Shown here piece after piece: positions 1 to 64,000 of a stretch of 64,000 nt of DNA. Below the pieces are notes generated by a model. It was not told the DNA's origin. It saw only the letters and a list, made by a program, of their open reading frames with translations, and made no database searches. A program made the translations under genes and the position numbers. Positions within the stretch are counted from its first letter, which is position 1; each line of letters begins with the position of its first letter. The stretch spans positions 64,108,001 to 64,172,000 of the forward strand of contig JBNRSN020000024.1 in NCBI GenBank assembly GCA_051313645.2, read 5' to 3'. The stretch comes from Centroscyllium fabricii (Eukaryota).

Positions 1-247
1 CTATCCAGTATAGTCATGACCATTTAGACTCTTGAGAACATTTTTCCAAGTACATTTATTTGGTAACTGGGTTTAACAATGTGAAATGACTATGTACATA
101 GTCTTTGAGTCACAATTGAGTAATCTTCGTGGCTATATCTTAGATATTGCTAGTGAAGTTTAAAATGTGCTTATTTTTGAAAGGTGCCCTCATTCTTTTT
201 AGGAGGGCTATACATTTTTTTATTTTGCCCAATAGGTAAGATAAATA

Positions 248-576
248 TAGGTTAAGCACCGGTAATCCGGCACCCGATGTTCCGGCAGCTTCAGTGGTCC
301 TGCACGATTGGAAACCGGCGCTCTTCATTTTGCGGAGCAGCCGCTCGGCGGCGCCACCGTTTCCCGGGAAGAGTGAGCGAGCACCGACGGCGTCGGTCAT
401 TTGGGTTTCTTTTTTTTGGGTTTTGTAAGTGTTTATCCCCGGGCTCCCTCCCGGGGAGTGTTCTACCCCCGCGCGCCGGGCCCCTGGGAGTGTTCTACCG
501 CGCGCTCCTCCCAAACCTTCAGTGGTTCAGAATTTTCAATGTTCCCGAGGGTGCCGGATTAACAGTGCTCAACCTG
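248..576 (+). mobile_element. pogo/Tigger-like MITE, family 1A (CAGGTTGAGCAC-type TIR)
   Basis: TA|TAGGTTAAGCACCGGTAATCCGG ... CCGGATTAACAGTGCTCAACCTG|TA; homologous to 1993-2341 and 44989-45431; internal CCCCGGGGAGTGTTCTAC repeats. Confidence 0.85.
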
Positions 577-578
577 TA

Positions 579-755
579 CAGTTCTGATGAAGGGTCATTG
601 ACCTGAAACATTAACTCAGTTTCTCTCTCTACGGGTCATCGACCTGAAACATTAACTCAGTTTCTCTCTCTACAGATGCTGGCTGACCTGCTAAATATTT
701 CCAGCATTTTCTGTGTTTATTTCAGATTTCCAGCATCCACAGTATTTTGTGTTTA
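579..755 (+). repeat. Penelope-type shark repeat with minimal hammerhead-like motif and a 41-bp tandem duplication (592-632/633-673)
   Basis: CTGATGA-A-GGGTC-ATT-GACCT-GAAA followed by GATGCTGGCTGACCTGCT...TTCCAGCATTTTCTG; same repeat at 29713, 59690 (minus) and 63821. Confidence 0.7.
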
Positions 756-1302
756 TGTTAGGGTTGTAAGATGTGCAGTTCCAATAGCTCTATTGCAGTT
801 TGTACTATATTTTGGTAAATGTACAATTGCCTGAGGAAATTTGAGTGGAGTTAGTGCTGTGTAGCATTGAAAAGAAGGGCAGTCCCTAATTGCAAATTGT
901 TGCAGATGTGTTCTTAGAATTCCGGCACTTTTCCTTCAAGGAGAATCTTGCTTATATTTTTTGGTGCATACTACAGCATAATTTGGCAGACTGTAATCTT
1001 TTTCAACAGTTGAGTGTAATATAGGGAGTGGCCTCAATTTACACACAAGCCTGACTGATAGATGAGATAAATTTGTCTATGGCTGTTGATGCTCCTTCTG
1101 CAGCATATGGCTAGTTTGATGTGAAATGTATGAAAGACCCATTTCATTTCATATCTCTGCATTTGATTTGAATTTGCAGCTTAATCTTTAATACAAATGA
1201 TGTGCGCTTAATTCTTATTTCAAGGTTTGGATTTAGGCTGTGTAACCAAGCAGGACTCCAGCAGTTTACTTCAGACCTGTGCATAATTAAAACTTCTGCC
1301 AT

Positions 1303-1708
1303 TACAGAGGGTTGTGAGGACGGCAGAAAAAATTATCAGGTGTACACTCCCAGCCATTGAAGAGATTTTCCAGACTAGATGTCGGAACAAGGCCCGTGCT
1401 ATTATTAAAGACCCCAACCACCCTGGGCACGATCTGTTCTCCCTCCTGCGATCTGGCCGTCGGTACCGCAGCATTCGAACCAGGACCAGCAGATTTAAAA
1501 ACAGTTTTTATCCACAGGCAGTGCGCCTACTGAACGGCTAACGGCAATTGTTATTATCTGTTTATTGATTATTAATTGTTTTTTATATTTACACTTGTTC
1601 TTACTTTTTACTTGTGCTTTTCTTCATCTATAAGTGTGGGAGTGAACGGGGAGTAAGCATTCCATTGTACTAGTTACATATGGCAAATAAAGGATCTTGT
1701 ATCTTGTA
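1303..1708 (+). mobile_element. Rex1/Babar-type LINE, 3' fragment
   Basis: LQRVVRTAEKII...[42 protein letters not shown], homologous to C-termini at 48191-48904 and 55533-56519; AATAAA plus ATCTTG tail. Confidence 0.85.
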
Positions 1709-1992
1709 CAGCAGGAAACATTTGCTGCACAGCGTCTGCCCCAAAACCTAAATAAAATCTGATTTCAGTGTGGGGAATTGAAGCCAACGATTGAATGGCC
1801 TACTCCTGCTCCTATTTCTTTAATCATGTGTTCTTAACATATTAATTCCTCAACTAATCGGCTATTTCATTAAAAAATATTTTAAATTAATGTAATGATG
1901 TGCGTATTATCCTAGCTGCAATCCAATTTTGGAACAGACTAATTTAATTTTGAAGTATGGAGCACAGAGGAACATGAGCTATAATGCAGGTA

Positions 1993-2341
1993 CAGGTTAA
2001 GAACCGTTAATCCGGCACCCTCGGGACCAGGCCGGTGCCGGACCACTGAAAATTCTGAACCTCTGAAGGTTCGGGGGGGGAGCGCGTGGTAGAACACTCC
2101 CCGGGGACTGGAGCGCGCGGGTAGAACACTCCCCGGGAGGGAGCCCGGGGATAGAACACTTACAAGCCCTAAAAAAGCAGCAACCCAAACGCCCGATGCC
2201 TTCGGCGCTCGCCCACCCTTCGCGGGAAATGGTGGCGCCGCCGCGAGGCTGCTCCGCAAACTGAAGACCGCCGGTTTCGATTCGTGCCGGACCACTGAAG
2301 GTGCCGGTCCATCAGGTTCTGGATTACCGGTGCTCAACCTG
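1993..2341 (-). mobile_element. pogo/Tigger-like MITE, family 1A
   Basis: TA|CAGGTTAAGAACCGTTAATCCGG ... GGATTACCGGTGCTCAACCTG|TA; reverse complement of 248-576. Confidence 0.88.
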
Positions 2342-3299
2342 TATTATAATCAGAACTTTGTACATAAATGTGTAGTGGTGGGTGTGGAGAAGAATAAATT
2401 AATTGTCCAACCTATAGCTGTTGTACAGCAACTTGCAACAAGCCCAGGACGTCACCATTTATTAATTTTGACGTGTAACTCTGCTCTTTTTCATACATCG
2501 CCAAGAATTATATTGCTAGTGTGTTTTTCTTCTTCCCTTGCCCATGTCCAGTCCACTCCACCCCACACACATAGTTCTGGTATATAGTCACACACAAAAG
2601 GCATGTTTAGCATTCCAGAGTGAGCCACTTTTGTATTGTACAAGCTTTGTAAACAGTGAGGGAGTTGCACCAAAAATGGTAACTTTTGTTTATTTGAAGT
2701 GCTGCCCTTTCTAGTGTTTATAACAAAAATTGTTTGTAAATATAGTTGAATGTCCTATATTAACCATCTCCCATCCATTCTAAATGATATGCCTCAGCCC
2801 AATTTTATTGTCTGTCAGAATCCATTGGTGCAGTACCGTATACCAGTTTGGCACTGTGTGATATTTTGAGTCAGATTAGATTGCCCTTTTTTTTCCCCCT
2901 GAGAAACCTTGTACATTCATTGGTCCAGCACTATTGAATTTTTCTTATTTTTCTCCTTGTGGAGTCAGAGGTAGCATTCTATGGTACAAAAGGCAATGAC
3001 CACTGTACCTTTTTAGTCTTTTATATCTTTTCCTAATTAAGGAATATGTTTCTTGAGAATTTCTGCATCTTGTCTCCTTACCATAGAAGACACCATGCAT
3101 CTCACAATTATTTTACATTGCACTTGATTGCAGGGTAACTTCAACCCCATTGCTTCTATACCCAGTGTAAAGAAAGCAGAACCAGTGGTACACTGAGATT
3201 GTCCTATATACGTAATGGAGAGAGACTAGGAGCTGTGGAGGAGTAAAGGGCTGCAGAGGTGTCCATGTGCACACAGCTACAAAATGCAAATCGAACGTG

Positions 3300-3450
3300 G
3301 GCCTTCACTTCAAGTGGGTTTGGAATTAAAACAATTAAGTAATGCTTCAGTTGTACAGAACCTTCATCAGACCCCATCTAGAGGACTGCATTCACTTTTG
3401 GGTACCACGCCTCAGGAAAGATATATTGGCCTTGGAAGGGGTGCAGGGCA
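3300..3450 (+). mobile_element. old CR1 ORF2 fragment
   Basis: Reads roughly MLQLYRTFIRPHLEDCIHFWVPRLRKDILALEGVQ, similar to the CR1 RT C-terminal region at 4025-4130. Confidence 0.55.
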
Positions 3451-3526
3451 ATTGAACAGACTTACTGATTTCAGTGATAATGTATGAAGCAGTTCATTGG
3501 GGCATTGTTGTAAAATTAATCATTAA

Positions 3527-6500
3527 AGAAACATAGAAACATAGAAGATAGGAGCAGGATTCGGCCCTTCGAGCCTGCTCCGCCATTCAAAGAGATCATG
3601 GCTGATCATCCAAATTCAGTACCCTGTCCCTGCCTTCTCCGCATATCCCTTGATCATTTCAGCCTGAAGAAATATATCCAACTCCTTCTTGAATATATTT
3701 AATGAACCGGCCTCCACTGCCCTCTGTGGCAGATAATTCCACAGGTTCACCACTCTCTGGGTGAAGAAATTTCCCCTCATCTCAGTCCTAAATGGCTTTC
3801 CCTTTATCCTTAGACTATGGCCCCTGGTTCTGGACTCCCCTTTCATCAGCAACATCCTTCCTGCATCCAGTCTGTCCAGGCCTGAAAGAGTCTTGTAGGT
3901 TTCGATGAGATCCCCTTTCAATCGTCTGAACTCCAGTGGGTATAAGCCCAATCGACTCAATCTCTCCCCATCCGTCACTCCTGCCATCCCCGGTATCAGC
4001 CTGGTGAATCTTCGCTGCACTCCTTCAATGGCAAGAATGCCCTTCCTCAGATGAGGCGACCAAAACTGCACACAATACTCGGTGTGGTCTCACCAAGGTC
4101 CTGTAGAGCTGCAGCAAGACATCCTTATTATATTCGAACTCTCTTGCTATGAAGGCCAACATACCATTTGCCTTCTTAACCGCCTGGTGCACCTGCATGC
4201 TTACCTTCAGTGACTGGTGCACAAGAACACCCAGGTCTCTTTGCACTTCCCCATCTCCCAATCTATTGTCATTCAAATAATAATCTGCCCTCCTGTTTTT
4301 GCCACCAAAGTGGATAACCTCACATTTATCCACATTGTAGTGCATTTGCCATGTATCTGCCCAATCCCCCAACCTGTCCAAATCACATTGGAGTTTCTCG
4401 ACACCCTCCTCACAGCATACCCTCCCACCCAGCTTTGTGTCGTCTGCAAATTTGGAGATATTACATCCAATTCCCTCGTCCAGATCATCAATATATATAT
4501 TGTGAACAGCTGGGGTCCTAGGACCGATCCTTGCGGTACCCCACCAGTCACTGCCTGCCACTCAGAAAATGACCCGTTTATTCCAACTCTCTGTTTTCTA
4601 TCTGCCAATCAGTTCTCTGTCCAAGTCAATACCTAGCCCCCAATCCCATGAGCCTTAATTTTGCATGCTAATCTCTTATGAGGGACCTTATCGAAAGCTT
4701 TCTGAAAGTCCAAATACACCACGTCTACTGGTTCTCCCCTATCTATTTTGCCAGTTACATCCTCAAAAAATTCCAGTAGATTAGTCAAGCACGATTTACC
4801 TTTTGTAAATCCATGTTGACTCTGTCTGATCCCGTCACTGTTTTTCATGTGCACTGCTATACATCTTTAATAATGGACTCTAGCATTTTCCCCACTACCG
4901 ATGTCGGGCTTACTGGTCTATAATTACCCGCTTTTTCTCGACCCCCCTTTTTGAATAGTGGGGTAACATTAGCTACCCTCCAATCCATGGGTACTGTTCC
5001 AGAGTCTATCGAGTTCTGGAAGATGATCAGCACTGCATCTGCTATCTCCAGGGCCACTTCCTTAAGTACCCTAGGATGTAGATTATCAAGCCCTGGGGAT
5101 TTGTCGGCCTTCAATCCCTTCAACTTCCCCAACACCATATCCCTACAAATACTGATTTCAATCAGTTCCCCCCTCTCATTAGTCCCTATGTTTCCCGACA
5201 TCTCTGGGAGGTTATTTGTGTCCTCCTTTGTGAAGACAGAACCAAAATATGTATTTAATTGGTCTGCCATTCCCCTGTTCCCCATTATATATTCCCCTGA
5301 TTCGGACTGCAAGGGACCGGCACTTGATTTCACCAATCTTTTCCTCTTAATATATCTATAAAAGCTTTTGCAGTCAGTTTTTATGTTTGCCGCAAGCTTA
5401 CTTCATAATCTATTTTCCCCCTCTTAATTAGTCCCTTTGTCCTCCTTTGCTGTATCCTAAACCGCTCCCAATCCTCAGGTCTGTTGCTTTTTTGGCCAAT
5501 TTATATGCCCTCTCTTTGGATTTTATGTTATCTCTAATTTACCTTGTTATCCACGGTTGAGTCCCCTTTTAATTTTTATGCCAAACTGGTATAAACAAGT
5601 TTTGTAATTCTTCCATTCAATCTTTGAATGTTTGCCATTGTCCATCCACCGCCAACCCCCTGAGCGACACCACCCAATCAATCCTACCCAACTTGCGTCT
5701 CATACCATCATAGTTCCCTTTACTTAAATTCAGGACCTTAGTCTCTGAGTCAATTTCTTCACTCTCCATCTTAAGTGAGAATTCGATCATATTATGATCG
5801 CACCGACCCAAGGGGCCTCGTACAACAAGATTGCTAATTAATTCTTTCTCATTGCATAATACCCAGTCTAAGATGGCCTGGTCCCGAGTTGGTTCCTCGA
5901 CATATTGGTCCAGATAACCATCCCATAAACATTCTAGGAATCCTCCTCCACCGTATATTTACTAATTTGGCTAGCCCAATCTATATGTAAAGTAAAGTCA
6001 CCCATGATGACAGCTGTGCCCTTACTGCATGCTTCTCTAATTTCCCTTTTAATGCCATCCCCAACCTCCACATTACTGTTTGGAGGTCTATATACCACTC
6101 CCACTAACGTTTTCTGCGCCTTGCTATTTCTCAGTTCTACCCATACAGATTATGCATCATCAGAGTTAATATCCTTCCTTTCAATTGTTAATCCCCTCTT
6201 TAACCAGCAATGCTACCCCACCGCCCTTTCTTTTTTGCCTATCCTTCCTAAATATTGAATACCCCTGGATGTTGAGTTCCCAGCCTTGGCCACCCTGGAG
6301 CCATGTTTCTGTAATCCCAATCAAATCATATTCGTTTACCTCTATTTCCGCAGCTAATTCATCTACCTTGTTCCGAATGCTCCTTGCATTAAGACACAAA
6401 GCCTTCAGGCTTGTTTTTTTCACGCTCTCAGACCTATATGAATTATTATTTCCTGTGACCATGTTTGATTTAACCCGTTGATTTCTCTGCCTTGTAATTT

Positions 6501-6780
6501 TGCTTTTCTCCTTTGTCTTTTGCTTTTATTCTTGTTTCCCTTTCTTCTGTCTCCCTGCTCAGGTTCCCAACCCCCTGCCACTTTAGTTTAAATCCTCCCC
6601 AACAGCACTAGCAAACACTCCCCCTAGGACATCGGTCCCGGCCCTGCCCAGGTGCAGACCGTCCTGTTTGCACTGGTCCCACCTCCCCCAGAACGGGTTC
6701 CAATGTCCAAGGAATTTGCAATGTCCAAGGAATTTGAATCCCTCCCCCTTGCACCATTCCTCTAGCCACGTATTCATTTG
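3527..6780 (-). mobile_element. CR1 LINE, 5'-truncated and frameshifted (ORF1 esterase C-terminus plus ORF2 APE-RT)
   Basis: Minus ORFs: DGLHL esterase end (6583-6828), NARSIRNK/GITETWL endonuclease (6181-6462), YLDFQKAFD, GVPQGSVLGP, KFADDTK; (TTTCTATG)n 3' tail at ~3527. Confidence 0.95.
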
Positions 6781-7283
6781 TAATAAGAAGCCTGTTTGGG
6801 CACTGTTTTTGCCAATAATCTTGAGCATGCAAGAGTTTCAAGCCTATATTGAACACATTAGTCCCAAACAGGCCAGATGGTTCCACTTCAAATATCAGAA
6901 AATAGAAATGTACAGATTAAATGCAATTAGGCATTAAATTAGTTATAGTTAATACACACTGATGGTTGGAGGACAAGGATAAAACTGGTTGTCCTTCCAA
7001 GTCGCTACTACAGGATATCTAGTCCCTTTTCTTTAAATCTATTCTAGGCCTACCTATTTTAGCAACTTAAAAAAAAAATTACCTCATTTTTAATGCTGTT
7101 TAAAATTTGACTTTCATGAGCGTCACTGCTCTATGTATTTAATTCACATGCACTGAGGTATATGAAAGCTTGCCATTTGCCAGTCTGTTGCAATTTATTT
7201 CAGAGAACACAAATTTCTTTTGAAAGGATATATTTATAAGAATTCTGTCAGTTTGCAGAATTGTAAAGAAGTGAAACCTGGTG

Positions 7284-7352
7284 TGACGTCAAAGCTTACA
7301 ACTGTGGTTTGTGGTCAGAGTTGCATTTCATAGTAGTTTTGTATTTAAAAAG
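7284..7352 (+). promoter_or_regulatory. candidate internal promoter: perfect CRE, Runx-like sites, TATA-like box
   Basis: TGACGTCA at 7284-7291, TGTGGTT/TGTGGTC at ~7303-7317, TATTTAAAAAG at 7342-7352, just upstream of the candidate exon at 7403. Confidence 0.35.
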
Positions 7353-7402
7353 ATGGCACAACATTGTGGAATTTGCCCCAGAGATCCGAAACTTTCCATG
7401 TA

Positions 7403-7458
7403 ATGTTATACGTTGAAGTTCAGTCTTTAATGAAACAGCTTCAAAAATGCGGGAGCTG
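7403..7458 (+). CDS. candidate alternative first coding exon of SSH2 (MLYVEVQSLMKQLQKCGSC-ISESFL...)
   Basis: ATG 7403 after in-frame TAA 7346; donor TG|GTACGT in phase 2, matching the phase-2 acceptor at 10420; no transcript evidence. Confidence 0.4.
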
Positions 7459-8367
7459 GTACGTCTCTGTGCTGTTGGCTGGAAAATGGCATATATAACT
7501 CATTTATCTTGAAATTTTGTAAGATAAATGCTGTCAGAATAGCTTCATCACACAGCAAGAGAATCAGTCTGGTCTGTTGTTACTGTAGCTGGGAGTTTCG
7601 GGAGGGGCTTTCATTTCTGGAGCAGTCTGAAACTGTTATCTCTGGAATTCTTTCCTAATCTTGCCAGGAGATGCTTGTGTTCCAAGAGCCACTCTGCTTC
7701 TCCAGTGCGAAGATTTAGAGTATTGTTTGGGGGTTTCAATTAACTTTTTTTCTCAAACTTTAATTTAAAAAAACAAAGTTGCAATAGATGCAGTTCAAAC
7801 ATTTAACATCATTTCATCATTCATGTCATTGTTGTGCTGATTTCTTGTATACAAATGCCTTACAGGACACTTGCTATGACAAAAGTGTTTTCTTCTGACC
7901 TCTTCTATAACAACCTGTGTGAATTTGAATATAGCCGAGTTTCTTTCTCGCTGTGATGTTCCAGCCTACACTAGTCCAGTTTTTGGAAGATGCAATATCT
8001 TCCGTGAAAGCTTGAAAAGTCTGCCTGAACACCGGCGAGAGCCAGTCCTTCTGTATTTAAAAGAACAATACCTCAAAGAATTGCTCTGGTTTATATAACA
8101 ACACGTAGAGTTACTGCACACCTCAGTCTGAGTAGGAGAGTCTGGAGCTGTATTTCAAATGGAGCAGGAGACACTTATTTCCACAGATTGTTATTTTCCT
8201 ACTTTGAGTATGAATGGAAAAAGTTGTGACTTTCAGACTGCAGCCAAAACAGATTAAGAAGATCTGCAGTATCTTTCAGAAGGTTGCACCATTGAGCGGG
8301 TTTATACCATCAGAGTTAAACCAAACATCTTTTATCTCCTGTCCACTTTTGTTGGGTTAAATACTAT

Positions 8368-9042
8368 GGCCCGTATTTTCCGATTGGAGGTTTCTTGCGT
8401 GCGGAGGCCTCCGATCTTTGCCCTTACCGGAGGGCTTCGGAGGTTCTGCTCCTGGGTCTCGGCTGTACGAAATGTGCAGGGCCCACGTATCCCAGGGGCG
8501 CAGGCGGTTCGCAAGTGTCCCTGCGATCACGTGGGCCATGGGGAGCCAATCAAAAGAAGGGAATCCCCCTTCATACTTTTGACAGCTTAGACCTGTCAAC
8601 AGTATGAATGGGGATCACTGAAAAAACACATCAAAACATTAAATACATTTTTTTTTAATTGCCTTTTTAACATTACCTTTTTTTTGTAAGAAGTATTTTG
8701 AAATTATTAAGAGTGTGGGGGGGCAGGATTTTTAAAACATTTTTTACACACTTATGCTGGTAAAAGCAGGCCTTATGCTTGCTTTTACCAGGCGTAAGAT
8801 TTTTAAGGGTTTTCAGCAGGCAGAGGTTCTGCAGAAAGCGGAACTCTTCTCTCTTTCTCTCCCCCCCCCCCCCCCCCCCCCCTGCAGCGGCCCTTCTCCA
8901 GGACAGGCGTCCGATCTGCCAAGAGCATTCTTGACTGATCAGAAATGCCGGTTTTCAGCGCATGGACTTGGCATGCCTAAAACCGGCACTTGCAAGGTCC
9001 CTACGCGTGCGTACACACCCGTAGAGATTGGAAATGTGGGCC
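8368..9042 (+). mobile_element. PIF/Harbinger-like non-autonomous TIR element
   Basis: GGCCCGTATTTTCCGAT ... ATTGGAAATGTGGGCC termini, flanks TAT/TGT; second copy at 17420-18136. Confidence 0.8.
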
Positions 9043-9708
9043 TGTGTTGCAGATCGTCTTTGAGGATGAGTCGGCCAAGCGTAATACGATTGTGCATTGT
9101 CATGTGTACCAAAGGTCATTGCTGCTCTACTTTCAACTGAATTAATATCAATTTGCAAGTAATGAAGCCAACAGCTTATGTCATTATTTATTTTAATCTA
9201 CTGTTAATTCATTGTGTGAATTGCATTTCCTCACTGGTCACCCCTCCTAACATCTCCTTTAGTTCGCCTTCCATTTTTTGATTGTGTCTCTGAAGTTATT
9301 TGTGACATTTTTCTATGTTAAAGACGCTGTATTGTTGAGGTTGCATTGTCCCATATATTGCTGACATGCCCAGAGAAATTGTGATCTCTCTCAATCATTG
9401 TTTCTACTTCAGTGAGCCTGAAACCTGCACTAATTGCAGTAATAAGGCTGTTTTATATTACAAAAAACTTTCTTACTGTGATGGTCATGGAAACAAATTT
9501 CAATTTTATTTAAAGTTGTTTATAATCTTTTTCACCATTTTCCTTTTTATTCCTGTTTTTATTCTAAGGAATACTCTTCTGTTGTAACTTCCGTGTTTCT
9601 TTTAGAATTTAATAGTGATATTATGCCACTTGAAGCTTGTACACATTGAATCTGAAGTCATGCTTGCATTTTTGTTGAGACCTTTGTTCCATATGATCAA
9701 AGCATCTT

Positions 9709-10040
9709 TACATACATAGAATTACATAGGATATACGGTATAGAAACAGGCCATTCGGCCCACCCAGTCCATGCCGGCGTTTATGCTCCACTCGAGCCTC
9801 CTCCCGTCTTTCCTCATCTAACTCTGTTAGCATGACCCTCGATTCCCTTCTCCCTCATACGCTTATCTAACCGTTCCTTAAATGCATCGATACTATTCAC
9901 ATCACCCACTCCTTGTGGTAGCGAGTTCCACATTCGCAACACTCTCTGGGTAAAGAAGTTTCTTCTGAATTTGTTCATTAGCCTATTATGGGGTACCTTA
10001 TCGAAGGCCTTTTGAAAATCTAGATAAGTTACATCTATTG
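9709..10040 (-). mobile_element. CR1-type 3' fragment
   Basis: ACATAGAATTACATAGG tail, GGCCATTCGGCCC stem, CACTCTCTGGGTAAAGAAG as in the CR1 3' end at 3527-3800. Confidence 0.7.
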
Positions 10041-10419
10041 CATCTTTCTGTAATAGTTTGAGAAAGCTATTACATCAAACCATTTGGGTTAACTTTGAGC
10101 ATATTCTTCGCACAATGTGTGTTTTAAGAGCCAAGGCAGTTCTTTAAAGCTTCTTCTCTTTCCTTTTTTTTTTACAATTCCTAATGCATTCTGACGAGGG
10201 GCCTTGATTTATATGGTTTCCCTGTTAATGGGGGAGCCATAGACAGTCCACTGAGTAATGCAGTTGGGGGGAGTTCCCCTTGTATGTGCCACACGTGCTT
10301 AAAACCAGCTCGTGCTACCGTCATCCATTGGAACTACTTGTACCCATAGTTCATTTTAATTTGCTCTGGTGTTAATGTTTTAGTTTCTTTCACTTCAATT
10401 ACTTTTTTCTTTTTCACAG

Positions 10420-10523
10420 CATAAGTGAGAGCTTCCTGACTGTAAAGGGCGCTGCCCTATTCCTGCCTCGAGGGAATGGCTCAACTGCACCCCGACTCCA
10501 TCACCGGCGCAATAAACATGCAG
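10420..10523 (+). CDS. SSH2: Slingshot-2 exon (ISESFLTVKGAALFLPRGNGSTAPRLHHRRNKHAG)
   Basis: Polypyrimidine tract + CAG acceptor, GTAAGT donor; peptide matches the SSH2 rather than the SSH1 N-terminal domain; phase 2 to 1. Confidence 0.95.
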
Positions 10524-11434
10524 GTAAGTGCCCTACAAATGGGAATCGGTTACCTTTTGGGGTGAAATTGTAGTGAAGCTGGATTTTTAAAAAAAACCAG
10601 GGCAATGAATTTAACCCAGTAAAGCTGGTGCAGAGATTTTCAGAAGTCACCCGATGGGTTCACTTTTCTTTTGCCCCGTCTCTTATATGTTCACACCAAC
10701 ACCAATTATCTTTCTCTTGGCACAAGGCACTGGCGCAAAGTTTTTTTTAATTGAAATAAACAATGTACATATTTTATATTGTATATTCAAAGCAACTTTC
10801 ATCAATGAATACATTTACACTGTTAGTACAGTGAATCGCTATTCTGCACATTGTTCTGTGCTTGCACAGAAGCTTTCCTAACTTCCTCCGCGTAGTTGTT
10901 GCTGAAGCTTCCATGTCCGTTAAGGATTTCATGAGGAGTGGAGCCTAATTAATTATTGGTAATACTAATGAGCATGGGTGTTTTATTTAACTTTCTCGTC
11001 ATGGGGAACGATCATTACTGAGAGTCTGGCTTGAGTGCTGGCACAGCTGTAACTCTCGAAGCTGAAAAAAGGAAGTGAGCTTGTACTTCTGCTCTAGGTA
11101 TGGGGGCAGGGTGGGAATTTTGACTTCAGTACAAATATTGCAAAATGACTGGTGCAAAATTATCAAGATTTACAAGATTTCTCATCTGGCTTGGTCACCT
11201 CCCTATTAGACAACATCCACATTGGTCAAGACTATTTCTTTCAAAGGATTTTGATGACTTCATAAGTTTTGGTCAATTTTATGTGCAGAACTGTGCCTTG
11301 TAGCAATACCGACTGCATCTCCAATTGCAGTAGAAACCTACCCGTTTGTATTGTAGTCTAGTTTCAACAGCAGCTTGTCCCACATTAAAACATGCAGGTT
11401 TTTTTGCAAAATTATTCTTTGCAACTTACATAGT

Positions 11435-11880
11435 ACATAAGAAGTAGGAGTCGGCCATTCGGCCCCTCAAGCCTGCTCCAACATTCAGTAAGGTCATGGC
11501 TGATCTTCTACCTCAAATCCACTTTCTCGCCCTATCCCCATATCGCTTGATTCCCCTAGTGCCCAAAAATCTTATCAACCTCAGTCTTGAATATACTCAA
11601 CGACTGAGTATCCACAGCCCTCTGGGGTAGAGAATTCCAAAGATTCACAACCCTCTGAGTGAAGAAATTTCTCCTCAAATCCGTATTAAATGGCCGACCC
11701 CTTATCCTGAGACTATGCCCCCTAGTTCTAGACTCTCCAGCCAGGAGAAAGAACCCCTCAACATGTACCCTGTCAAGCCTTCTTAAGAATTTTAAACGTT
11801 TCAATGAGATCACCTCATCTAAACTCCAGAGGATATAGGCCCATTCTACTCGATCACTCCTCATAGGACAGCCCATCCTC
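11435..11880 (-). mobile_element. CR1 3' fragment
   Basis: ORF 11556-11894 with GESRTRGHSLRIRGRPFNTDLRRNFFTQRVVNLWNSLP. Confidence 0.9.
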
Positions 11881-12855
11881 TCCACACTCCCCACCTGCTA
11901 CCCCTCCCCGTCCTCTCCACATTCCATACAGGCCAGTATGAGCAAAAGGATGCTGGCCTGTATATGGTGGGCCTGAGCATGAGTGCTGTAATCACTCAAT
12001 CCACCGGGAGACCAAAAAATATCCATCTACATTAAACCACTGTCAATTTACGTTGTCTTTGGTGCGGGACAAACCACCTCTCTGATGCACCCCAAGTTCT
12101 AGTGGCGCAATGTTTACTTTGGTTTTCTGACCATTTCAGGGCTTCAGATGACGAAACAAAATGTGCCATTAATGACTAACTATTTTTACTAGTTTAACAG
12201 CTATTTGTTTCGAAGTAAAGTCATAATATATTGCACTGTTGTGTATAGAATGGGTGCAGAGGATTATTTCCATTCACTTGAATGCTTTAATGAAGCAACT
12301 TCAAAAATGCGGGAGCAAAGATTGTGATAAATTTAGGTTTCTTTTAGCACAAATGTAAGTGCTAATTCACCTGCAACAAATGAAACATTTACATATTAAA
12401 TCACACCTTTAGTTTCATTAGTACTGATGTGAAATGACAACATTGTGTAATGCATAGCCGATTACACAAATGAATGGCTAACTGAATAAATCACATGACT
12501 CAGACTTACCAGCTAACATCACTTTTTGTGGTAATTTGCAGTTCATCCATTGAATAGTTGATGTAGGACTTCCTTCTCTTGTTTACTTTTGACCCATTGT
12601 TAAATGAATTACCATTTTAATAACCACTGATTTTACAAAAATCTCTCAACCACAAACTCCTGAAGTGGTAAATTAATTTACATGCTTGACAGAAAAGATG
12701 GTAGAGGAAATTGCATATAACATCATGTATCCTGCTTGCACATATGATTTTAAATCAAAATTGTTTTAAGGATTTGTTTCTGCAATTTCCTTCCTTCCCA
12801 CCCACTCCAAAGTAAAATCTAGCCCAGTGTTATCATGAATAATTCCTCCTCAATA

Positions 12856-13213
12856 CAGGTTGAACACCATTAATCCGGCAGGGTCGGGACCAGCACCCTA
12901 CCGGATTCTTGAAAACACCGACTGATTAAAGCCACGGCGGCGCATGCGCACAGCATTCAAAATGGCCGCCGCGACATTTTGAATGATCTGCGCATGCGGC
13001 GCCGAACGGCGAGCGCATGCGCAGATCATTCAAAATGGCCACCAGAAGTTTTGAATGGTCTGCGCATGTGCTCGCCGTTCGGCGACGCATGCGCAGATCA
13101 TTCGCCGAAGCATCAATCGCGGCGGCCATTATGCGCAGGGCAGTCGGGACAATTTATGCCGCACGACTGAAGCTGCCGGCTTAATGGTTACTGGATTAAC
13201 GGTCTTCTACCTG
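12856..13213 (+). mobile_element. pogo/Tigger-like MITE, family 1B (no cargo)
   Basis: TA|CAGGTTGAACACCATTAATCC ... GGATTAACGGTCTTCTACCTG|TA; internal GCGCATGCGC and AAAATGGCC repeats. Confidence 0.88.
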
Positions 13214-13787
13214 TATGTGGCATGAGACAAGCTGTTGCAAGTAGTGATAGCAGACCATAAGACTGGAATTGTACTGTACTCCGTGCAGATTTAAACTGGT
13301 GTGAGATGGCCTGCAGAAGAGGTCTCGTACCTCCCTGCATTAGTGTACTTGGTAGTTTTCCGAGTTTTGCTGCCATTTTTTCATTGATACATAACCCTTC
13401 ATCAATGTTAAAGGAACAATATAACCAAACCCACATTAACAGCATAGATCTGGGCATCCAGCGAATCTGATTAAATAGTCGTTGTGCCCAGCCCCCCTCT
13501 TGCCTATACTTCAGCTTGTAATCGAAACAGTAGGTGTCCTAAGGGCTTTGAAGAACTGCAACTACCAGTTTGCTATCCTGTTACTTTAGTGTATTTCAAG
13601 GCTCATCAGCGTATGAGATTGCCAGACTTGTTTAACACCCATCTACTTCCTGAGGGTGATATTGAGAGGAAATTAATCATTTCCTATCTTTATTTAGCCA
13701 TCTTTCATTCCCTTATCACTTGGCATGTGTTGCCATTATTCACTTAAGCGCTTACTACACAGTCTTGTAAAAGAATGCATTTATATT

Positions 13788-14541
13788 GGCCCATAATTTG
13801 CGGTCAGCGGCGAAACACAAGGCTTCGCCCTGGCCCCGAAGAAAACTGCCCACAAAGATCTCGCGATCTCGGGTAAGAAGTTCGGCTTTCTCGACATGCA
13901 GTTGTGATCAGTGCAGTTTAGTGGGAATTCTATAGCACGAGCTGCTGTGATGTCAACAGGCTGTCTAAGCAGCCAATCACTGCAGAATTCTCACACTGAA
14001 CCAGAAAGTGAAGAAACTCCTTTTTTTTCTGACCTTTTTTAAATGTTAGAGAGCAAAATTAAGATTAAGGCTCTTACGTGGGGGTGGGGGGTGGAAGGTA
14101 AACCTGAAATAAATATGAGCAAACTTAAATTTTTTTTTTGAAATTTCTTGCATTGTAATTTTCATTAATTAAATTTGACACTCCACATTAAAATTAATTT
14201 TTCAGGGCCACAATGTTTGTTTAGCAGTCAGTATGTTGTTCTAACCCCAGTTACACCTAATCTAACGAGGTCTAGCTTTTAGTGGGATATTTAACAGCGA
14301 TATTACCGTGGTAAAGCCCAAGTTATCGTCCATTACACTGATTGCTGGCTATGTGGTTGCGAGGCCGGGGTGGGGATCCACAGCGCAGCCAGTGTCGGAA
14401 CAGTGAATGACTGACTGCAACTTCAGGATTTCTGCGTTAAGGTGCGCATGTGCTAAATCCTGAAGTTGTGGTCAGCTTCAAAGGGGTAATAATAGCAAAC
14501 GCTATTTGTTTGCTGTTACTACCCACCTAAAATTCTGGGTC
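13788..14541. mobile_element. PIF/Harbinger-like non-autonomous TIR element
   Basis: ATT|GGCCCATAATTT ... AAATTCTGGGTC|ATT, 3-bp TSD. Confidence 0.65.
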
Positions 14542-15398
14542 ATTGTAATCTGACAAACACTTACACAAAAGTGTTGAGGAATAAATTGTTCTATGTGAGG
14601 GAGATGTGGTATTAGAATACTGTATAGCCATCAACACCCTAGTTTTCCATTTTGTAATTACCTGCTTCTGGTTTAATTCAACATTTCTTCTCATTTCTGC
14701 ACAGTCAATGGCATATGAGGACAATTTCTGCATTTGCAACCCGCCAATCCATCTTAATTATTATTGGCTTCTTCATTATTCAATGTGTAAAAGTGAAATT
14801 TTATAAATTTGTGTTGCCTGACCCTTGAAAACAGAAGTACAGTATCCATCTTTCTGCTTTCTTCTGAGTGAGCATTGCAGCCAGAAATATAAGACAACTA
14901 ATTGTCAAACGATCATTGCAACACTTACAATAGCCTTGCGTTACATAATATAACTCAATAAACATCTTGTTCTAAAAGCCCCTTGCTGGATTTTCTTCAA
15001 AAATTCATCACTGTTTAGATTCAGGTCTCCGATAGACAGCCTGTGGCATCTCTTGCAGCTGTGGGGAACAAATTCTGACTGTATCAAATGACCTCTCAAT
15101 GGCTGTGCATGAGAGGTCGAATTATCCCCTCACTTCATCTAAAAACTACACTTCGTTTTGGCTCCATGAGTACAGCGCCATGGGAGATCTGTGTGTGCAC
15201 ATGTCACGTTTTAGGATTGAAGTGTTCTCCATCTCCAAATGGGAAAATTTGCACAGCTATGCACATGTAGAAGAGTCCCATGCGGCCATGTATATACCAG
15301 CGATGACGATAACTGAAATTCAGTGAGCTATCACAAATACTTGGCACTAATTTCTTTCACTTTTCTAAATCCAGCTCCTTACTGTTTTTTTTGTTTAG

Positions 15399-15463
15399 GT
15401 GACCTTCAACAGCACCTACAAGCAATGTTCACTCTTCTTAGACCTGAAGACAACATCCGATTG
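15399..15463 (+). CDS. SSH2: Slingshot-2 exon (GDLQQHLQAMFTLLRPEDNIRL)
   Basis: TAG acceptor, GTGAGT donor; phase 1 to 0. Confidence 0.96.
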
Positions 15464-17419
15464 GTGAGTTATCCATGTATATGCAAATTCCTCTGCCTTT
15501 TTTCCTTTCAGTTGATTGATGCAGATTTTATGCTCAAAACGGTGCCTTTGGCAAAAGCAATGGAAATTGTCCCACAGAAATGTATTTGTTTCATATTCTC
15601 ATGTACATTCAACCAACTCGGGGTGAGAAGCTGACTTGTACAGCTGACTTGTTTGCAGGCCGTTAACCAATTCTGACCTTGAATCGAGCGCTATGCAAGA
15701 ACACTGGATTGATTCACTCACTCAACCCTACCCATTGCCCTTACCCCTTACTAAAATTGGGGATTCATTGAATGGCGAGTTGTGAAGCAGGGGCTTGGCG
15801 CACGCTACATTGGGAGTTGGAAAGGTACCATATCTGAAATCTTTTGTGTACTGCTGACCCAGAGTGGCATTGACAATGGTCAATGATGAGCTTGCCTGAT
15901 AATGCTCAGTTGAGGAGTGGCACATAGTTTGCAAAGTGGAACCCAGAAAGGGAAGGATAAATTAAAAAAAATTTAAATGAGAAAAATACCTCCCATAGTC
16001 CTGCCATTTGCACACTAAAACATAAAAGCTGACAAATTGCAGTAGTCAAGTGCATGGTAGTCACAATGCAGGGTATTATCATCCACCCAAAAACTGCTAC
16101 TTTCAGTTGCCAGATTCATACTGATATTTGGAATAATCTGTTAAAGTTTCTGACCTAATATATAGCAGAAATTGGACATTATAAGTGAAAATCATCCTCC
16201 ATTTTATTCACAATAGTTTTATACTGTTATATTTTTACTATAATTTTCTGAAATGATTCTGGTGCAAATTCAATTCTGAAGAGAAACATGAAGCACTTTT
16301 ATAAGATAATGTATGATCGTTGGCAGAAGCTTGGTACTCCTGCCATTGGCACACTAAAACATAAAAGCTGACAAATTGCATGGCTCCAGCACTCGGACCC
16401 CCAGCTTCTCATGGTTCCCAAGGGTAGAGGTCAAAAGACATGGAAAAACTAGAATCTCGTGACATTCGCTGTTCATTGGGGAACCAGAGGTTCACTGGCC
16501 AAGTGTACAGATTGGCACTTGTCGATCACAGGTCTCTACATGAATGGCACTCTCCCAGAGCCCTAACAGAAAAATAAAGGTTCTTGTGTAAATCTTCGTG
16601 CCAGAGTCCTGCAGTACCAACGCTCACTCCTCTAGATATAGACATTGTACCATGTTGCTGGTCAGCATCAGAGCGGAGGCCACATTTAAACTCTGCCACT
16701 TGATTTATCAAACAGGACATTATAGTGGTGGCATGAAATGTTGTGTTGCCATATCCTGTGCACCAACACGGTAGATTTTTGGTCTCGATTTTGTATTTAT
16801 GTTGACACAACCTCTAATTTGAGCCATCTTAATTTTCAAAAATGGTATTCATGAAAGTTAATGAAATTAGAGTTATAGGATCATCAACTTTATACATATT
16901 ATTTCGCTGTAACAAAATTTTTTGGAGCCTGTTCTTAAAACCTCCAAGTCTTATTTGGAAAAGGTACTGCAGTGCCTGATGCTATTGCATCAGATTTTTA
17001 AAAAAATACTGAGGTTTAGAGGTTCAATAAGTTGCAGTAGTTTCTCAAATTTTCTAAAACCTTGAAGTTTACTTGATTGCAATTTTTACTTTTCTGTTTT
17101 AATGAATTTACATGCAGAATTATAGTGGACCTTGGGTATATCATCAAATCAAATCAATGACTTCTGTATTTAAAAAATCTGTTGTGTGCAGTTATATATT
17201 CACTACAGTGTTAACTTTACTGTTGAGATGGACCAGACACTAATGTGTAGTGCTTAAAATACAGTTACTGTAAAAGAAATGAGACATTATTTAAATCCAG
17301 TTTGGTCTTTTATTCCTGTTTACAGATGACATTAAATATTTGAATGAATTTGTTTAAACGCTGAAATTCAAAGTCATTCCACTAGATGGGATTTGCTTTG
17401 TGTTGAGTTCCTACTCATT

Positions 17420-18136
17420 GGCCCCTATTTTCCGATCGGAGGCTTCCTGCGTGCGGAGGCCTCCGATCTGGAAAAAAGCTACATCCTTGAGTGTTCCAGA
17501 GGTCCGGCCATTTCCGCTCCTGGGCCTGTCCACGACGAAATGCGCAGGGCCCAGGTGGCGCAGGCGGTTCGCAAGCCTCCCTGGGATCACGTGGGCCATG
17601 GGAGCCAATGGGAGAAGGAAATCTCCCTTCATACTTTTGACAGCTTAGACATGTCAAGAAAGTATGAATGGAGATCATCCCAAAAAGACATCAAAACATC
17701 GAATACATTTTTAAAATCACGTTTTTAAAATGACATTAAATATTTTAAACAAATTTAATTTTTGAAATAAATTAGTTTTTTTACGGGGCTAAAAATAAAC
17801 TTACCTTCTTTAAAGTATTTTGAAATTATAAATGAGTGAAAAAATTATTTTACTTTTTTAAACTCTTATACTGATAAAAGCAGGCTTTACGCTTGCTTTT
17901 ACCAGGCGTAAGATTTCTAAGGGTTTTCAGCGGGCGGAGGTTCTGCAGAAAGCGGATCTCATTCCCCCCCCCCCCCCCCCCCCCGCAGAGGCCCTTCTCC
18001 AGGGCAGGCGTCCAATCTGTCAAGAGCATTCTTGACGGATCGGAAATGCCGATTTTCAGCGTATGCGCTTTGCATACCTGGAACCAGCATTTGCGAAGTC
18101 TACGGGTGTGCCCGTAGGGATCGGAAAATACGGGCC
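17420..18136 (+). mobile_element. PIF/Harbinger-like non-autonomous TIR element (same family as 8368-9042)
   Basis: GGCCCCTATTTTCCGATC ... GATCGGAAAATACGGGCC TIRs; collinear with the 8368 copy; TSD not intact (ATT/AAA). Confidence 0.82.
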
Positions 18137-18237
18137 AAAGTCTGAGTGCAGGTTTTAACACTGTACTTGGTAGCAGCTCCATGCTGGATGACCGAAAACG
18201 CAGCAGTCCAGAATCAGAGAGCCTAAATTGCATGGTA

Positions 18238-18872
18238 CAGGTTGAGCACCGTTAATTCGGCACGGGCGGGAGAATGAAGCTGGCCAGTGCGCGCACCATT
18301 CAAAATGGCTGCGCGCATGTGCATAGCACTGCTATTGGCTGCCCCAAAGCTTTGAATGATTTGCGCATGCGCTGACAAACGGCGAGCACATGCGCAGATC
18401 ATGCGAAATGGCCGCCCCGAAGTTGTACCCTCGATGTCGGGCATCTGCTCCTCATCCGACAGGTCGGAGAAGGCCTCCTCCTTCTCCTCCTCGTCTCCCA
18501 GTGACTCCGAGTCGCTGTTGAAGCCGCTGTTGCTTTCCATGGGGTCGGCGTCTCCTGAAGCCATCGGGACGGTGAGTGTGAATGTGCCGGGATCAAAGGC
18601 TGGAGTGGGCTCTGCTGCTCTCTCTCACCTGTCCTCTCCTGTCTATCTGCTCGCCCCGACTGCCCTGCGCATGTGCAAAATGGCCGCCGCGATCGAGGCT
18701 TCGGCGAATGATCTGCGCATGCGCTCGCCGTTCGGTGGCGCATGCGCAGATCATTCGCTGAAGCCTCGGTCGCGGCGGCCATTTTGCGCATGCGCAGGGC
18801 AGTCGGGGCGATTTGTGCCGGACGACTGAAGTTGTCGGCTTTTCGGTTGCCCGATTAACGGTGCTCAACCTG
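18238..18872 (+). mobile_element. pogo/Tigger-like MITE, family 1B, with 226-bp cargo and internal hairpin
   Basis: TA|CAGGTTGAGCACCGTTAAT ... ATTAACGGTGCTCAACCTG|TA, perfect 19-bp TIR. Confidence 0.92.
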
Positions 18873-19190
18873 TACTAGTGCTCACTTAAAGTAAATCCGA
18901 AATCCATTCATTTTATTTGAGTGGCATGACATTTGAATCTGTACACCTATAGGTGAGAACTTGTTACCAACTGTACTTAGTACCAGTTAGCTATTTGGGC
19001 ACAGCAGCCTGTGGACCTGGTCATGTCTACATGATAGACCGTGCAAATGCAAACACAAATAAAGAGCGCAAAGAATACTTAACTCTTTCATTGTATACTG
19101 CCTCTCACCCCAAAAGCATAAAGTGTCGTCATGAAAGCTGATCATGGTATGTACGTGTTTGATATATATATTTCTTTTTAATATTTAGTA

Positions 19191-19447
19191 CAGGTTGAAC
19201 ACCATTAATCCGGCAGGGTTGGGACCAGCACCCTACCGAATTGTTGAAAACGCCGACTGATTGAAGCCACGGCGGCACATGCACACAGCATTCAAAATGG
19301 CTGCCGCGAAGTTTTGAATGATCTGCGCATGCGCTCGCCGTTCGGCGGCGCATGCGCGGCCATTTTGCGCAGGGCAGTCGGCGCAATTTATGCCGGACGA
19401 CTGAAGCTGTCGGGTTAACGGTTAACGGATTAACGGTGTTCAACCTG
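19191..19447 (+). mobile_element. pogo/Tigger-like MITE, family 1B (short, no cargo)
   Basis: TA|CAGGTTGAACACC ... GGTGTTCAACCTG|TA; near-identical start to the 12856 copy. Confidence 0.9.
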
Positions 19448-19885
19448 TATCTGCCTTTCCTGGGCATTTACCCCATTGTGAAGTTATTAATAAATTTTGG
19501 GTCTCCATAAATAAGAAAAAGTTAACGTAGCAAAAATATATTTAATACTTTAGACTTAAAAAAAATTGTGATCAGTGCAGATTTTTGTTTAACCCTGTTT
19601 CTGTTGTGTTTTTCTCATGTACGGTGATTTGGAGCTGCAAACCTTCCTTCACAGTTAAAGCTACACTTCCACATAAGTTAGGTGCATAACAAAACTAAAT
19701 TGTGTTACTAAAAAATCCCATTCAGAAGACAAATCATCATCTGGCATTTAGTTTTCCTGCACAAAATTTTGGCGTATTTACAGATTGTGTTGACATCCGT
19801 TCTGTAGCACTAATTGTTAGCTGTGCAACTGATGTGGTCAACTAAAATGAAACCCTCTCAAAAAGCTGATCGCACATTCCAATAT

Positions 19886-20070
19886 AAAACCGGGAAATGT
19901 TGGAAATGTGCAGGTGGTCAGACAGAATCTATAAAGAGGGAAGGCAAGTTATGACATTTTGATGAAAGGTACATACCCAAATTGTCATGACCTGCATTTA
20001 CTCTTTACAGATGTGGACTGATCTGTTGTTTATTTCTAACATCTTTTTGTTATTTCAGATTTCCAGCAAT
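19886..20070. repeat. degenerate palindromic copy of the Penelope-type shark repeat
   Basis: Reverse-oriented GAAATGTTGGAAAT..GGTCAGACAG arm, decayed TTGATGAAAGG core, forward ACAGATGTGGACTGATCTG..TTTCAGATTTCCAGC arm. Confidence 0.5.
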
Positions 20071-20092
20071 TGTGGTTTTTCTTTTGATTGAT

Positions 20093-20158
20093 TGTACAAA
20101 TTTGTATATTATCTGTACAAATTTGTATATTATCTGTACAAATTTGTATATTATCTGT
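20093..20158. repeat. 21-bp tandem repeat x3
   Basis: (TGTACAAATTTGTATATTATC)3. Confidence 0.95.
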
Positions 20159-20358
20159 GCTTCTATCATTAAAACCAATATCGCCTCAAAAAATGTTTTG
20201 CTGCATGATATCTCTCTTCCAGCGGCAGGAGCTTGTGAACGGCCTGCACAGGACCTCACAATTTGTGCATGGCCGCACACCTTAAGGGGAACATTGATTA
20301 TAATAATTTTTATAGGGAATCTGCAATATATTGTGGAAAATTGTATGTTAATGGTAAT

Positions 20359-20587
20359 TGTAATGATATTGAGACTTCCGGCAGGAAGTCGGATGAACTC
20401 TGCTTATGAACTTCCAGTGACATTACTTCCTGTACATGTCACTTCCTGTGTAGTAGTATAAATTCTGCTACTATTCAGTCTGAGATAATGCTTCTCTATG
20501 TAAACATGTTAAAACTCTCAACTCTGTAAATAGCTGATTAAAGCTTTGCTTAAAGTATTTGATGTGTAAGTCGCTTTTGTCACATCA
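20359..20587 (+). mobile_element. possible solo LTR
   Basis: TG...CA ends, flanks GTAAT/ATAAT, several ACTTCC motifs, TATAAA at ~20457, ATTAAA at ~20538. Confidence 0.45.
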
Positions 20588-20738
20588 ATAATCGTGCTAC
20601 GATTGGTTGTTTGCTTCTTTATTTTAATCCCTGTCCTTTCATATAGTCTCCTTATGTTCATATAGTCTCCTTATGTACAGAACAATCACTAAGTAGCTCC
20701 CCTATTATCCATTTGCCATAAATACAGTTATACTACCT

Positions 20739-21125
20739 TAAGCATCCACTCCCTCCACCACCGGCACAACATGACTGCAGTGTGTACCATTAACAAGATG
20801 CACTGCAGCAACTCGCCAAGGCTTCTTCAACAGCACCTTCCAAACCCGCGACCTCTCCCACCTAGAAGGGCAAGGGCAGCCGGCACATGGGAACACCACC
20901 ACCTCCAAGTCACACGCCATTCTGACTTGGAAAAATATCGCCGTTCCTTCATCGTTGCTGGGTCAAATCCTGGAACTCCCTACCTAACAGCACTGTGGGA
21001 GTACCTTCACCATGTGGACTGCAACGGTTCTAGAAGGCAGCTCACCACCAGCTTCTCAAGGGCACTTGGGGATGGGCAATAAACGCTGGCCTTGCCAATG
21101 ATGCTCAGCACCAATGAATGAATAA
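20739..21125 (+). mobile_element. L2/CR1-group LINE 3' fragment
   Basis: HSLHHRHNMTAVCTINKMHCSNSPRLLQQHLPNPRPLP, (GAAT)n tail; same family as 49445-51025. Confidence 0.8.
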
Positions 21126-22547
21126 ATTAAAAACATACTGATGCTCAGTAATTGCTGTTCCTGACATTTTGAACTGGAATGCACTGTGCCTTGAAAGTCA
21201 GTACCTGTACATGAAAAAGATTTCATACAGGGGATCCTTGATTTCAAAGAAATGCCACAAACAATGTTCCAGCTGTTTCACTGAAGTTCCTTGTTGTGCT
21301 TTCCAGATGTGGAGGCTGCATTGACCGTTCTTGCAACAGGAGCAGCTTCCCTACTCCAAGCTACAGACTCTGCTCCCAGCTAACCATAGATTGGTCTGAC
21401 CTCATTTAAAAAACAAAACAATACTAATCGAAGTGTCAGAACACAAGAGTTTGTGCTGCATTCAGTCTGCTCTTATTAAATATGGAAAATGTGGCATACA
21501 CACTTTAAATACTGAAATCACCCAGCGCCACTCTGCACATTCACAACAGTGCGCAATATGCTTATGGGGACTGTGGCACTAGACAGATGGGGGAAAACAT
21601 TGCATAACGTACAATATATTTGGAACTGCTTCAAAAATGTCTGCCAATCAGACTGATAGAGGACCAAGTAACACATTTAAGATTTGAAATGATGAGAACA
21701 GGAATGTGACATGTAGAACTTTGTTTATGATTATCAGTTGTATTGACGCACTGTCCAATATAGCTAGCTTTGAATGATATCTATTTGGAATGTCAAACAT
21801 TCACCGGGCATTAACGCATGACTAGCTACCCTGGCTTATGCCATTTTATAAGGGAATACTGTTGTTTAACACAGTATAGATTGTAAGTGCAGAGTTCTAC
21901 TTTTCATAGAATATATATTTATAAATGGAGCCTAGTTGATGTTTGGCCCCTCAAGTTTAGCCAAGCTAAGAAAAATAAATGCACTGGTTTGTTGCTAGAA
22001 TTTAATAAAGAAATTATGTAAGCCTAAACTAAAATTTGAAGTCCATTTCCCAAAACTTGCACCCAAATTAAACAATTTCTGTTTCCTAAAAATGTGTCCT
22101 CCTTTTCAGGTGCACTACAGCAGTGAGGTGTGAGTCACTTATGTGCTACTGTAATCATATTGCTCACTGTTTGCGAATGTTTTTTAAAAACTTCCCCTTC
22201 CCAGGATTAGGGATTACAAGTATTTGTGTGGTTGCAATAGGGAAGGTCCTGGAAACTCATGACATGTCATGAAATATTGACTGCCCAGCCACCAAGAGCT
22301 TTGTTAGGTGTTGACTTGGGTCTATAATACGTTCACCCATTTCACTTGAGATTGAATCAACTGTTCTCGTATGTTTGTGCTGCCTATAATTTAGTTCTAA
22401 TGATATCATAGCCTACATTTCATGTCACAACTGTCAATTTATTTCATTTTCTACCATCATGCACCATTTTCTAGGCATTTAGGGCCCCTCGGTGTTGAGC
22501 AGGGGTTAAGTCCACCCCCATCTTGTGGGGAGGAGGAAAACTTTAGG

Positions 22548-22992
22548 TGTCAGCCTTGGCTCAGTGCTAGTACTCTTGCCTCGGAATCAGAAGGTTATGG
22601 GTCCAAGCCCCACTTCAGAATTTGAGCACATCATTTCAGCTGACGCTCCGCTGCAGCACTGAGTGAGCACTGCACTGTTGGAGGTGCTTTCTTTTCGAAT
22701 GAAATGTTAAACCAAAGGTCCCTTTTTGGGTGGACGTAAAGCACCCATGGCAGAATTTGAAGAAGAGCATGGGAGTTCTCCCCGTGTCCCGCCAATACTT
22801 ATTCCTCAAACAATACCACTAAAATAGTTTAATTGGTCACTTTTCTCACTGCTGTTTGTGGGGCCTTGCTGTACGCAAAATCCATACATTATAACAGTGA
22901 CTACACTTCAAAAGTACTTAATTGGCTGTGAAGCACGTTGGGACATCCTGAGGTTGTGAAAGGCGCTATATCAATGTGACTTCTTTCTTTCT
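22548..22992 (+). mobile_element. tRNA-derived DeuSINE-type SINE (SacSINE1-like) with L2-type tail
   Basis: TGGCTCAGTG A-box, GGGTCCAAGCC B-box-like, Deu-like core, GAAAGGCGCTATAT...TTCTTTCTTTC tail. Confidence 0.7.
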
Positions 22993-23276
22993 AACTCAGC
23001 GGGAAATTTAAAAGTCTGAGGGAGAATCAAAAACAGGGCTGTCTTCTATCTCCTAGCAACCAGCTCAAGATCAGCATTGTCATAAGTCAGAGTAAACAAC
23101 TGTCTGATTTCCTCAGCCGAGGGATGGCTTATGACAAAACCAAAAGAGAGGGCGAAGAGTCGAAAATACATTCAAAATAAGAAGGCTGCACTGTGCAACT
23201 TAACCACAATGCTGCACTTGTGCTCCACAAAGCATTCATCCTTTTAAATGTGAATTCTACTAGTTCGCTTCACTTA

Positions 23277-25110
23277 GGGGCCCTTCACAATTGTCAACAT
23301 TTTCACGAGCGTACAAACCGTACGCTGGGGGGGAGGGGGTCCGACTTGTCCGTACGCTTTTTTTTTTCGTTTAAATGTCTTTTTTTTTTTTTTTTTTGTT
23401 CCGGTTCCGGTTCTGGCAGGACGGCCGCCATCGGGCGGCTGTACCTCGACTCCTCTTCGTGGAGTCAATCCGTTCTGGTCGACCGCCATTTGACGTCGGC
23501 AGCGCCGGGTGAGAGCCGGTGAGATGCGGGGCACAGTTCAGCCCCAGGACGCCGCATCAGTTCGGCCTCGGTCCAGAGTTCGGACCTCCGGGGTGTCGGG
23601 ACGGCCTTGTCTTGGCGTTCCGGGGAGCCTGCGTCGAGCGCTGGAGCTCCGGGGAGCCTGCGTTGAGCGCTGGAGTTCGGAGCTCAGGGGAGCTGGGATG
23701 GGGCACTCGGAGAGGGCTAGGCTTCAGGCCTCAGGACGCTGTGCCCGGAGTTCGGAGCTCCGTGGATTCGGGGAGTCGGGCTGAGAGTGGCCACGGAAGG
23801 AACAGTGGCAGAGCGAATTGACTGGGCGAGAGAGGACAATTTTACCAACGGTTGAGTGGCCAGAGCAGGAACGGGATCCACGATGATGGCGCCGAAGGAT
23901 GGCTGACGTCTTGCGGGCTCGTTCGCACCGGGCAGCTTAATTGTTGCGCGGTTGTTGTTGTTGCACGGTGTGTCGGGTAGCAGTAAGCATTTCGTTGTAT
24001 GGTGTTTGTTCGCTGTACAATGACAAATAAAATTGAACTTGATTGAAATTCCGCCGGTTTGAGAAGTGAAAAAAACAGGTTTAAAGGTAATTTAAAAAAA
24101 ATTCCTTTGGAGATATTTGTTTGTGGTCTTACAGGTTGTAAATGTGAAGGTTTTTATATATTTTGGTGAAAAAAATCGGCAATTTGAACGCGATGCCGAG
24201 AACTGCGAGAGCTCTGAGAGCTGGAGAGATCGCGTTCAAATCCCCGATTTTTTTCACTATCACCAAAATATATAGGGAGGAAAAAGGAGGAAGACATAAA
24301 GCAGGAATTTAAGGAACTAGGAAGGAAACTGAGAGACAAAACGAATAATGCCACGATTTCTGGGATCCTACCAGTGCCACGGGATAGGGAGTGGAAAAAC
24401 AAAAAAAGAATGAGAATAAACACGTGGCTACAGGATTGGTGCAGAAGGGAGGGCATGAGTTTCGTGGACAATTGGGGATCGTTCTGGGGAAGGTGGGATC
24501 TGTATGACCGGGACGGCTTGCACCTGAACCGAAGGGGCATCAACATTCTGGGTGGGAAACTCGCCCATAGAGCTTTACAGCACAGAAAGAGACCCTTCGG
24601 CCCATCATGTCCACGCCGGCCATCAAGCCCTTTCTATTCTAATCCCATTTTCCAGCACTTGGTCCGTAGCCTTGTATGCTATGACATCTCAAGTGCTCAT
24701 CCAAATGCGGTCGGGCTGCGCCTTGGGCCTTGCTGCCGCGGTTGAGGTTTGTCCTCCCGGAGGAGCCGGGGCCGGGGATGGGGATTGCTGTGCGGCTGGT
24801 CCGTCAGTGTGTTTACTGTCATCTTGTGCTGATTTTTACAGATCTGAAGTTCCATCAACACACAAGGCCGCCGGCCCCCCGGCCCATGACCGCAGACAGT
24901 GACTCTGAGTAACGAGGATCTCCCTGATGAGTCTGCAGTCACTCTGGTTCCTTTCTAAACCTCCCTGTGCTAATTAAATTCAATGGATGATGTTGGAAAA
25001 AATCAACATTTTTGGTGTACACTTCCAGGGGGAGGGGGGTGGGGGAGGGGGTAGCAAAAAAGAGTACTCTTTGTACACTTGTGAAAATGTTGACAATTGT
25101 GAAGGGCCCC
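23277..25110. mobile_element. TTA-flanked TIR DNA element (PIF/Harbinger- or Zator-like) with mosaic internal sequence
   Basis: TTA|GGGGCCCTTCACAATTGTCAACATTTTCAC ... GTGAAAATGTTGACAATTGTGAAGGGCCCC|TTA; TIR ~41 bp; no transposase visible. Confidence 0.9.
24272..24562 (+). pseudogene. isolated CR1 ORF1 SGNH-esterase fragment inside the TIR element
   Basis: Uninterrupted frame IGRKKEEDIKQEFKELGRKL...ISGILPVPR...INTWLQDWCRREGMSFVDNWGSFWGRWDLYDRDGLHLNRRG, homologous to 6583-6780. Confidence 0.85.
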
Positions 25111-25328
25111 TTAAGCATAATAAAGCATAAAAATTGCTATTGCTTAGGTAGCTAAAAATAATACTTGTTGCTGTACGGATGTTTAGGAAGTTTACTTTGC
25201 AACTGCTCCTGGGAGAACGAAGTGCACTTTACAATAAATCTTGTGATGTGGCAGGTGTTCATAAAGGGCTTTAGTTGCCAAGTCTCTCTCTGCTTCCACT
25301 ATATACAGCAATGTCTGTCACAATGGCT

Positions 25329-25986
25329 GGGTGGGATTTTAATGGGGATGGGTTTCAGATAGATGAGGTGGCAAGTGTCCCAGATTCTCTATACCCCCTC
25401 TCTTTCCCCCCCACCCCCTTCCAGAATATGTTAATTTGAGTCCCAGACTATCTTCACTCCCAGACCTCATTTACATTCCACTGGCTGCCTGAAATGGGCA
25501 GAAGAGGCAGCTGGCCAGCTGCTGATAGGCAAAGATCAGGCCGTCTGCTGGTGAGCAGGTACATTGCAGGGAATGGTTTTGGCAGGATCTCACTGGTGGG
25601 AAGCAGGGAGGAGCCGGGACTGCTGAGGCCCAGACCTTTGTGGGAGCCAGAGGAGTAAGAGTGCTCCTCCTCGCCCCGCAAAGGTAAGTTTAAAACTTAT
25701 TTTTGGGGCCCTCACTTTTTTGCTGACTAATTGTACTGAAAATGGCAGGCACCCTGCGCAACCAGCAGTTAAAATGCAATTGGGGTCCTAACGACCTCAT
25801 CGAACCCTGATTTGCATGTGGCTTCCACGTGCAGGAAGGGGGGGGGCCTAGCCCGGCTAAAAATGGGGCCTAGTTAGGGTGGAAACGGACAGATATGGCG
25901 AGGGAATGGGGCGCTAAGTGTTTGGAGACGATTTACGGGCACGGCTGCTCCGTTTCGCGGAGCAGGGTGGGTTAAAAATCACCCCC
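25329..25986. mobile_element. degenerate Harbinger-like TIR element
   Basis: GGGTGGGATTTTAA ... TTAAAAATCACCCCC imperfect termini, GC-rich interior; similar debris at ~61130-61400. Confidence 0.45.
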
Positions 25987-26213
25987 ATGTTTCTGGCTAT
26001 TTTCTAGATCAATTCCAGGGTTGTATTTATATCTGTAAATATTTATTCTTGCAGTTCTCGTGCCAAAATTGAAATCAAAATTGGCCTGTAACAGGACAGT
26101 CTTGCAAAAGCTTCATCGAATCATACCTGCTATGTTTAGTATTTGCAGATGTGCTTAAAGCTTTAACTGTACACAATGCCGTGTGGACATCAGTGTAATG
26201 CCTCTGTTTCTAT

Positions 26214-26448
26214 AAACATAGAAGATAGGAGCAGGAGTAGGCCATTCGGCCCCTCGAGCCTGCTCCGCCATTCAATGAGATCATGGCTGATCATCCAAAC
26301 CCAGTACCCCGCCCCATATCCCTCGATCCCTATCGAGCCTGCACCGACACATATCCCACCCTATCCCCGTAACCCCACATATTCAATCCCCCTAACACTA
26401 AGGGTCAATTTATCCTGGCCAATCAACCTAACCCGCACATCTTTGGAC
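26214..26448 (-). mobile_element. HE1-like SINE, 3' half
   Basis: Near-identical to the 3' part of 38508-38892 in reverse. Confidence 0.85.
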
Positions 26449-26821
26449 ACGTCATAGTGAACAAAAACTGTTTAGATTCAATCTTAACAGAAAACTGTGG
26501 ATCTTTAATGCGTTACAATAATTAAGCCAGTTAATAGATTGCATAAGTGGCAACAGCTGTAAACTTGTTTGGCCATATGATCCGGTGACCATAGACCGTC
26601 CCAGGTCAGTTGACTCGCATTCAGAGATTGGTTTGAAAATATTGTTATGTTGTTTTGATGCAGACTGGCTCTGTGAAATAAATACTGATAATCCAGCATA
26701 CACAAGTTATCCCCAGGTTGGGAGAGGATGTATAAATTGATTTAAAATGTAAAGATTTCTTTAATCAAGGCTTAACATAACAAAACTCTTTTAGAGCTTA
26801 TTTTCTTTTAAATAATTTCAG

Positions 26822-26940
26822 GCTGTACGGTTGGAAAGTGCTTATCTAGAACTGACTAGGTACATGGTGGTAGTTTCCACCAATGGCAGACAAGACACGG
26901 AAGAAAGTATTGTTTTAGGAATGGATTTCTTCAAAGATAG
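26822..26940 (+). CDS. SSH2: Slingshot-2 exon (AVRLESAYLELTRYMVVVSTNGRQDTEESIVLGMDFFKDS)
   Basis: CAG acceptor, GTAAGA donor; phase 0 to 2. Confidence 0.96.
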
Positions 26941-27764
26941 GTAAGAAAATCTCAAACTTTGACTGTTACCATTTTATAAGCTTACTTAGTTAACTGATGG
27001 TGAAACTTTCATTGCCATTTAATATAGTGAGGACCTAAGGCTGAAATAAATTGTGAAATATATAATGCAGAATAATTACTTTGAGGGATTCAGAGAACAT
27101 GATTAACCATAAGAGTTTTGCTGTCACAATTTATATCATCTGAACTCTTTGCTGGAACTGCTGCCTTGTAACTGATTCCTTGTTGTTTTACATATAGCTT
27201 GTTTTTGTATTAATTGAATTAGTTTATTCATGCAGGAAATGCTTTTGTTGTTGAGAGTTTTGTCAGTAAAAGGATTTGTTTTGTGATTTAAATACTTTTT
27301 TGCCAACAATATTGGGAAGTAATGAATATGGTTTAGCCATTATTTGATCATTTGGATATCCCACTTCCTCATTTTTTTAAACTGATGCCCATGATTAATG
27401 GGTTGTAACGTATCCTGTCCAAACTCTCTGTCCCTCTCGCATGGTGGTTTGGTTTGGTTCTGTGTGTGTGTGTCTCTCTCTCTCCTGAGCTTATTTAGGC
27501 TTATGCACCTGTTGAGCATGTTGCATTTTTTAGCCAGCAATTATTTAACTTTTTTTTTGTGTTGTCATATCTATTTTCAAATTGCAGCATCTCTTAATTA
27601 ATAAATTTGCCCCAAAATAATTTTCAATGTTATTTGTGATGGTTGCAATCCCATCTGTGATGAGATTACTGTAACCAGTTTAAAATAACCTTCAGATATA
27701 CTGTGCAAGAAACCAATCTGGAGCAGCACTTTTTTTAATAATGTAGTTTGGGTATGAACCTTAA

Positions 27765-28479
27765 GGGGGAAAAATTGGCTAGCGCATGTTTTGTGGCGCT
27801 AACCTCGGCGCAGCGCTATTTTTAGCGCCAGCTGATTGCTGGCGCCGTTAGCGCTGAAATTCGGCTGTAGCGCCCACAGTAGGAGGGCGGGCGCTAAAAC
27901 AGGTGGCCGCCCGCGTTCCTCAGGTGCTACGGCCGAAGATCCGGGCACTGGGGGTCGCGGCGACATGCAGCGCAGAGTGGTGCGCCGCGGACTGCAGGCC
28001 TTCCTCCCCGATTAAAGGGGAGGGGCCGAGCGCGGCTGCGGCCGCAGTCCCCGCGGGGCCGCCGTGGGACGCCATGCAGCAGAAGGAGCCCGGCACTGGA
28101 GGGAAGTGCCGGGCCCACTGGTCGGAGGCCTCACACCGCGGGGGGGGGGGGAGGCGGCGGCAACGGGGGAGGCAGAGGGGAAGGTGCTGGCAGTCGGCCA
28201 GCAATAAAATTGGCCGACTGGCACCCTTCCCTTTAAGCAGCGCTCCCCCGCTGCTCTTATGGCTGGAAAAAGCTGTCGCGGACAGCGCCCGCCGAAAACC
28301 CAGTGGGTGCTGCCCAGTTTCAGTCGCGGGCGCCACACAGGCGCTGCGTGCACTGATGACGTCATCCCCGTCGGTCAGCTGGGCGAAATATTCAGTGTGA
28401 CGCTACCGCTTACTGTCAGCCTTAGCGCCCCCCTTTTGGGGCGCTAACGAGCAGGCGCAAGACCGTGAATTTCTAGCCC
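27765..28479. mobile_element. GC/CpG-rich PIF/Harbinger-like non-autonomous element
   Basis: TAA|GGGGGAAAAATT ... AATTTCTAGCCC|TAA; subterminal TAGCGCC/GGCGCTA repeats. Confidence 0.75.
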
Positions 28480-29712
28480 TAAGATTTTAACTGACTTATT
28501 GTCAATGAATCTCTGCACTGGAACATTAAACTTTTATTCATAAAATGCTAAATATTGCTTCAAAAAGCCAGGTTAAAATATCACCAACAAAGGATATCTA
28601 AAGAAGAACTCTTACTAATGTGTTAAGATACAAGGGAAAAAAATATTGCACTTGACATAAGTAATTAATCTTGTTTAAATAATATGCTTTGCATTGTTAT
28701 ATCAGCTCATGTCCCCCGTACACATGTATAGGTTTTCACAGTGAATGGGCAGATAGAGGCTCTTATCAATGGTGTCCTGTTGTAAGGCTGGAAATACTGT
28801 TTTAAAGACCTTCCTCCTGTAGCTGTTTGCCAATGTGACAGTATGCAACACTTCTAATAAACCTCCGATCTTATGAGCAAGCAAATAACTAGCATTCTAT
28901 CTGTCAGGTTCATGCTGATGAATGCCTGCTTGTTGCTATGTAAACAAGACAACACACACTCTTTTTCGTTTGATGTTTGAAGATGGTGGTTCTTGTGTGC
29001 CATTCTGTTACAGGGTGCATTTAGAAATGGCTTGAGCATGTGGCTGGGGGAGGACCTAAGAATATCCTCTGATCATGGGGAGCTTTTTATAAAACTTTCC
29101 ATGAGGTCATCTTGTGCAGTCAACACAAGTTATTTCTGTTAACTGTCTCCCTGAGCACCACACACTCACTCTCTCTCTCTCTCTGGCAAGGCTATATAGT
29201 GATCACAATAAGCACAGTTTCCAAAATCTGGACTGCACAAGTGGTGGTTATATGTTAAATTACACATAATTTGACATAATATAAATGCAATCTACACTTT
29301 CCGTATACTGGTGTAAATTTTTTCCGCATACTGCAGATATCTATATTCAAATATATTGTGTCTACACCGCTCTTGTTTCTGTGCTGTCTGGCCAGTGCAG
29401 AAGAAAAATAAAACTACAGATTCAGTCGGAGCAGTAATGCACTGAGAAAATCGTCTGGAGTTTGCTCAGACCAAGTTCATTCATTTTTTTTTTCTTTGGC
29501 ACATTGCAGCTCCAGCTGAATGGCTGACTTAAATTATGTTTTGATATGCTTAAGCTCACCAAAACTGTGCTCACCCTACAATACAAATATTTAGCCTTGC
29601 ATACAATTGATCTCAACTTGAAGATTTAAAAAATGTATTACAGGATTGAAACCATTCCACTGTGACAATCAGAACACTGTATAGAGACAAATGGAAATCC
29701 TGTCCGTTCTCT

Positions 29713-29817
29713 TGAAATCTTAACTCTTTCTCCACAGATGCTGTCTGACCTGTTGGGTATTTCCGGCATTTTCTGTTTTTATTTCAGATTTCAAGCATCT
29801 GCAGTATTTTGCTTTTG
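29713..29817 (+). repeat. Penelope-type shark repeat, partial (hammerhead core lost)
   Basis: TGAAATCTTAACTC..CCACAGATGCTGTCTGACCTG..TTTCAGATTTCAAGCATCTGCAG, homologous to 63845-63955. Confidence 0.7.
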
Positions 29818-30095
29818 TAAGAGAAAAATGTGCTGTGGAAGTTGCTTCAGCCCATTGTTAAACCCATTGCTTTTTATCCACGAGCACTTGATATCAGTAG
29901 TTTAATTCTTGTTGGGTTTAAATGCTCTTTTCACTTTTTCCAAATGTACTTGAGCTGAGTACAGACTGTAGTTCGATGGACTTGTATTGATTTATGCCTT
30001 CTCTGTAATCCTTTCTGCTGAAGATATCGGCATAAAACAATGTGCAACATAGTATACAGAAACTATGCTAATTTTAGATTACATTATCTTTGCAG

Positions 30096-30164
30096 CAGTA
30101 CTTGCACAATGGGCCTGGTTCTTCCACTATGGAGTGACACGCTGATCCATTTGGATGGTGATGG
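30096..30164 (+). CDS. SSH2: Slingshot-2 exon (STCTMGLVLPLWSDTLIHLDGDG)
   Basis: CAGCAG acceptor, GTAAGT donor; phase 2 to 2. Confidence 0.96.
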
Positions 30165-30526
30165 GTAAGTACACTCGGTACCTAACATCTAATCTCAAAT
30201 AGTAAAACCTTGGGAACCCAGCACTAAATGTCTAGTAGTAAAATTCTTCTTGTTCCAAGATATTACTTTAAAGACAACACAAAGGAGAGGCATTTGTTAC
30301 TGCTAGTATAAAAGGAGCCTATCTGAGACAAAGTGACAAGAAAAATCAGTCTGGATTCCTATCCTATTCAACCATGCCTGATGGAAGTGTGCCTGCGTGG
30401 ATGTCTGATGAGGGCAGAATTGGTTCTGGTTTTGCCACCCGGCTTGTCACAGCCTGCTTGTGTCACTGTCCAGGCGCTCTTGGAAGAACAGAAGAATTCT
30501 TGGGAATAAAACCACTAGGCCTAAAA

Positions 30527-30820
30527 TCTGTCTCTATATCTGTCTCTATATCTATCTCTATATCTATATCTATATCTCTCACTATATCGCTCTCTATATC
30601 GCTCTCTATATCGCTCTCTATATCGCGCTCTCTATATCGCGCTCTCTATATCGCGCTCTCTATATCGCGCTCTCTATATCGCGCTCTCTATATCGCGCTC
30701 TCTATATCGCGCTCTCTATATCGCGCTCTCTATATCGCGCTCTCTATATCGCTCTCTATATCGCTCTCTATATCGCTCTCTATATCTCTCTCTATATCGC
30801 TCTCTATATCGCTCTCTATC
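30527..30820. repeat. compound micro/minisatellite (TATATCGCTCTC / TATATCGCGCTCTC)n
   Basis: 12- and 14-bp units seen directly. Confidence 0.95.
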
Positions 30821-31755
30821 AATTTCAATTCAATTCAATTCAAATAGCTTTATTGGCATGAATGGTATCAACCGTTGTTGCCAAAGCATTGCAGTATACA
30901 TAAAATAATACATTGGTAGACGTAATATCAACAGTACATTGGTAGATGTAATAATAACAGTACTAACAATATATATACAACCGCATCTGTAGTAACATCA
31001 ATAGATGTAGTTTAAATGCAGTTTCAAACAGTATCACAGTCAATGTTGGTCTCTGCCTGTGTGTGTGTGCATGTTGGTCATTCACTGTCCCTCAGGTTGT
31101 GGCATGATGTTACGTATTGTGCACCAAGCTGTGCCCTATCTCCTTCGCCAAGGATTATTTTTAGTTTTGAGGTATCATCTAATTCTTTGAAATCTGGGAT
31201 TTCTAGGCCTAGTTTGTCAAAGTATGTTTTCCTTGTTTTGTCGAATTTTTTGCATTTTAGGAGGAAGTGCATCTCTGTTTCAACCTCATCTGTCAAGCAG
31301 TGACCGCATATTCTATTTTCTCTTGGCTGCCAGGATTTCTTCTGTCTTCCTTTTTCGACTGCCAACTGGTGGTCACTTAGTCTGTACCTGGTGAGGGTCT
31401 GTCTCTGCTTTATATTTCTGACAGTTGAAAGATAGTCTGCCACTTTATAGTCTCTTTCTAAGGCACGGTAGCATTCTAGTCTGCTTTGGTTTTTAGTTGC
31501 TTTTTCCCAATGTTCCAAATATGTTTCTTTGCATTTTTTGATAATTTGGTTCACTCTAATTGATGTTTGGAAGGCAGTGTTGATCTGAGACTGGTCAAGG
31601 TTTGACTGAGATGGGGTAGTTAGTCTCAGCACCAACTGACAACAGGGGACTCTTTTGGGTTTGGAGGGCTTTAAACTGGAGGGAGTCTGGGTGACTAGAT
31701 TTAAGGTGATTCCAAAAATTTAATATTCTTTTTTGGATATTTATGATTAGTGGGT
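30821..31755 (-). mobile_element. RTE-X-like LINE 3' fragment with CCHC-like C-terminal motif
   Basis: ORF 31078-31635: LTRYRLSDHQLAVEKGR...RICGHC...VETEMHFLLKC; (TTGAA)n tail at 30821-30845. Confidence 0.75.
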
Positions 31756-31932
31756 ATCTCTCTCTCTATCTCTCTCTATATCTCTCTCTCTATATCGCTC
31801 TCTATATCGCTCTCTATATCGCTCTCTATATCGCTCTCTATATCTCCCTCTATATCTCTCTATGTCTATCTATCTGTCTATCTCCATCTCTATATCGCTC
31901 TCTATATCTCTCTATGTCTATCTATCTATCTC
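31755..31932. repeat. continuation of the (TATATCGCTCTC)n satellite
   Basis: Same unit as 30527-30820 on the far side of the LINE. Confidence 0.9.
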
Positions 31933-32981
31933 CAGCTATGGTGTCTCAAATCCATTTATATTTTCTGCTTTTAATTTGCATGAAAAATAGGCAGTTGGGC
32001 AAGGTACTGGAAGCCACTGGGAAACTTTAACCCAGCCTGAGTCCCTGTCTTTAAGCAAGAAGGTCAAAGAAAAACAAATGTTGGTAAGAGAGGAATTTAT
32101 TTTTACCACAGCTGAAATAAGGGACTTGATGGTCATTACTAGCTGTATACTCAAGTTCCAATTATTTACAGAATTAACTTGCTGAAGCCTGTTACATTTG
32201 GTGTATTTTTCTACCAAAGATGTTGGTTTACTAAACGCTTCACTGGCCAGTAGTTGGTGAGGAACTGAATCATTTGACCAGCATTCACTGTGTAATGAAC
32301 CAGCAATGGAAGCCCATCACAATACAAGAACTGTCATATTACCACATGGCATTTATGACATCATTACCACCAACAGAATTTGGATTTTTCAGCAATAAAC
32401 AACTCTGCTACTTTGTTTAAACATTTTGTTCTGCTACCATGGCACTTAATCAGCTATTTTGTCACTTTGTGTACTCAAAGATGGAAGTTATCCCCTAAAA
32501 GCCATGGTAAATATGAATTGTCATTTTATAATTTTTTTTTTTTTAAATTAACTAACTGGTTACTGTGTGTGGCTTTCAAAGGTATTTTATTACTTCCTTC
32601 TCTTTCTCTTTTCTCTCTTCGTGCACTCACATGCTCTCTCTCCTCTCTATTTCTTTTTCGCTCACTCGTGCTCTCCTCGCGCACGCGCGTACTCTTTATT
32701 TCACTTTCCTTTCTCTCTCTCTTTATTTCTCTTTCGCTCACTCTCCTCTCTGGCGTGCTCTCGCTCTCTCTTATATTTATTTACTTTCTTGATTGTCCCC
32801 ACTGTCGAAGTGTTCAGCCCTCTTGACTTCTCATGTTGACAGATCGGAGCCCTTCCTGTACTGAGATTGTGGGTGCACCGTGTCACCATACCATTTTGAG
32901 TTGCACCTGTTTATTTTTCTAAGTTTTGCTGATAACTTGAATCATTTCAAATGTTTTTTCTGCTTTTCTTTCCCTCCCAAG

Positions 32982-33047
32982 AGGATTCAGTGTGTCGACG
33001 GTGAACAGAATTCACATCTTCAAGCCTGTGTCTGTACAGGCAATGTG
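32982..33047 (+). CDS. SSH2: Slingshot-2 exon (GFSVSTVNRIHIFKPVSVQAMW)
   Basis: Pyrimidine tract + AAG acceptor, GTAAGA donor; phase 2 to 2. Confidence 0.95.
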
Positions 33048-33230
33048 GTAAGAACTTTTGGAACATTTTTGCTATTTTTTCTGCAGGTTTTCTCCAGCAC
33101 CAGTTTGTTAATGATGAAGTTTACAGTTCTATTGCTGTGCTGTTTCAGCTAAAAGCTGACCATGTATTCTCAAGTAACATGCAAATGACAAATGGTCGCA
33201 TAATTTTGTGTGGCTACAGAAACATAGAAA

Positions 33231-33549
33231 TGTAGCATAACTACTCCGGGAGGCACGCCTGTCTCCCTTTAAGGCAGTGGCCTGGATCAGTCAGTCTTGC
33301 TTTATGACCGAATCCTCTTTGGTAGATTGGTCCCGCCCCCATTACCACATTGGTCAATAGATTCAACGGGCACAGAACCTGATAGGCCCTTAGCACTGTC
33401 ACTCACGGGTCACGTGGTTTCCTGCCGTTTCGCGCCAGAAAGAATCAGTTCGTGTAGTTTGTTGGTTTAATAAAGACGTGTTTTAATTCACTCTGCTGTT
33501 TACCTTTGATTCTTCGATATTTAAAGTGGGAAACCTTCAGTTCCCCACA
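33231..33549 (+). mobile_element. solo LTR inserted in a SINE tail
   Basis: GAAA|TGTAG ... CCACA|GAAA 4-bp TSD; removing it restores AACATAGAAACATAGAAG; AATAAA at 33469. Confidence 0.8.
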
Positions 33550-33942
33550 GAAACATAGAAGATAGGAGCAGGAGTAGGCCATTCGGCCCTTCGAGCCTGC
33601 TCCGCCATTCAATGAGATCATGGCTGATCATCCAAACCCAGTACCCTGTCCCTGCCCTCTCCCCATATCCCTCGATCCCTACCGAGCCTGCACCAACACA
33701 TATCCCACCCTATCCCCGTAACCCCACATATTCAATCCCCCTTACACTAAGGGTCAATTTATCATGGCCAATCAACCTAACCCGCACATCTTTGGACTGG
33801 GAGGAAACCGGAGCACCCGGAGGAAACCCACGCAGACACTGGGAGAATGTGCAAACTCCACACAGATAGTACCCGAGGCTGGATTTGAACCCGGGTCTCT
33901 AGTGCTGTAAGGCAACAGTGCTAACCAGTATGTCACCGTGCC
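33550..33942 (-). mobile_element. HE1-like tRNA-derived V-SINE with CR1 tail
   Basis: Reverse complement of 38508-38892. Confidence 0.9.
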
Positions 33943-34355
33943 GAAAGAGATATGGTGCAGAAGATAAGCACGGCAAAAGCCAGCAAGCTCTGTTAGTTTG
34001 GTTGTGAGGAAATTTGTACATGTGAAGACCAGAAGTTCATGTTGTTTGTGAATTTTAGCTATGTTCTGACTGAAACAATTATAGCTCATTGTGCATTATT
34101 TAAATGTTGCAGCCAAAAGCTTTATGTTTACTAGCTATTTTTCTCTTTTGGCATCATAATCAAATGTAAAAATGCAGTAGTCATTCTAACATCAAAAATG
34201 CACTTGCTTTGGTAGGTATTGGTAAATGTGTACAGCTAAATTAATCCTTTGTTATCCCTGCTGTCAAAATGGCCTCATTTATTAAGCACAGAATAGTCTT
34301 TGGAAAATATTTTTTAATGTGTGACACCAACTGTGTGAATTATTTTTATTTTCAG

Positions 34356-34550
34356 GTCAGCTTTGCAGAGTTTGCACAAAGCCTGTGAGATTGCCAGGAC
34401 GCACAACTACTACCCCGGGAGTCTGTACCTAACGTGGATTAGTTATTATGAGAGTCGCATCAATTCCAACCAGTCCTTCGTTAATGAGTGGAATGCGATG
34501 CAGGATGTGCAGTCTCATCGCTCCGATTCACCTGTCCTCTTTGCTGAAGT
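34356..34550 (+). CDS. SSH2: Slingshot-2 exon (SALQSLHKACEIARTHNYYPGSLYLTWISYYE...EWNAMQDVQSHRSDSPVLFAEV)
   Basis: CAG acceptor, GTATGT donor; phase 2 to 2. Confidence 0.96.
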
Positions 34551-36934
34551 GTATGTACATTCCTATCACTGTATCTTTGAGGCCCCAGCATCCTGTAAAA
34601 GCCTTTTAGTGCTGTGGGGCTAGGTTACCATCTACTTGATCTGATTGAACCATGAGCTAATTGAATGACAGCACAAGCTTGAGGGGCTAAGCGGCCTATT
34701 CCTGTTCCTGTCTTCTGCGAGCGGGGTTAGTTTTGGATTTTTCCAGCCAAGACCAGCACAGGCACAATTAATCAAATGGCCTCTTTCAGTGCTGTCAACT
34801 TCTATGGTTTTAATTATTTTGATTGAGGGAATTTTTCCCTCCAGCCTTTATTAAAGAATTTGACTCAGCACAACTTTTTTATTATCACTATAGTAGCATG
34901 TAGACACAAATGCTTCAGTAGACAGAAGTTTTGATTTTCATCCCTGGACATTTATATCTGATGAAATTCTATCCTGAAGTGTTACAGTCAAAAGGAGGGA
35001 TCCTTAGCCCTGATGAGACCTCATACATAATGATTTTTGCTTTTAAAACTTCAATTTTAGTCTATAGACTTTACTTGTGAACTTTATTTTAGAACTGGAA
35101 TGCACCCCAAGATATTTTCCTTCTAAAGGGCTGCAGCCATTTCATTGAGATAAAAGGGAAGAATGGAATGGGATAGCACTGTAAACTATTTTGTACAATG
35201 TTTTGCATACATGTTCAATATTATTTGTCTTTTTGAAGCCACAACGGTTACATTTTTATGTTTGCAATAATTGCATCATCTTTAAATATAGAAGAAGAAA
35301 AAAAAATGGGCACATTCTGGAGTACTTGGGAAGAATTAGCACTGCAACCCAAGGTTTAAAGTAATGGCAAGGTATCCAATATGTACATACTGGTTAAACA
35401 GGTAGACGGGACATGATTATAACATCATCAGCAGGATTCATGGGTGGTGATCATGGTTTAGGCCTGATTGGGGGGATTACAGTTGTGTTTTTATGTGACT
35501 CTTCCACATCATTAATGAGCTCCTATCTGTACATAATACCAAATCTGATTTTAAAGACTTCATGTTGCCCTTTCTTTCCTTTTAACAATGACCTATAGAT
35601 CTTAAATTTGTACTTGGAACAGGGAGGTATATACAACTAAGATTGCTGGATTAAAAAGTATTTTCTATAGCCTTATATCCTGTCTGTCTAAAACATCACC
35701 AAGCACATCACATGTAGTGAATTATGTTGAAATGCAGTGCCTGTTATGCAGGCATATGTTATGTCTCCTCGTCGGAACCCAGTTAACTTATCTGTTTCAG
35801 ATGCTGATGGACATGCTGTACAATTCTAGCATTTTCTGTGTTTGATTTTCGGCTTTTTTTTTTACCCATCATTAAATGAAGCTATTTATCTGAAATGCAG
35901 AAGTAATCATCGGCCAATTGCCATTGGGTGCAAGGTCACGAGTCATTTTGAATTTGTCGCCTGCTGCTTTGAACCAAAAGTTGCACCTGTTTTGGTTTCT
36001 TGGGAGCGTTCCCATTCCATACACCAGGCCAACCTCTGAAATGTTTCTGGGGAAAGATTAAAAATTCTATAATGCACATTAGCTATACCATTAAAAACTG
36101 CATCCCGCTATATAGCAAATAAAACAGGTCTTCCTGTCCTGCAGCTGTATTTTTGCAGACACCTTGTACAACAGTCTGATCAAACAGAAATAAAATGTAG
36201 CCATGTATTACATTATTAGTTGAAGTTTTTTTTTTCTCCATTTATTTTGCTGCATAAATATTTTTGCAAAATTACATTTAAAATGACCTGATGACGATCA
36301 AAATCTTTCATGTCTCACATCTAAACATGCTGATACTAACTGGTCCAGAAGATCGGCTCCCGTCTGTGACAGTCTTTGTTGATTAGGGAGACTATTTTTA
36401 CTAACCGTGATAAGAAGTTGGGCACTGCAGATAGCCACCGACTTGCAGACACCATCCAGTTGCTACCTTATTAGGAAGTTGATGGTACAACCTTTCTATG
36501 GCAGGTGAACAGATGCAATATTGATGGGTTGGAAGTATGGGTAACTTAAAATATAGAGATTCAGATTAAGATTGCAGTGTTCAATGAATGCTGCAGTGAC
36601 GGTACTTCCAACATTCTGGGAAGATGGCACAGAGCAAACCAGTCAAGTCCTCAAATGTTTTTGTATAGCTTGTGTGTAGAAGGAAGTCTTGAGACTCAGT
36701 ATGTTAAAGCCCCCCTTTCATCTATGTGTGATTAATAGTTAAAAATAATAGGTGAAATAACTTGCTTATTAAAATACTAAAGCATTGTGGTTACTCTGTC
36801 CAGGGACCAGACAAAAATACAACAACTACTTATATGGCATAGGAAAACATCCCAAGGCGCTTCATAGGCACGTAATAAGATAACGACCACCTACGTTGAT
36901 TTCTGTAACAACATTGTCCACCTTTTCGGCTACT

Positions 36935-37510
36935 TCCAACCATCTGCTGCTGAAACCCTCATCGATACCTTGTCACCTCCAGATTCAGATATTCCAATAT
37001 CCTTCGAGCTGGCCTGTATTCTTCATCCTCTGTACATCTCTGCTCATTCAAGACTCTGTTGCCCAAATCCTATCCTACACCAGGCACCACTTGCTCATCA
37101 CCCTTGTCCTCGCTGACCTACATCCTAGTCCCCAACACCTGAAAGATAACATTCCCCTCTGTGTTTCTTTCCTTAGTCTCGCCCCTCACTATCTCTTTAA
37201 CCTCATCCAACTCTACAGCCCCCTGCCCACAAATTCTTGTTGCTTTGACTTGGTTTTTTGTGCTATTCCCCCTCCCCTCCCATACCATCCCCACCATTGG
37301 CAGCCATGCTTTCAGTTGCCTAGGTCTCTTGCTCTGGAATTAACTCCCTAAACCCCTTTGCTTTTCTACCTCAATCTCCTCCTCCTTTAGCCAAGCTGTT
37401 GGGCACCTTTTTCTAATATTTCCTCCTTTGTTTTTTTTTTTTTTAATTTTCCTTGCATCGTTGTGCCTTTGGATGCTTTTCTACATTAAAGGTGCTATAT
37501 AAATGCAAGT
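36935..37510 (+). mobile_element. degenerate L2-like LINE 3' fragment
   Basis: LIQDSVAQIL..ITLVLADLH motif; AAAGGTGCTATATAAATGCAAG tail. Confidence 0.7.
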
Positions 37511-38131
37511 TTTAATATTTAAAATATGACATTCAATTAGTAGCCAGGCCATCAAATTAGTAATTTTTACCACAGTTGGGGATTCATCTGGTGCATATTA
37601 TCCAATCGGTTTTGAAAATTTCAACTAACTTCTCCAGAGTTACAGATTGGAAATGTAGATTTGCTCGTGAAATCTCTTCATAGTAATAAAGGCTTACGTG
37701 CATTTTCTGTAATCTAGAAACACCTTCCCGGGCAGCTGTTTTTATATCATATACATTTTAGCATTTTGATTAGCTGAATTTAAAAAATAAAATTCCAAGG
37801 AATAGTTTTTATTGATACGGTGGAGGTTGTGAAGGCAGTTCCCAGTTGAACTTTGTTGCTGATAACAATGAGAGTTCGTGTGTACATGCGAATATTGTTC
37901 TGCCCTGGAGTAAGATGCATCTTTCTTGCCTTTTCATGGTCCTGTTATTTGTTGCTGTATTAGAATAATTGTAAATGGGGAATGTGATCTTAAAAATAAA
38001 TGGCATTGTAGAGCAACTGTTAGCTGCAGTTAACCAGGAAATATGACCTTCAATTTGAAAGCTGACTTGAATATTGTACTTATAATGTTTCTTTCCAACA
38101 AAACTATAATTATTGTATTTGTCACTTGCAG

Positions 38132-38225
38132 ACCAACAGAGCGAGAACTGACTGAAAGACTAATCAAGACTAAACTTCGGGAGATAATGATGCAGAAGGA
38201 TTTGGAGAACGTCACATCAAAAGAG
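38132..38225 (+). CDS. SSH2: Slingshot-2 exon (PTERELTERLIKTKLREIMMQKDLENVTSKE), DEK-C-like domain
   Basis: CAG acceptor, GTAGGT donor; phase 2 to 0. Confidence 0.96.
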
Positions 38226-38507
38226 GTAGGTGTATACCCTTACTGAAGAAAATTGACTGGATTCACAACAGATTCTGAATTGATATTCATTGGCTGACAT
38301 TTTTTAATACCATGCAAATAAAATGGAGAAATAACTTCAAAACCCAAATGTTTTGCATTAAGGTGACGTAACTTTAAAAAAATATATAAATAATGATTGG
38401 GATTCTTAATTTTAGAATGCATCTTTGTCCAAGATTCTTACTGACAGTGTACACTTGCTTGTGTCTGTGTAATAACCAGCTAGCCCAATTTTAACTGTTT
38501 GGAGATT

Positions 38508-38892
38508 GGGCGGCACGGTGGCACAGTGGTGAGCACTGTTGCCTTACAGCACTGGAGACCCGGGTTCAAATCCAGCCTCGGGTACTATCTGTGTGGAGTT
38601 TGCACATTCTCCCCGTGTCTGCGTGGGTTTCCTCCGGGTGCTCCGGTTTCCTCCCAGAGTCCAAAGATGTGCGGGTTAGGTTGATTGGCCATGATAAATT
38701 GACCCTTAGTGTTGGGGGGTTTGAATATGTGGGGTTACGGGGATAGGGTGAGATATGTGCTCGATAGGGATCGAGGGATATGGGGAGAGGGCAGGGACAG
38801 GGTACTGGGTTTGGATGATCAGCCATGATCTCATTGAATGGCGGAGCAGGCTCGAGGGGCCGAATGGCCTACTCCTGCTCCTAGTTTCTATG
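38508..38892 (+). mobile_element. HE1-like tRNA-derived V-SINE with CR1 tail
   Basis: A-box TGGCACAGTGG, B-box GGTTCAAATCC, V-domain TGTGTGGAGTTTGCACATTCTCCCCGTGTCTGCGTGGGTTTCCTCCGGG, 3' end shared with the CR1 at 3527. Confidence 0.92.
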
Positions 38893-39176
38893 TGTTCACT
38901 TTCACCTTCCAGTGCAGAACATATGGTTTCCATATGGTAACTCTCATTCTGAAATATGACTTCAAATAAGGGTGGTTGCTGATCTTAAATGAAAGATCGA
39001 ATGAACTGTCTTGACTTGGACTGAAAAAATCATTTTATTGGGCTTCCAAATCTGATGTTTCATTAGACTGGTTACCAGTAAAGAATTTTCTGACCCTGTG
39101 TTATTTAACTGCTGATTGGTTTTGGCCTTGTGTGAAATGCATGGATCTCAATAGCTAATTGTTGTATTCATTGCAG

Positions 39177-39305
39177 ATTCGCATAGAATTGGAGATGCAG
39201 ATGGTCTGCAACTTGAGAGAATTTAAAGAGTACATTGATAACGAGATGATTGTAATCTTGAGGCAGATGGACAACCCAACCGAGATATTTGAGCATGTCT
39301 ACCTG
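39177..39305 (+). CDS. SSH2: Slingshot-2 exon (IRIELEMQMVCNLREFKEYIDNEMIVILRQMDNPTEIFEHVYL)
   Basis: CAG acceptor, GTATGA donor; phase 0 to 0. Confidence 0.96.
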
Positions 39306-39771
39306 GTATGATCATTATACTATAATTGATCGTTGTCCTCTGTCACACCTCTGATCACTATTTCTTGTGGGTATGTGTGTGTTCGCAGAAATGAATGTTA
39401 CCTGATGGATGGTGGGGAGTTAAGGAGAGTGAAAGGGAAGGGAATCACAACCGGCCTCTCTTGTGCTAGCTTCTAAACAGCATTGGTTTTTCTACCTCCT
39501 TCATACAAATGTGATTACTGTAGTTTTGGATTCCTATTTATGACAATATTAGAAGTTTTGAGAAATTCTCCAGAGTACTTTTAAAGTTTGAAATTTCTCT
39601 GCAACCTGCTTGTTGACTAATATATCTTTTTTTTACTGCTATTATCTGCATTAAGTCTTAAGTTCCTGTAGTAAGTTTTTTTAGTAGGAAAGAACATTTC
39701 CAAAGGGTTATATTTCCCAGAGAGACCAAGTTAGAAATCTTCTCTGGTGTGAGCTGGCTTGCCTCCTCTTG

Positions 39772-40670
39772 TGGAGGTGCCGGTGTTGGACTGCGGTGGA
39801 CAAATGCAAGAAGTCACACAACACCAGGTTATAGTCCAACAGTTTTATTTTAAATCACAAGCTTTCGGACCTTCTGCCCCTTCGTCAGGTGAAAGAGAGA
39901 CTGACTTAAAGAACGCACCTATGGGAGGAAGGGAGAAATCCGATCTCTCCCACATCTCTGTCTATCTCTGCTAAGGTGAGATGTGGGAATTATCAGATTT
40001 CTCTCTTCATCACATATGTGCGTTCTTTAAGTCAGCCTCTCTTTCACCTGACGAAGGGGCAGACGCTCCGAAAGCTTGTGATTTAAAATAAAACTGTTGG
40101 ACCAGGGGTCCCCAACCTTTTTGGGACCGCGGCCCATTTTGGCCTTGTCAAGTTTTGCGGGGGGGGGGTGGGGTGCTGCCAGAATTTTTTTTGTCTGACC
40201 GGGTGGGGGGGGGGGGTGCTGCCGGAGTTTTTTTGACTGACCCGGGTGGGGGGGGGAGGGGTGCTGGCGGAGTTTTTTTGACTTGGGGGGGGGGTGCTGG
40301 CGGAGTTTTTTTCACTGACCGGGGGCAGGGTGTCTTCCGTCTGTGCTTCCTCTCTGCCCCCCCCCCAGTTCCTGACCTCTCCCATGCGATCCTCTCTTCC
40401 ACCCCCCGGTCAGCACGGATCCAGTGACGGAACTTGTCCTACGAAGCTGACGGAAAGCATAGCCCACACTGCAGGCCGCTGCTGTGCAGGCGCCGATGGG
40501 GAAACGGGTGCGCGGCTCCGATATACCGCTCGCGTGATCTGCGCATGCGCCGAGGTTCAGACCCTGCCGCAGCCTGGTAAAAATGTCCCGCGGACCGGCA
40601 CCGGGTCGCGGACCGGCGGTTGGGGACCGCTGTGTTGGACTATAACCTGGTGTTGTGTGACTTCTTGCAT
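39772..40670. mobile_element. Penelope-type inverted-terminus insertion (palindrome), later split by a hAT MITE
   Basis: 13-bp TSD TTGCCTCCTCTTG (39759-39771/40671-40683); arms 39801-39958 versus 39978-40102 plus 40641-40673. Confidence 0.8.
40103..40632. mobile_element. hAT (Charlie-like) MITE
   Basis: 8-bp TSD TGTTGGAC (40095-40102/40633-40640); TIR CAGGGGTCCCCAACC / GGTTGGGGACCGCTG. Confidence 0.93.
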
Positions 40671-40727
40671 TTGCCTCCTCTTGGCACCTTTTCCCGGAGG
40701 AGCCGAATCTATCGGGAATGTCTGGTG

Positions 40728-41170
40728 TCATAAACTTCAGCTTATCCAAAACTCTGCTGCCCGTGTCCTAACTCACACCAAGTCCCGTTCACCCATCACT
40801 CGTGTGCTTGCTGACCTACATTGGCTCCCGGTCTGGCAACGCCTCAATTTCAAAATTCTCCTCCTTGTTTTCAAATCCCTCCATGGCCTCACCCCTCCCT
40901 ATCTCTGTGCACATCCCCCCGGTTTTAATTGCTCCACCATTGCCAGCCGTACCTTCAGCTGCCTATGCCCTAAGCTCTGGAATTCCCCCTCTCAGCCTCT
41001 TGGCCTCTCTACCTCTCTCTCTCCCCTCTTTTAAGATGCTCCTCAAAACCTACCTCGTCCTGCCCTAACATCTCCTTATGTGGCTTGGTGTCAAATTTTG
41101 TTCAGTAACGCTCCTGTGAAACACCATGGGACGTTTTACTATGTTAAAGGTGCTGTATAAATGCAAGATG
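40728..41170 (+). mobile_element. L2-like LINE 3' fragment
   Basis: KLQLIQNSAARVLTHTKSRSPITRVLADLHWLPVWQRLNFKILLLVFKSLHGLTPPYL. Confidence 0.88.
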
Positions 41171-41444
41171 TTCTTCTGCCACTTTATGGTGTACCATATT
41201 GGCACACTACCACACTGTACCAACTTGGCTGGAGAGTCTTTAAGATGCAAATGTAGCTATTTTAAGCTTTTATGACCAATCTAGAACACTGTCAATTCCA
41301 GGGAAATCCCAAGATGTGCTCATCACGTACGTGATAAAAGTATTTCATTAACTGTGACGTGCTTTAGGTTGTGATAAGGTGCTGTGTGAATTATTTTTTT
41401 CTGTGTCAGCTGTCTACGATTTGTCTTTTGCATTGGCTGTGAAT

Positions 41445-41925
41445 ACGTAAGAAATAGGAGCAGGAGTCGGCCATTTGGCCCTTCGAGCCTGCTCTGCCAT
41501 GCAGTAAGATCATGGCTGATCTTCTACCTCATCTCCACTTTCCTGAACTATCCCTTGATATTCAAAAATCTATCGATCTCTGTCTTGAATATACTCGATG
41601 ACTGAGCCTCTGGGGTAGAGAATTCCAAAGATTCACCACCCTCTGAGTGAATAAATTTCTCCTCATCTCAGTCCTAATTGGTTGACCCCTTATTCTGAGA
41701 CTGTGACCCCTGGTTCTAGACTCCCCAGCCAGGGGAAACATCCTTCCAGTATCTACCCTGTCAAGCCCGGTAAGAATTTTGTATGTTTCAATTAGATCAC
41801 CTCTCGTTCTTCTAAACTCCAGAGAATATAGGCCGAGTCTAATCAATCTGTCCTCACAGAACAATTCCCCCCATCACAGGAACCAGTATTGTGAACCTTT
41901 GCTGCACTCCCTCTATGGCAAGTAT
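41445..41925 (-). mobile_element. CR1 3' fragment
   Basis: RLGLYSLEFRRTRGDLIETYKIL...FTQRVVNLWNSLP. Confidence 0.9.
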
Positions 41926-42923
41926 ATCAGGAATGCAGGAAGTTAAACGATTTCATGTAAATACATTTTTCTTTGTGACTTGACTTAACTTATCTCTGCT
42001 GTGACTTATCTTATTTTGGAGTACTTGTTTTTCAAAACTGTCCTGCCGTGGTTTCCTGCATTAAAGTTTCGCAATAATGAAGCCAGCTGCTGCCTGCTTA
42101 TGTTAAATTGCAGTCTATAAGGATAGACAATAGTCAGCTGGCCTTAAAGTCAAAGAAATGTTATTTTAGTGACGAGGCATAAGCATTACTTCAAAGAATC
42201 TCAGTAAATCCATTTTCATTTGTGACCATTTCACAACTCACGGTTGTCAGTTCATTCAGAAAATAACCTGGAACTAGTGTGTGCCCTTTTCTGCTTGCCC
42301 AGGGTTGGATGTTTTACTGTTTTATTCTTGTACTTCATTCTCCTTGACCCCCCTCCATGGTGAGTGAATGAGTAGCAGACTCCTCTGCATTCTTCAACAC
42401 CACTGTTAATTTGTGGCTTCCCATCAAGAGCCACATTTATCTCCAGTGTAGCAACAGATTGAGAGCCAGTTTTTCTTGTGCGTCATACTTTGCACTTTAG
42501 CTCTGAAAGTTAAGAAAACGACAAGACTCACATTAGTAGTCAGAACTGTTGTATTATCCTGCTTGGTATCATCTTCATGCCAGTACTATCCTGTAATATT
42601 AGCCATGATCATTAATTCAATTATTTGGGGGGGGGTTTAAAGCTGGAAGAAAACTGGAAAAGTAAGCTGGTTGTAACAGAGTAATACTGCTACAGAACTT
42701 TTAATATGCTAATCGAATCATTCAAGAATTTGACCAGGTACAAGTTTGCTGGAAGCTTAACTTTCCTATTGCTCAAATATGATTGTAGGTGCATTACCGC
42801 ACCTTGGGGGGAACTTGCTTGCATCTGTACCTGGGCTACTTCGTTTCTGTGCTCAATATCAGTAGAATCTGTTTGAATTATCCTGTTAGACCTGAATCTC
42901 AGTCAGCTTGTCTCTGTTTTCAG

Positions 42924-42970
42924 GGCTCGGAGTGGAATGCATCCAATTTAGAAGATTTACAGAACCGAGG
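42924..42970 (+). CDS. SSH2: Slingshot-2 exon (GSEWNASNLEDLQNRG)
   Basis: CAG acceptor, GTAAGG donor; phase 0 to 2. Confidence 0.96.
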
Positions 42971-43500
42971 GTAAGGGCCTCTGTGATGAAACATGCTGAT
43001 AGGTTTGGCCAAACCAACAAACGTAACTGTCGACCAACTTGCATGAAGGGCAAAAGGTTTAGTCTGTTAAAGTACTGCATGCCCCTCAGTTGTAAACTTC
43101 TCTTGTATATGATCATTTAAAAATGTGTTGATCAAGTTTTTGTAAGACCAGCCCAAATTGTCAAATGTTAATTTGACGCAAAAGCAAATTCTTGAATTAT
43201 ACAGTTTTTTTCCCCAATATCATTTTTGGTCAATGTTCTGCATATGAAAACCACTTAATTTGATTCCCAGTTAAACTTGAACATTTCAGAATTTACTTAC
43301 CAAATATTTCAGAAATATAAACAAGTATCCAGTAATAGGTATGCTGAGGGAAAATCAATTTGAGGCACATGTATTTTTTACTTCCTTTCACTTACCCCTC
43401 TGCACTTGTAGGCTTGTACGAAATTTCCCAGCTCAAATGCCTCCAAGTCAAATCCAGTACTTGTGTGGGGTCTGATTTACAAGGTAGTTTGTAGCTCTTT

Positions 43501-43891
43501 ACATAGAAACATAGAAGATAGGAGCAGGAGTAGGCCATTCGGCCCTTCGAGCCTGCTCCGCCATTCAATGAGATCATGGCTGATCATCCAAACCCAGCAC
43601 ACTGCCCATGCCCTCTCCCCATATCCCTCTCGAGCCTGCACCGACACATACCCACCCTAGCCCCCTAACCCCACATATTCAATCCCCCTAACAGTAAGGG
43701 TTAATTTATCCTGGCCAATCAACCTATCCCGCACATCTTTGGACTGTGGGAGGAAACCGGAGCACCCGGAGGAAACCCACGCAGACACGGGGAGAATGTG
43801 CAAACTCCACACAGATAGTACCCGAGGCTGGATTTGAACCCGGGTCTCTAGTGCTGTAAGGCAACTGTGCTAACCACTGCGCCACCGTGCC
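43501..43891 (-). mobile_element. HE1-like tRNA-derived V-SINE
   Basis: Reverse complement of 38508-38892. Confidence 0.92.
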
Positions 43892-44988
43892 ACCAGGGTT
43901 GTGCTGACAGGACTATGGCTCTGAGCAGAAACCTGAAATAGGAGGTTTCTGAGGAGAGAGAAAAAAATTAAAATAGAAATGCTTCTTGCCTGCTTTTTTT
44001 TAATTGTTTAGTTCAGTAGGGGAGTGTTTTCTATTGAATTGTTCCTTCCTTCCCAATTCTCCCCACAACAACATCTTTCTTCTGGAATTCAGTTCTTTTT
44101 GTTACACCTGTAGGATCTAACTCCTCTCAAGGCAGCATATTGACTTTAAGAAAGTGTAAGCAGGATATTTTAAACCTGCTTGCAGCCACTTTTCTATTTA
44201 ATCACTAGCGACAACATATTTTTGTCAATTAAAAGAGCCATAGTGTTGATTCATGTTTCCCTGTGTATTTTAGCGCTTGGGGCATTTATTGGTAGCTTTC
44301 TTTTACCCAGTTGCTATACTTGTTAGAAAGCATTTAATGATTGTGATCTGTAAGTGAAAAATTATCATGTTGAAAACTGTTTTATTGTGTAAAAATTAGA
44401 TGGAATATAATTAGCTCTATTGCCCAATTGAATGGGAGGGCAAGAAGATGACTACCAGGGTGTATGCAAGAACAACCACTGTTGTTCATTTCTGTTGCTT
44501 TTTTTCGTCCTCCCTGTGAGGAAACACATTGTTCTTGCTTGACGCTTCATCTGATGGCATTGTCTCCGATGGGGCCAGAAACTCAACCATGTAGGAAAGT
44601 ATGGGTGGGCACTCGCATCCAGTCACTCCGATCAATAGTGTGTTGGAAACTCAATGCTACAAGTCTGTGTATTCTCTGCATTTTCCATTTTAACAGGGTT
44701 CTCAAGTGTCAATATTGAAATACATTTTGCCACCATTGATCAGTTAATAATCATCCTTTCTCATCTGGTGCAAGTTTAATTATGTGCTAAATATAACTTA
44801 AGCACACATTTGTTGACTACACCTCTCTATAAAGCTTTTCACTGGCAGTTTGGTTGTATCCAGTTTTCTTTTGCAAACAATATTTTTTTAGTCAATAGCT
44901 TTCACGTTAATTCATCCTGTAGATTATCACAATGGTGCTATTGCCCCCTGCAGGCCAGTCATGTTTGTTTTGGTACTGCATTGTACCA

Positions 44989-45431
44989 CAGGTTGAGCAC
45001 CGGTAATTCGGCACCCGATGGTCAAGCAGCTTCAGTGGTTCGGCACAAATCCAAACCGGCGCTCTTCATTTTGCGGAGCAGCCGCTCTGCGGCACCACCG
45101 TTTCCCGGGAAGGGTGAGCGAGCGCCGACGGCGTCAGGCGTTTGGGTTTCTGCTTTTTAGTGTTCTATCCCCGGGCTCCCTCCCGGGGAGTGTTCTACCC
45201 CGGGCCCCGGGGAGTGTTCTTCCATGCCCCGGGGAGTGTTCTACTGCGCTCTCCGGGCCCCGGGGAGTGTTCTACTGCGCGCTCCGGGCCCCGGGGTGTG
45301 TTCTACCACGCGCTCCGGGCCCCGGGGAGTGTTCTACTGTGCGCTCCCCCTGAACCTTCAGTGATTCGGAATTTTCAGTGGTCCGGCACCGGCCTGGTCC
45401 CGAGGGTGCTGGATTAACGGTGCTCAACCTG
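44989..45431 (+). mobile_element. pogo/Tigger-like MITE, family 1A, expanded internal array
   Basis: CAGGTTGAGCACCGGTAAT ... ATTAACGGTGCTCAACCTG; about seven CCCCGGGGAGTGTTCT-type units. Confidence 0.88.
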
Positions 45432-45629
45432 GATAGCCATCTAAAAGAAACCTTTTTTACAAGATGCAAAACATGTGAAAAATATATTTAACTTCACATT
45501 CTCAAAGTTACTTTTTTTTTAAACTTCATCCTGTGCACCTGGCAGTGGAAGTTATATTTAATTTAAAGACTTTCTGTATGGCAATGACCAATCCTAACAT
45601 GGTAATAATTTCTTCATATTTCTATTTAG

Positions 45630-45776
45630 GATCCGGTACATCTTGAACATCACCCGTGAAATTGATAACTTCTTCCCAGGAATATTTGAGTACCATAATA
45701 TCAGGGTATATGATGAGGAGGCTACAGATCTGCTTGCGTATTGGAATGATACATACAAATTCATCTCTAAAGCAAA
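45630..45776 (+). CDS. SSH2: Slingshot-2 exon (IRYILNITREIDNFFPGIFEYHNIRVYDEEATDLLAYWNDTYKFISKAK), DUSP domain
   Basis: TAG acceptor, GTACGA donor; phase 2 to 2; contains the general-acid Asp loop. Confidence 0.96.
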
Positions 45777-47108
45777 GTACGAAATTAAATGGGCATGTCT
45801 CTGGTGTTGGGTGGCTCTTATCAATATTGTATTTGTTTTTAATTAAAAAATCTGTACAGTATATATTCATTGTCTGGTGGGAGATGATGGCCTATCTTTA
45901 TACCCTACTCTGACCCCAATTTACAGCATGTTTGGGATCATACACAGCTTTTCTAGTTCTGATTTCTTTGCCTTTTGCTCTCCACATAATTGCAGTAAAT
46001 TTAGCTGTAATTTATTAATCTTGTATCACATTACATATCCTATTTTTATCACACAATCAAAATGTACATTTAGATAGTCAGTCTGGGTTCAAGTCCTTTT
46101 TGTTTCAAACCAGCTTGAAAAGATCTGAGATGTTGGGTAGTTACCAACGAAAATTTTTTTTAACCAGCCCTATCAAAATAACACTTTCAGTGTTAAGGCG
46201 AAAGTCAGCTTTCTAATTCAAATATTGGTAGCACAGAGTCATAGAATAGTACAGCACAGAAGGCAGCCATTCAGCCCATCGAGTCTGTGCCAGAAGATGT
46301 GATGGCCCAAATAAATCGAGGAAGCATTTCGTACTGCAAATGTGATCAGTTGGAATTCTGATTATAGTTGCTAGATGTTTAAGATAATGAAAGTTTGGAA
46401 GTAAAATAGGTACAAAGTCATGAGTAGATATTTATTGCTGCAGTTTTGAAATAGGGATTCCAAAATGTGTTGCTATTTTTTAAATTTGGACTCCGGAGAT
46501 ACATTTACAGATATCTCCAACCCTTACAATGATACTTACCACAGTACTTACCTCACTTTTACAAAGTGCATTTTTAGGAGTTCCGAGGCTCACAACCTGT
46601 TGCTACTGCATTACGTTCTCAAGGTATCATACTAACAGTTGAGTCTTGTGCTGAATTTAATCCTAAAACACATAGCCCTTCAAATGATGTACCACTTAAC
46701 AATAATCCTGGGGTGTAATGTGCAGCATTTCATGTCATTTAAAGTTTTGATGGTTGTTACTGATCCTTGATTCTGAATAAGTGATCACTTTAAAGCGATA
46801 GAATAGCTGAGTAATAAATATGAACCAATATTGGTCCTGATGACTCAGTGAATACAGTTATAGGACAAAAAAGTTTCATTATTGTATTTGGAAAATTAAT
46901 AAGTCGTTCCCGACTTGCGTTTCAAGTACTCAAACTTTTTCTGCCTATTCTTTTATACTTTTACGTATTTACGTTCATAAAGATGCTGTAAACATAATCA
47001 TTAAAGTTGGACACTGAGTGGCTTTGAAGTGTAAGCAAGCATTGCCCACATACACAAGAACTGGGTGTGACTTGATGTAGAATTGAGAAATTATATCCCT
47101 TCATTCCT

Positions 47109-49045
47109 CACATTTCATTGGTAAACTGGTAGAGGATATTGTTCCTCTGGTTACCATCAAGACCTTTCCCAATCAGAAACAGTGGGTGGATAAAACCAGC
47201 CATGATGCACTGTGCGCACCGCTGCCTATAATTCAGGGCTAGTGCCTGGGAACATGGAAGAGTACAAAATAGCTGCATACGACCTATGGAGAGCGGTGAA
47301 GGAGGCAAAGAGACGGTACAGGGATAAAGTGGAAGCCCAATTCCAACAGTCTGATACAAGACGTATGTGGCAAGGATTAAGGACAATCACAGATCATAAA
47401 GGGAAACCCTCCACCACGACGGGCATCGATGCCTCTCTGGCAGAAGAACTAAACTCCTTTTATGCACGCTTCAAGGTCAATGAAGCATCTGAAGTGAAAG
47501 CACCAGCCGGAGAAGAGTGTACGCTCACTATTTCAGAACAAGAAGTGAGGAGAACCTTTAGTAGGGTGAACACCCGGAAGGCAGCAGGACCGGACGGCAT
47601 TCCCGGGCGTGTCCTCAAGGTCTGTGCTGACCAGCTAGCGCTGGTGTTCACGATGATATTCAATCTATCCTTGACCCAGTCCATTATACCTACATGTTTT
47701 AAAATGTCCACTATAGTCCCTGTGCCCAAGAAAGCACACCCAGCCTGCCTGAATGACCATCGCCCCGTAGCACTCACCTCTGTTGCCATGAAGTGCTTTG
47801 AGAGGCTAATGAAAGATTATATCTGCTCCTCTCTATCCGGTACCCTGGATCCACTGCAGTTTGCCTACCGCCCCAATAGATCCACAGGCGATGCCATCGC
47901 ACATGTCATGCATACCGCCCTATCCCACCTGGGCAGCAGAAAGGGGAACTATGTGAGGATGTTGTTCATTGACTATAGTTCAGCTTTCAATACCATAGTC
48001 CCCTCCAAGCTCGGTACCAAGCTCCGGGACCTGGGACTGCACAGCTCCCTGTGTAACTGGATCCTCGACTTCCTGACGGGTAGACCCCAGGTGGTGAGGG
48101 TAGGCGGCTACACCTCATCGACCATCATCCTCAATACGGGAGCCCCCCAAGGCTGTGTCCTGAGTCCCCTCCTGTACTCCCTGTACACACATGCCTGTGG
48201 CCACGCATAACTGCAATACTATCGTCAAGTTTGCTGATGATACAGTTGTCGTGGGCCTGATCACCAACAATGAGAAGGCCTACCTGAAGGAAATGGAGAA
48301 CCTGTCACTGTGGTGCCAGGACAACAACCTCTTCCTGAACGTCAGCAAGACAAACGAGCTGATAGTGGACTTTGGGAGGAAGCAGGAGAGGTACTATAAC
48401 TCTCTCAAGATCAATGGGACCCCAGTTGAGAGGGTGAGTAATTTCAGATACCTCGGTGTCCATCTTACAGAGGACCTGACATGGTCCCTTCACATAGACA
48501 CCTTGGTGAAGAAGGCGCGGCAGCGTCTTTACCATCTCAGAAGCCTGAGGAAATTTAGAATGTCCTCCCAAATACTAAGCCACTTTTATAAATGTGATAT
48601 TGAGAGTATCCTGTCCGGGAGCATCTCCACCTGGTATGGAAACAGCATTAAACAAGACCGTAGGGCCCTGCAGAGGGTAGTACGGTCAGTAGAACGTACC
48701 ACCGGGGTTGCACTCCCTAACCTGCAGGATATCTACACCAGGCGGTGCATGACTAAGGCTAAGAAGGTCATTAAGGATCCTAGTCACCCGTACAGCGGCC
48801 TCTTCTCACTGCTGAGGTCAGGAAAACGCTACCACCGAATTAAGACCAACACAGAGAGGCTTAGGAGGAGCTTTTATTCCCCAAGCCATCCGGATCCTAA
48901 ATGAAGACGCTGCCAAGGGTCGGTATACTGCTCACTGACGATTGAATGCCTTTTAATTCTTGTAATTATAAATTATTATTTGTATTTATTGTTATCCGGA
49001 GAGCACATTTCACTACACTTTGTACATGTATAATGATGTATGTTA
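47109..49045 (+). mobile_element. Rex1/Babar LINE, 5'-truncated, frameshifted RT
   Basis: [46 protein letters not shown]; AATAAA..CTTGAA tail. Confidence 0.95.
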
Positions 49046-49444
49046 CAAATAAAGTAAACTTGAAACAATCTATGCCAAATTATAAAGTTGTTATATAAAG
49101 TGTAGAATCTAGTGGAACCTGAATATGCTGCACCTTGCTACAATCAATTGGGCTGGTTTCCAAATAATGGGTTTCTAGTGAAAAACATTGTAATGCAGGA
49201 AAATTATTTTATCATTTGATGCTCTGCCATGAACACAAACACTGGAAGTAGTATCCAGTCTGGGGAGAAAAAATACTCTGTACAGATCAAATACAATCTT
49301 CCAGCAATGAATATCTAAATAAATCCATACAGATGGTGTACATGTATATCTCAAATGTTATACAAACAGCATAGGAAAGTGCATTATCAGCAGAAAGTAA
49401 AAGTTTTTCCAATGCTCAAACTCTTCTTTTCTAACCTAATGCAT

Positions 49445-51025
49445 TTTTTTATTCGTTTGTGATGTGGGCATTGCTGGCAAAGCCAGCATTTATTGCCCAT
49501 CCCTAATTGCCCTTGAGAAGGTGGTGGTGAGTCACCTTCTTGAACCGCTGCAGTCCGTGTGGTGAAGGTACTCCCACAGTGCTGTTTTTATGGCACTTCA
49601 GGATTTTGACCTAATCACTATGAAGGATCGGCGATATACTTCTAAGTCAGGATGGTGTGTGACTTGGAGGGGAACTTGGAGGTGGTGGTGTTCCCATGTG
49701 CCTGCTGCCCTTGTCCTTCTAGTTGGAAGAGGTCGTAGGTTTGGGAGGTGCTGCCGAAGAAGCCTTGGCGAGTTGCTGCAGTGCATCTTGTAGATGGTGA
49801 ACACTGCAGCCATGGTATGCCGGTGGTGGAGGGAGTGAAGGTTTAAGGTGGTGGATGGGGTGCCAATCAAGCGGACTGCTTTGTCCTGGATGGTATCAAG
49901 CTTCTTGTGTAGTTGCAGCTGCACTTATCCAAGCAAGTGGAGAGTATTCAATCACACTCCTTTCTTGCGCCTTGTGGAAGGGCTTTGGGGAGTCAGAAGG
50001 TGAGACACTCTCTGCAGAATACCGAGCCTCTGACCTGTTCGTGTTGCCACAGGATTTATGTGGCTGGTCCAGTTAAGTTTCTTGTCAATGATGACCCCCA
50101 GGACGTTAGTGGGGGATTCGGCAATGGTAATGCCATTGAATGTCAAGGGGTGGTGGTTAGACTCTCTTTTTGGAGACAGTCATTGCTTGGCACTTCTGTG
50201 GCGTGAATGTTACCTGCCACTTATCAGCCCAAACCTGAACGTTGTCCAGGTCTTGTTGCATGTGGGCATGGACTGCTTCATTATCTGAGGAGTTGTGAAT
50301 GGCACTGAACACTATGCAATCATCCCCATTTCTGACATTATGTTGGAGGGAAGGTCATTGATGAAGCAGCTGAAGCTGGTTGGGCCCAGGACACTGCCCT
50401 GAGAAACTCTGCAGCGAGGGCCTGGGGCTGTGATGATTGACCCTCAACCACCACAACTATCTTCCTTTGTGCTAGGTATGACTCCAGCCTGTGGAGAGAT
50501 TGCCCCCAATTCCCATTGACTTCAGTTTTACTCGGGCTCCTTGATGCCACACTCGGTTAAATGCTGCTTTGATGTCGAGGGCAGTCACTCTCCCCTCACC
50601 TCTGGAATTCAGCTCCTTTATCCATGTTTGGACCAAGGCTGTAATGAGGTCGGGAGCCGAGTGGTCTTGACGGAACCCAAACTGGGCATCAGTGAGCAGG
50701 TTATTGGTGAGCAAGTGCTGCTTGATCGCACTGTCGGTTACAACTTCAATCACTTTGCTAATGATTGAGAGTAGACTGATGCGGTAGTAATTGGTCGGAT
50801 TGGATTTGTCCTGCTTTTTGTAGACAGGACCTACCTGGGCAGTTTTCCACATTGACGGATGGATGCCAGTGTTGTAGTTATACTGGGACAGCTTGGCTAG
50901 AGGCACGGCTAGTTCTGGAACACAAGTCTCCAGCACAACAACCGGGATGTTGTTGGGGCCCATAGCCTTTGCAGTGCGCTCAGCCATTTCTTGATATCAC
51001 ACGTGGAGTGAAACGAATTGGCTGC
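49445..51025 (-). mobile_element. L2/CR1-group LINE, degenerate RT and 3' end
   Basis: QFGFRQDHSAPDL, ALDIKAAFNRVWH, HSLHHRHTMAAVFTIYKMHCSNSPRLL. Confidence 0.9.
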
Positions 51026-51598
51026 GTTGTTTTAAAACCATATTTTGTTCCTTAAGATCCTGGTTTGAGATATTTGGCACAAAATTTTGATGGGCTGTAC
51101 TGTCTTAAAATCGATTCAGGGTGTTTCTCAGTGGAAACTGAGAACTGGAGATGCCATTCAGAGATGCAATTTAAAAGCTTATTATTTGGAAATGGAACTA
51201 AACATTGTGAAAGTGAAATTTCCAGTGTTGGCAGCAAGTAATTTCAAAATATTTTTCAAGTCCAGATGAGTGTAACTTATATTCTGAAATCCAATTTTTA
51301 GAGATAAATTAGAATTTTAAAGATGTATGCAAATCAGTTTCATATAACCGACTCAAATTCCTAATGCCCTGCAATTATTTTATGTATAATAAATTAAGGT
51401 TTACATTTAGCCAGACTGTATTATAATTGTTGGGAACAAATTGTGGCTGAATAGTAATGCACCTTTATCAAACTTGCTTATAGTTATCTGGAAGTTGTAC
51501 AAAATAAAAATATTTATATTCCTAACTTTCAAAATATTTCAAAATAAGCTTCAAATATGAATGACTATAGAGTCAAATCATACAATGAAAAGTATATA

Positions 51599-52268
51599 CA
51601 GGTACACAATCCTTTATCCGCTACTCCGAAAACCGAAATTACAAATGACCTGAGTTACGCGCGAAATATGACCCGCGCTCAGGCCACGACGGCCTCGATG
51701 CTCCCGGCCACGCAGGCCCCGATGCTCCCGGCCACACAGGCCCCGATGCTCCCGACGCCCAGCCACACAGGCCCCGATGCGCCCGGCCATGCAGGCCCTG
51801 ATGCTCCCAGCACCCATACCAGATGGCCCTGATGCTCCCGGCACCCAATGGCCCTGATGCTCCCGACACCCATACCAGATGGCCCCGATGCTCCCGGCAC
51901 CCGACGGCCTCGACGCTCCCGGCACCCGACAGCCTCGACGCTCCCAGCACCCGACGGCCTCGACGCTCCCGGCACCCGACGGCCTCGACGCTCCCGGCAC
52001 CCGACGGCCTCGACGCTCCCGGCACCCGACGGCCTCGACGCTCCCGGCACCCGACGGCCTCGACGCTCCCGGCACCCGACCGCTGATCTCCGATATTTTT
52101 ACAAATAAACTTTGCTAGACTATTTATAAACTGCTATTAGTTTTTATTTATCCCACTTTTTGTGAATATTCACAAGGTTCATGCAGAAATATTAATGTTA
52201 ATGCGACCATTCCGAAAATATCCGAAATCCGATAACCGAAGGTTTTCGGATAAAGGATTGTGTACCTG
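51599..52268 (+). mobile_element. pogo/Tigger4-like MITE, family 2, carrying a 25-bp minisatellite
   Basis: TA|CAGGTACACAATCCTTTATCCG ... CGGATAAAGGATTGTGTACCTG|TA; unit CCCGGCACCCGACGGCCTCGACGCT at ~51890-52080. Confidence 0.92.
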
Positions 52269-52384
52269 TACCAAATTAAAAACCTGCCTGTCTATCTATA
52301 AATATGTTTACAAGCATCAATCTCAAACTACCGCCATAGCTTTAGAATAGTTTGATTATAAATGTATATTTCTTGTTCCTTCAG

Positions 52385-52585
52385 AAAAAATGGTTCCAAG
52401 TGTCTTGTTCACTGTAAGATGGGCATCAGCAGGTCTGCGTCCACAGTGATTGCATATGCAATGAAAGAATATGGCTGGAATTTGGATAAAGCTTACAATT
52501 ATGTGAAGGAGAAACGGGCAGTTACAAAACCCAACATCAGCTTCATGAGACAACTGGAAGAGTACCAGGGTATCTTGCTAGCTAG
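52385..52585 (+). CDS. SSH2: Slingshot-2 catalytic exon (KNGSKCLVHCKMGISRSASTVIAYAMKEYGW...FMRQLEEYQGILLAS)
   Basis: Intact HCx5R signature (52410-52433); CAG acceptor, GTGGGT donor; phase 2 to 2. Confidence 0.97.
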
Positions 52586-54470
52586 GTGGGTGCATCATCT
52601 TGGATAATGCTTTTTCAGTTAGCTTTAATTTATAATATCAGATATGTGCTATGTCTTGTTTTTCTTTACTTTCTTGATTCACATTTTCTTTCCTCTATTT
52701 ACCTCCCGGCACACACACACTGGATTGGGTCTGATAGAACGGGAGGCAGGGCAGCCATGTACATCTCCACGACTTCCACTGATGGTGCTCTAGAGCCAGG
52801 TGCTGCAGTGCAACCCAAGGTAGAGCCACTGCCAATTTTCCCTCTCTCCTAGTCAGCTGGGCACCTTGTGTCTGCACGGTCCTCAACCAGACAACTCGCT
52901 GTCTGTGAGTGGAAATGTCAAACCGAATTGTGATTTGAATCAGGGTCTCCCATTCTGTGAGTCGGTTTCCTTTGGGTGACCTATCCTAAAATAGAAACCC
53001 AAGATTGCAATGATTAAATTCCTTCAGAGCAAACCACAAATGGGGGCAAGTTCCATGAACTCCAGCCTCCATTCTCATTGTGCCCTGCAGTACTCAACGT
53101 GTTCTTGTATTTTTGCTTTTTCTTGTCTCAAATATTATGTTGTAAAAAGATGAATCAGTGGTCTGCTACAGAAGGTCTTTGATTAAAACAGTAAAGCTTT
53201 CTGTTACTGGCCTGAATATGGCATAATTAACCATTTTATATTTTAAATGTAAAGATCTCTTTTTGTTTAGTGAAACATGAAGCTGGAATAAGGTCTTCTA
53301 GGAAGAACAGGTTAAACCAGTGAGGTGGAGCAAGTTTAGATTTGGTTGATTAGAATTAGTTTGCTCCCTGGGCCCATTCTCTTCATTCTCCTCTCCCCCT
53401 ATCTACCATAACAATATATTCTTGTAGCAATTAGCACAAAAAATTTATCTGTGTCTCTTTTCTGATGTCTCGAATTTTCCAGTGCTTATTTTTTTTCAAA
53501 AAACATACAACCACTATCTGCTTATATGGATTGGTTCAGAATTTGAGCCAGTTCCAAAAATACTTGAGCACTCTACACTTCCTGATTGGCTTCTGGAAGA
53601 TTTGAGCCAAACAGGAAGACTAACACTATCCACTTCATATCTTTCTCAAAACTTCTTTCATATCCACTAAGTCAATGTGAGCATTGCCACTGGAGATCCA
53701 CTAATATAATTATTTAATCTACAGTGCCTCAAAATCTTTTTTGTGTGTAAAGCTCCTAGTTTTAATTAATCCGCTTAAACATTTTGAGATTTTGTTTCTA
53801 GCAGGAATTTGGATCAAGAAAGACCTGTGTCATTAATAGGTATCATGTTGACCTGTTATGGTATTGTTCAATGGTGACCGTGTTATTTTCATACTATGTC
53901 CACTTGAACTGAGAATAGCACCCAGCAGTAAAGTTACAGATTCTGCTCTTACAAACTTAGGTTGTTCCTGGAGAGAGTAGCTTGAGATAGACATGTCACC
54001 ATCAGTCTTCCATTCTGTCACTTGTTTGGTAATGATGGGAACAGTGTGCCAGGTTGGAGTAACAGTGTTGCACAAAATGTATTCGCTTAAGTGTGGTTTT
54101 TTTTGTTTCACCATCCCCCCTGTCCCCACCAAAATCTCTTTGCTATTATGTGTTTTTGTATCAATATACTAAGTAAGCCTAGTGATAAAACTAATGTGCT
54201 ATTTTCAAACTGTCTCACTGTCCGTAAAGACAGACAAGGTGCTTTTTCAGCGGCTCGTGTTTGAAAAGCAATTTTTGTAATGGCTGAGATTTGTTAATTA
54301 AGACTTTCATATGAAGAAAGACATTTTAGACTTTGCAGCATTTATTTGGATCCAGGAATAGTGATCCACTCGCATTAAACTGGCTTCACTGTGCCTCCTG
54401 ATTAGCTCGTATGTATCACTGACCTGTACTATGGACTGTGGGATTCTCGTCCCAGAATACATTCTAATCG

Positions 54471-56665
54471 AGGCCATCCCCTGCCCCCACCTCGGGAAGT
54501 CCGACCACCTTTCACTATTCCTTGCCCCAGCATACAAACCACTCATCAAAAGGGTGAAAGCTCCAGTCAAAACAGTTGGAGTATGGCCAGAAGGGGCAGT
54601 CTCAGAGCTACAAGGCTGCATCGAACGCACTGAATGGAGCATGTTTGCTCATACAGACATCGAGGAATACGCATCCACAGTGCTATTCCACATCAACAGC
54701 TGTGTCGAGGTGGTCACTACCCAAAAAACCATCAAGACATTCCCCAACCAGAAACCCTGGATGAATGGGGAGGTCCACTCGCTGCTGAAAGCACACGACG
54801 CAGCTTTCAAATCTGGTGACGTGGCAGCTTACAGCACAGCCAGGGCCAACCTAAAGAGGGGAATCAGGTCTGCCAAACGCAATCAGACACTGAAGATAGA
54901 GGAACACTTCCACAACAACTCGGACCCTCGGCGTATGTGGCAAGGCATCCAGTCCATCACGGACTACAAGTGCAAGAACACCAGCCCCCCAACCAGCGAT
55001 GCCTCCCTACCGGAGGAACTCAACAACTTCTATGCTCGCTTTGACAGGGACAACAGGGAGCCAGCCACCAAAGTCCTGCAATCTCCGGAAGACCAGTTAC
55101 TAATACTGTCCTCCGATATAAGAGGTGCTCTACGTGGAGTGAACGCACGGAAGGCCGCGGGTCCTGATGGCATCCCTGGCCGGGCACTCAAAGACTGTGC
55201 TGACCAACTGGCTGAGATCTTCACCGACATCTTCAACCTGTCACTGGCGAAGGCAGCTGTCCCTACCTGCTTCAAGACCGCCACCATCATCCCTGTGCCC
55301 AAGAAAACGGCCGTGACGTGCCTGAATGACTACTGCCCTGTCTGTCGCACTCACACCAATAATCAGGAAGTGTTTTGAGCGGCTGGTCCTGGCCCACATC
55401 AAAGCCAGCGTCCCCGCCGCCCTCGACCAATAACAGTTCGCCTATCGAGGAAACAGATCAACGGAAGATGCGATCACAACGGCTCTTCACTCTGCACTAT
55501 ACCACCTGGATAGCAAAGATACATATATCGGAATGCTGTTTATAGACTACAGCTCAGCATTCAACACCATCGTCCCCAGCAAATTGACTACCAAACTCCT
55601 CACCCTCAGCCTGAACACCTCCCTCTGCAACTGGACCCTGGACTTCCTAACCAACAGACCACAGTCTGTGAAGTTAGGCAACCTCACGTTCCCCCACCTC
55701 CCCCCCCCCCCCCCACCCCCCCCCCCCCCACTTACCCTGAACACAGGGACCCCACAAGGCTCTGTACTGAGCCCTCTCCTCTACTCCCTCTTTACCCACA
55801 ACTGTGTGGCTGTCCACGGCTCCAACAAGATCATCAAGTTTGCGGACGACACCACGGTGGTTGGCCACATCACCAACAACGATGAGTCAGCCTACAGGGA
55901 TGAGATTCAGCGCCTTGTGGGATGGTGTGCCAACAACAACCTGGCACTGGATACCAAGAAAACCAAGGAGATCATAGTGGACTTCCGGAAGACTAAAAGC
56001 GGAAGACACGCCCCCATCTTCATCCAAGGGGCTGAGGTGGAAAGGGTGTCCAGCTTCAAGTTCCTCGGGGTCCACATCTCGGAAGACCTCTCCTGGTCAT
56101 TAAACACCTCCTCTCTGGTTAAGAAGGCCCAACAGCGCCTGTACTTCCTAAGGAAGCTGAAAAAAGCCAAGCTGACATCCAGCATCCTCACCAACGTCTA
56201 CCGCTGCACAATCGAAAGCATACTGACGAGCTGCATCACAGTCTGGTATGGAAATTGCACCATCTCGAACCGGAAGGCCCTGCAGCGGGTAGTCAAAACT
56301 GCCCAACGAATCACCGGCACCCAGCTACCATCAATTGAATGCACCTACCTCAAACGTTGCCTACGGAGGTCTCAGAACATTATTAAAGACCCCACACACC
56401 CCAGCCATAGTCTGTTTGCCCCCCTGCCCTCTGGGAGACGCTACAGATCAATTTGCACCCGCACGACCAGATTCAAGAACCGCTTCTTCCCCAGGGCTGT
56501 CAGTCTCCTGAACTCTTAACAAAAAATTCCAGTATCTGCACACCTGAAATGTACTTTATTGTATGAAATTGTATGTAACTTATTTGCACTACTCTCGGGA
56601 GCGGCGAGTCTTCGTTTCATTTTATTGTACTAGTACACTGCAATGACAATAAAATTGAATTGAAT
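54471..56665 (+). mobile_element. Rex1/Babar LINE, 5'-truncated, disrupted
   Basis: HLGKSDH endonuclease end, RT motifs including KFADDT, frameshift near 55345, premature TAA at 55431, poly-C insertion, (TTGAA)n tail. Confidence 0.95.
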
Positions 56666-58440
56666 ACAGGTTTTCATCCTAATGTATCTTTAGATAAATC
56701 CAGCACCATGCAAATGAATTCAGATTGATCCTAAGCCAATAATCTGTCAAAACTTCTGCTACATTCGTAAAGCTAAGAATAGTTGTTAAACTATCTGTAA
56801 ATATCTTGATTTAATTAACTTCTTGCTATCAACATTTTAGTCTCTTACATAGACCAGTGCTAGAATAAGATTTTGGGTGAGAAAAATGAGGTGAAGTTTA
56901 ATTATTAAATGGTAAATGTTAATCTAAATTTTCCTACATTAACCCTATGAAAGCTTGAAGAATAACACACAGGAGGAACTGTTTCACAGTCCTGGTTTTT
57001 TGCTCTAATTCTACTTTGTAATGTGGTGTCTTGAGTTAACAGTTTATATTTTTGTGTCCATAAAACAAGAAATGCCTGCAGATTTAAAAACTAAATTAAT
57101 GCTTGGAAGTTTATGCACTCCTTTTTGTTAACTTATGAAAGCACGTTTTATAACCATCAAAAATGATACAGTATTGCATTCCATTTTATATACCCAATCT
57201 TCACATGAAGCTCTAGTCAGTCCAAGAAATGTCAAGCGTATTTCCATCAATTAACAAAGGGAGAATTGGTTGCCCATCTCGGGGTGTCTGCTCACATCGT
57301 CTTCTAACATTTAGGTTGTATTGATTTAATATCCCAACCAAAAGGTCAAGTTGACAGAATGGATGACTGTTTATTTTGCTTGAATTGGAAAAGCTAATAA
57401 CTAAATATCACCGCAAGCAATCAAATTTGAGACTTGAAGCCCTGATTTTTAGTGCTATCTTAACAGTTGCTCACAGCGTGCCCAGACAAAGTAATTCCTT
57501 CGTATCTTATGATTAAAAGACTGGCTTCTGTCTACACGACAAGTAGTTAACTTCTGGCCTGAAGATCTGCATTATCCAGAGAGTATAAACGGTAAATCTT
57601 TCTTGGGTTAGATATGGCTTCATATCTCAATCGTGGCAAATTATTGTAGAAATGTGAGTTATTGCATTTCAAGAGTATGTGTGGATTGTGAGTGAGCACT
57701 ATTTCTAGCTCCCTTTATTAATAGAGAAACCATAAACATACCCTATTTGTAGGCTCCTACATTAGTATTTTGCAGATCACCTCCTGTGTTAATAGCTAAA
57801 AATTCTGCTTTTTCCAAAACAGTAATTACATTTTTGTTAGCCTAGTTGTACTGTAACATCAGTTATCCCTGTGGACTACAGCAGTATTCTGACACCTTGT
57901 TTTTGAATAATATAAGGTAATAGATAAACTAAAATAACAACAGTTACAGAATGAAGTAATCCGAAGTGCAAAAAGCTGTCCCATATGAACTGCCAAAACA
58001 ATGAGGGTGTTAGTTTACAAAATAGATCTGTAGGCTATAATTATAAGGAGGCAATACTTGGAACATATGAAATGTTAATGCGAACATATATGGAGTGTTA
58101 AGTTCAACTTTGGGTCACTATGGGTTTAATTTCTTCTATTCATTGCTAGTGAAGGGTCAGCACAAGTATAAGTTCATCCTCCCATCAACTTTTTCGCCAT
58201 TGTTATCAAATTGAGGAAAATATATCCATATATTCGGCAAGACAGGATTTGGGAAGCGTTTGAAGATGACTAATAGCATGCCGCTGAGTTTCTAATGGAT
58301 AAAAGAAGCCAAAGGCGGGATAGAGTCTGGGCTTTGTATTTTCATGGACCACTTGGATATATACCACAGTGTCTCTCCGTTCTCGTATGAAGTTTAAATC
58401 AATGCTCCCATTAATGTGCATGTATCCCAAGCTGCAATTA

Positions 58441-59158
58441 CAGGTACACAATCCCTTAACTGCACATCCAAACACTGAAAAGCTCTGAAAACCGAAATTT
58501 CAAATGACCCGAGTTGCATGCAAAAATGACACGACGCACTTTATTGAATGTTTCCCTTACAAATAAACTTTATTAGAGCATTTATAAACTGCTTATAGTC
58601 GTTCTTTATCGCACTTTTGTGAATACAAAATGGCCACCGGAAGTTTAAACTCAGCGGCTGCAGCCAATCACAGCCCCCGGGCGCTCTCACCACCTGACCT
58701 TAGACAGGCAAGCTCCACCAATCACAGCCTAGCTCACACACCACCTGATCCTAGACAGGCAGATTCCACCAATCACAGCCCAGCTCACACACCACCTGAT
58801 CCTAGACAGGCAGATTCCACCAATCACAGTCCCGGGCTGCTCCTCATACATCACCTGACCCCAGACCACCAATCACAGCTTCGGGCTGAGCCTCATACAC
58901 CACCTGACCCCCAGACAGTTAAATCTCACCAATCACAGCCCACCTCACAAACCACCTGACCATAGGCAGGCAAGCTCCACCAAGCATCAATCGCGGTGGC
59001 CATTTTGCACATGCGCAGGGCAGTCGGTGTTCAACCTGTATTTACAAGATTTGCTGCAGAAAAACGTATGTTAATTGCGCCCATTCCGAAAACCGAAATT
59101 ATCCAAAATCCGAGAACCACCCGGTCCTGAGGTTTTCGGATAAAGGATTGTGTACCTG
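58441..59158 (+). mobile_element. pogo/Tigger4-like MITE, family 2, with nested insertion
   Basis: TA|CAGGTACACAATCC ... GGATTGTGTACCTG|TA; collinear with 51599-52268 once 58626-59040 is removed. Confidence 0.9.
58626..59038 (+). mobile_element. deleted family-1B MITE carrying a ~51-bp CCAAT minisatellite
   Basis: Flanked by TA (58624-25, 59039-40); right end GGTGTTCAACCTG; six CCAATCACAG motifs. Confidence 0.82.
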
Positions 59159-59689
59159 TACTAAGAATATTCTGATTAACCCACCAATAAAGGATCATTG
59201 CTGAGATTAGCCTTTTCCAAGCCTCCATCCCCATGAAATTCAAACAGGATAAATCAGTGAATAAGAAATAAGTGAAAATAGAAAATAATTATCTGGGCTA
59301 TATAGTTTAGAGTTGCTAAACTTTGGCCCACAGGTGGTAGTTTGAACACCCATGGTCTAAGGAAATTACATCTGCTCTCACTGAAGAAAAAAAGAATATA
59401 GGGAAAAGAATGTTATTTGTGCTCGAGCAAAGAAAAGTTTGGGGACTTGATTATAGGCTGAGAAAACCTCAAGTTTAAATTGAACTGAGATTTACTGTTT
59501 CTCACTTGGAAAATTTATTTGCAGAAGACTACCACATGGGTGCAATGGTTTTGTTTGGAATATTAATAAAATTCAACAACGAGCGCATTTATTTGGTGCC
59601 TTTTAATGTGAAGCATCCCAACATGCTTCACAAAAAACCTCAAGTGGAAAGGGATTATAGACACGAAGCAGGTGGTAGAAGAAGATTTT

Positions 59690-59766
59690 TAAAAAACAGA
59701 AAATGCTGGAAAACCTCAGCCGTTCAGGCAGCATCGGTGGAGAGAAACAGAGTCAACGTTTCGGGT
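59690..59766 (-). repeat. Penelope-type shark repeat fragment
   Basis: Reverse complement of CCGAAACGTTGACTCTGTTTCTCTCC..GATGCTGCCTG..TTCCAGCATTTTCTG. Confidence 0.65.
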
Positions 59767-62119
59767 AGTTCCCTTTATGGTAGAAGTAGATGGTTGGGGA
59801 AGTGATTGAAAATACAGTTCAAGTGCTAAGTTTTGAAGTATTTTTTGAAAAGTGGGAGAGATGGAACAAGGTTTAGAAAAAGAATTCATGATGTCTGAAG
59901 TAGTGGAAGGACTCCAGAATTCAGTTTTCTATTTCGGGGGTACAAGTTTGATGTAAATATAGGTGAGAGAAAAAATTATCGTGACTGTTCCTATACACAG
60001 ATCAAGATAATGAACCAGGTTGCTGAGCTATTTTACCTCATTGTGATTTCTTATGTCTGCTTCCATTTCTTCTCTAAACTCTGGATTAGGTTTTCTAGCT
60101 ACATAAGGGTAGTCCAAAAGATTATATGTTGGTTTGAGGTGTTTTTGTCTGTGTATATAACCCTCACAAGCCATCTTTCATTCGAGAAGGATTTTAACTA
60201 TGTTGGACCATCACCGGGAAAACTTGTGTTCAAAATATTAGGTTACAAACCACTGAACATTTTTTTTTCCTGCTGAGTATTTGAATTCACTTGTCCCCAT
60301 CACTTAACTATCATTTCATATCTCAAAATAGTCACTATTGTATAATAGGAAAGATGATACTAATACAAACAGCTTGTATTTATACACACTTTAATCAACA
60401 GGGCTGCAGCACTAACAAACAAGCACGCTAGATTAGGAAATTCTAATTCTAGTCATTTGACTTATTTAGTACTGTTGCAATGGTGTAATAGCACAAATGA
60501 GGAAATACCAAGCAGGAAAAAAAGACTTGTGATATCTTCTAGCAATATATTTTGTTTTATTTTACAGGATAATGAAGATTGATTTTTTTTTAGCAATATC
60601 TATAGGATTGTAAGTTTTTAGTTTTCTGCTTAGCATTTATGATTTCTTAGCTAGTATTTCACTGGAATGTAATTACCGTATCTACCATTAAAAATCAGAA
60701 ATGTTACATATATACTTGCACTCTGCAGCATTGTGAAACACTGGAGATATTGGAAGGACCAAATGTCAATCTGGTCACTCAGAATCTGGACAACTGTTGT
60801 TTGCAATACACATGTGATTGCAAGAGATGTGATATCAGATTGCTGTTTATCAGATGCCTGTGCTTCAGTTTGTTCATGTTTAAGCTTGTCCATTTATGCA
60901 CTACTTCAATGTTCCTCAGTGGGGGCATCACTGGGTTTGAGCAGTTGGAGGTTTGTGGTATCATCTACTTATAATAACTGTCCGATTCCTCTCTGGACAC
61001 TTCAGTCTCAATATTAATCCTCCCACAACGGCGGGGGGGGGCGAAGAATTAAATACGGGAAAAGCGTCCCCAATACTCTTCACATGCAGCTGCTGCCTTT
61101 TTTAGGGCAGTGGATATCGGGGCGTCAGAGTGTCCCAGCTTGGAGAGGCGGGACACTTAATTACATATTTAAATCTGGCTTCCGCAGTGCAATTGGGAGT
61201 CAGATTTAAAATTGACTTGCTGCCCAGGTTTCCCAGGGATCGGGAAACCCAGCAGTGAAGGGGAGACGGGAGCTGGCGGCTCCACAAGTTAAGGTGCCTT
61301 TTTCAGCATTCCTTGTGGGCCAGGAGCAGCAGGGGCTCTCTCCCCGCCCTTCCAGGAACCTTCGGTCTCCCACAGCCTCTTCGGATTGCAACCTCTATCT
61401 TTTTTCTCCCCCACCCTCATTAGCGTTAATACACTTGGCTGACTCTTTATGCATGAAGGCAGTCTCATTTGTATGACTACAGTAACCGACCGTGTGATAT
61501 TCTTTACAAAAACATCAAAATAAAGTGTGCCCAAAAAACCAAATACATTTTGGGCTAATATAATCTATCTACACCTTTCCATCTACAGATGCGGGACTTG
61601 TATGGATGATCTGGTTGCTTTGTTTTCTTTTCGTCAACAGGTATTCTGTAAAGAAGTCAACACTTAGTGCATTAGAAATGCTTTGGTGGATCATTTCAGC
61701 CTTCTAATGAGGCTTGTATAATAAATTAGTCTTTTTCCATCCTGCAAAATCCTGTGCAAATACTATATTTATTTATTTATGGCTGATCATAAGGTTGCTT
61801 CCCCTCCCCCTCCAAAAATGGATTTGGAGAGTCCTTATTTTTCTTATTTATTTCTCTCTTTGCGTAATTTGAATTTACTATCTTGTCTGCACTGTGTAGT
61901 ACTGCCTTTCTGTAGAAAATGAATGATGGGGTGCAATAGGGGAACTTACTTATGTTGATTCTGTAAATTTGACATCAAGCCAGCCTGTCTGGCTGCCAGG
62001 GATGATATGATCATTATATCCACGCAAAAAATAGTTTCAAGTAGGTGGGATATAGTTACACTTTGGATACTTGGAACTATTTTTTTCTTGCCCCATTGTC
62101 AACTCGACTCCGTGGCTTG

Positions 62120-62480
62120 AACTCTCACCCACCTTTGGATTAGAAGATTGAGCGTACAAGCTCCTGAATAGGAACTGAGTGCATAATCTAGGTCGACACT
62201 CCAATATAGTGCTAGAGGAGTCCTGCATTGTTGGCGGCGATATCCTCTAAATGATGAAAGTTAAACTGACCCTCTTTCTGTAAGTTCAGATAGTTGTTAG
62301 TGAACCTGGTGTTCTGACGCATATTCCTCCCTCAACCAATTCCACTAAAAATAGATTAGTGAGTTAATCACCTTGCTGGTATTTGAGCGAGCTTCTGCGC
62401 AAAATGGATGCCATGTTTGCATAAGTAGCAAGAGTCTCTGTACTTTAAAGTAGTTATTGTAAGTGAAATGTTTTAAGACA
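62120..62480 (+). mobile_element. degenerate DeuSINE-type SINE
   Basis: Collinear similarity with 22548-22992. Confidence 0.5.
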
Positions 62481-62688
62481 TTTAAGACACAAGTTGGTTG
62501 AATATTGCTGGGAAAGAAATAATTGCTGTACTTTTGTCTACTTAACAGTCATTTGTATGAAATGTTTCAGGTGTTTCAATACGATTGAGTCCTATATAAC
62601 CACATGCTGTATCTTGCCTGGAATATTTAGTTGTGGTCGAAGTACTTTTATTTAAACTATTCCTCTTGTTTGTTTTCTCTTAATGCAG

Positions 62689-63541
62689 CAAACAGAGGCA
62701 CAATAAGCTATGGCGATCGCACTCTGATAGCGACCTTTCTGACCACCGTGAGCGTATTAATAAATCTACTGTTGACTTAAACAGAAGTCACAGTACTTCC
62801 ACTACAGAAATGCCAACTGATCCACTTGCTGAGCATCTCTATCACCCCCAATTCTTGGATGACCTCGACACAATTTTACCTGGAGTCCATGAGGAAAAAA
62901 TTGAATTCAATTCTGGGATCAATGCAGAGAATGAAGTACCTTCAAAATGTAACCCCGATGACTTGCACAACAGAACCTCTTCTACAACAATGCCAGTAAC
63001 CGTGACAAAGAGTTTTGCAGGTTGCAGCTCTGATGCTTTTTCTCTCCAAGATTGCCACTCTGACAAACCAGCAGAAGCCTGGTCACATGAACTTTCTTCT
63101 TCACCTGAACATCCCATGGTGTTTACTGATTTAGAAGTAGAGGAATTGGAAAAAGATGTTGGATTAAACTTGAATGGCATTTCAGCACCATTACTTGAAA
63201 TTGCACCTCAGCTGGAAGATCATCTAGCTTCGCCGGAATTAGCTTCCCCAGTCTCACCTAATGCAGATGCTGGAATTTGCAGCTCAAGTGCTGATCGAAT
63301 TGACTTCTTCAGTGCCAGAGAAAAATTCATTGAGCTTTCACAGGAGATTGGGGCTCGAGTCCAATCGCACACAAAAACTGAGGAGTTCAGTGGTGGGAAA
63401 TACAGTGCCACAAAAGTGGCTGCACAGGAATCTTTTGACACAGAGCAGCGGATTGAGGATGGTCAGGGACAGATTCCAGTGGATAACCCGGCCCACGCAA
63501 GAGATAAATGTATGGATAATAATGATGCAAAATCTAATAAG
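62689..63541 (+). CDS. SSH2: Slingshot-2 large exon (KQRHNKLWRSHSDSDLSDH...DRIDFFSAREKFIELSQE...DAKSNK)
   Basis: CAG acceptor phase 2, open 284 codons, AAG|GTAAAA donor phase 0; conserved RSHSDSDL and DRIDFFSA motifs. Confidence 0.93.
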
Positions 63542-63820
63542 GTAAAAATACTACACTTAATTTTTTTGTAACTGTTAACTTAATAAAAGTAACTGCAGAT
63601 GAACTGAGCATAATGCTCCATGCATCTCAAATTCTGAATTTCAGCTGGAGATGTTAATTATTTCAAGAAAATGCATATATATTTAATTTATATGAGCCAA
63701 GTTTGTCCATGATGAACATTTATCATTTTTGTTCAATTAATTCTTTGTTGCATTGTTTTTTATGTTCTGATATAGCTGTACTGTTTCCAGTATGGTTGGT
63801 TACTCGAAACAGTACAGCTA

Positions 63821-63955
63821 AGTTCTGATGAAAGGTCATCGACCTGAAACGTTAACTCTGTTTCTCTCTCCACAGATGCTGCCTGACCTGCTGAGTATGT
63901 CCAGCATTTTCTGTTTTTGTTTCAGATTTCCAGCATCTGCAGTATTTTGCCTTTG
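63821..63955 (+). repeat. Penelope-type shark repeat with intact minimal hammerhead-like motif
   Basis: AGTT-CTGATGA-A-AGGTC-ATC-GACCT-GAAA-CG-TT-AACT followed by the repeat body. Confidence 0.75.
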
Positions 63956-64000
63956 TTTTGGTTCGTTACCAAGTATGTTGGAGGCTGAGTGGCACATTGG

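Follow-up and report, generated by a model that had tools for sequence, protein, structure and literature searches.

The window examined here is a stretch of 64,000 nucleotides (C756:64108001-64172000) from the 7.2-billion-base genome of Centroscyllium fabricii. It carries SSH2 (Slingshot homolog 2), a gene for a cofilin phosphatase. Exons 3-14 follow one another in order on the plus strand (tblastn, 71-100% identity per exon), and the exon series is closest to SSH2. Among the best 120 of 670 matches, those ranking highest for the late long exon are cartilaginous-fish SSH2 proteins (83% to Pristiophorus), and SSH1- and SSH3-like paralogues lie on contigs other than that of SSH2. SSH2 homologues carry the Pfam families PF23040, PF08766 and PF00782.

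10420..10523, plus strand: SSH2 exon 3, with the acceptor common to all alternative N-termini; contig matches start exactly at 10420
15398..63541, plus strand: SSH2 exons 4-14, with the Slingshot N-terminal, DEK-C and phosphatase domains and the beginning of the long tail (tblastn)

The acceptor AG of exon 3 occupies positions 10418-10419, and the exon begins in phase 2. Two conserved SSH2 starts already join this acceptor, namely exons 1a plus 2 and exon 1b, all of them located 5' of the window (exon 1a at C756:63936844, exon 2 at about C756:64018235 and exon 1b at C756:64087749-64087880, the latter separated from exon 3 by 30.5 kb). Isoform divergence at this point is seen in the SSH2 proteins of mammals, sharks, teleosts and hagfish, which bears out the statement, made in an earlier sequence-only reading of this DNA, that mammalian SSH2 isoforms split at the 10420 acceptor. 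That reading also identified the gene and its reading frame correctly, and alternative first exons do use this acceptor, as it held. Its central proposal was an additional first coding exon at 7403, which, since both conserved starts at exon 3 are already known, would be the third. The proposed exon follows exon 1b and precedes the exon 3 acceptor by 2,962 bases; it lies in repeat-free DNA, and its surroundings contain the following elements.

7284..7291, plus strand: full palindromic CRE (TGACGTCA) in AT-rich, CpG-poor DNA (local GC 0.35, 3 CpG in 300 bases)
7303..7316, plus strand: two neighbouring TGTGGTY matches (at 7303 and 7310; motif search), which we take to be Runx-like
7342..7349, plus strand: TATA-like TATTTAAA, 58 bases past the CRE
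7353..7403, plus strand: upstream out-of-frame open reading frame (ATG 7353, 16 codons, strong context) and a start-stop ATG at 7398, as read from the sequence
7403..7458, plus strand: candidate first coding exon, unproven, of 18 codons (MLYVEVQSLMKQLQKCGS) and 2 bases; single copy in the genome
7459..7464, plus strand: candidate phase-2 donor, CTG/GTACGT

All components named in the earlier proposal (the CRE at 7284, the Runx-like sites, TATTTAAA at 7342, the in-frame stop, located at 7346-7348, ATG 7403 and the donor) are indeed present. It had left out the out-of-frame upstream ATGs at 7353 and 7398, whose shared stop overlaps ATG 7403. From this ATG, the frame stays open over 56 coding bases (7403-7458) up to the GTACGT. 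Because the end of the candidate exon and the beginning of exon 3 are both in phase 2, splicing to 10420 would create a Cys at the split codon (TG/C) and keep the frame open into SSH2, as had been claimed.

The individual signals can be compared with their expected frequencies. Full CREs occur twice in the window, compared with 0.51 expected, and 10 of 100 shuffles reach this number; its plus strand contains TGTGGTY 12 times and TATTTAAA 10 times. The candidate donor fits the U1 consensus at 7 of 9 places, true SSH2 donors at 6-9, and it scores 8.4 on a matrix made from the 12 located SSH2 donors, which, as its own training set, score 6.2-11.4. Sites scoring at least 8.4 number five on the sense strand of the 30.5-kb intron versus 16 on the other strand, and the same interval between exon 1b and exon 3 contains seven phase-2 ATG-to-donor units of at least 10 codons. 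In a survey of the SSH1, SSH2 and SSH3 loci (369 kb on both strands, i.e. 738 kb of strand sequence, with 617 ATG-to-donor units), a full CRE is found in the candidate alone, as is the combination of a CRE with a TATA-like box. However, given the six CREs in these 369 kb, about two of the 617 units would be expected to bear one, so that the single case observed represents no enrichment for the CRE alone. The joint fit of CRE, TATA-like box, sense strand, right phase and helix is unusual, for features chosen post hoc, and the candidate unit stands out modestly in its local context. Its observed/expected CpG ratio of 0.34, compared with 0.98-1.13 for SSH2 exons 1a and 1b and SSH1 exon 1a and with 0.5 for the 1b-like exon of SSH1, hints at possible germ-line methylation. 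The second full CRE of the window (28357) is part of an intronic stretch rich in GC and CpG (27800-28450), and the other CREs of the SSH2 locus are also found within GC-/CpG-rich stretches.

Contigs covering 7000-10700 were available from two runs, taken to be RNA by guess, of a relative about 4-5% diverged and from two runs of the shark's own DNA. The joint between 7458 and 10420 is absent from the listed joints (15 of 116), which derive from contigs that lose rare forms and are RNA by guess. In run X2 of the relative, likewise RNA by guess, a contig of depth 2.5 crosses the donor unspliced (7421-7575). It contains six other letters and three gaps, a divergence like that of nearby intron contigs (3.6-4.8%), and may represent DNA or pre-mRNA. 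A second X2 contig, of depth 169, runs through exon 3, and its 527 upstream letters match no part of 7000-10700. Run X1 has a hole at 7284-7495 and thus carries no evidence on this region. As rare forms are lost from contigs and the one crossing the donor is possibly DNA or pre-mRNA, these data argue only weakly against splicing.

Protein-level searches for the peptide in other sharks and vertebrates yielded no relative. The protein samples were drawn from the best 120 of 670 matches, with at most 15 members per cluster. The peptide occurs in none of the 92 cartilaginous-fish SSH2 proteins sampled, which come from 22 named species and six records without a species name. Exon 1b forms the start of 41 of them and exons 1a plus 2 that of 28, while three have another exon spliced via exon 2; seven have other short or predicted N-termini (species-restricted short N-termini at the exon 3 acceptor: 7 of 92), and 13 are without exon 3. 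When 428 SSH proteins of vertebrates were compared, none of the 374 with an N-terminus before exon 3 contained a homologue, the best local score being 26 compared with 90 for the peptide itself. A protein search with the candidate frame gave two candidates, none of them at E<=10, for an 18-residue query close to the detection limit, and a second gave two matches, both of them repeat proteins, and no relative. A 21-base pattern around the CRE had no match in metagenome contigs. In view of the lack of homologues among the sampled proteins, a deeply conserved coding exon appears unlikely; an exon confined to a narrow lineage or a rare tissue would be compatible with it.

Two apparent relationships were discarded. 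Fish Logan peptides starting with MLYCRV (score 22 to the candidate) end in the pyrimidine tract of the acceptor and are therefore read as intron read-through. A decayed copy of exon 1b, considered on account of an 11-mer and the frame in common, reaches its score in 0-6 of 600 local shuffles and in 2-16 of 30 intron-wide ones; in addition, the promoter parts are unlike, and one of 2,456 tiles, from an unrelated antisense stretch of SSH1, has a higher score.

The 3' part of the candidate exon is found a second time in the window.

7425..7456, plus strand: copy 1 of a 32-base direct repeat, forming the 3' part of the candidate exon
12285..12316, plus strand: copy 2, in intron 3, 4,860 bases downstream of copy 1; 30 of 32 bases alike

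A degenerate pattern search located the repeat at only these two places in the genome, on either side of exon 3. The flanks of the copies are unrelated (their score is attained in 168 and in 300 of 300 shuffles), and neither of the two differences between the copies changes an amino acid in the candidate frame (chance 0.11). Three isolated short pairs of this kind were counted over 239 kb, and in two of the three the copies are less than 5 kb apart. The pair looks like a repair-mediated duplication, or doublet, of the kind described in PMC2671141 and by Thomas et al., cited there, with which it shares its short and unique sequence, a spacing of less than 5 kb, unrelated flanks and low divergence. 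In that source, 824 of 1,136 human repair-mediated duplicons lie within 5 kb of each other (PMC2671141); however, the mean length reported is 162 bases, compared with 32 here, and donor and acceptor copy are not distinguishable in the present case. If copy 1 were the insertion, most of the helix encoded by the candidate exon would be accidental, whereas there would be no consequence if it were the donor. Two other interpretations were rejected: the copies do not mark a larger tandem duplication, as their flanks are unlike and there is no decayed exon 3, and copy 2 is hardly a coding exon, as it is present in 0 of 331 proteins and a frame spliced from its GTAAGT donor to exon 4 would run into a stop.

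The surroundings of copy 2 (12149-12360) contain a half-CRE (12149), an AT-rich box (12224), an ATG in good context with a 25-codon open reading frame (12250) and a GTAAGT donor (12355). This stretch could constitute a non-coding first exon for isoforms starting at a Met inside exon 4, which are annotated in several sharks, birds and mammals. Another isolated direct repeat of 46 bases (15996-16041 and 16335-16380) is 96% alike, its copies being 339 bases apart.

In the SSH1 paralogue (on C822), the homologue of exon 1b is situated 13.3 kb before its own exon 3, which was located by protein match, an exon-3 pattern search having given no hit. The only full CRE in 80 kb of this locus lies 2,108 bases before exon 3, between the 1b-like exon and exon 3, and the flanks of the SSH1 CRE bear a weak resemblance to those of the SSH2 CRE at 7284 (25-173 of 2000 shuffles). 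These two are also the only ones of the six CREs in the SSH1, SSH2 and SSH3 loci found outside GC-rich, CpG-rich DNA. An ATG and a donor follow the SSH1 CRE, but in phase 0, out of frame with the phase-2 exon 3 of SSH1. A CRE at the matching place combined with an out-of-frame ATG and donor favours a functional CRE over a coding exon. The SSH1 cluster about 2.1 kb before exon 3 has a promoter-like make-up, with elements that we presume to be ETS-like and CCAAT-like, then the full CRE and a GTAAGT donor.

The candidate N-terminus is predicted to form an amphipathic helix. Its moment of 0.70 over 11 residues is reached by 1.3% of 993 ATG-started peptides and is as high in 6 of the 617 units, and the moment over all 18 residues is reached by 2.8% of shuffles of its own composition. 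Cys16 and the junction Cys19 come after the helix; a Cys within the last six of 18 residues is found in 22% of random ATG peptides. S-acylated amphipathic anchors make their first membrane contact through a basic face or a myristoylation site, and neither is apparent here, with a net charge of +1 and Leu instead of Gly at residue 2. Thus, the amphipathic spacing pointed out in the sequence-only reading stands, whereas the S-acylation, membrane targeting and cAMP response that it deduced are left unsupported by the low charge, the missing Gly2 and the lack of conservation. The N-terminal amphipathic, S-acylated anchors of the RGS4 type have helices that are basic and conserved; the candidate resembles them in its amphipathic spacing and nearby cysteines but differs in its net charge of +1 and its lack of conservation. 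Titles and the opening parts of abstracts, as listed for non-subscription papers, contained no palmitoylated or acylated SSH2 and no CRE-, CREB- or cAMP-driven SSH2 isoform. Exon 1b, conserved from hagfish to mouse, has a CxC/CC cluster in 92 of its 108 long forms and is a better candidate for S-acylation than the 7403 peptide.

Several readings of these observations have to be weighed. The one we prefer, although tentatively and at somewhat less than even odds, is that the region contains a minor, tissue- and lineage-restricted third SSH2 promoter whose short first exon replaces the Ser/Thr-rich N-terminus. It accounts for the motifs, the open frame, a donor matching the true donors, the phase match and the other first exons using the same acceptor. 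The CRE and TATA-like box that no other unit combines, the high helical moment, the single-copy, repeat-free DNA, the position of the SSH1 CRE, the silent differences between the repeat copies and the species-restricted N-termini elsewhere also speak for it, whereas the 0/92 and 0/374 protein counts, the unspliced contig, the deep contig with upstream letters from elsewhere, the lack of CRE enrichment, the low CpG ratio, the mostly unoccupied full CREs of mouse germ cells and the post hoc choice of features speak against it. Chance and a non-coding element are close rivals. The former, somewhat less probable but to be taken seriously, posits an ordinary intron whose CRE, AT-rich box, ATG and decoy donor are aligned by coincidence and in which the helix may stem in part from a neutral 32-base repair-mediated insertion. 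The seven phase-2 units in the intron, the roughly two CRE-bearing units expected among 617 and the two CREs in 10 of 100 shuffles all agree with this notion, as do the missing homologue, the contig that crosses the donor unspliced and the unrelated repeat flanks, spaced by less than 5 kb like 824 of the 1,136 human duplicons (PMC2671141). It is harder to reconcile with the meeting of CRE, TATA-like box, strong donor, right phase and a helical moment in the top 1-3% within one unit, or with the SSH1 CRE at the matching place.

That same SSH1 CRE, alone in 80 kb and 2.1 kb before exon 3, is central to a reading that we consider unlikely on the whole, in which the CRE forms the core of a regulatory element, either an enhancer or the promoter of a non-coding or out-of-frame exon, and gives rise to no new protein N-terminus. 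Its position may have been common to SSH1 and SSH2 since the vertebrate genome duplications, consistent with the weakly alike flanks, the location of both CREs outside GC-/CpG-rich DNA and the out-of-frame ATG and donor in SSH1, but the flanks are alike to a borderline degree and were compared after the CRE had been seen. The full version of the original proposal, a cAMP-induced isoform whose S-acylated amphipathic helix and two cysteines direct the phosphatase to membranes, is very improbable. The moment of 0.70, attained by 2.8% of its own shuffles, and the position of Cys16 and Cys19 after the helix fit this idea; the net charge of +1, the absence of Gly2, the late Cys in 22% of random peptides, the lack of conservation, the conserved CxC/CC cluster of exon 1b and the absence of literature support do not. 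We give equally little credence to an extended scenario in which an old CRE common with SSH1 would drive a cAMP-switchable third isoform of the shark lineage, which, having lost the inhibitory phospho-region and gained an acylated helix, half of it copied into the next intron, would act as a constitutively active, membrane-bound phosphatase. Taking the regulatory and the acylated forms together, a real spliced third first exon comes close to an even proposition. The candidate is likely to be no more than an ordinary alternative start confined to a narrow lineage, and it probably does not serve as a membrane anchor.

If the preferred reading of a third promoter is correct, transcription would begin near 7370, driven by a CREB/CREM-type factor bound to the CRE and by TBP on the TATA-like box, and a start at this point would exclude the strong upstream ATG 7353 from the message. 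Ribosomes would then skip the weak ATG 7398 and initiate at 7403, and splicing of the candidate exon to exon 3 would replace the usual N-terminus with 19 other residues. The consequence would probably be regulatory: SSH2 could be turned on separately, as a protein without the Ser/Thr-rich residues 1-36, rather than receive a new membrane address. These residues, which belong to the exon 1a+2 form, are dropped by any first exon that joins exon 3, and Tang et al. are said to have placed, in 2011, the inhibitory GSK3 sites of SSH2 within them. GSK3 phosphorylates SSH2 and reduces its activity, according to two reports (PMC4641950; PMC4342024). Given that every first exon at exon 3 removes residues 1-36, promoter choice could set the kinase restraint of cofilin dephosphorylation.

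The closest known counterpart is exon 1b itself (N-terminus MTL; mouse NP_001278119, shark isoform X1), which likewise has its own promoter, its own ATG and a phase-2 donor, uses the exon 3 acceptor, drops the residues of exons 1a plus 2 and carries cysteines. However, exon 1b is conserved from hagfish to mouse, has a homologue in SSH1, is CpG-rich and lies 27.6 kb further upstream, whereas the candidate is CpG-poor, unannotated and without a homologue. Similarly, Callorhinchus isoform X3 and Narcine isoforms X4/X5 have a short extra N-terminus at the exon 3 acceptor in a single species, but they show no sequence likeness to the candidate, and some of them look like pyrimidine-tract read-through. 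With the CREB/CREM-bound intragenic CRE/TATA promoters, the candidate shares a full CRE about 85 bases before the predicted start and a TATA-like box. In PMC3091680, intragenic CREM sites are described as potential alternate promoters; most full CREs are unoccupied in mouse germ cells, and neither a CRE nor a TATA box predicts regulation. The RefSeq table in its supplement contains, by a gene-name search that misses unnamed intragenic sites, one Ssh2 row for mouse spermatids, a half-CRE at the canonical start (PMC3091680). SSH2 is required for acrosome biogenesis, as reported in a paper whose covered sections mention neither a promoter nor CREM (PMC10065795), and the covered part of PMC8534876 contains nothing on SSH2.

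Even if real, the candidate is an ordinary feature at an acceptor already known for alternative first exons, adding one more alternative start to a gene that already uses several; it would be relevant to shark genome annotation and to the origin of new first exons. The SSH2 introns in the window also contain broken reverse transcriptase/endonuclease frames (3616-6525, 47206-48904 and 54365-56519), which are presumably of LINE type. Elsewhere in the genome, a stretch with one internal stop (C2:178963511-178963762) matches SSH2 residues 399-481 with 84% identity and is possibly a retrocopy fragment.

Follow-up and report, generated by a model that had tools for sequence, protein, structure and literature searches.

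The insert at 39772-40670 of the window, the whole 64,000-nucleotide stretch of Centroscyllium fabricii DNA that was analyzed, is very probably a single 5'-truncated insertion in head-to-head form that derives from an abundant autonomous Penelope-like element (PLE) and was likely produced by cutting and copying on both target strands and interrupted later by a MITE. By every feature tested, namely an RT/GIY-YIG ORF, pLTRs, a tail, and a TSD, the insertion is an EN+ PLE. It is real but ordinary, with a layout that has already been published, and the small additions made here, a rule for the ends of head-to-head doubles and a patch from another subfamily in the right arm, add a little. The single locus matters little, being one of thousands of dead stumps. 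The family sample bears on the origin of PLE inverted repeats and tails, the formation of which is called undefined in the available portions of PMC8557442.

The insert was thought earlier to sit inside a host pre-mRNA, and indeed it lies in an SSH2 intron, at 39306-42923. Twelve stretches matching SSH2 coding sequence run along the plus strand between 10418 and 63541 of the window, and the exon at 62684-63541 has 82% identity with shark SSH2. SSH2 coding exons were also seen at L114:811-2934. The genome of C. fabricii is 7.2 Gb in size. Both flanks of the insert carry the 13-bp TSD TTGCCTCCTCTTG (39759-39771 and 40671-40683), and the inverted arms form two pairs, one of 125 nt at 91% identity (39834-39958/39978-40102) and one of 41 nt at 100% (39801-39841/40633-40673); the TSD and the arms had both been described in the earlier note. 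Removal of 40103-40640 in silico, as that note proposed, leaves 361 bp that fold into a single hairpin of -260 kcal/mol. Three things had been overlooked. The left arm extends 29 nt further (39772-39800), the excised segment is a transposon in its own right, with TIRs and an 8-bp TSD, and comparison of the arms over 145 columns shows 11 differences, some of them in a block. The right flank, 40684-41100, is a common old repeat that matches many fetched loci at 70 to 89%. Neither an empty site nor a piece spanning the insert was among the matches listed for four contig runs (two samples from one study), and no inference is drawn from this. In the search for expression, no RNA data set was listed. 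The features are as follows.

39759-39771, no strand: left copy of the TSD, 13 bp, direct repeat
39772-39958, minus strand: left arm, PLE pLTR covering roughly -99 to roughly +88 with respect to the hammerhead cut; "outer" end; subfamily A type
39772-39800, minus strand: 29-nt "tail", in the left arm only; in a full-length copy it runs on into the ORF start codon
39855-39892, minus strand: minimal hammerhead motif; a single mismatch in stem II sets it apart from the family
39956-39977, plus strand: center, where the arms join over a 3-nt overlap; the 19 nt after it belong to the right arm, whose 5' end is longer
39959-40102, plus strand: right arm, first part, PLE pLTR starting at about -121 of the cut site
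39991-40012, plus strand: patch of another subfamily's haplotype within the right arm (minimal extent)
40044-40081, plus strand: minimal type I hammerhead, core intact, stem III AGCU only; predicted cut after 40077
40087-40092, plus strand: AATAAA of the pLTR, sense to SSH2, within the predicted hairpin
40103-40632, no strand: nested 530-bp hAT-like MITE with 15-bp TIRs and inner G-rich repeats of about 43 bp
40641-40670, plus strand: right arm, last part; "inner" end at +55 to +58, 3 nt common with the target
40671-40683, no strand: right copy of the TSD, 13 bp, direct repeat
39306-42923, plus strand: host intron of SSH2 (Slingshot homolog 2), GT..AG

The nested 530-bp insert is read as a hAT-like MITE. 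Its TSD is the 8-bp TGTTGGAC (40095-40102 and 40633-40640), a length that we take to mark it as of the hAT type. Short TIRs together with an 8-bp TSD are present both here and in a relative at L146:1714-2088, which is 375 bp long and has its own 8-bp TSD. Because the TSD of the MITE duplicates arm sequence, the MITE inserted later than the PLE.

The Penelope-like origin proposed earlier holds, as the arms are the pLTR of an element with an RT and a GIY-YIG-type endonuclease. A 26-nt word from the arm gave 10,701 exact matches, and its control gave 0. Upstream of long arms lies a 3' UTR and then an ORF end that is 81% identical to a 772-amino-acid RT ORF, and the Pfam domain RVT_1 scored above its cutoff in two loci (L133 and L109). 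The 772-amino-acid ORF is 35% identical to P0148, which has RVT_1 and GIY-YIG, over 685 amino acids that extend across the start of GIY-YIG. A protein search yielded 18,609 first-look candidates, of which 150 were scored. Pfam did not score GIY-YIG in the family's own endonuclease, and the GIY-YIG call rests on homologues; an endonuclease piece gave no usable match in Pfam, PDB, or Atlas. The linker motif CxxxxCxxC precedes the EN motifs of the family. A Zn-finger-like linker between RT and EN is the Neptune criterion, common to Nematis, in the available text of PMC8557442, and the motif would fit a placement of this family as Neptune or Nematis. The full layout is seen at one locus, L131, with an inverted pLTR, a direct pLTR with the hammerhead, an ATG right after the tail, the ORF, and a 3' pLTR, and the arm flanks the ORF region on both sides there and at L143, L145, and L146. 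For the exact subfamily of this copy no intact master turned up, and the long ORFs belong to sister subfamilies, a point against the reading. Inside another PLE double, an LTR retrotransposon occupies L061:1661-6518; its LTRs are 99% identical, and it has an open frame of 1,337 amino acids. A literature search at the level of listed records found no publication on this shark PLE family or on patchwork PLE arms.

The family was surveyed at 79 loci of one contig, taken in position order from the first places of arm-word matches (100 first places, the last 6 of which were not fetched; L010 was also left out of the 79), and the sample is tied to the single 26-nt word. Adjacent head-to-head doubles with scattered centers make up 35 of the 79 loci, L073 being excluded for an internal inversion, a share that is overstated because a double can match the word through either arm. 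The remaining 44 are single, split by later insertions, or arranged otherwise. A TSD is present in 31 of the 35 doubles, at 11 to 14 bp in 22 of those, and the doubles with a TSD span about 170 to 1,170 bp. Across the 70 arms of the doubles, the 5' breakpoint falls at 63 distinct positions, which range between +68 and -813 when counted from the hammerhead cut. The two arms overlap at the center in 16 doubles, abut in 5, and are separated by extra bases in 14; the exact 39-nt center of this copy occurs 3 times, this copy included.

The 3' ends cluster at two sites, about +52 to +62 (inner) and about +90 to +100 (outer). One inner and one outer end were found in 30 of the 35 doubles, with one outer-outer double and four with an intermediate end, and the 30 of 31 that follow the inner/outer rule stand against an even chance at a P value of 3e-8. 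The other 44 loci have 24 outer and 20 inner ends. The copy studied here has ends at about +88 and at +55 to +58, with a 3-nt overlap at the center.

The pLTR identity of the arms, the scattered 5' breakpoints, the two 3' end sites, and the TSDs, mostly of 11 to 14 bp, are established. In the mechanism that we propose, the enzyme of the element would cut the two DNA strands at positions about 13 bp from each other, and element RNA would be copied from each cut. Priming from the two nicks would presumably be coordinated, such that two cDNAs begin at the two start sites, stop early, and are joined at the center over the 3-nt overlap, after which the hAT-like MITE would have interrupted the insertion. 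The presence of one inner and one outer end in 30 of 35 doubles favors coordinated priming from both DNA strands. In vitro, the Poseidon PLE protein cleaves both strands, extends each of them, and initiates at two RNA positions on either side of the tail, and the available portions of PMC11167929 describe no preference of start site by strand. The inner/outer rule is unexplained by that work as far as those portions go, because they describe no start-site difference between strands. Counting against the model are the 4 of 35 doubles with an intermediate end, the 1 of 35 that is outer-outer, and the 14 of 35 centers with extra bases instead of an overlap. A more specific proposal is that one PLE particle primes two cDNAs coordinately from start sites about 35 nt apart, that the templates can be different RNAs paired via AGCU, and that this copy is such a mixed event; we put it forward tentatively, as an unlikely but specific scheme. 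Coordinated two-site priming, if true, would account for the inverted repeat as well as for the one-sided tail.

The second arm could instead have come from fold-back, the self-priming of a single strand, as for rotifer PLE palindromes, and self-priming on an antisense template is proposed in the available text of PMC3846280. The arms of a double are usually of one haplotype, as fold-back would have it. Within an insertion they differ at 1.4 of 12 diagnostic sites compared to 5.1 for random pairs (48 pairs), and in 6 of 50 pairs both arms carry variants, 12 in all, that are absent from the rest of the 155 arms; both arms therefore come mostly from one source. Some centers, moreover, are located on a small template hairpin. 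However, it is the inner arm that reaches further 5' in 19 doubles and the outer arm in 11, either end site is used by single-arm copies, and hundreds of unpaired bases would be left at many centers. We consider fold-back an improbable source of the second arm, and cutting and copying of both strands the preferred one.

The present copy is an exception to the one-source pattern, since its 11 differences in 145 columns include a block at 39991-40012 of another haplotype. This haplotype of the right-arm middle has 144 near matches, the right arm upstream of the block is of the left arm's type (A), and the exact mix is common to 10 other arms, with the exact right-arm sequence being unique. The right arm had also been considered as a pure second subfamily, a reading that was dropped in view of the type A upstream part and an exact mix found in only 10 other arms. 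Arms of such different types might be copied from two RNAs within one particle, possibly held via the AGCU hammerhead dimer. Indeed, the two arms belong to different known haplotypes in this copy and in L043, and when arms were selected for a loop II variant, the partner lacked the variant in 9 of 10 doubles with both arms readable. Among 47 pairs, with junction columns dropped, differences between arms fall in 38 of 458 cells that are polymorphic and non-CpG versus 100 of 5,753 other cells, a comparison that could be inflated because polymorphic sites may be mutation hotspots. Against two RNAs, the haplotype is common to both arms in most pairs, and in at least 4 (L183, L186, L189, and L191) of the 10 relatives with exactly this mosaic, the deviating arm and its partner have variants in common on both sides of the block, so that a patch fits better than a whole second template. 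Two templates are thus a doubtful explanation. For the deviating block of the right arm, a short gene conversion after insertion, or else a template switch, is the likely cause; patchy arms in general may owe their pattern to any one of three processes, namely short gene conversion, template switching, or copying from two templates. The loop II variant, AGAC versus AGAA (L152-L179), is common in one subfamily and usually discordant between arms, and it has no link with the inner or outer end.

The earlier note had read the insert as a non-autonomous palindromic retroelement of about 360 bp that spreads as a unit, with its antisense arm as a possible ribozyme switch, and this is very hard to credit: a search with the center DNA gives palindromes of similar size with TSDs, and non-autonomous PLE derivatives are known (excerpts of PMC8557442 and bioRxiv 10.64898/2026.07.22.740005), but the matches of that search were chosen for likeness and differ in their centers, the exact center has only 3 copies versus 10,701 matches of the arm word, the 63 distinct breakpoints and the wide span of TSD-bearing doubles define no unit, and the hairpin at -260 kcal/mol outweighs the ribozyme fold at -11. 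The scattered centers and the rarity of the exact center therefore indicate truncated insertion and not a fixed 360-bp family, and the spread of centers largely refutes the unit reading. The fixed-length head-to-tail unit of a retrozyme or a fixed non-autonomous element was likewise not found.

The hammerheads are passengers of the pLTR. The plus-strand motif at 40044-40081 reads as first written (UCAC CUGACGA A GGGGC AGAC GCUCC GAAA GC UU GUGA), with a predicted cut after U40077, and its minus-strand mirror at 39855-39892 is also present, its stem II carrying a single G-G mismatch and its loop differing from that of the plus-strand motif. As a motif, the putative minimal dimer-type hammerhead was borne out. 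It is present at the same position in 278 distinct fetched copies and is therefore not due to chance; the core and both stems are kept in 176 of these. No two-sided covariation in stems I and II was found in the 278 copies, a weak test within one young family whose copies are too close. One-sided changes that keep the pair occur at stem II pair 3 (G-U in 204, A-U in 68) and stem I pair 2 (A-U in 228, G-U in 22). An Rfam scan of 38000-42500 gave 15 matches at E values up to 10, none at the gathering score and none to a hammerhead family, only sub-threshold matches to miRNA-type hairpins.

Minimal hammerheads in pLTRs show no cleavage as monomers and weak cleavage as dimers (available text of PMC4209133). 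The isolated ribozyme folds at -11 kcal/mol, and in the co-folding of two 46-nt ribozymes the AGCU dimer was not the lowest-energy form. When 39772-40670 was folded, the ribozyme paired with the antisense arm at a probability of about 1, and stems I and II formed at about 0. On the host strand the antisense arm is upstream, so it would be transcribed first and fully mask the ribozyme, which predicts a lock and no switch. The folding switch suggested earlier is thereby disfavored, and in the SSH2 pre-mRNA the ribozyme is predicted to be locked off. A second minimal hammerhead type occurs at 63821-63857 and about 580-616, both on the plus strand, with stems AGUU/AACU (I), AGGUC/GACCU (II), and ACGU (III). 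The copy near 580 is decayed, and beside the other, 63862-63906 shows a weak match to the PLE 3' UTR.

PLE stumps resemble MITEs, microRNA hairpins, and riboswitch-like RNAs, which is a warning for annotation. Two predictions that an assay in vitro or in cells could measure come from the 30 of 31 inner/outer rule and the patchy arms.

In the twin priming of L1, both target strands prime, giving an inverted part and a microhomology joint, and the arms copy different stretches. In the PLE double, in contrast, both arms copy the same stretch. The published layout of EN+ PLEs, in the available text of PMC8557442 (Fig. 2) and of PMC3846280 (Pen2a_Av), is alike in its inverted 5'-truncated copy, its one-sided 30- to 40-nt tail, a pLTR that runs into the ORF start, and a short TSD, and differs in that both shark arms are too short and no ORF is left. 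The tail of the present copy is 29 to 32 nt, and a tail at one end was found in 30 of 35 doubles. Pen2a_Av has a 31-bp tail and 8- to 10-bp TSDs, with self-priming proposed, and rotifer PLE TSDs of 8 to 10 bp compare with 13 bp at the shark copy (PMC3846280, available portions).

The metazoan PLE hammerheads in the accessible portions of PMC4209133, where the shark family is not named, are likewise type I with a short stem I, an extra base before stem II, G10.1-C11.1, and a palindromic 15.2-16.2; stem II has 5 bp in the shark and 7 to 8 bp in Schistosoma. The same portions ascribe opposite-strand hammerhead pairs 100 to 700 bp apart to probable truncated PLEs. Poseidon_Ac (PAc) resembles the shark family in having two start sites that bound the tail and in the cutting and extension of both strands, but its hammerhead overlaps the ORF start, whereas that of the shark lies about 95 nt upstream of the ATG (PMC11167929, in part). 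The shark linker CxxxxCxxC is as in Neptune and Nematis, unlike that of PAc. Non-LTR retrozymes are also non-coding and bear a PLE-related type I hammerhead, but in the available text of bioRxiv 10.64898/2026.07.22.740005 they are head-to-tail tandem units, whereas the shark insert is head-to-head with no fixed unit; because it is without a tandem unit, the shark insert is not a retrozyme.

Follow-up and report, generated by a model that had tools for sequence, protein, structure and literature searches.

A CCAAT-box array in a nested, TA-inserting mini-transposon of Centroscyllium fabricii, and an arm-hairpin tip as a probable, loosely placed hotspot for deletions and captures

The window analysed here, a 64,000-nt stretch of Centroscyllium fabricii DNA (contig JBNRSN020000024.1, positions 64,108,001 to 64,172,000, forward strand), contains a composite mini-transposon in which an inner element loaded with a tandem CCAAT-box array is nested in an outer element. 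A phosphatase exon (PF00782, E = 5e-23) lies on one side of the composite and a later open frame, at 62684, on the other; the composite therefore likely lies within an intron of a dual-specificity phosphatase gene, which we take to be slingshot. The same intron hosts two long open frames resembling pieces of a LINE reverse transcriptase (54365–56500). The window also holds another copy of the outer family and further copies of the inner family, both empty and loaded. The features are as follows:

58439–59160, plus strand: whole composite mini-transposon including its TA duplications (outer element 58441–59158; outer terminal repeats at 58441 and 59145)
58441–58623, plus strand: left arm of the outer family, aligning to the window's second outer-family copy (51600–52270)
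58626–58646, plus strand: inner left-arm remnant, consisting of the linker (the hairpin loop in empty copies)
58647–58981, plus strand: cargo, a tandem array of six CCAAT boxes in units of 49–60 nt
58982–59038, plus strand: inner right arm, reduced to a remnant by a microhomology deletion and retaining its terminal repeat
59041–59158, plus strand: right arm of the outer family, aligning to 52167–52274
51600–52270, plus strand: outer-family copy without a nested insertion, its TA at 52167–52168 unoccupied
12856–13213, plus strand: empty inner-family copy, one long hairpin with the linker at its tip (near 13036–13048)
19191–19447, plus strand: another empty copy of the inner family, placed near CCAAT-cargo copies in the arm tree
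18238–18872, plus strand: inner-family element with a short DDX60-like cargo and an inverted duplication in its right arm
18425–18655, minus strand: cargo, comprising the 5′ leader and a truncated coding exon 1 from a DDX60-like gene (start codon 18562–18564)

The inner element (58626–59038) is bounded by TA at 58624–58625 and 59039–59040, and the window's other outer-family copy has, at the aligned position, a single TA (52167–52168), bearing out the nesting first read from the sequence. A search of the 7.2-Gb genome with the array returned 1373 first-look candidates, of which 40 were scored and 30 loci were read. The composite is present with differing flanks in 25 of these 30 loci (the window copy counted among the 25), and 19 of the 25 have the window's left junction; in five of the 30 the inner element stands by itself and keeps its left terminal repeat. 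This distribution gives the order of events: the array was loaded first, the loaded element then inserted into an outer-family copy, and the resulting composite transposed as a whole, its inner arms eroding. While spreading, the composite lineage lost more inner arm and captured one further host piece. Microhomology deletions had been proposed for both ends of the inner element. The right-arm deletion, with 3 nt of microhomology, is confirmed by the longer right arms of L028 and L029, whereas the left one, with 2 nt, is a possible deletion that fits the sequence; none of 70 rows has a complete inner left end within the outer element, and intermediates L028, L029, and L267 have a different left deletion. 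The outer-family copy without an insertion has a GC-rich tandem array of its own (51687–52080; periods 25, 31, and 56), so the outer family varies its interior too. One composite copy (L273:1470–1516) has a short stretch inverted in place whose end lies in the linker, the outcome expected from a fold-back template switch.

All six boxes of the array described in the sequence-only reading, with its core unit of 51 bp, were located: CCAAT boxes start at 58664, 58718, 58769, 58820, 58869, and 58929, each is followed by an E-box-like hexamer, the units measure 54, 51, 51, 49, and 60 nt, and the TRF period is 51. Among copies, the number of units per array ranges from 1 to 16 (six units in 27 of 67 rows). 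The cargo occupies the place of 13052–13107 of an empty copy, i.e. the 56-nt 3′ arm of the hairpin, and the arms of CCAAT-cargo copies nest among those of empty copies in the arm tree (node 88/99). Searches for an arm-free parent of the array, which covered part of the candidates or near-exact words, yielded none among 59 loci read (30 + 15 + 14), all of which are transposon copies; two candidate donors, L224 and L231, turned out to be composite copies. We infer a host origin for the array and a primary capture at its junction; this junction may be secondary as well, since the donor was not found among the loci read. Other copies (L053, L058–L060, and the L092 type) have a different, though related, CCAAT array of 51-nt units loaded onto the DDX60-like exon, with GC-rich promoter-like DNA following the array.

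The linker contains a YY1-like match at 58627 and an ETS-like match at 58637, and we take these labels, like the NF-Y and NRF1-like ones, to denote consensus matches. The promoter that had been read from this combination is not upheld across copies. CpG sites differ from the majority at 11–12% in 18 composite copies, versus 3.4% elsewhere, and thus decay ~3.5 times faster, as expected for methylated passengers, which the composite copies likely are. The CCAAT boxes seemed better kept in the same 18 copies (1.3% divergence, p = 0.003), but this did not replicate in 37 independent rows (2.9% vs 4.5%, p = 0.086). Across copies, the unmethylated CpGs and conserved sites of an active CpG-island-type promoter are not seen, and the window copy looks like a decaying passenger.

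Palindromic modules of 52 nt, together with short linkers, make up the arms of the inner family. The empty copy at 12856 forms one long hairpin (−127.5 kcal/mol, z −16.3) with the linker at the tip, and the junction common to the 58647 and 18425 copies is the tip of this main hairpin. Specifically, the CCAAT cargo starts three bases past the end of the linker motif and the 18425 cargo two bases past it, while empty copies continue from the linker with the following module of the repeats (at 13045 and 19308), so that the reported agreement of the two window junctions within 1 nt holds. Further unrelated cargos begin within a few bases of the hairpin-tip junction.

A 30-nt pattern from the left end of the inner family has 18,717 exact matches genome-wide, and a control pattern has none. 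In a sample of 90 copies taken in positional order from one contig (30 loci and 60 further), nine have no cargo (three of these nine necessarily so, because they belong to the arm library), and the cargo-bearing rest fall into 12 left-junction classes with at least two members, plus singletons. The same main classes recur among 205 full copies, a larger set selected in part by cargo. Four of the left-junction classes are minisatellites, apparently derived from the arm itself. First-look candidates per cargo class, which are not copy numbers, range from 313 to 5445. Some cargos read as host gene starts, on Pfam matches that are weak and below the curated cut-off: an NPRL2-like cargo (PF06218, model positions 3–23, E = 0.018) and a CENP-W-like cargo (E = 0.0055). 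The former reads as a head-to-head promoter (L157:219–597 and L164:1475–1849; 5445 first-look candidates), with an NPRL2-like first coding exon on one strand and, on the other, what is presumably a CYB561D2-like exon without Pfam support. A stricter search for an NPRL2-like donor came back empty, and of 40 loci taken from the search with 5445 candidates, the 30 read are all transposon copies.

Arm-free host donors were traced for three cargos. L294 is the donor of the DDX60-like cargo. L191 is the donor, at 98% identity and comprising exon plus intron, of the cargo class of L149, and this class (L149 and L181–L190; ~98% identical copies, 313 candidates) is young and carries an internal lysine-rich exon with intron. 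L251 is a donor, at 95%, of a piece taken up by the composite lineage; a search with this piece gave 14 matches, 13 of them transposon copies. In that composite lineage (L250–L262), the end of a host exon and the start of its intron (parent L251:1440–1640) were captured beside a short-unit repeat, and L231 is a later deletion form of this capture. Captures took place at the DNA level, because introns are kept in L149/L191 and in the long DDX60-like form. With three host donors in hand and many copies in different flanks, the proposal that the family samples and disperses promoter-like or coding cargo stands.

The 18425 cargo is exon 1 of a DDX60-like helicase gene. It matches the arm-free donor L294 at 199 of 220 aligned bases (90%), and open frames 4.5 and 14 kb downstream of the L294 exon 1, on the same strand, match PF23002, the DDX60 PIN-like domain (E = 1e-29 and 2e-40); we infer that exon 1 is spliced to these frames. 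Protein searches with the 18425 peptide found no relatives in a first round and only two low-complexity matches in a second. A search pattern excluding the usual arm junction returned 16 loci, one of which, L281, has the exon extended in frame to the splice donor and into the intron. The extension has three matches: two are long copies (L281 and L295), and the third is L294, the parent without arms. Three other loci considered as exon donors, L278–L280, are family copies with another insertion.

The two long forms place the 18425 junction in a different light. L281 and L295 hold ~113 nt more donor DNA than the short form, and their arm joint lies in the module loop, a different hairpin loop ~30 nt beyond the linker; their right junction is common to the short form L047. 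The short form (2093 candidates) lacks ~29 nt of arm and ~113 nt of donor. Because the long forms keep more donor and join the arm elsewhere, the 18425 junction is secondary and not the point at which host DNA entered, and the claim that two acquisitions share a left breakpoint falls. Long and short DDX60-like forms are in different clades of the arm tree, and the arms are mosaic; the short form would have arisen either by deletion in place or by transfer into another arm lineage. In the 18425 subfamily, the right-arm inverted duplication (18651–18811) is fixed as a new 160-nt palindrome.

The inner family is Pack-TIR-like and is not a cassette site. In particular, terminal inverted repeats and a target duplication surround the whole unit; the 18425 cargo has an arm-free parent (L294), as do the cargos traced to L191 and L251; capture was at the DNA level, with introns kept; and transposition followed capture, with many copies in different flanks. 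Crossover positions are not fixed and donors have no common site. Most full inner-family copies have TA on both sides, and the short terminal repeat begins CAG, the features of a Tc1/mariner-pogo (Tigger) MITE; we take this combination as the link to pogo/Tigger. An autonomous DDE_1 element sharing the terminal repeat was found at 0 of 30 loci read (150 scored, 1715 candidates). At two of the 30 (L070:2060–2350; L077:1331–1464 and 2375–3078), family copies lie within, or at the broken end of, pogo-type DDE_1 transposase genes, and not as their ends.

Junctions of the cargo classes cluster on the folded arm. They were placed by hand on a 73-nt repeat unit, with left and right arms folded together and with minisatellite-type classes and singletons left out. 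In this tally, 12 of 19 junctions fall in positions 11–22 (p = 6e-6; 4e-5 for six windows), an interval picked after seeing the data, with positions uncertain by some bases where the donor was not traced, as for most cargos, and with junctions inside a single arm clade possibly inherited. With relatives pooled, positions 11–22 hold 5 of 12 junctions (p = 0.034), and the two loops taken together hold 9 of 12 (p = 0.011). Three distinct arm groups have junctions in this zone (NPRL2-like; CCAAT and long DDX60-like; and a large clade). Junctions are scattered over ~12 nt (11–22) and also lie at 37–47 and elsewhere, with a second cluster at the module loop; the L251 piece is joined ~17 nt left of the linker end, and in L149, L132, L077, and the L092 type the break is inside older cargo on at least one side. 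Breakpoints are thus clustered and not uniform in the hand-placed tally (5/12 pooled, p = 0.034), although other break sites exist. The hairpin-driven hotspot suggested by the sequence-only reading survives as far as hairpin-tip junctions cluster, but other captures broke elsewhere in the arm or in older cargo, and its cassette-like site does not survive the 12-nt spread, the second cluster, and the several captures broken elsewhere.

We favour, with moderate confidence, the reading that the window element, a trimmed inner portion of a nested mini-transposon that inserts at TA and exists in many copies, belongs to a family carrying captured host DNA between constant arms, and that the tip of the arm hairpin is a loose rearrangement hotspot for deletions as well as captures. 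The hairpin, or a cruciform, would stall copying or be cut near its loop, during replication or excision-gap repair; the broken end would be filled from unrelated DNA or another family copy with 0–4 nt of microhomology; loss of one hairpin arm would stabilise the product; a transposase acting in trans would amplify the loaded element; and the amplified copies would then decay, likely as methylated passengers.

The main rival to a hotspot is survivor bias, i.e. selection for minimal arms: breaks would occur anywhere, and only copies keeping a minimal arm up to the linker could be mobilised. We regard this as rather unlikely, and the evidence cuts both ways. A linker-like motif is retained by the left arm of the amplified cargo classes seen. 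Among private deletions, for which no further transposition is required, linkers receive 1 of 62 ends by hand count, versus ~4 expected; this test, made in two clean classes (DDX60-short-1 and NPRL2-like; pooled script totals, which include two mixed classes, were not used), is weak because copies of these classes no longer have an intact main hairpin. In the same count, stems receive 6 of 12 ends in the NPRL2-like class (66 of 636 nt being stem) and 10 of 50 in the DDX60-short class (133 of 690 nt), the latter being no excess. Against survivor bias, it sets only an inner limit on the arm and leaves the stop of junctions within ~12 nt unexplained; more arm is tolerated, the long DDX60-like and NPRL2-like forms keeping 25–30 nt extra; and the L092-type class, 7 of 90 copies, ends just before the second linker.

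A more ambitious form of the hotspot reading makes the palindromic arms a built-in capture engine, with loops that break or stall, gaps filled preferentially from open promoters and first exons, loaded forms amplified to hundreds or thousands and then reloaded, and some becoming working regulatory elements. We consider it unlikely; if true, ready-made NF-Y arrays and gene starts have been spread across the genome.

The clustering could also reflect descent. One early junction at the linker would have been inherited while later cargos replaced the interior, so that one event is counted repeatedly, and indeed a single arm clade (100/100) takes in six cargo classes, some copies are mosaics of older and newer cargo (L132, L149, and L077), and the tally falls to 5 of 12 once relatives are pooled. 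Zone junctions nevertheless occur in three separate arm groups and lie several bases apart, and most classes have no remnant of a shared first cargo; shared descent as the whole explanation seems improbable to us.

A single longer ancestral element as the source of both cargos is very improbable. In five of the 30 loci from the exon search, a CCAAT array with a 51-nt unit does accompany the DDX60-like exon, and this array resembles the focal one beyond the box, three of its five units beating at least 499 of 500 shuffles. But the two arrays differ in their unique flanks, their units are only ~60% alike, and the focal array is joined to the exon in none of the loci read. The exon has an arm-free donor, L294, whose 80-kb surroundings contain no such array, which largely refutes common ancestry as far as the exon is concerned; the most plausible account of the five loci is therefore a second capture, made by a copy that already had the exon. 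Site-specific, integron-like capture at the linker is scarcely credible: two window junctions are 1 nt apart, but junctions vary over 12 nt and extend to other loops, that at 18425 is secondary, and donors share no end sequence with the arm and show little or no microhomology.

The mechanism of host-DNA capture by TIR transposons is unsettled because parents and intermediates are rarely available. For the DDX60-like cargo, the parent copy, a rare long intermediate, and the amplified short form all survive, and junctions can be placed on a folded structure, making a role of hairpins in capture testable. A junction common to high-copy forms can be a later deletion and not the point of capture.

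Plant Pack-MULEs and Pack-TYPE elements are multicopy, carry chimeric cargo from several genes, and lean to GC-rich gene starts. The inner family has multicopy, chimeric cargo and the leaning to GC-rich gene starts in common with them, but its target duplication (TA) and its short terminal repeats indicate Tc1/mariner-pogo and not to Mutator or CACTA, and its arms are internal palindromic arrays and not long TIRs. Human MER46 and MER44 are Tigger/pogo-derived MITEs with a TA duplication and a CAG-starting terminal repeat. The inner family resembles such MITEs in TA duplication, CAG-starting repeat, non-autonomy, and nesting at TA sites, and differs in that its interior is replaced by host DNA and not simply deleted.

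In animal Pack-TIRs, as described by Tan et al. 2021 (PMC8277862), the route of capture is gap filling or fork stalling with template switching, the latter being proposed, in repetitive arms, for multicopy cases, and breakpoints are skewed to the element interior, which is put down to fragile sites. The inner family shares with them the non-autonomous TIR element with captured genomic DNA and an arm-free parent elsewhere, little or no microhomology, and distinct target duplications. It is unlike them in its serial mosaic captures and its junctions tied to particular hairpin loops, and in abundance: only four of the animal elements (1.4%) are multicopy, a frog example having three copies (the figure given for Pack elements in rice is 36%), versus 313–5445 first-look candidates per class here. 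The main text of that paper does not contain the words hairpin, palindrom, or shark. A limited search of the open literature, over titles and the starts of abstracts, found no paper tying Pack-element junctions to hairpin loops or describing the inner family.

Asymmetric deletions at palindrome centres are known from the mouse germ line and cells (PMC8701086), and centre-break resolution there has the same outcome, with central symmetry broken and the palindrome stabilised. The mouse case concerns a long perfect transgene palindrome with mostly small deletions, spacer inclusion being uncommon, whereas the inner family has a short quasi-palindrome in a transposon, replacement by foreign DNA, and later amplification. 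Yeast Mre11 is reported to attack only loops under 9 nt (PMC8053094). The linker loop measures ~13 nt by simple pairing, so cutting at the tip is less certain than stalling and switching.

Several unrelated family copies (L091, L119, L173, L189, L193, and L278–L280) contain, by eye, what is seemingly one short LTR-like element. L278–L280 represent a single such insertion triplicated on one contig, and a preference of this element for GC-rich family copies is possible.
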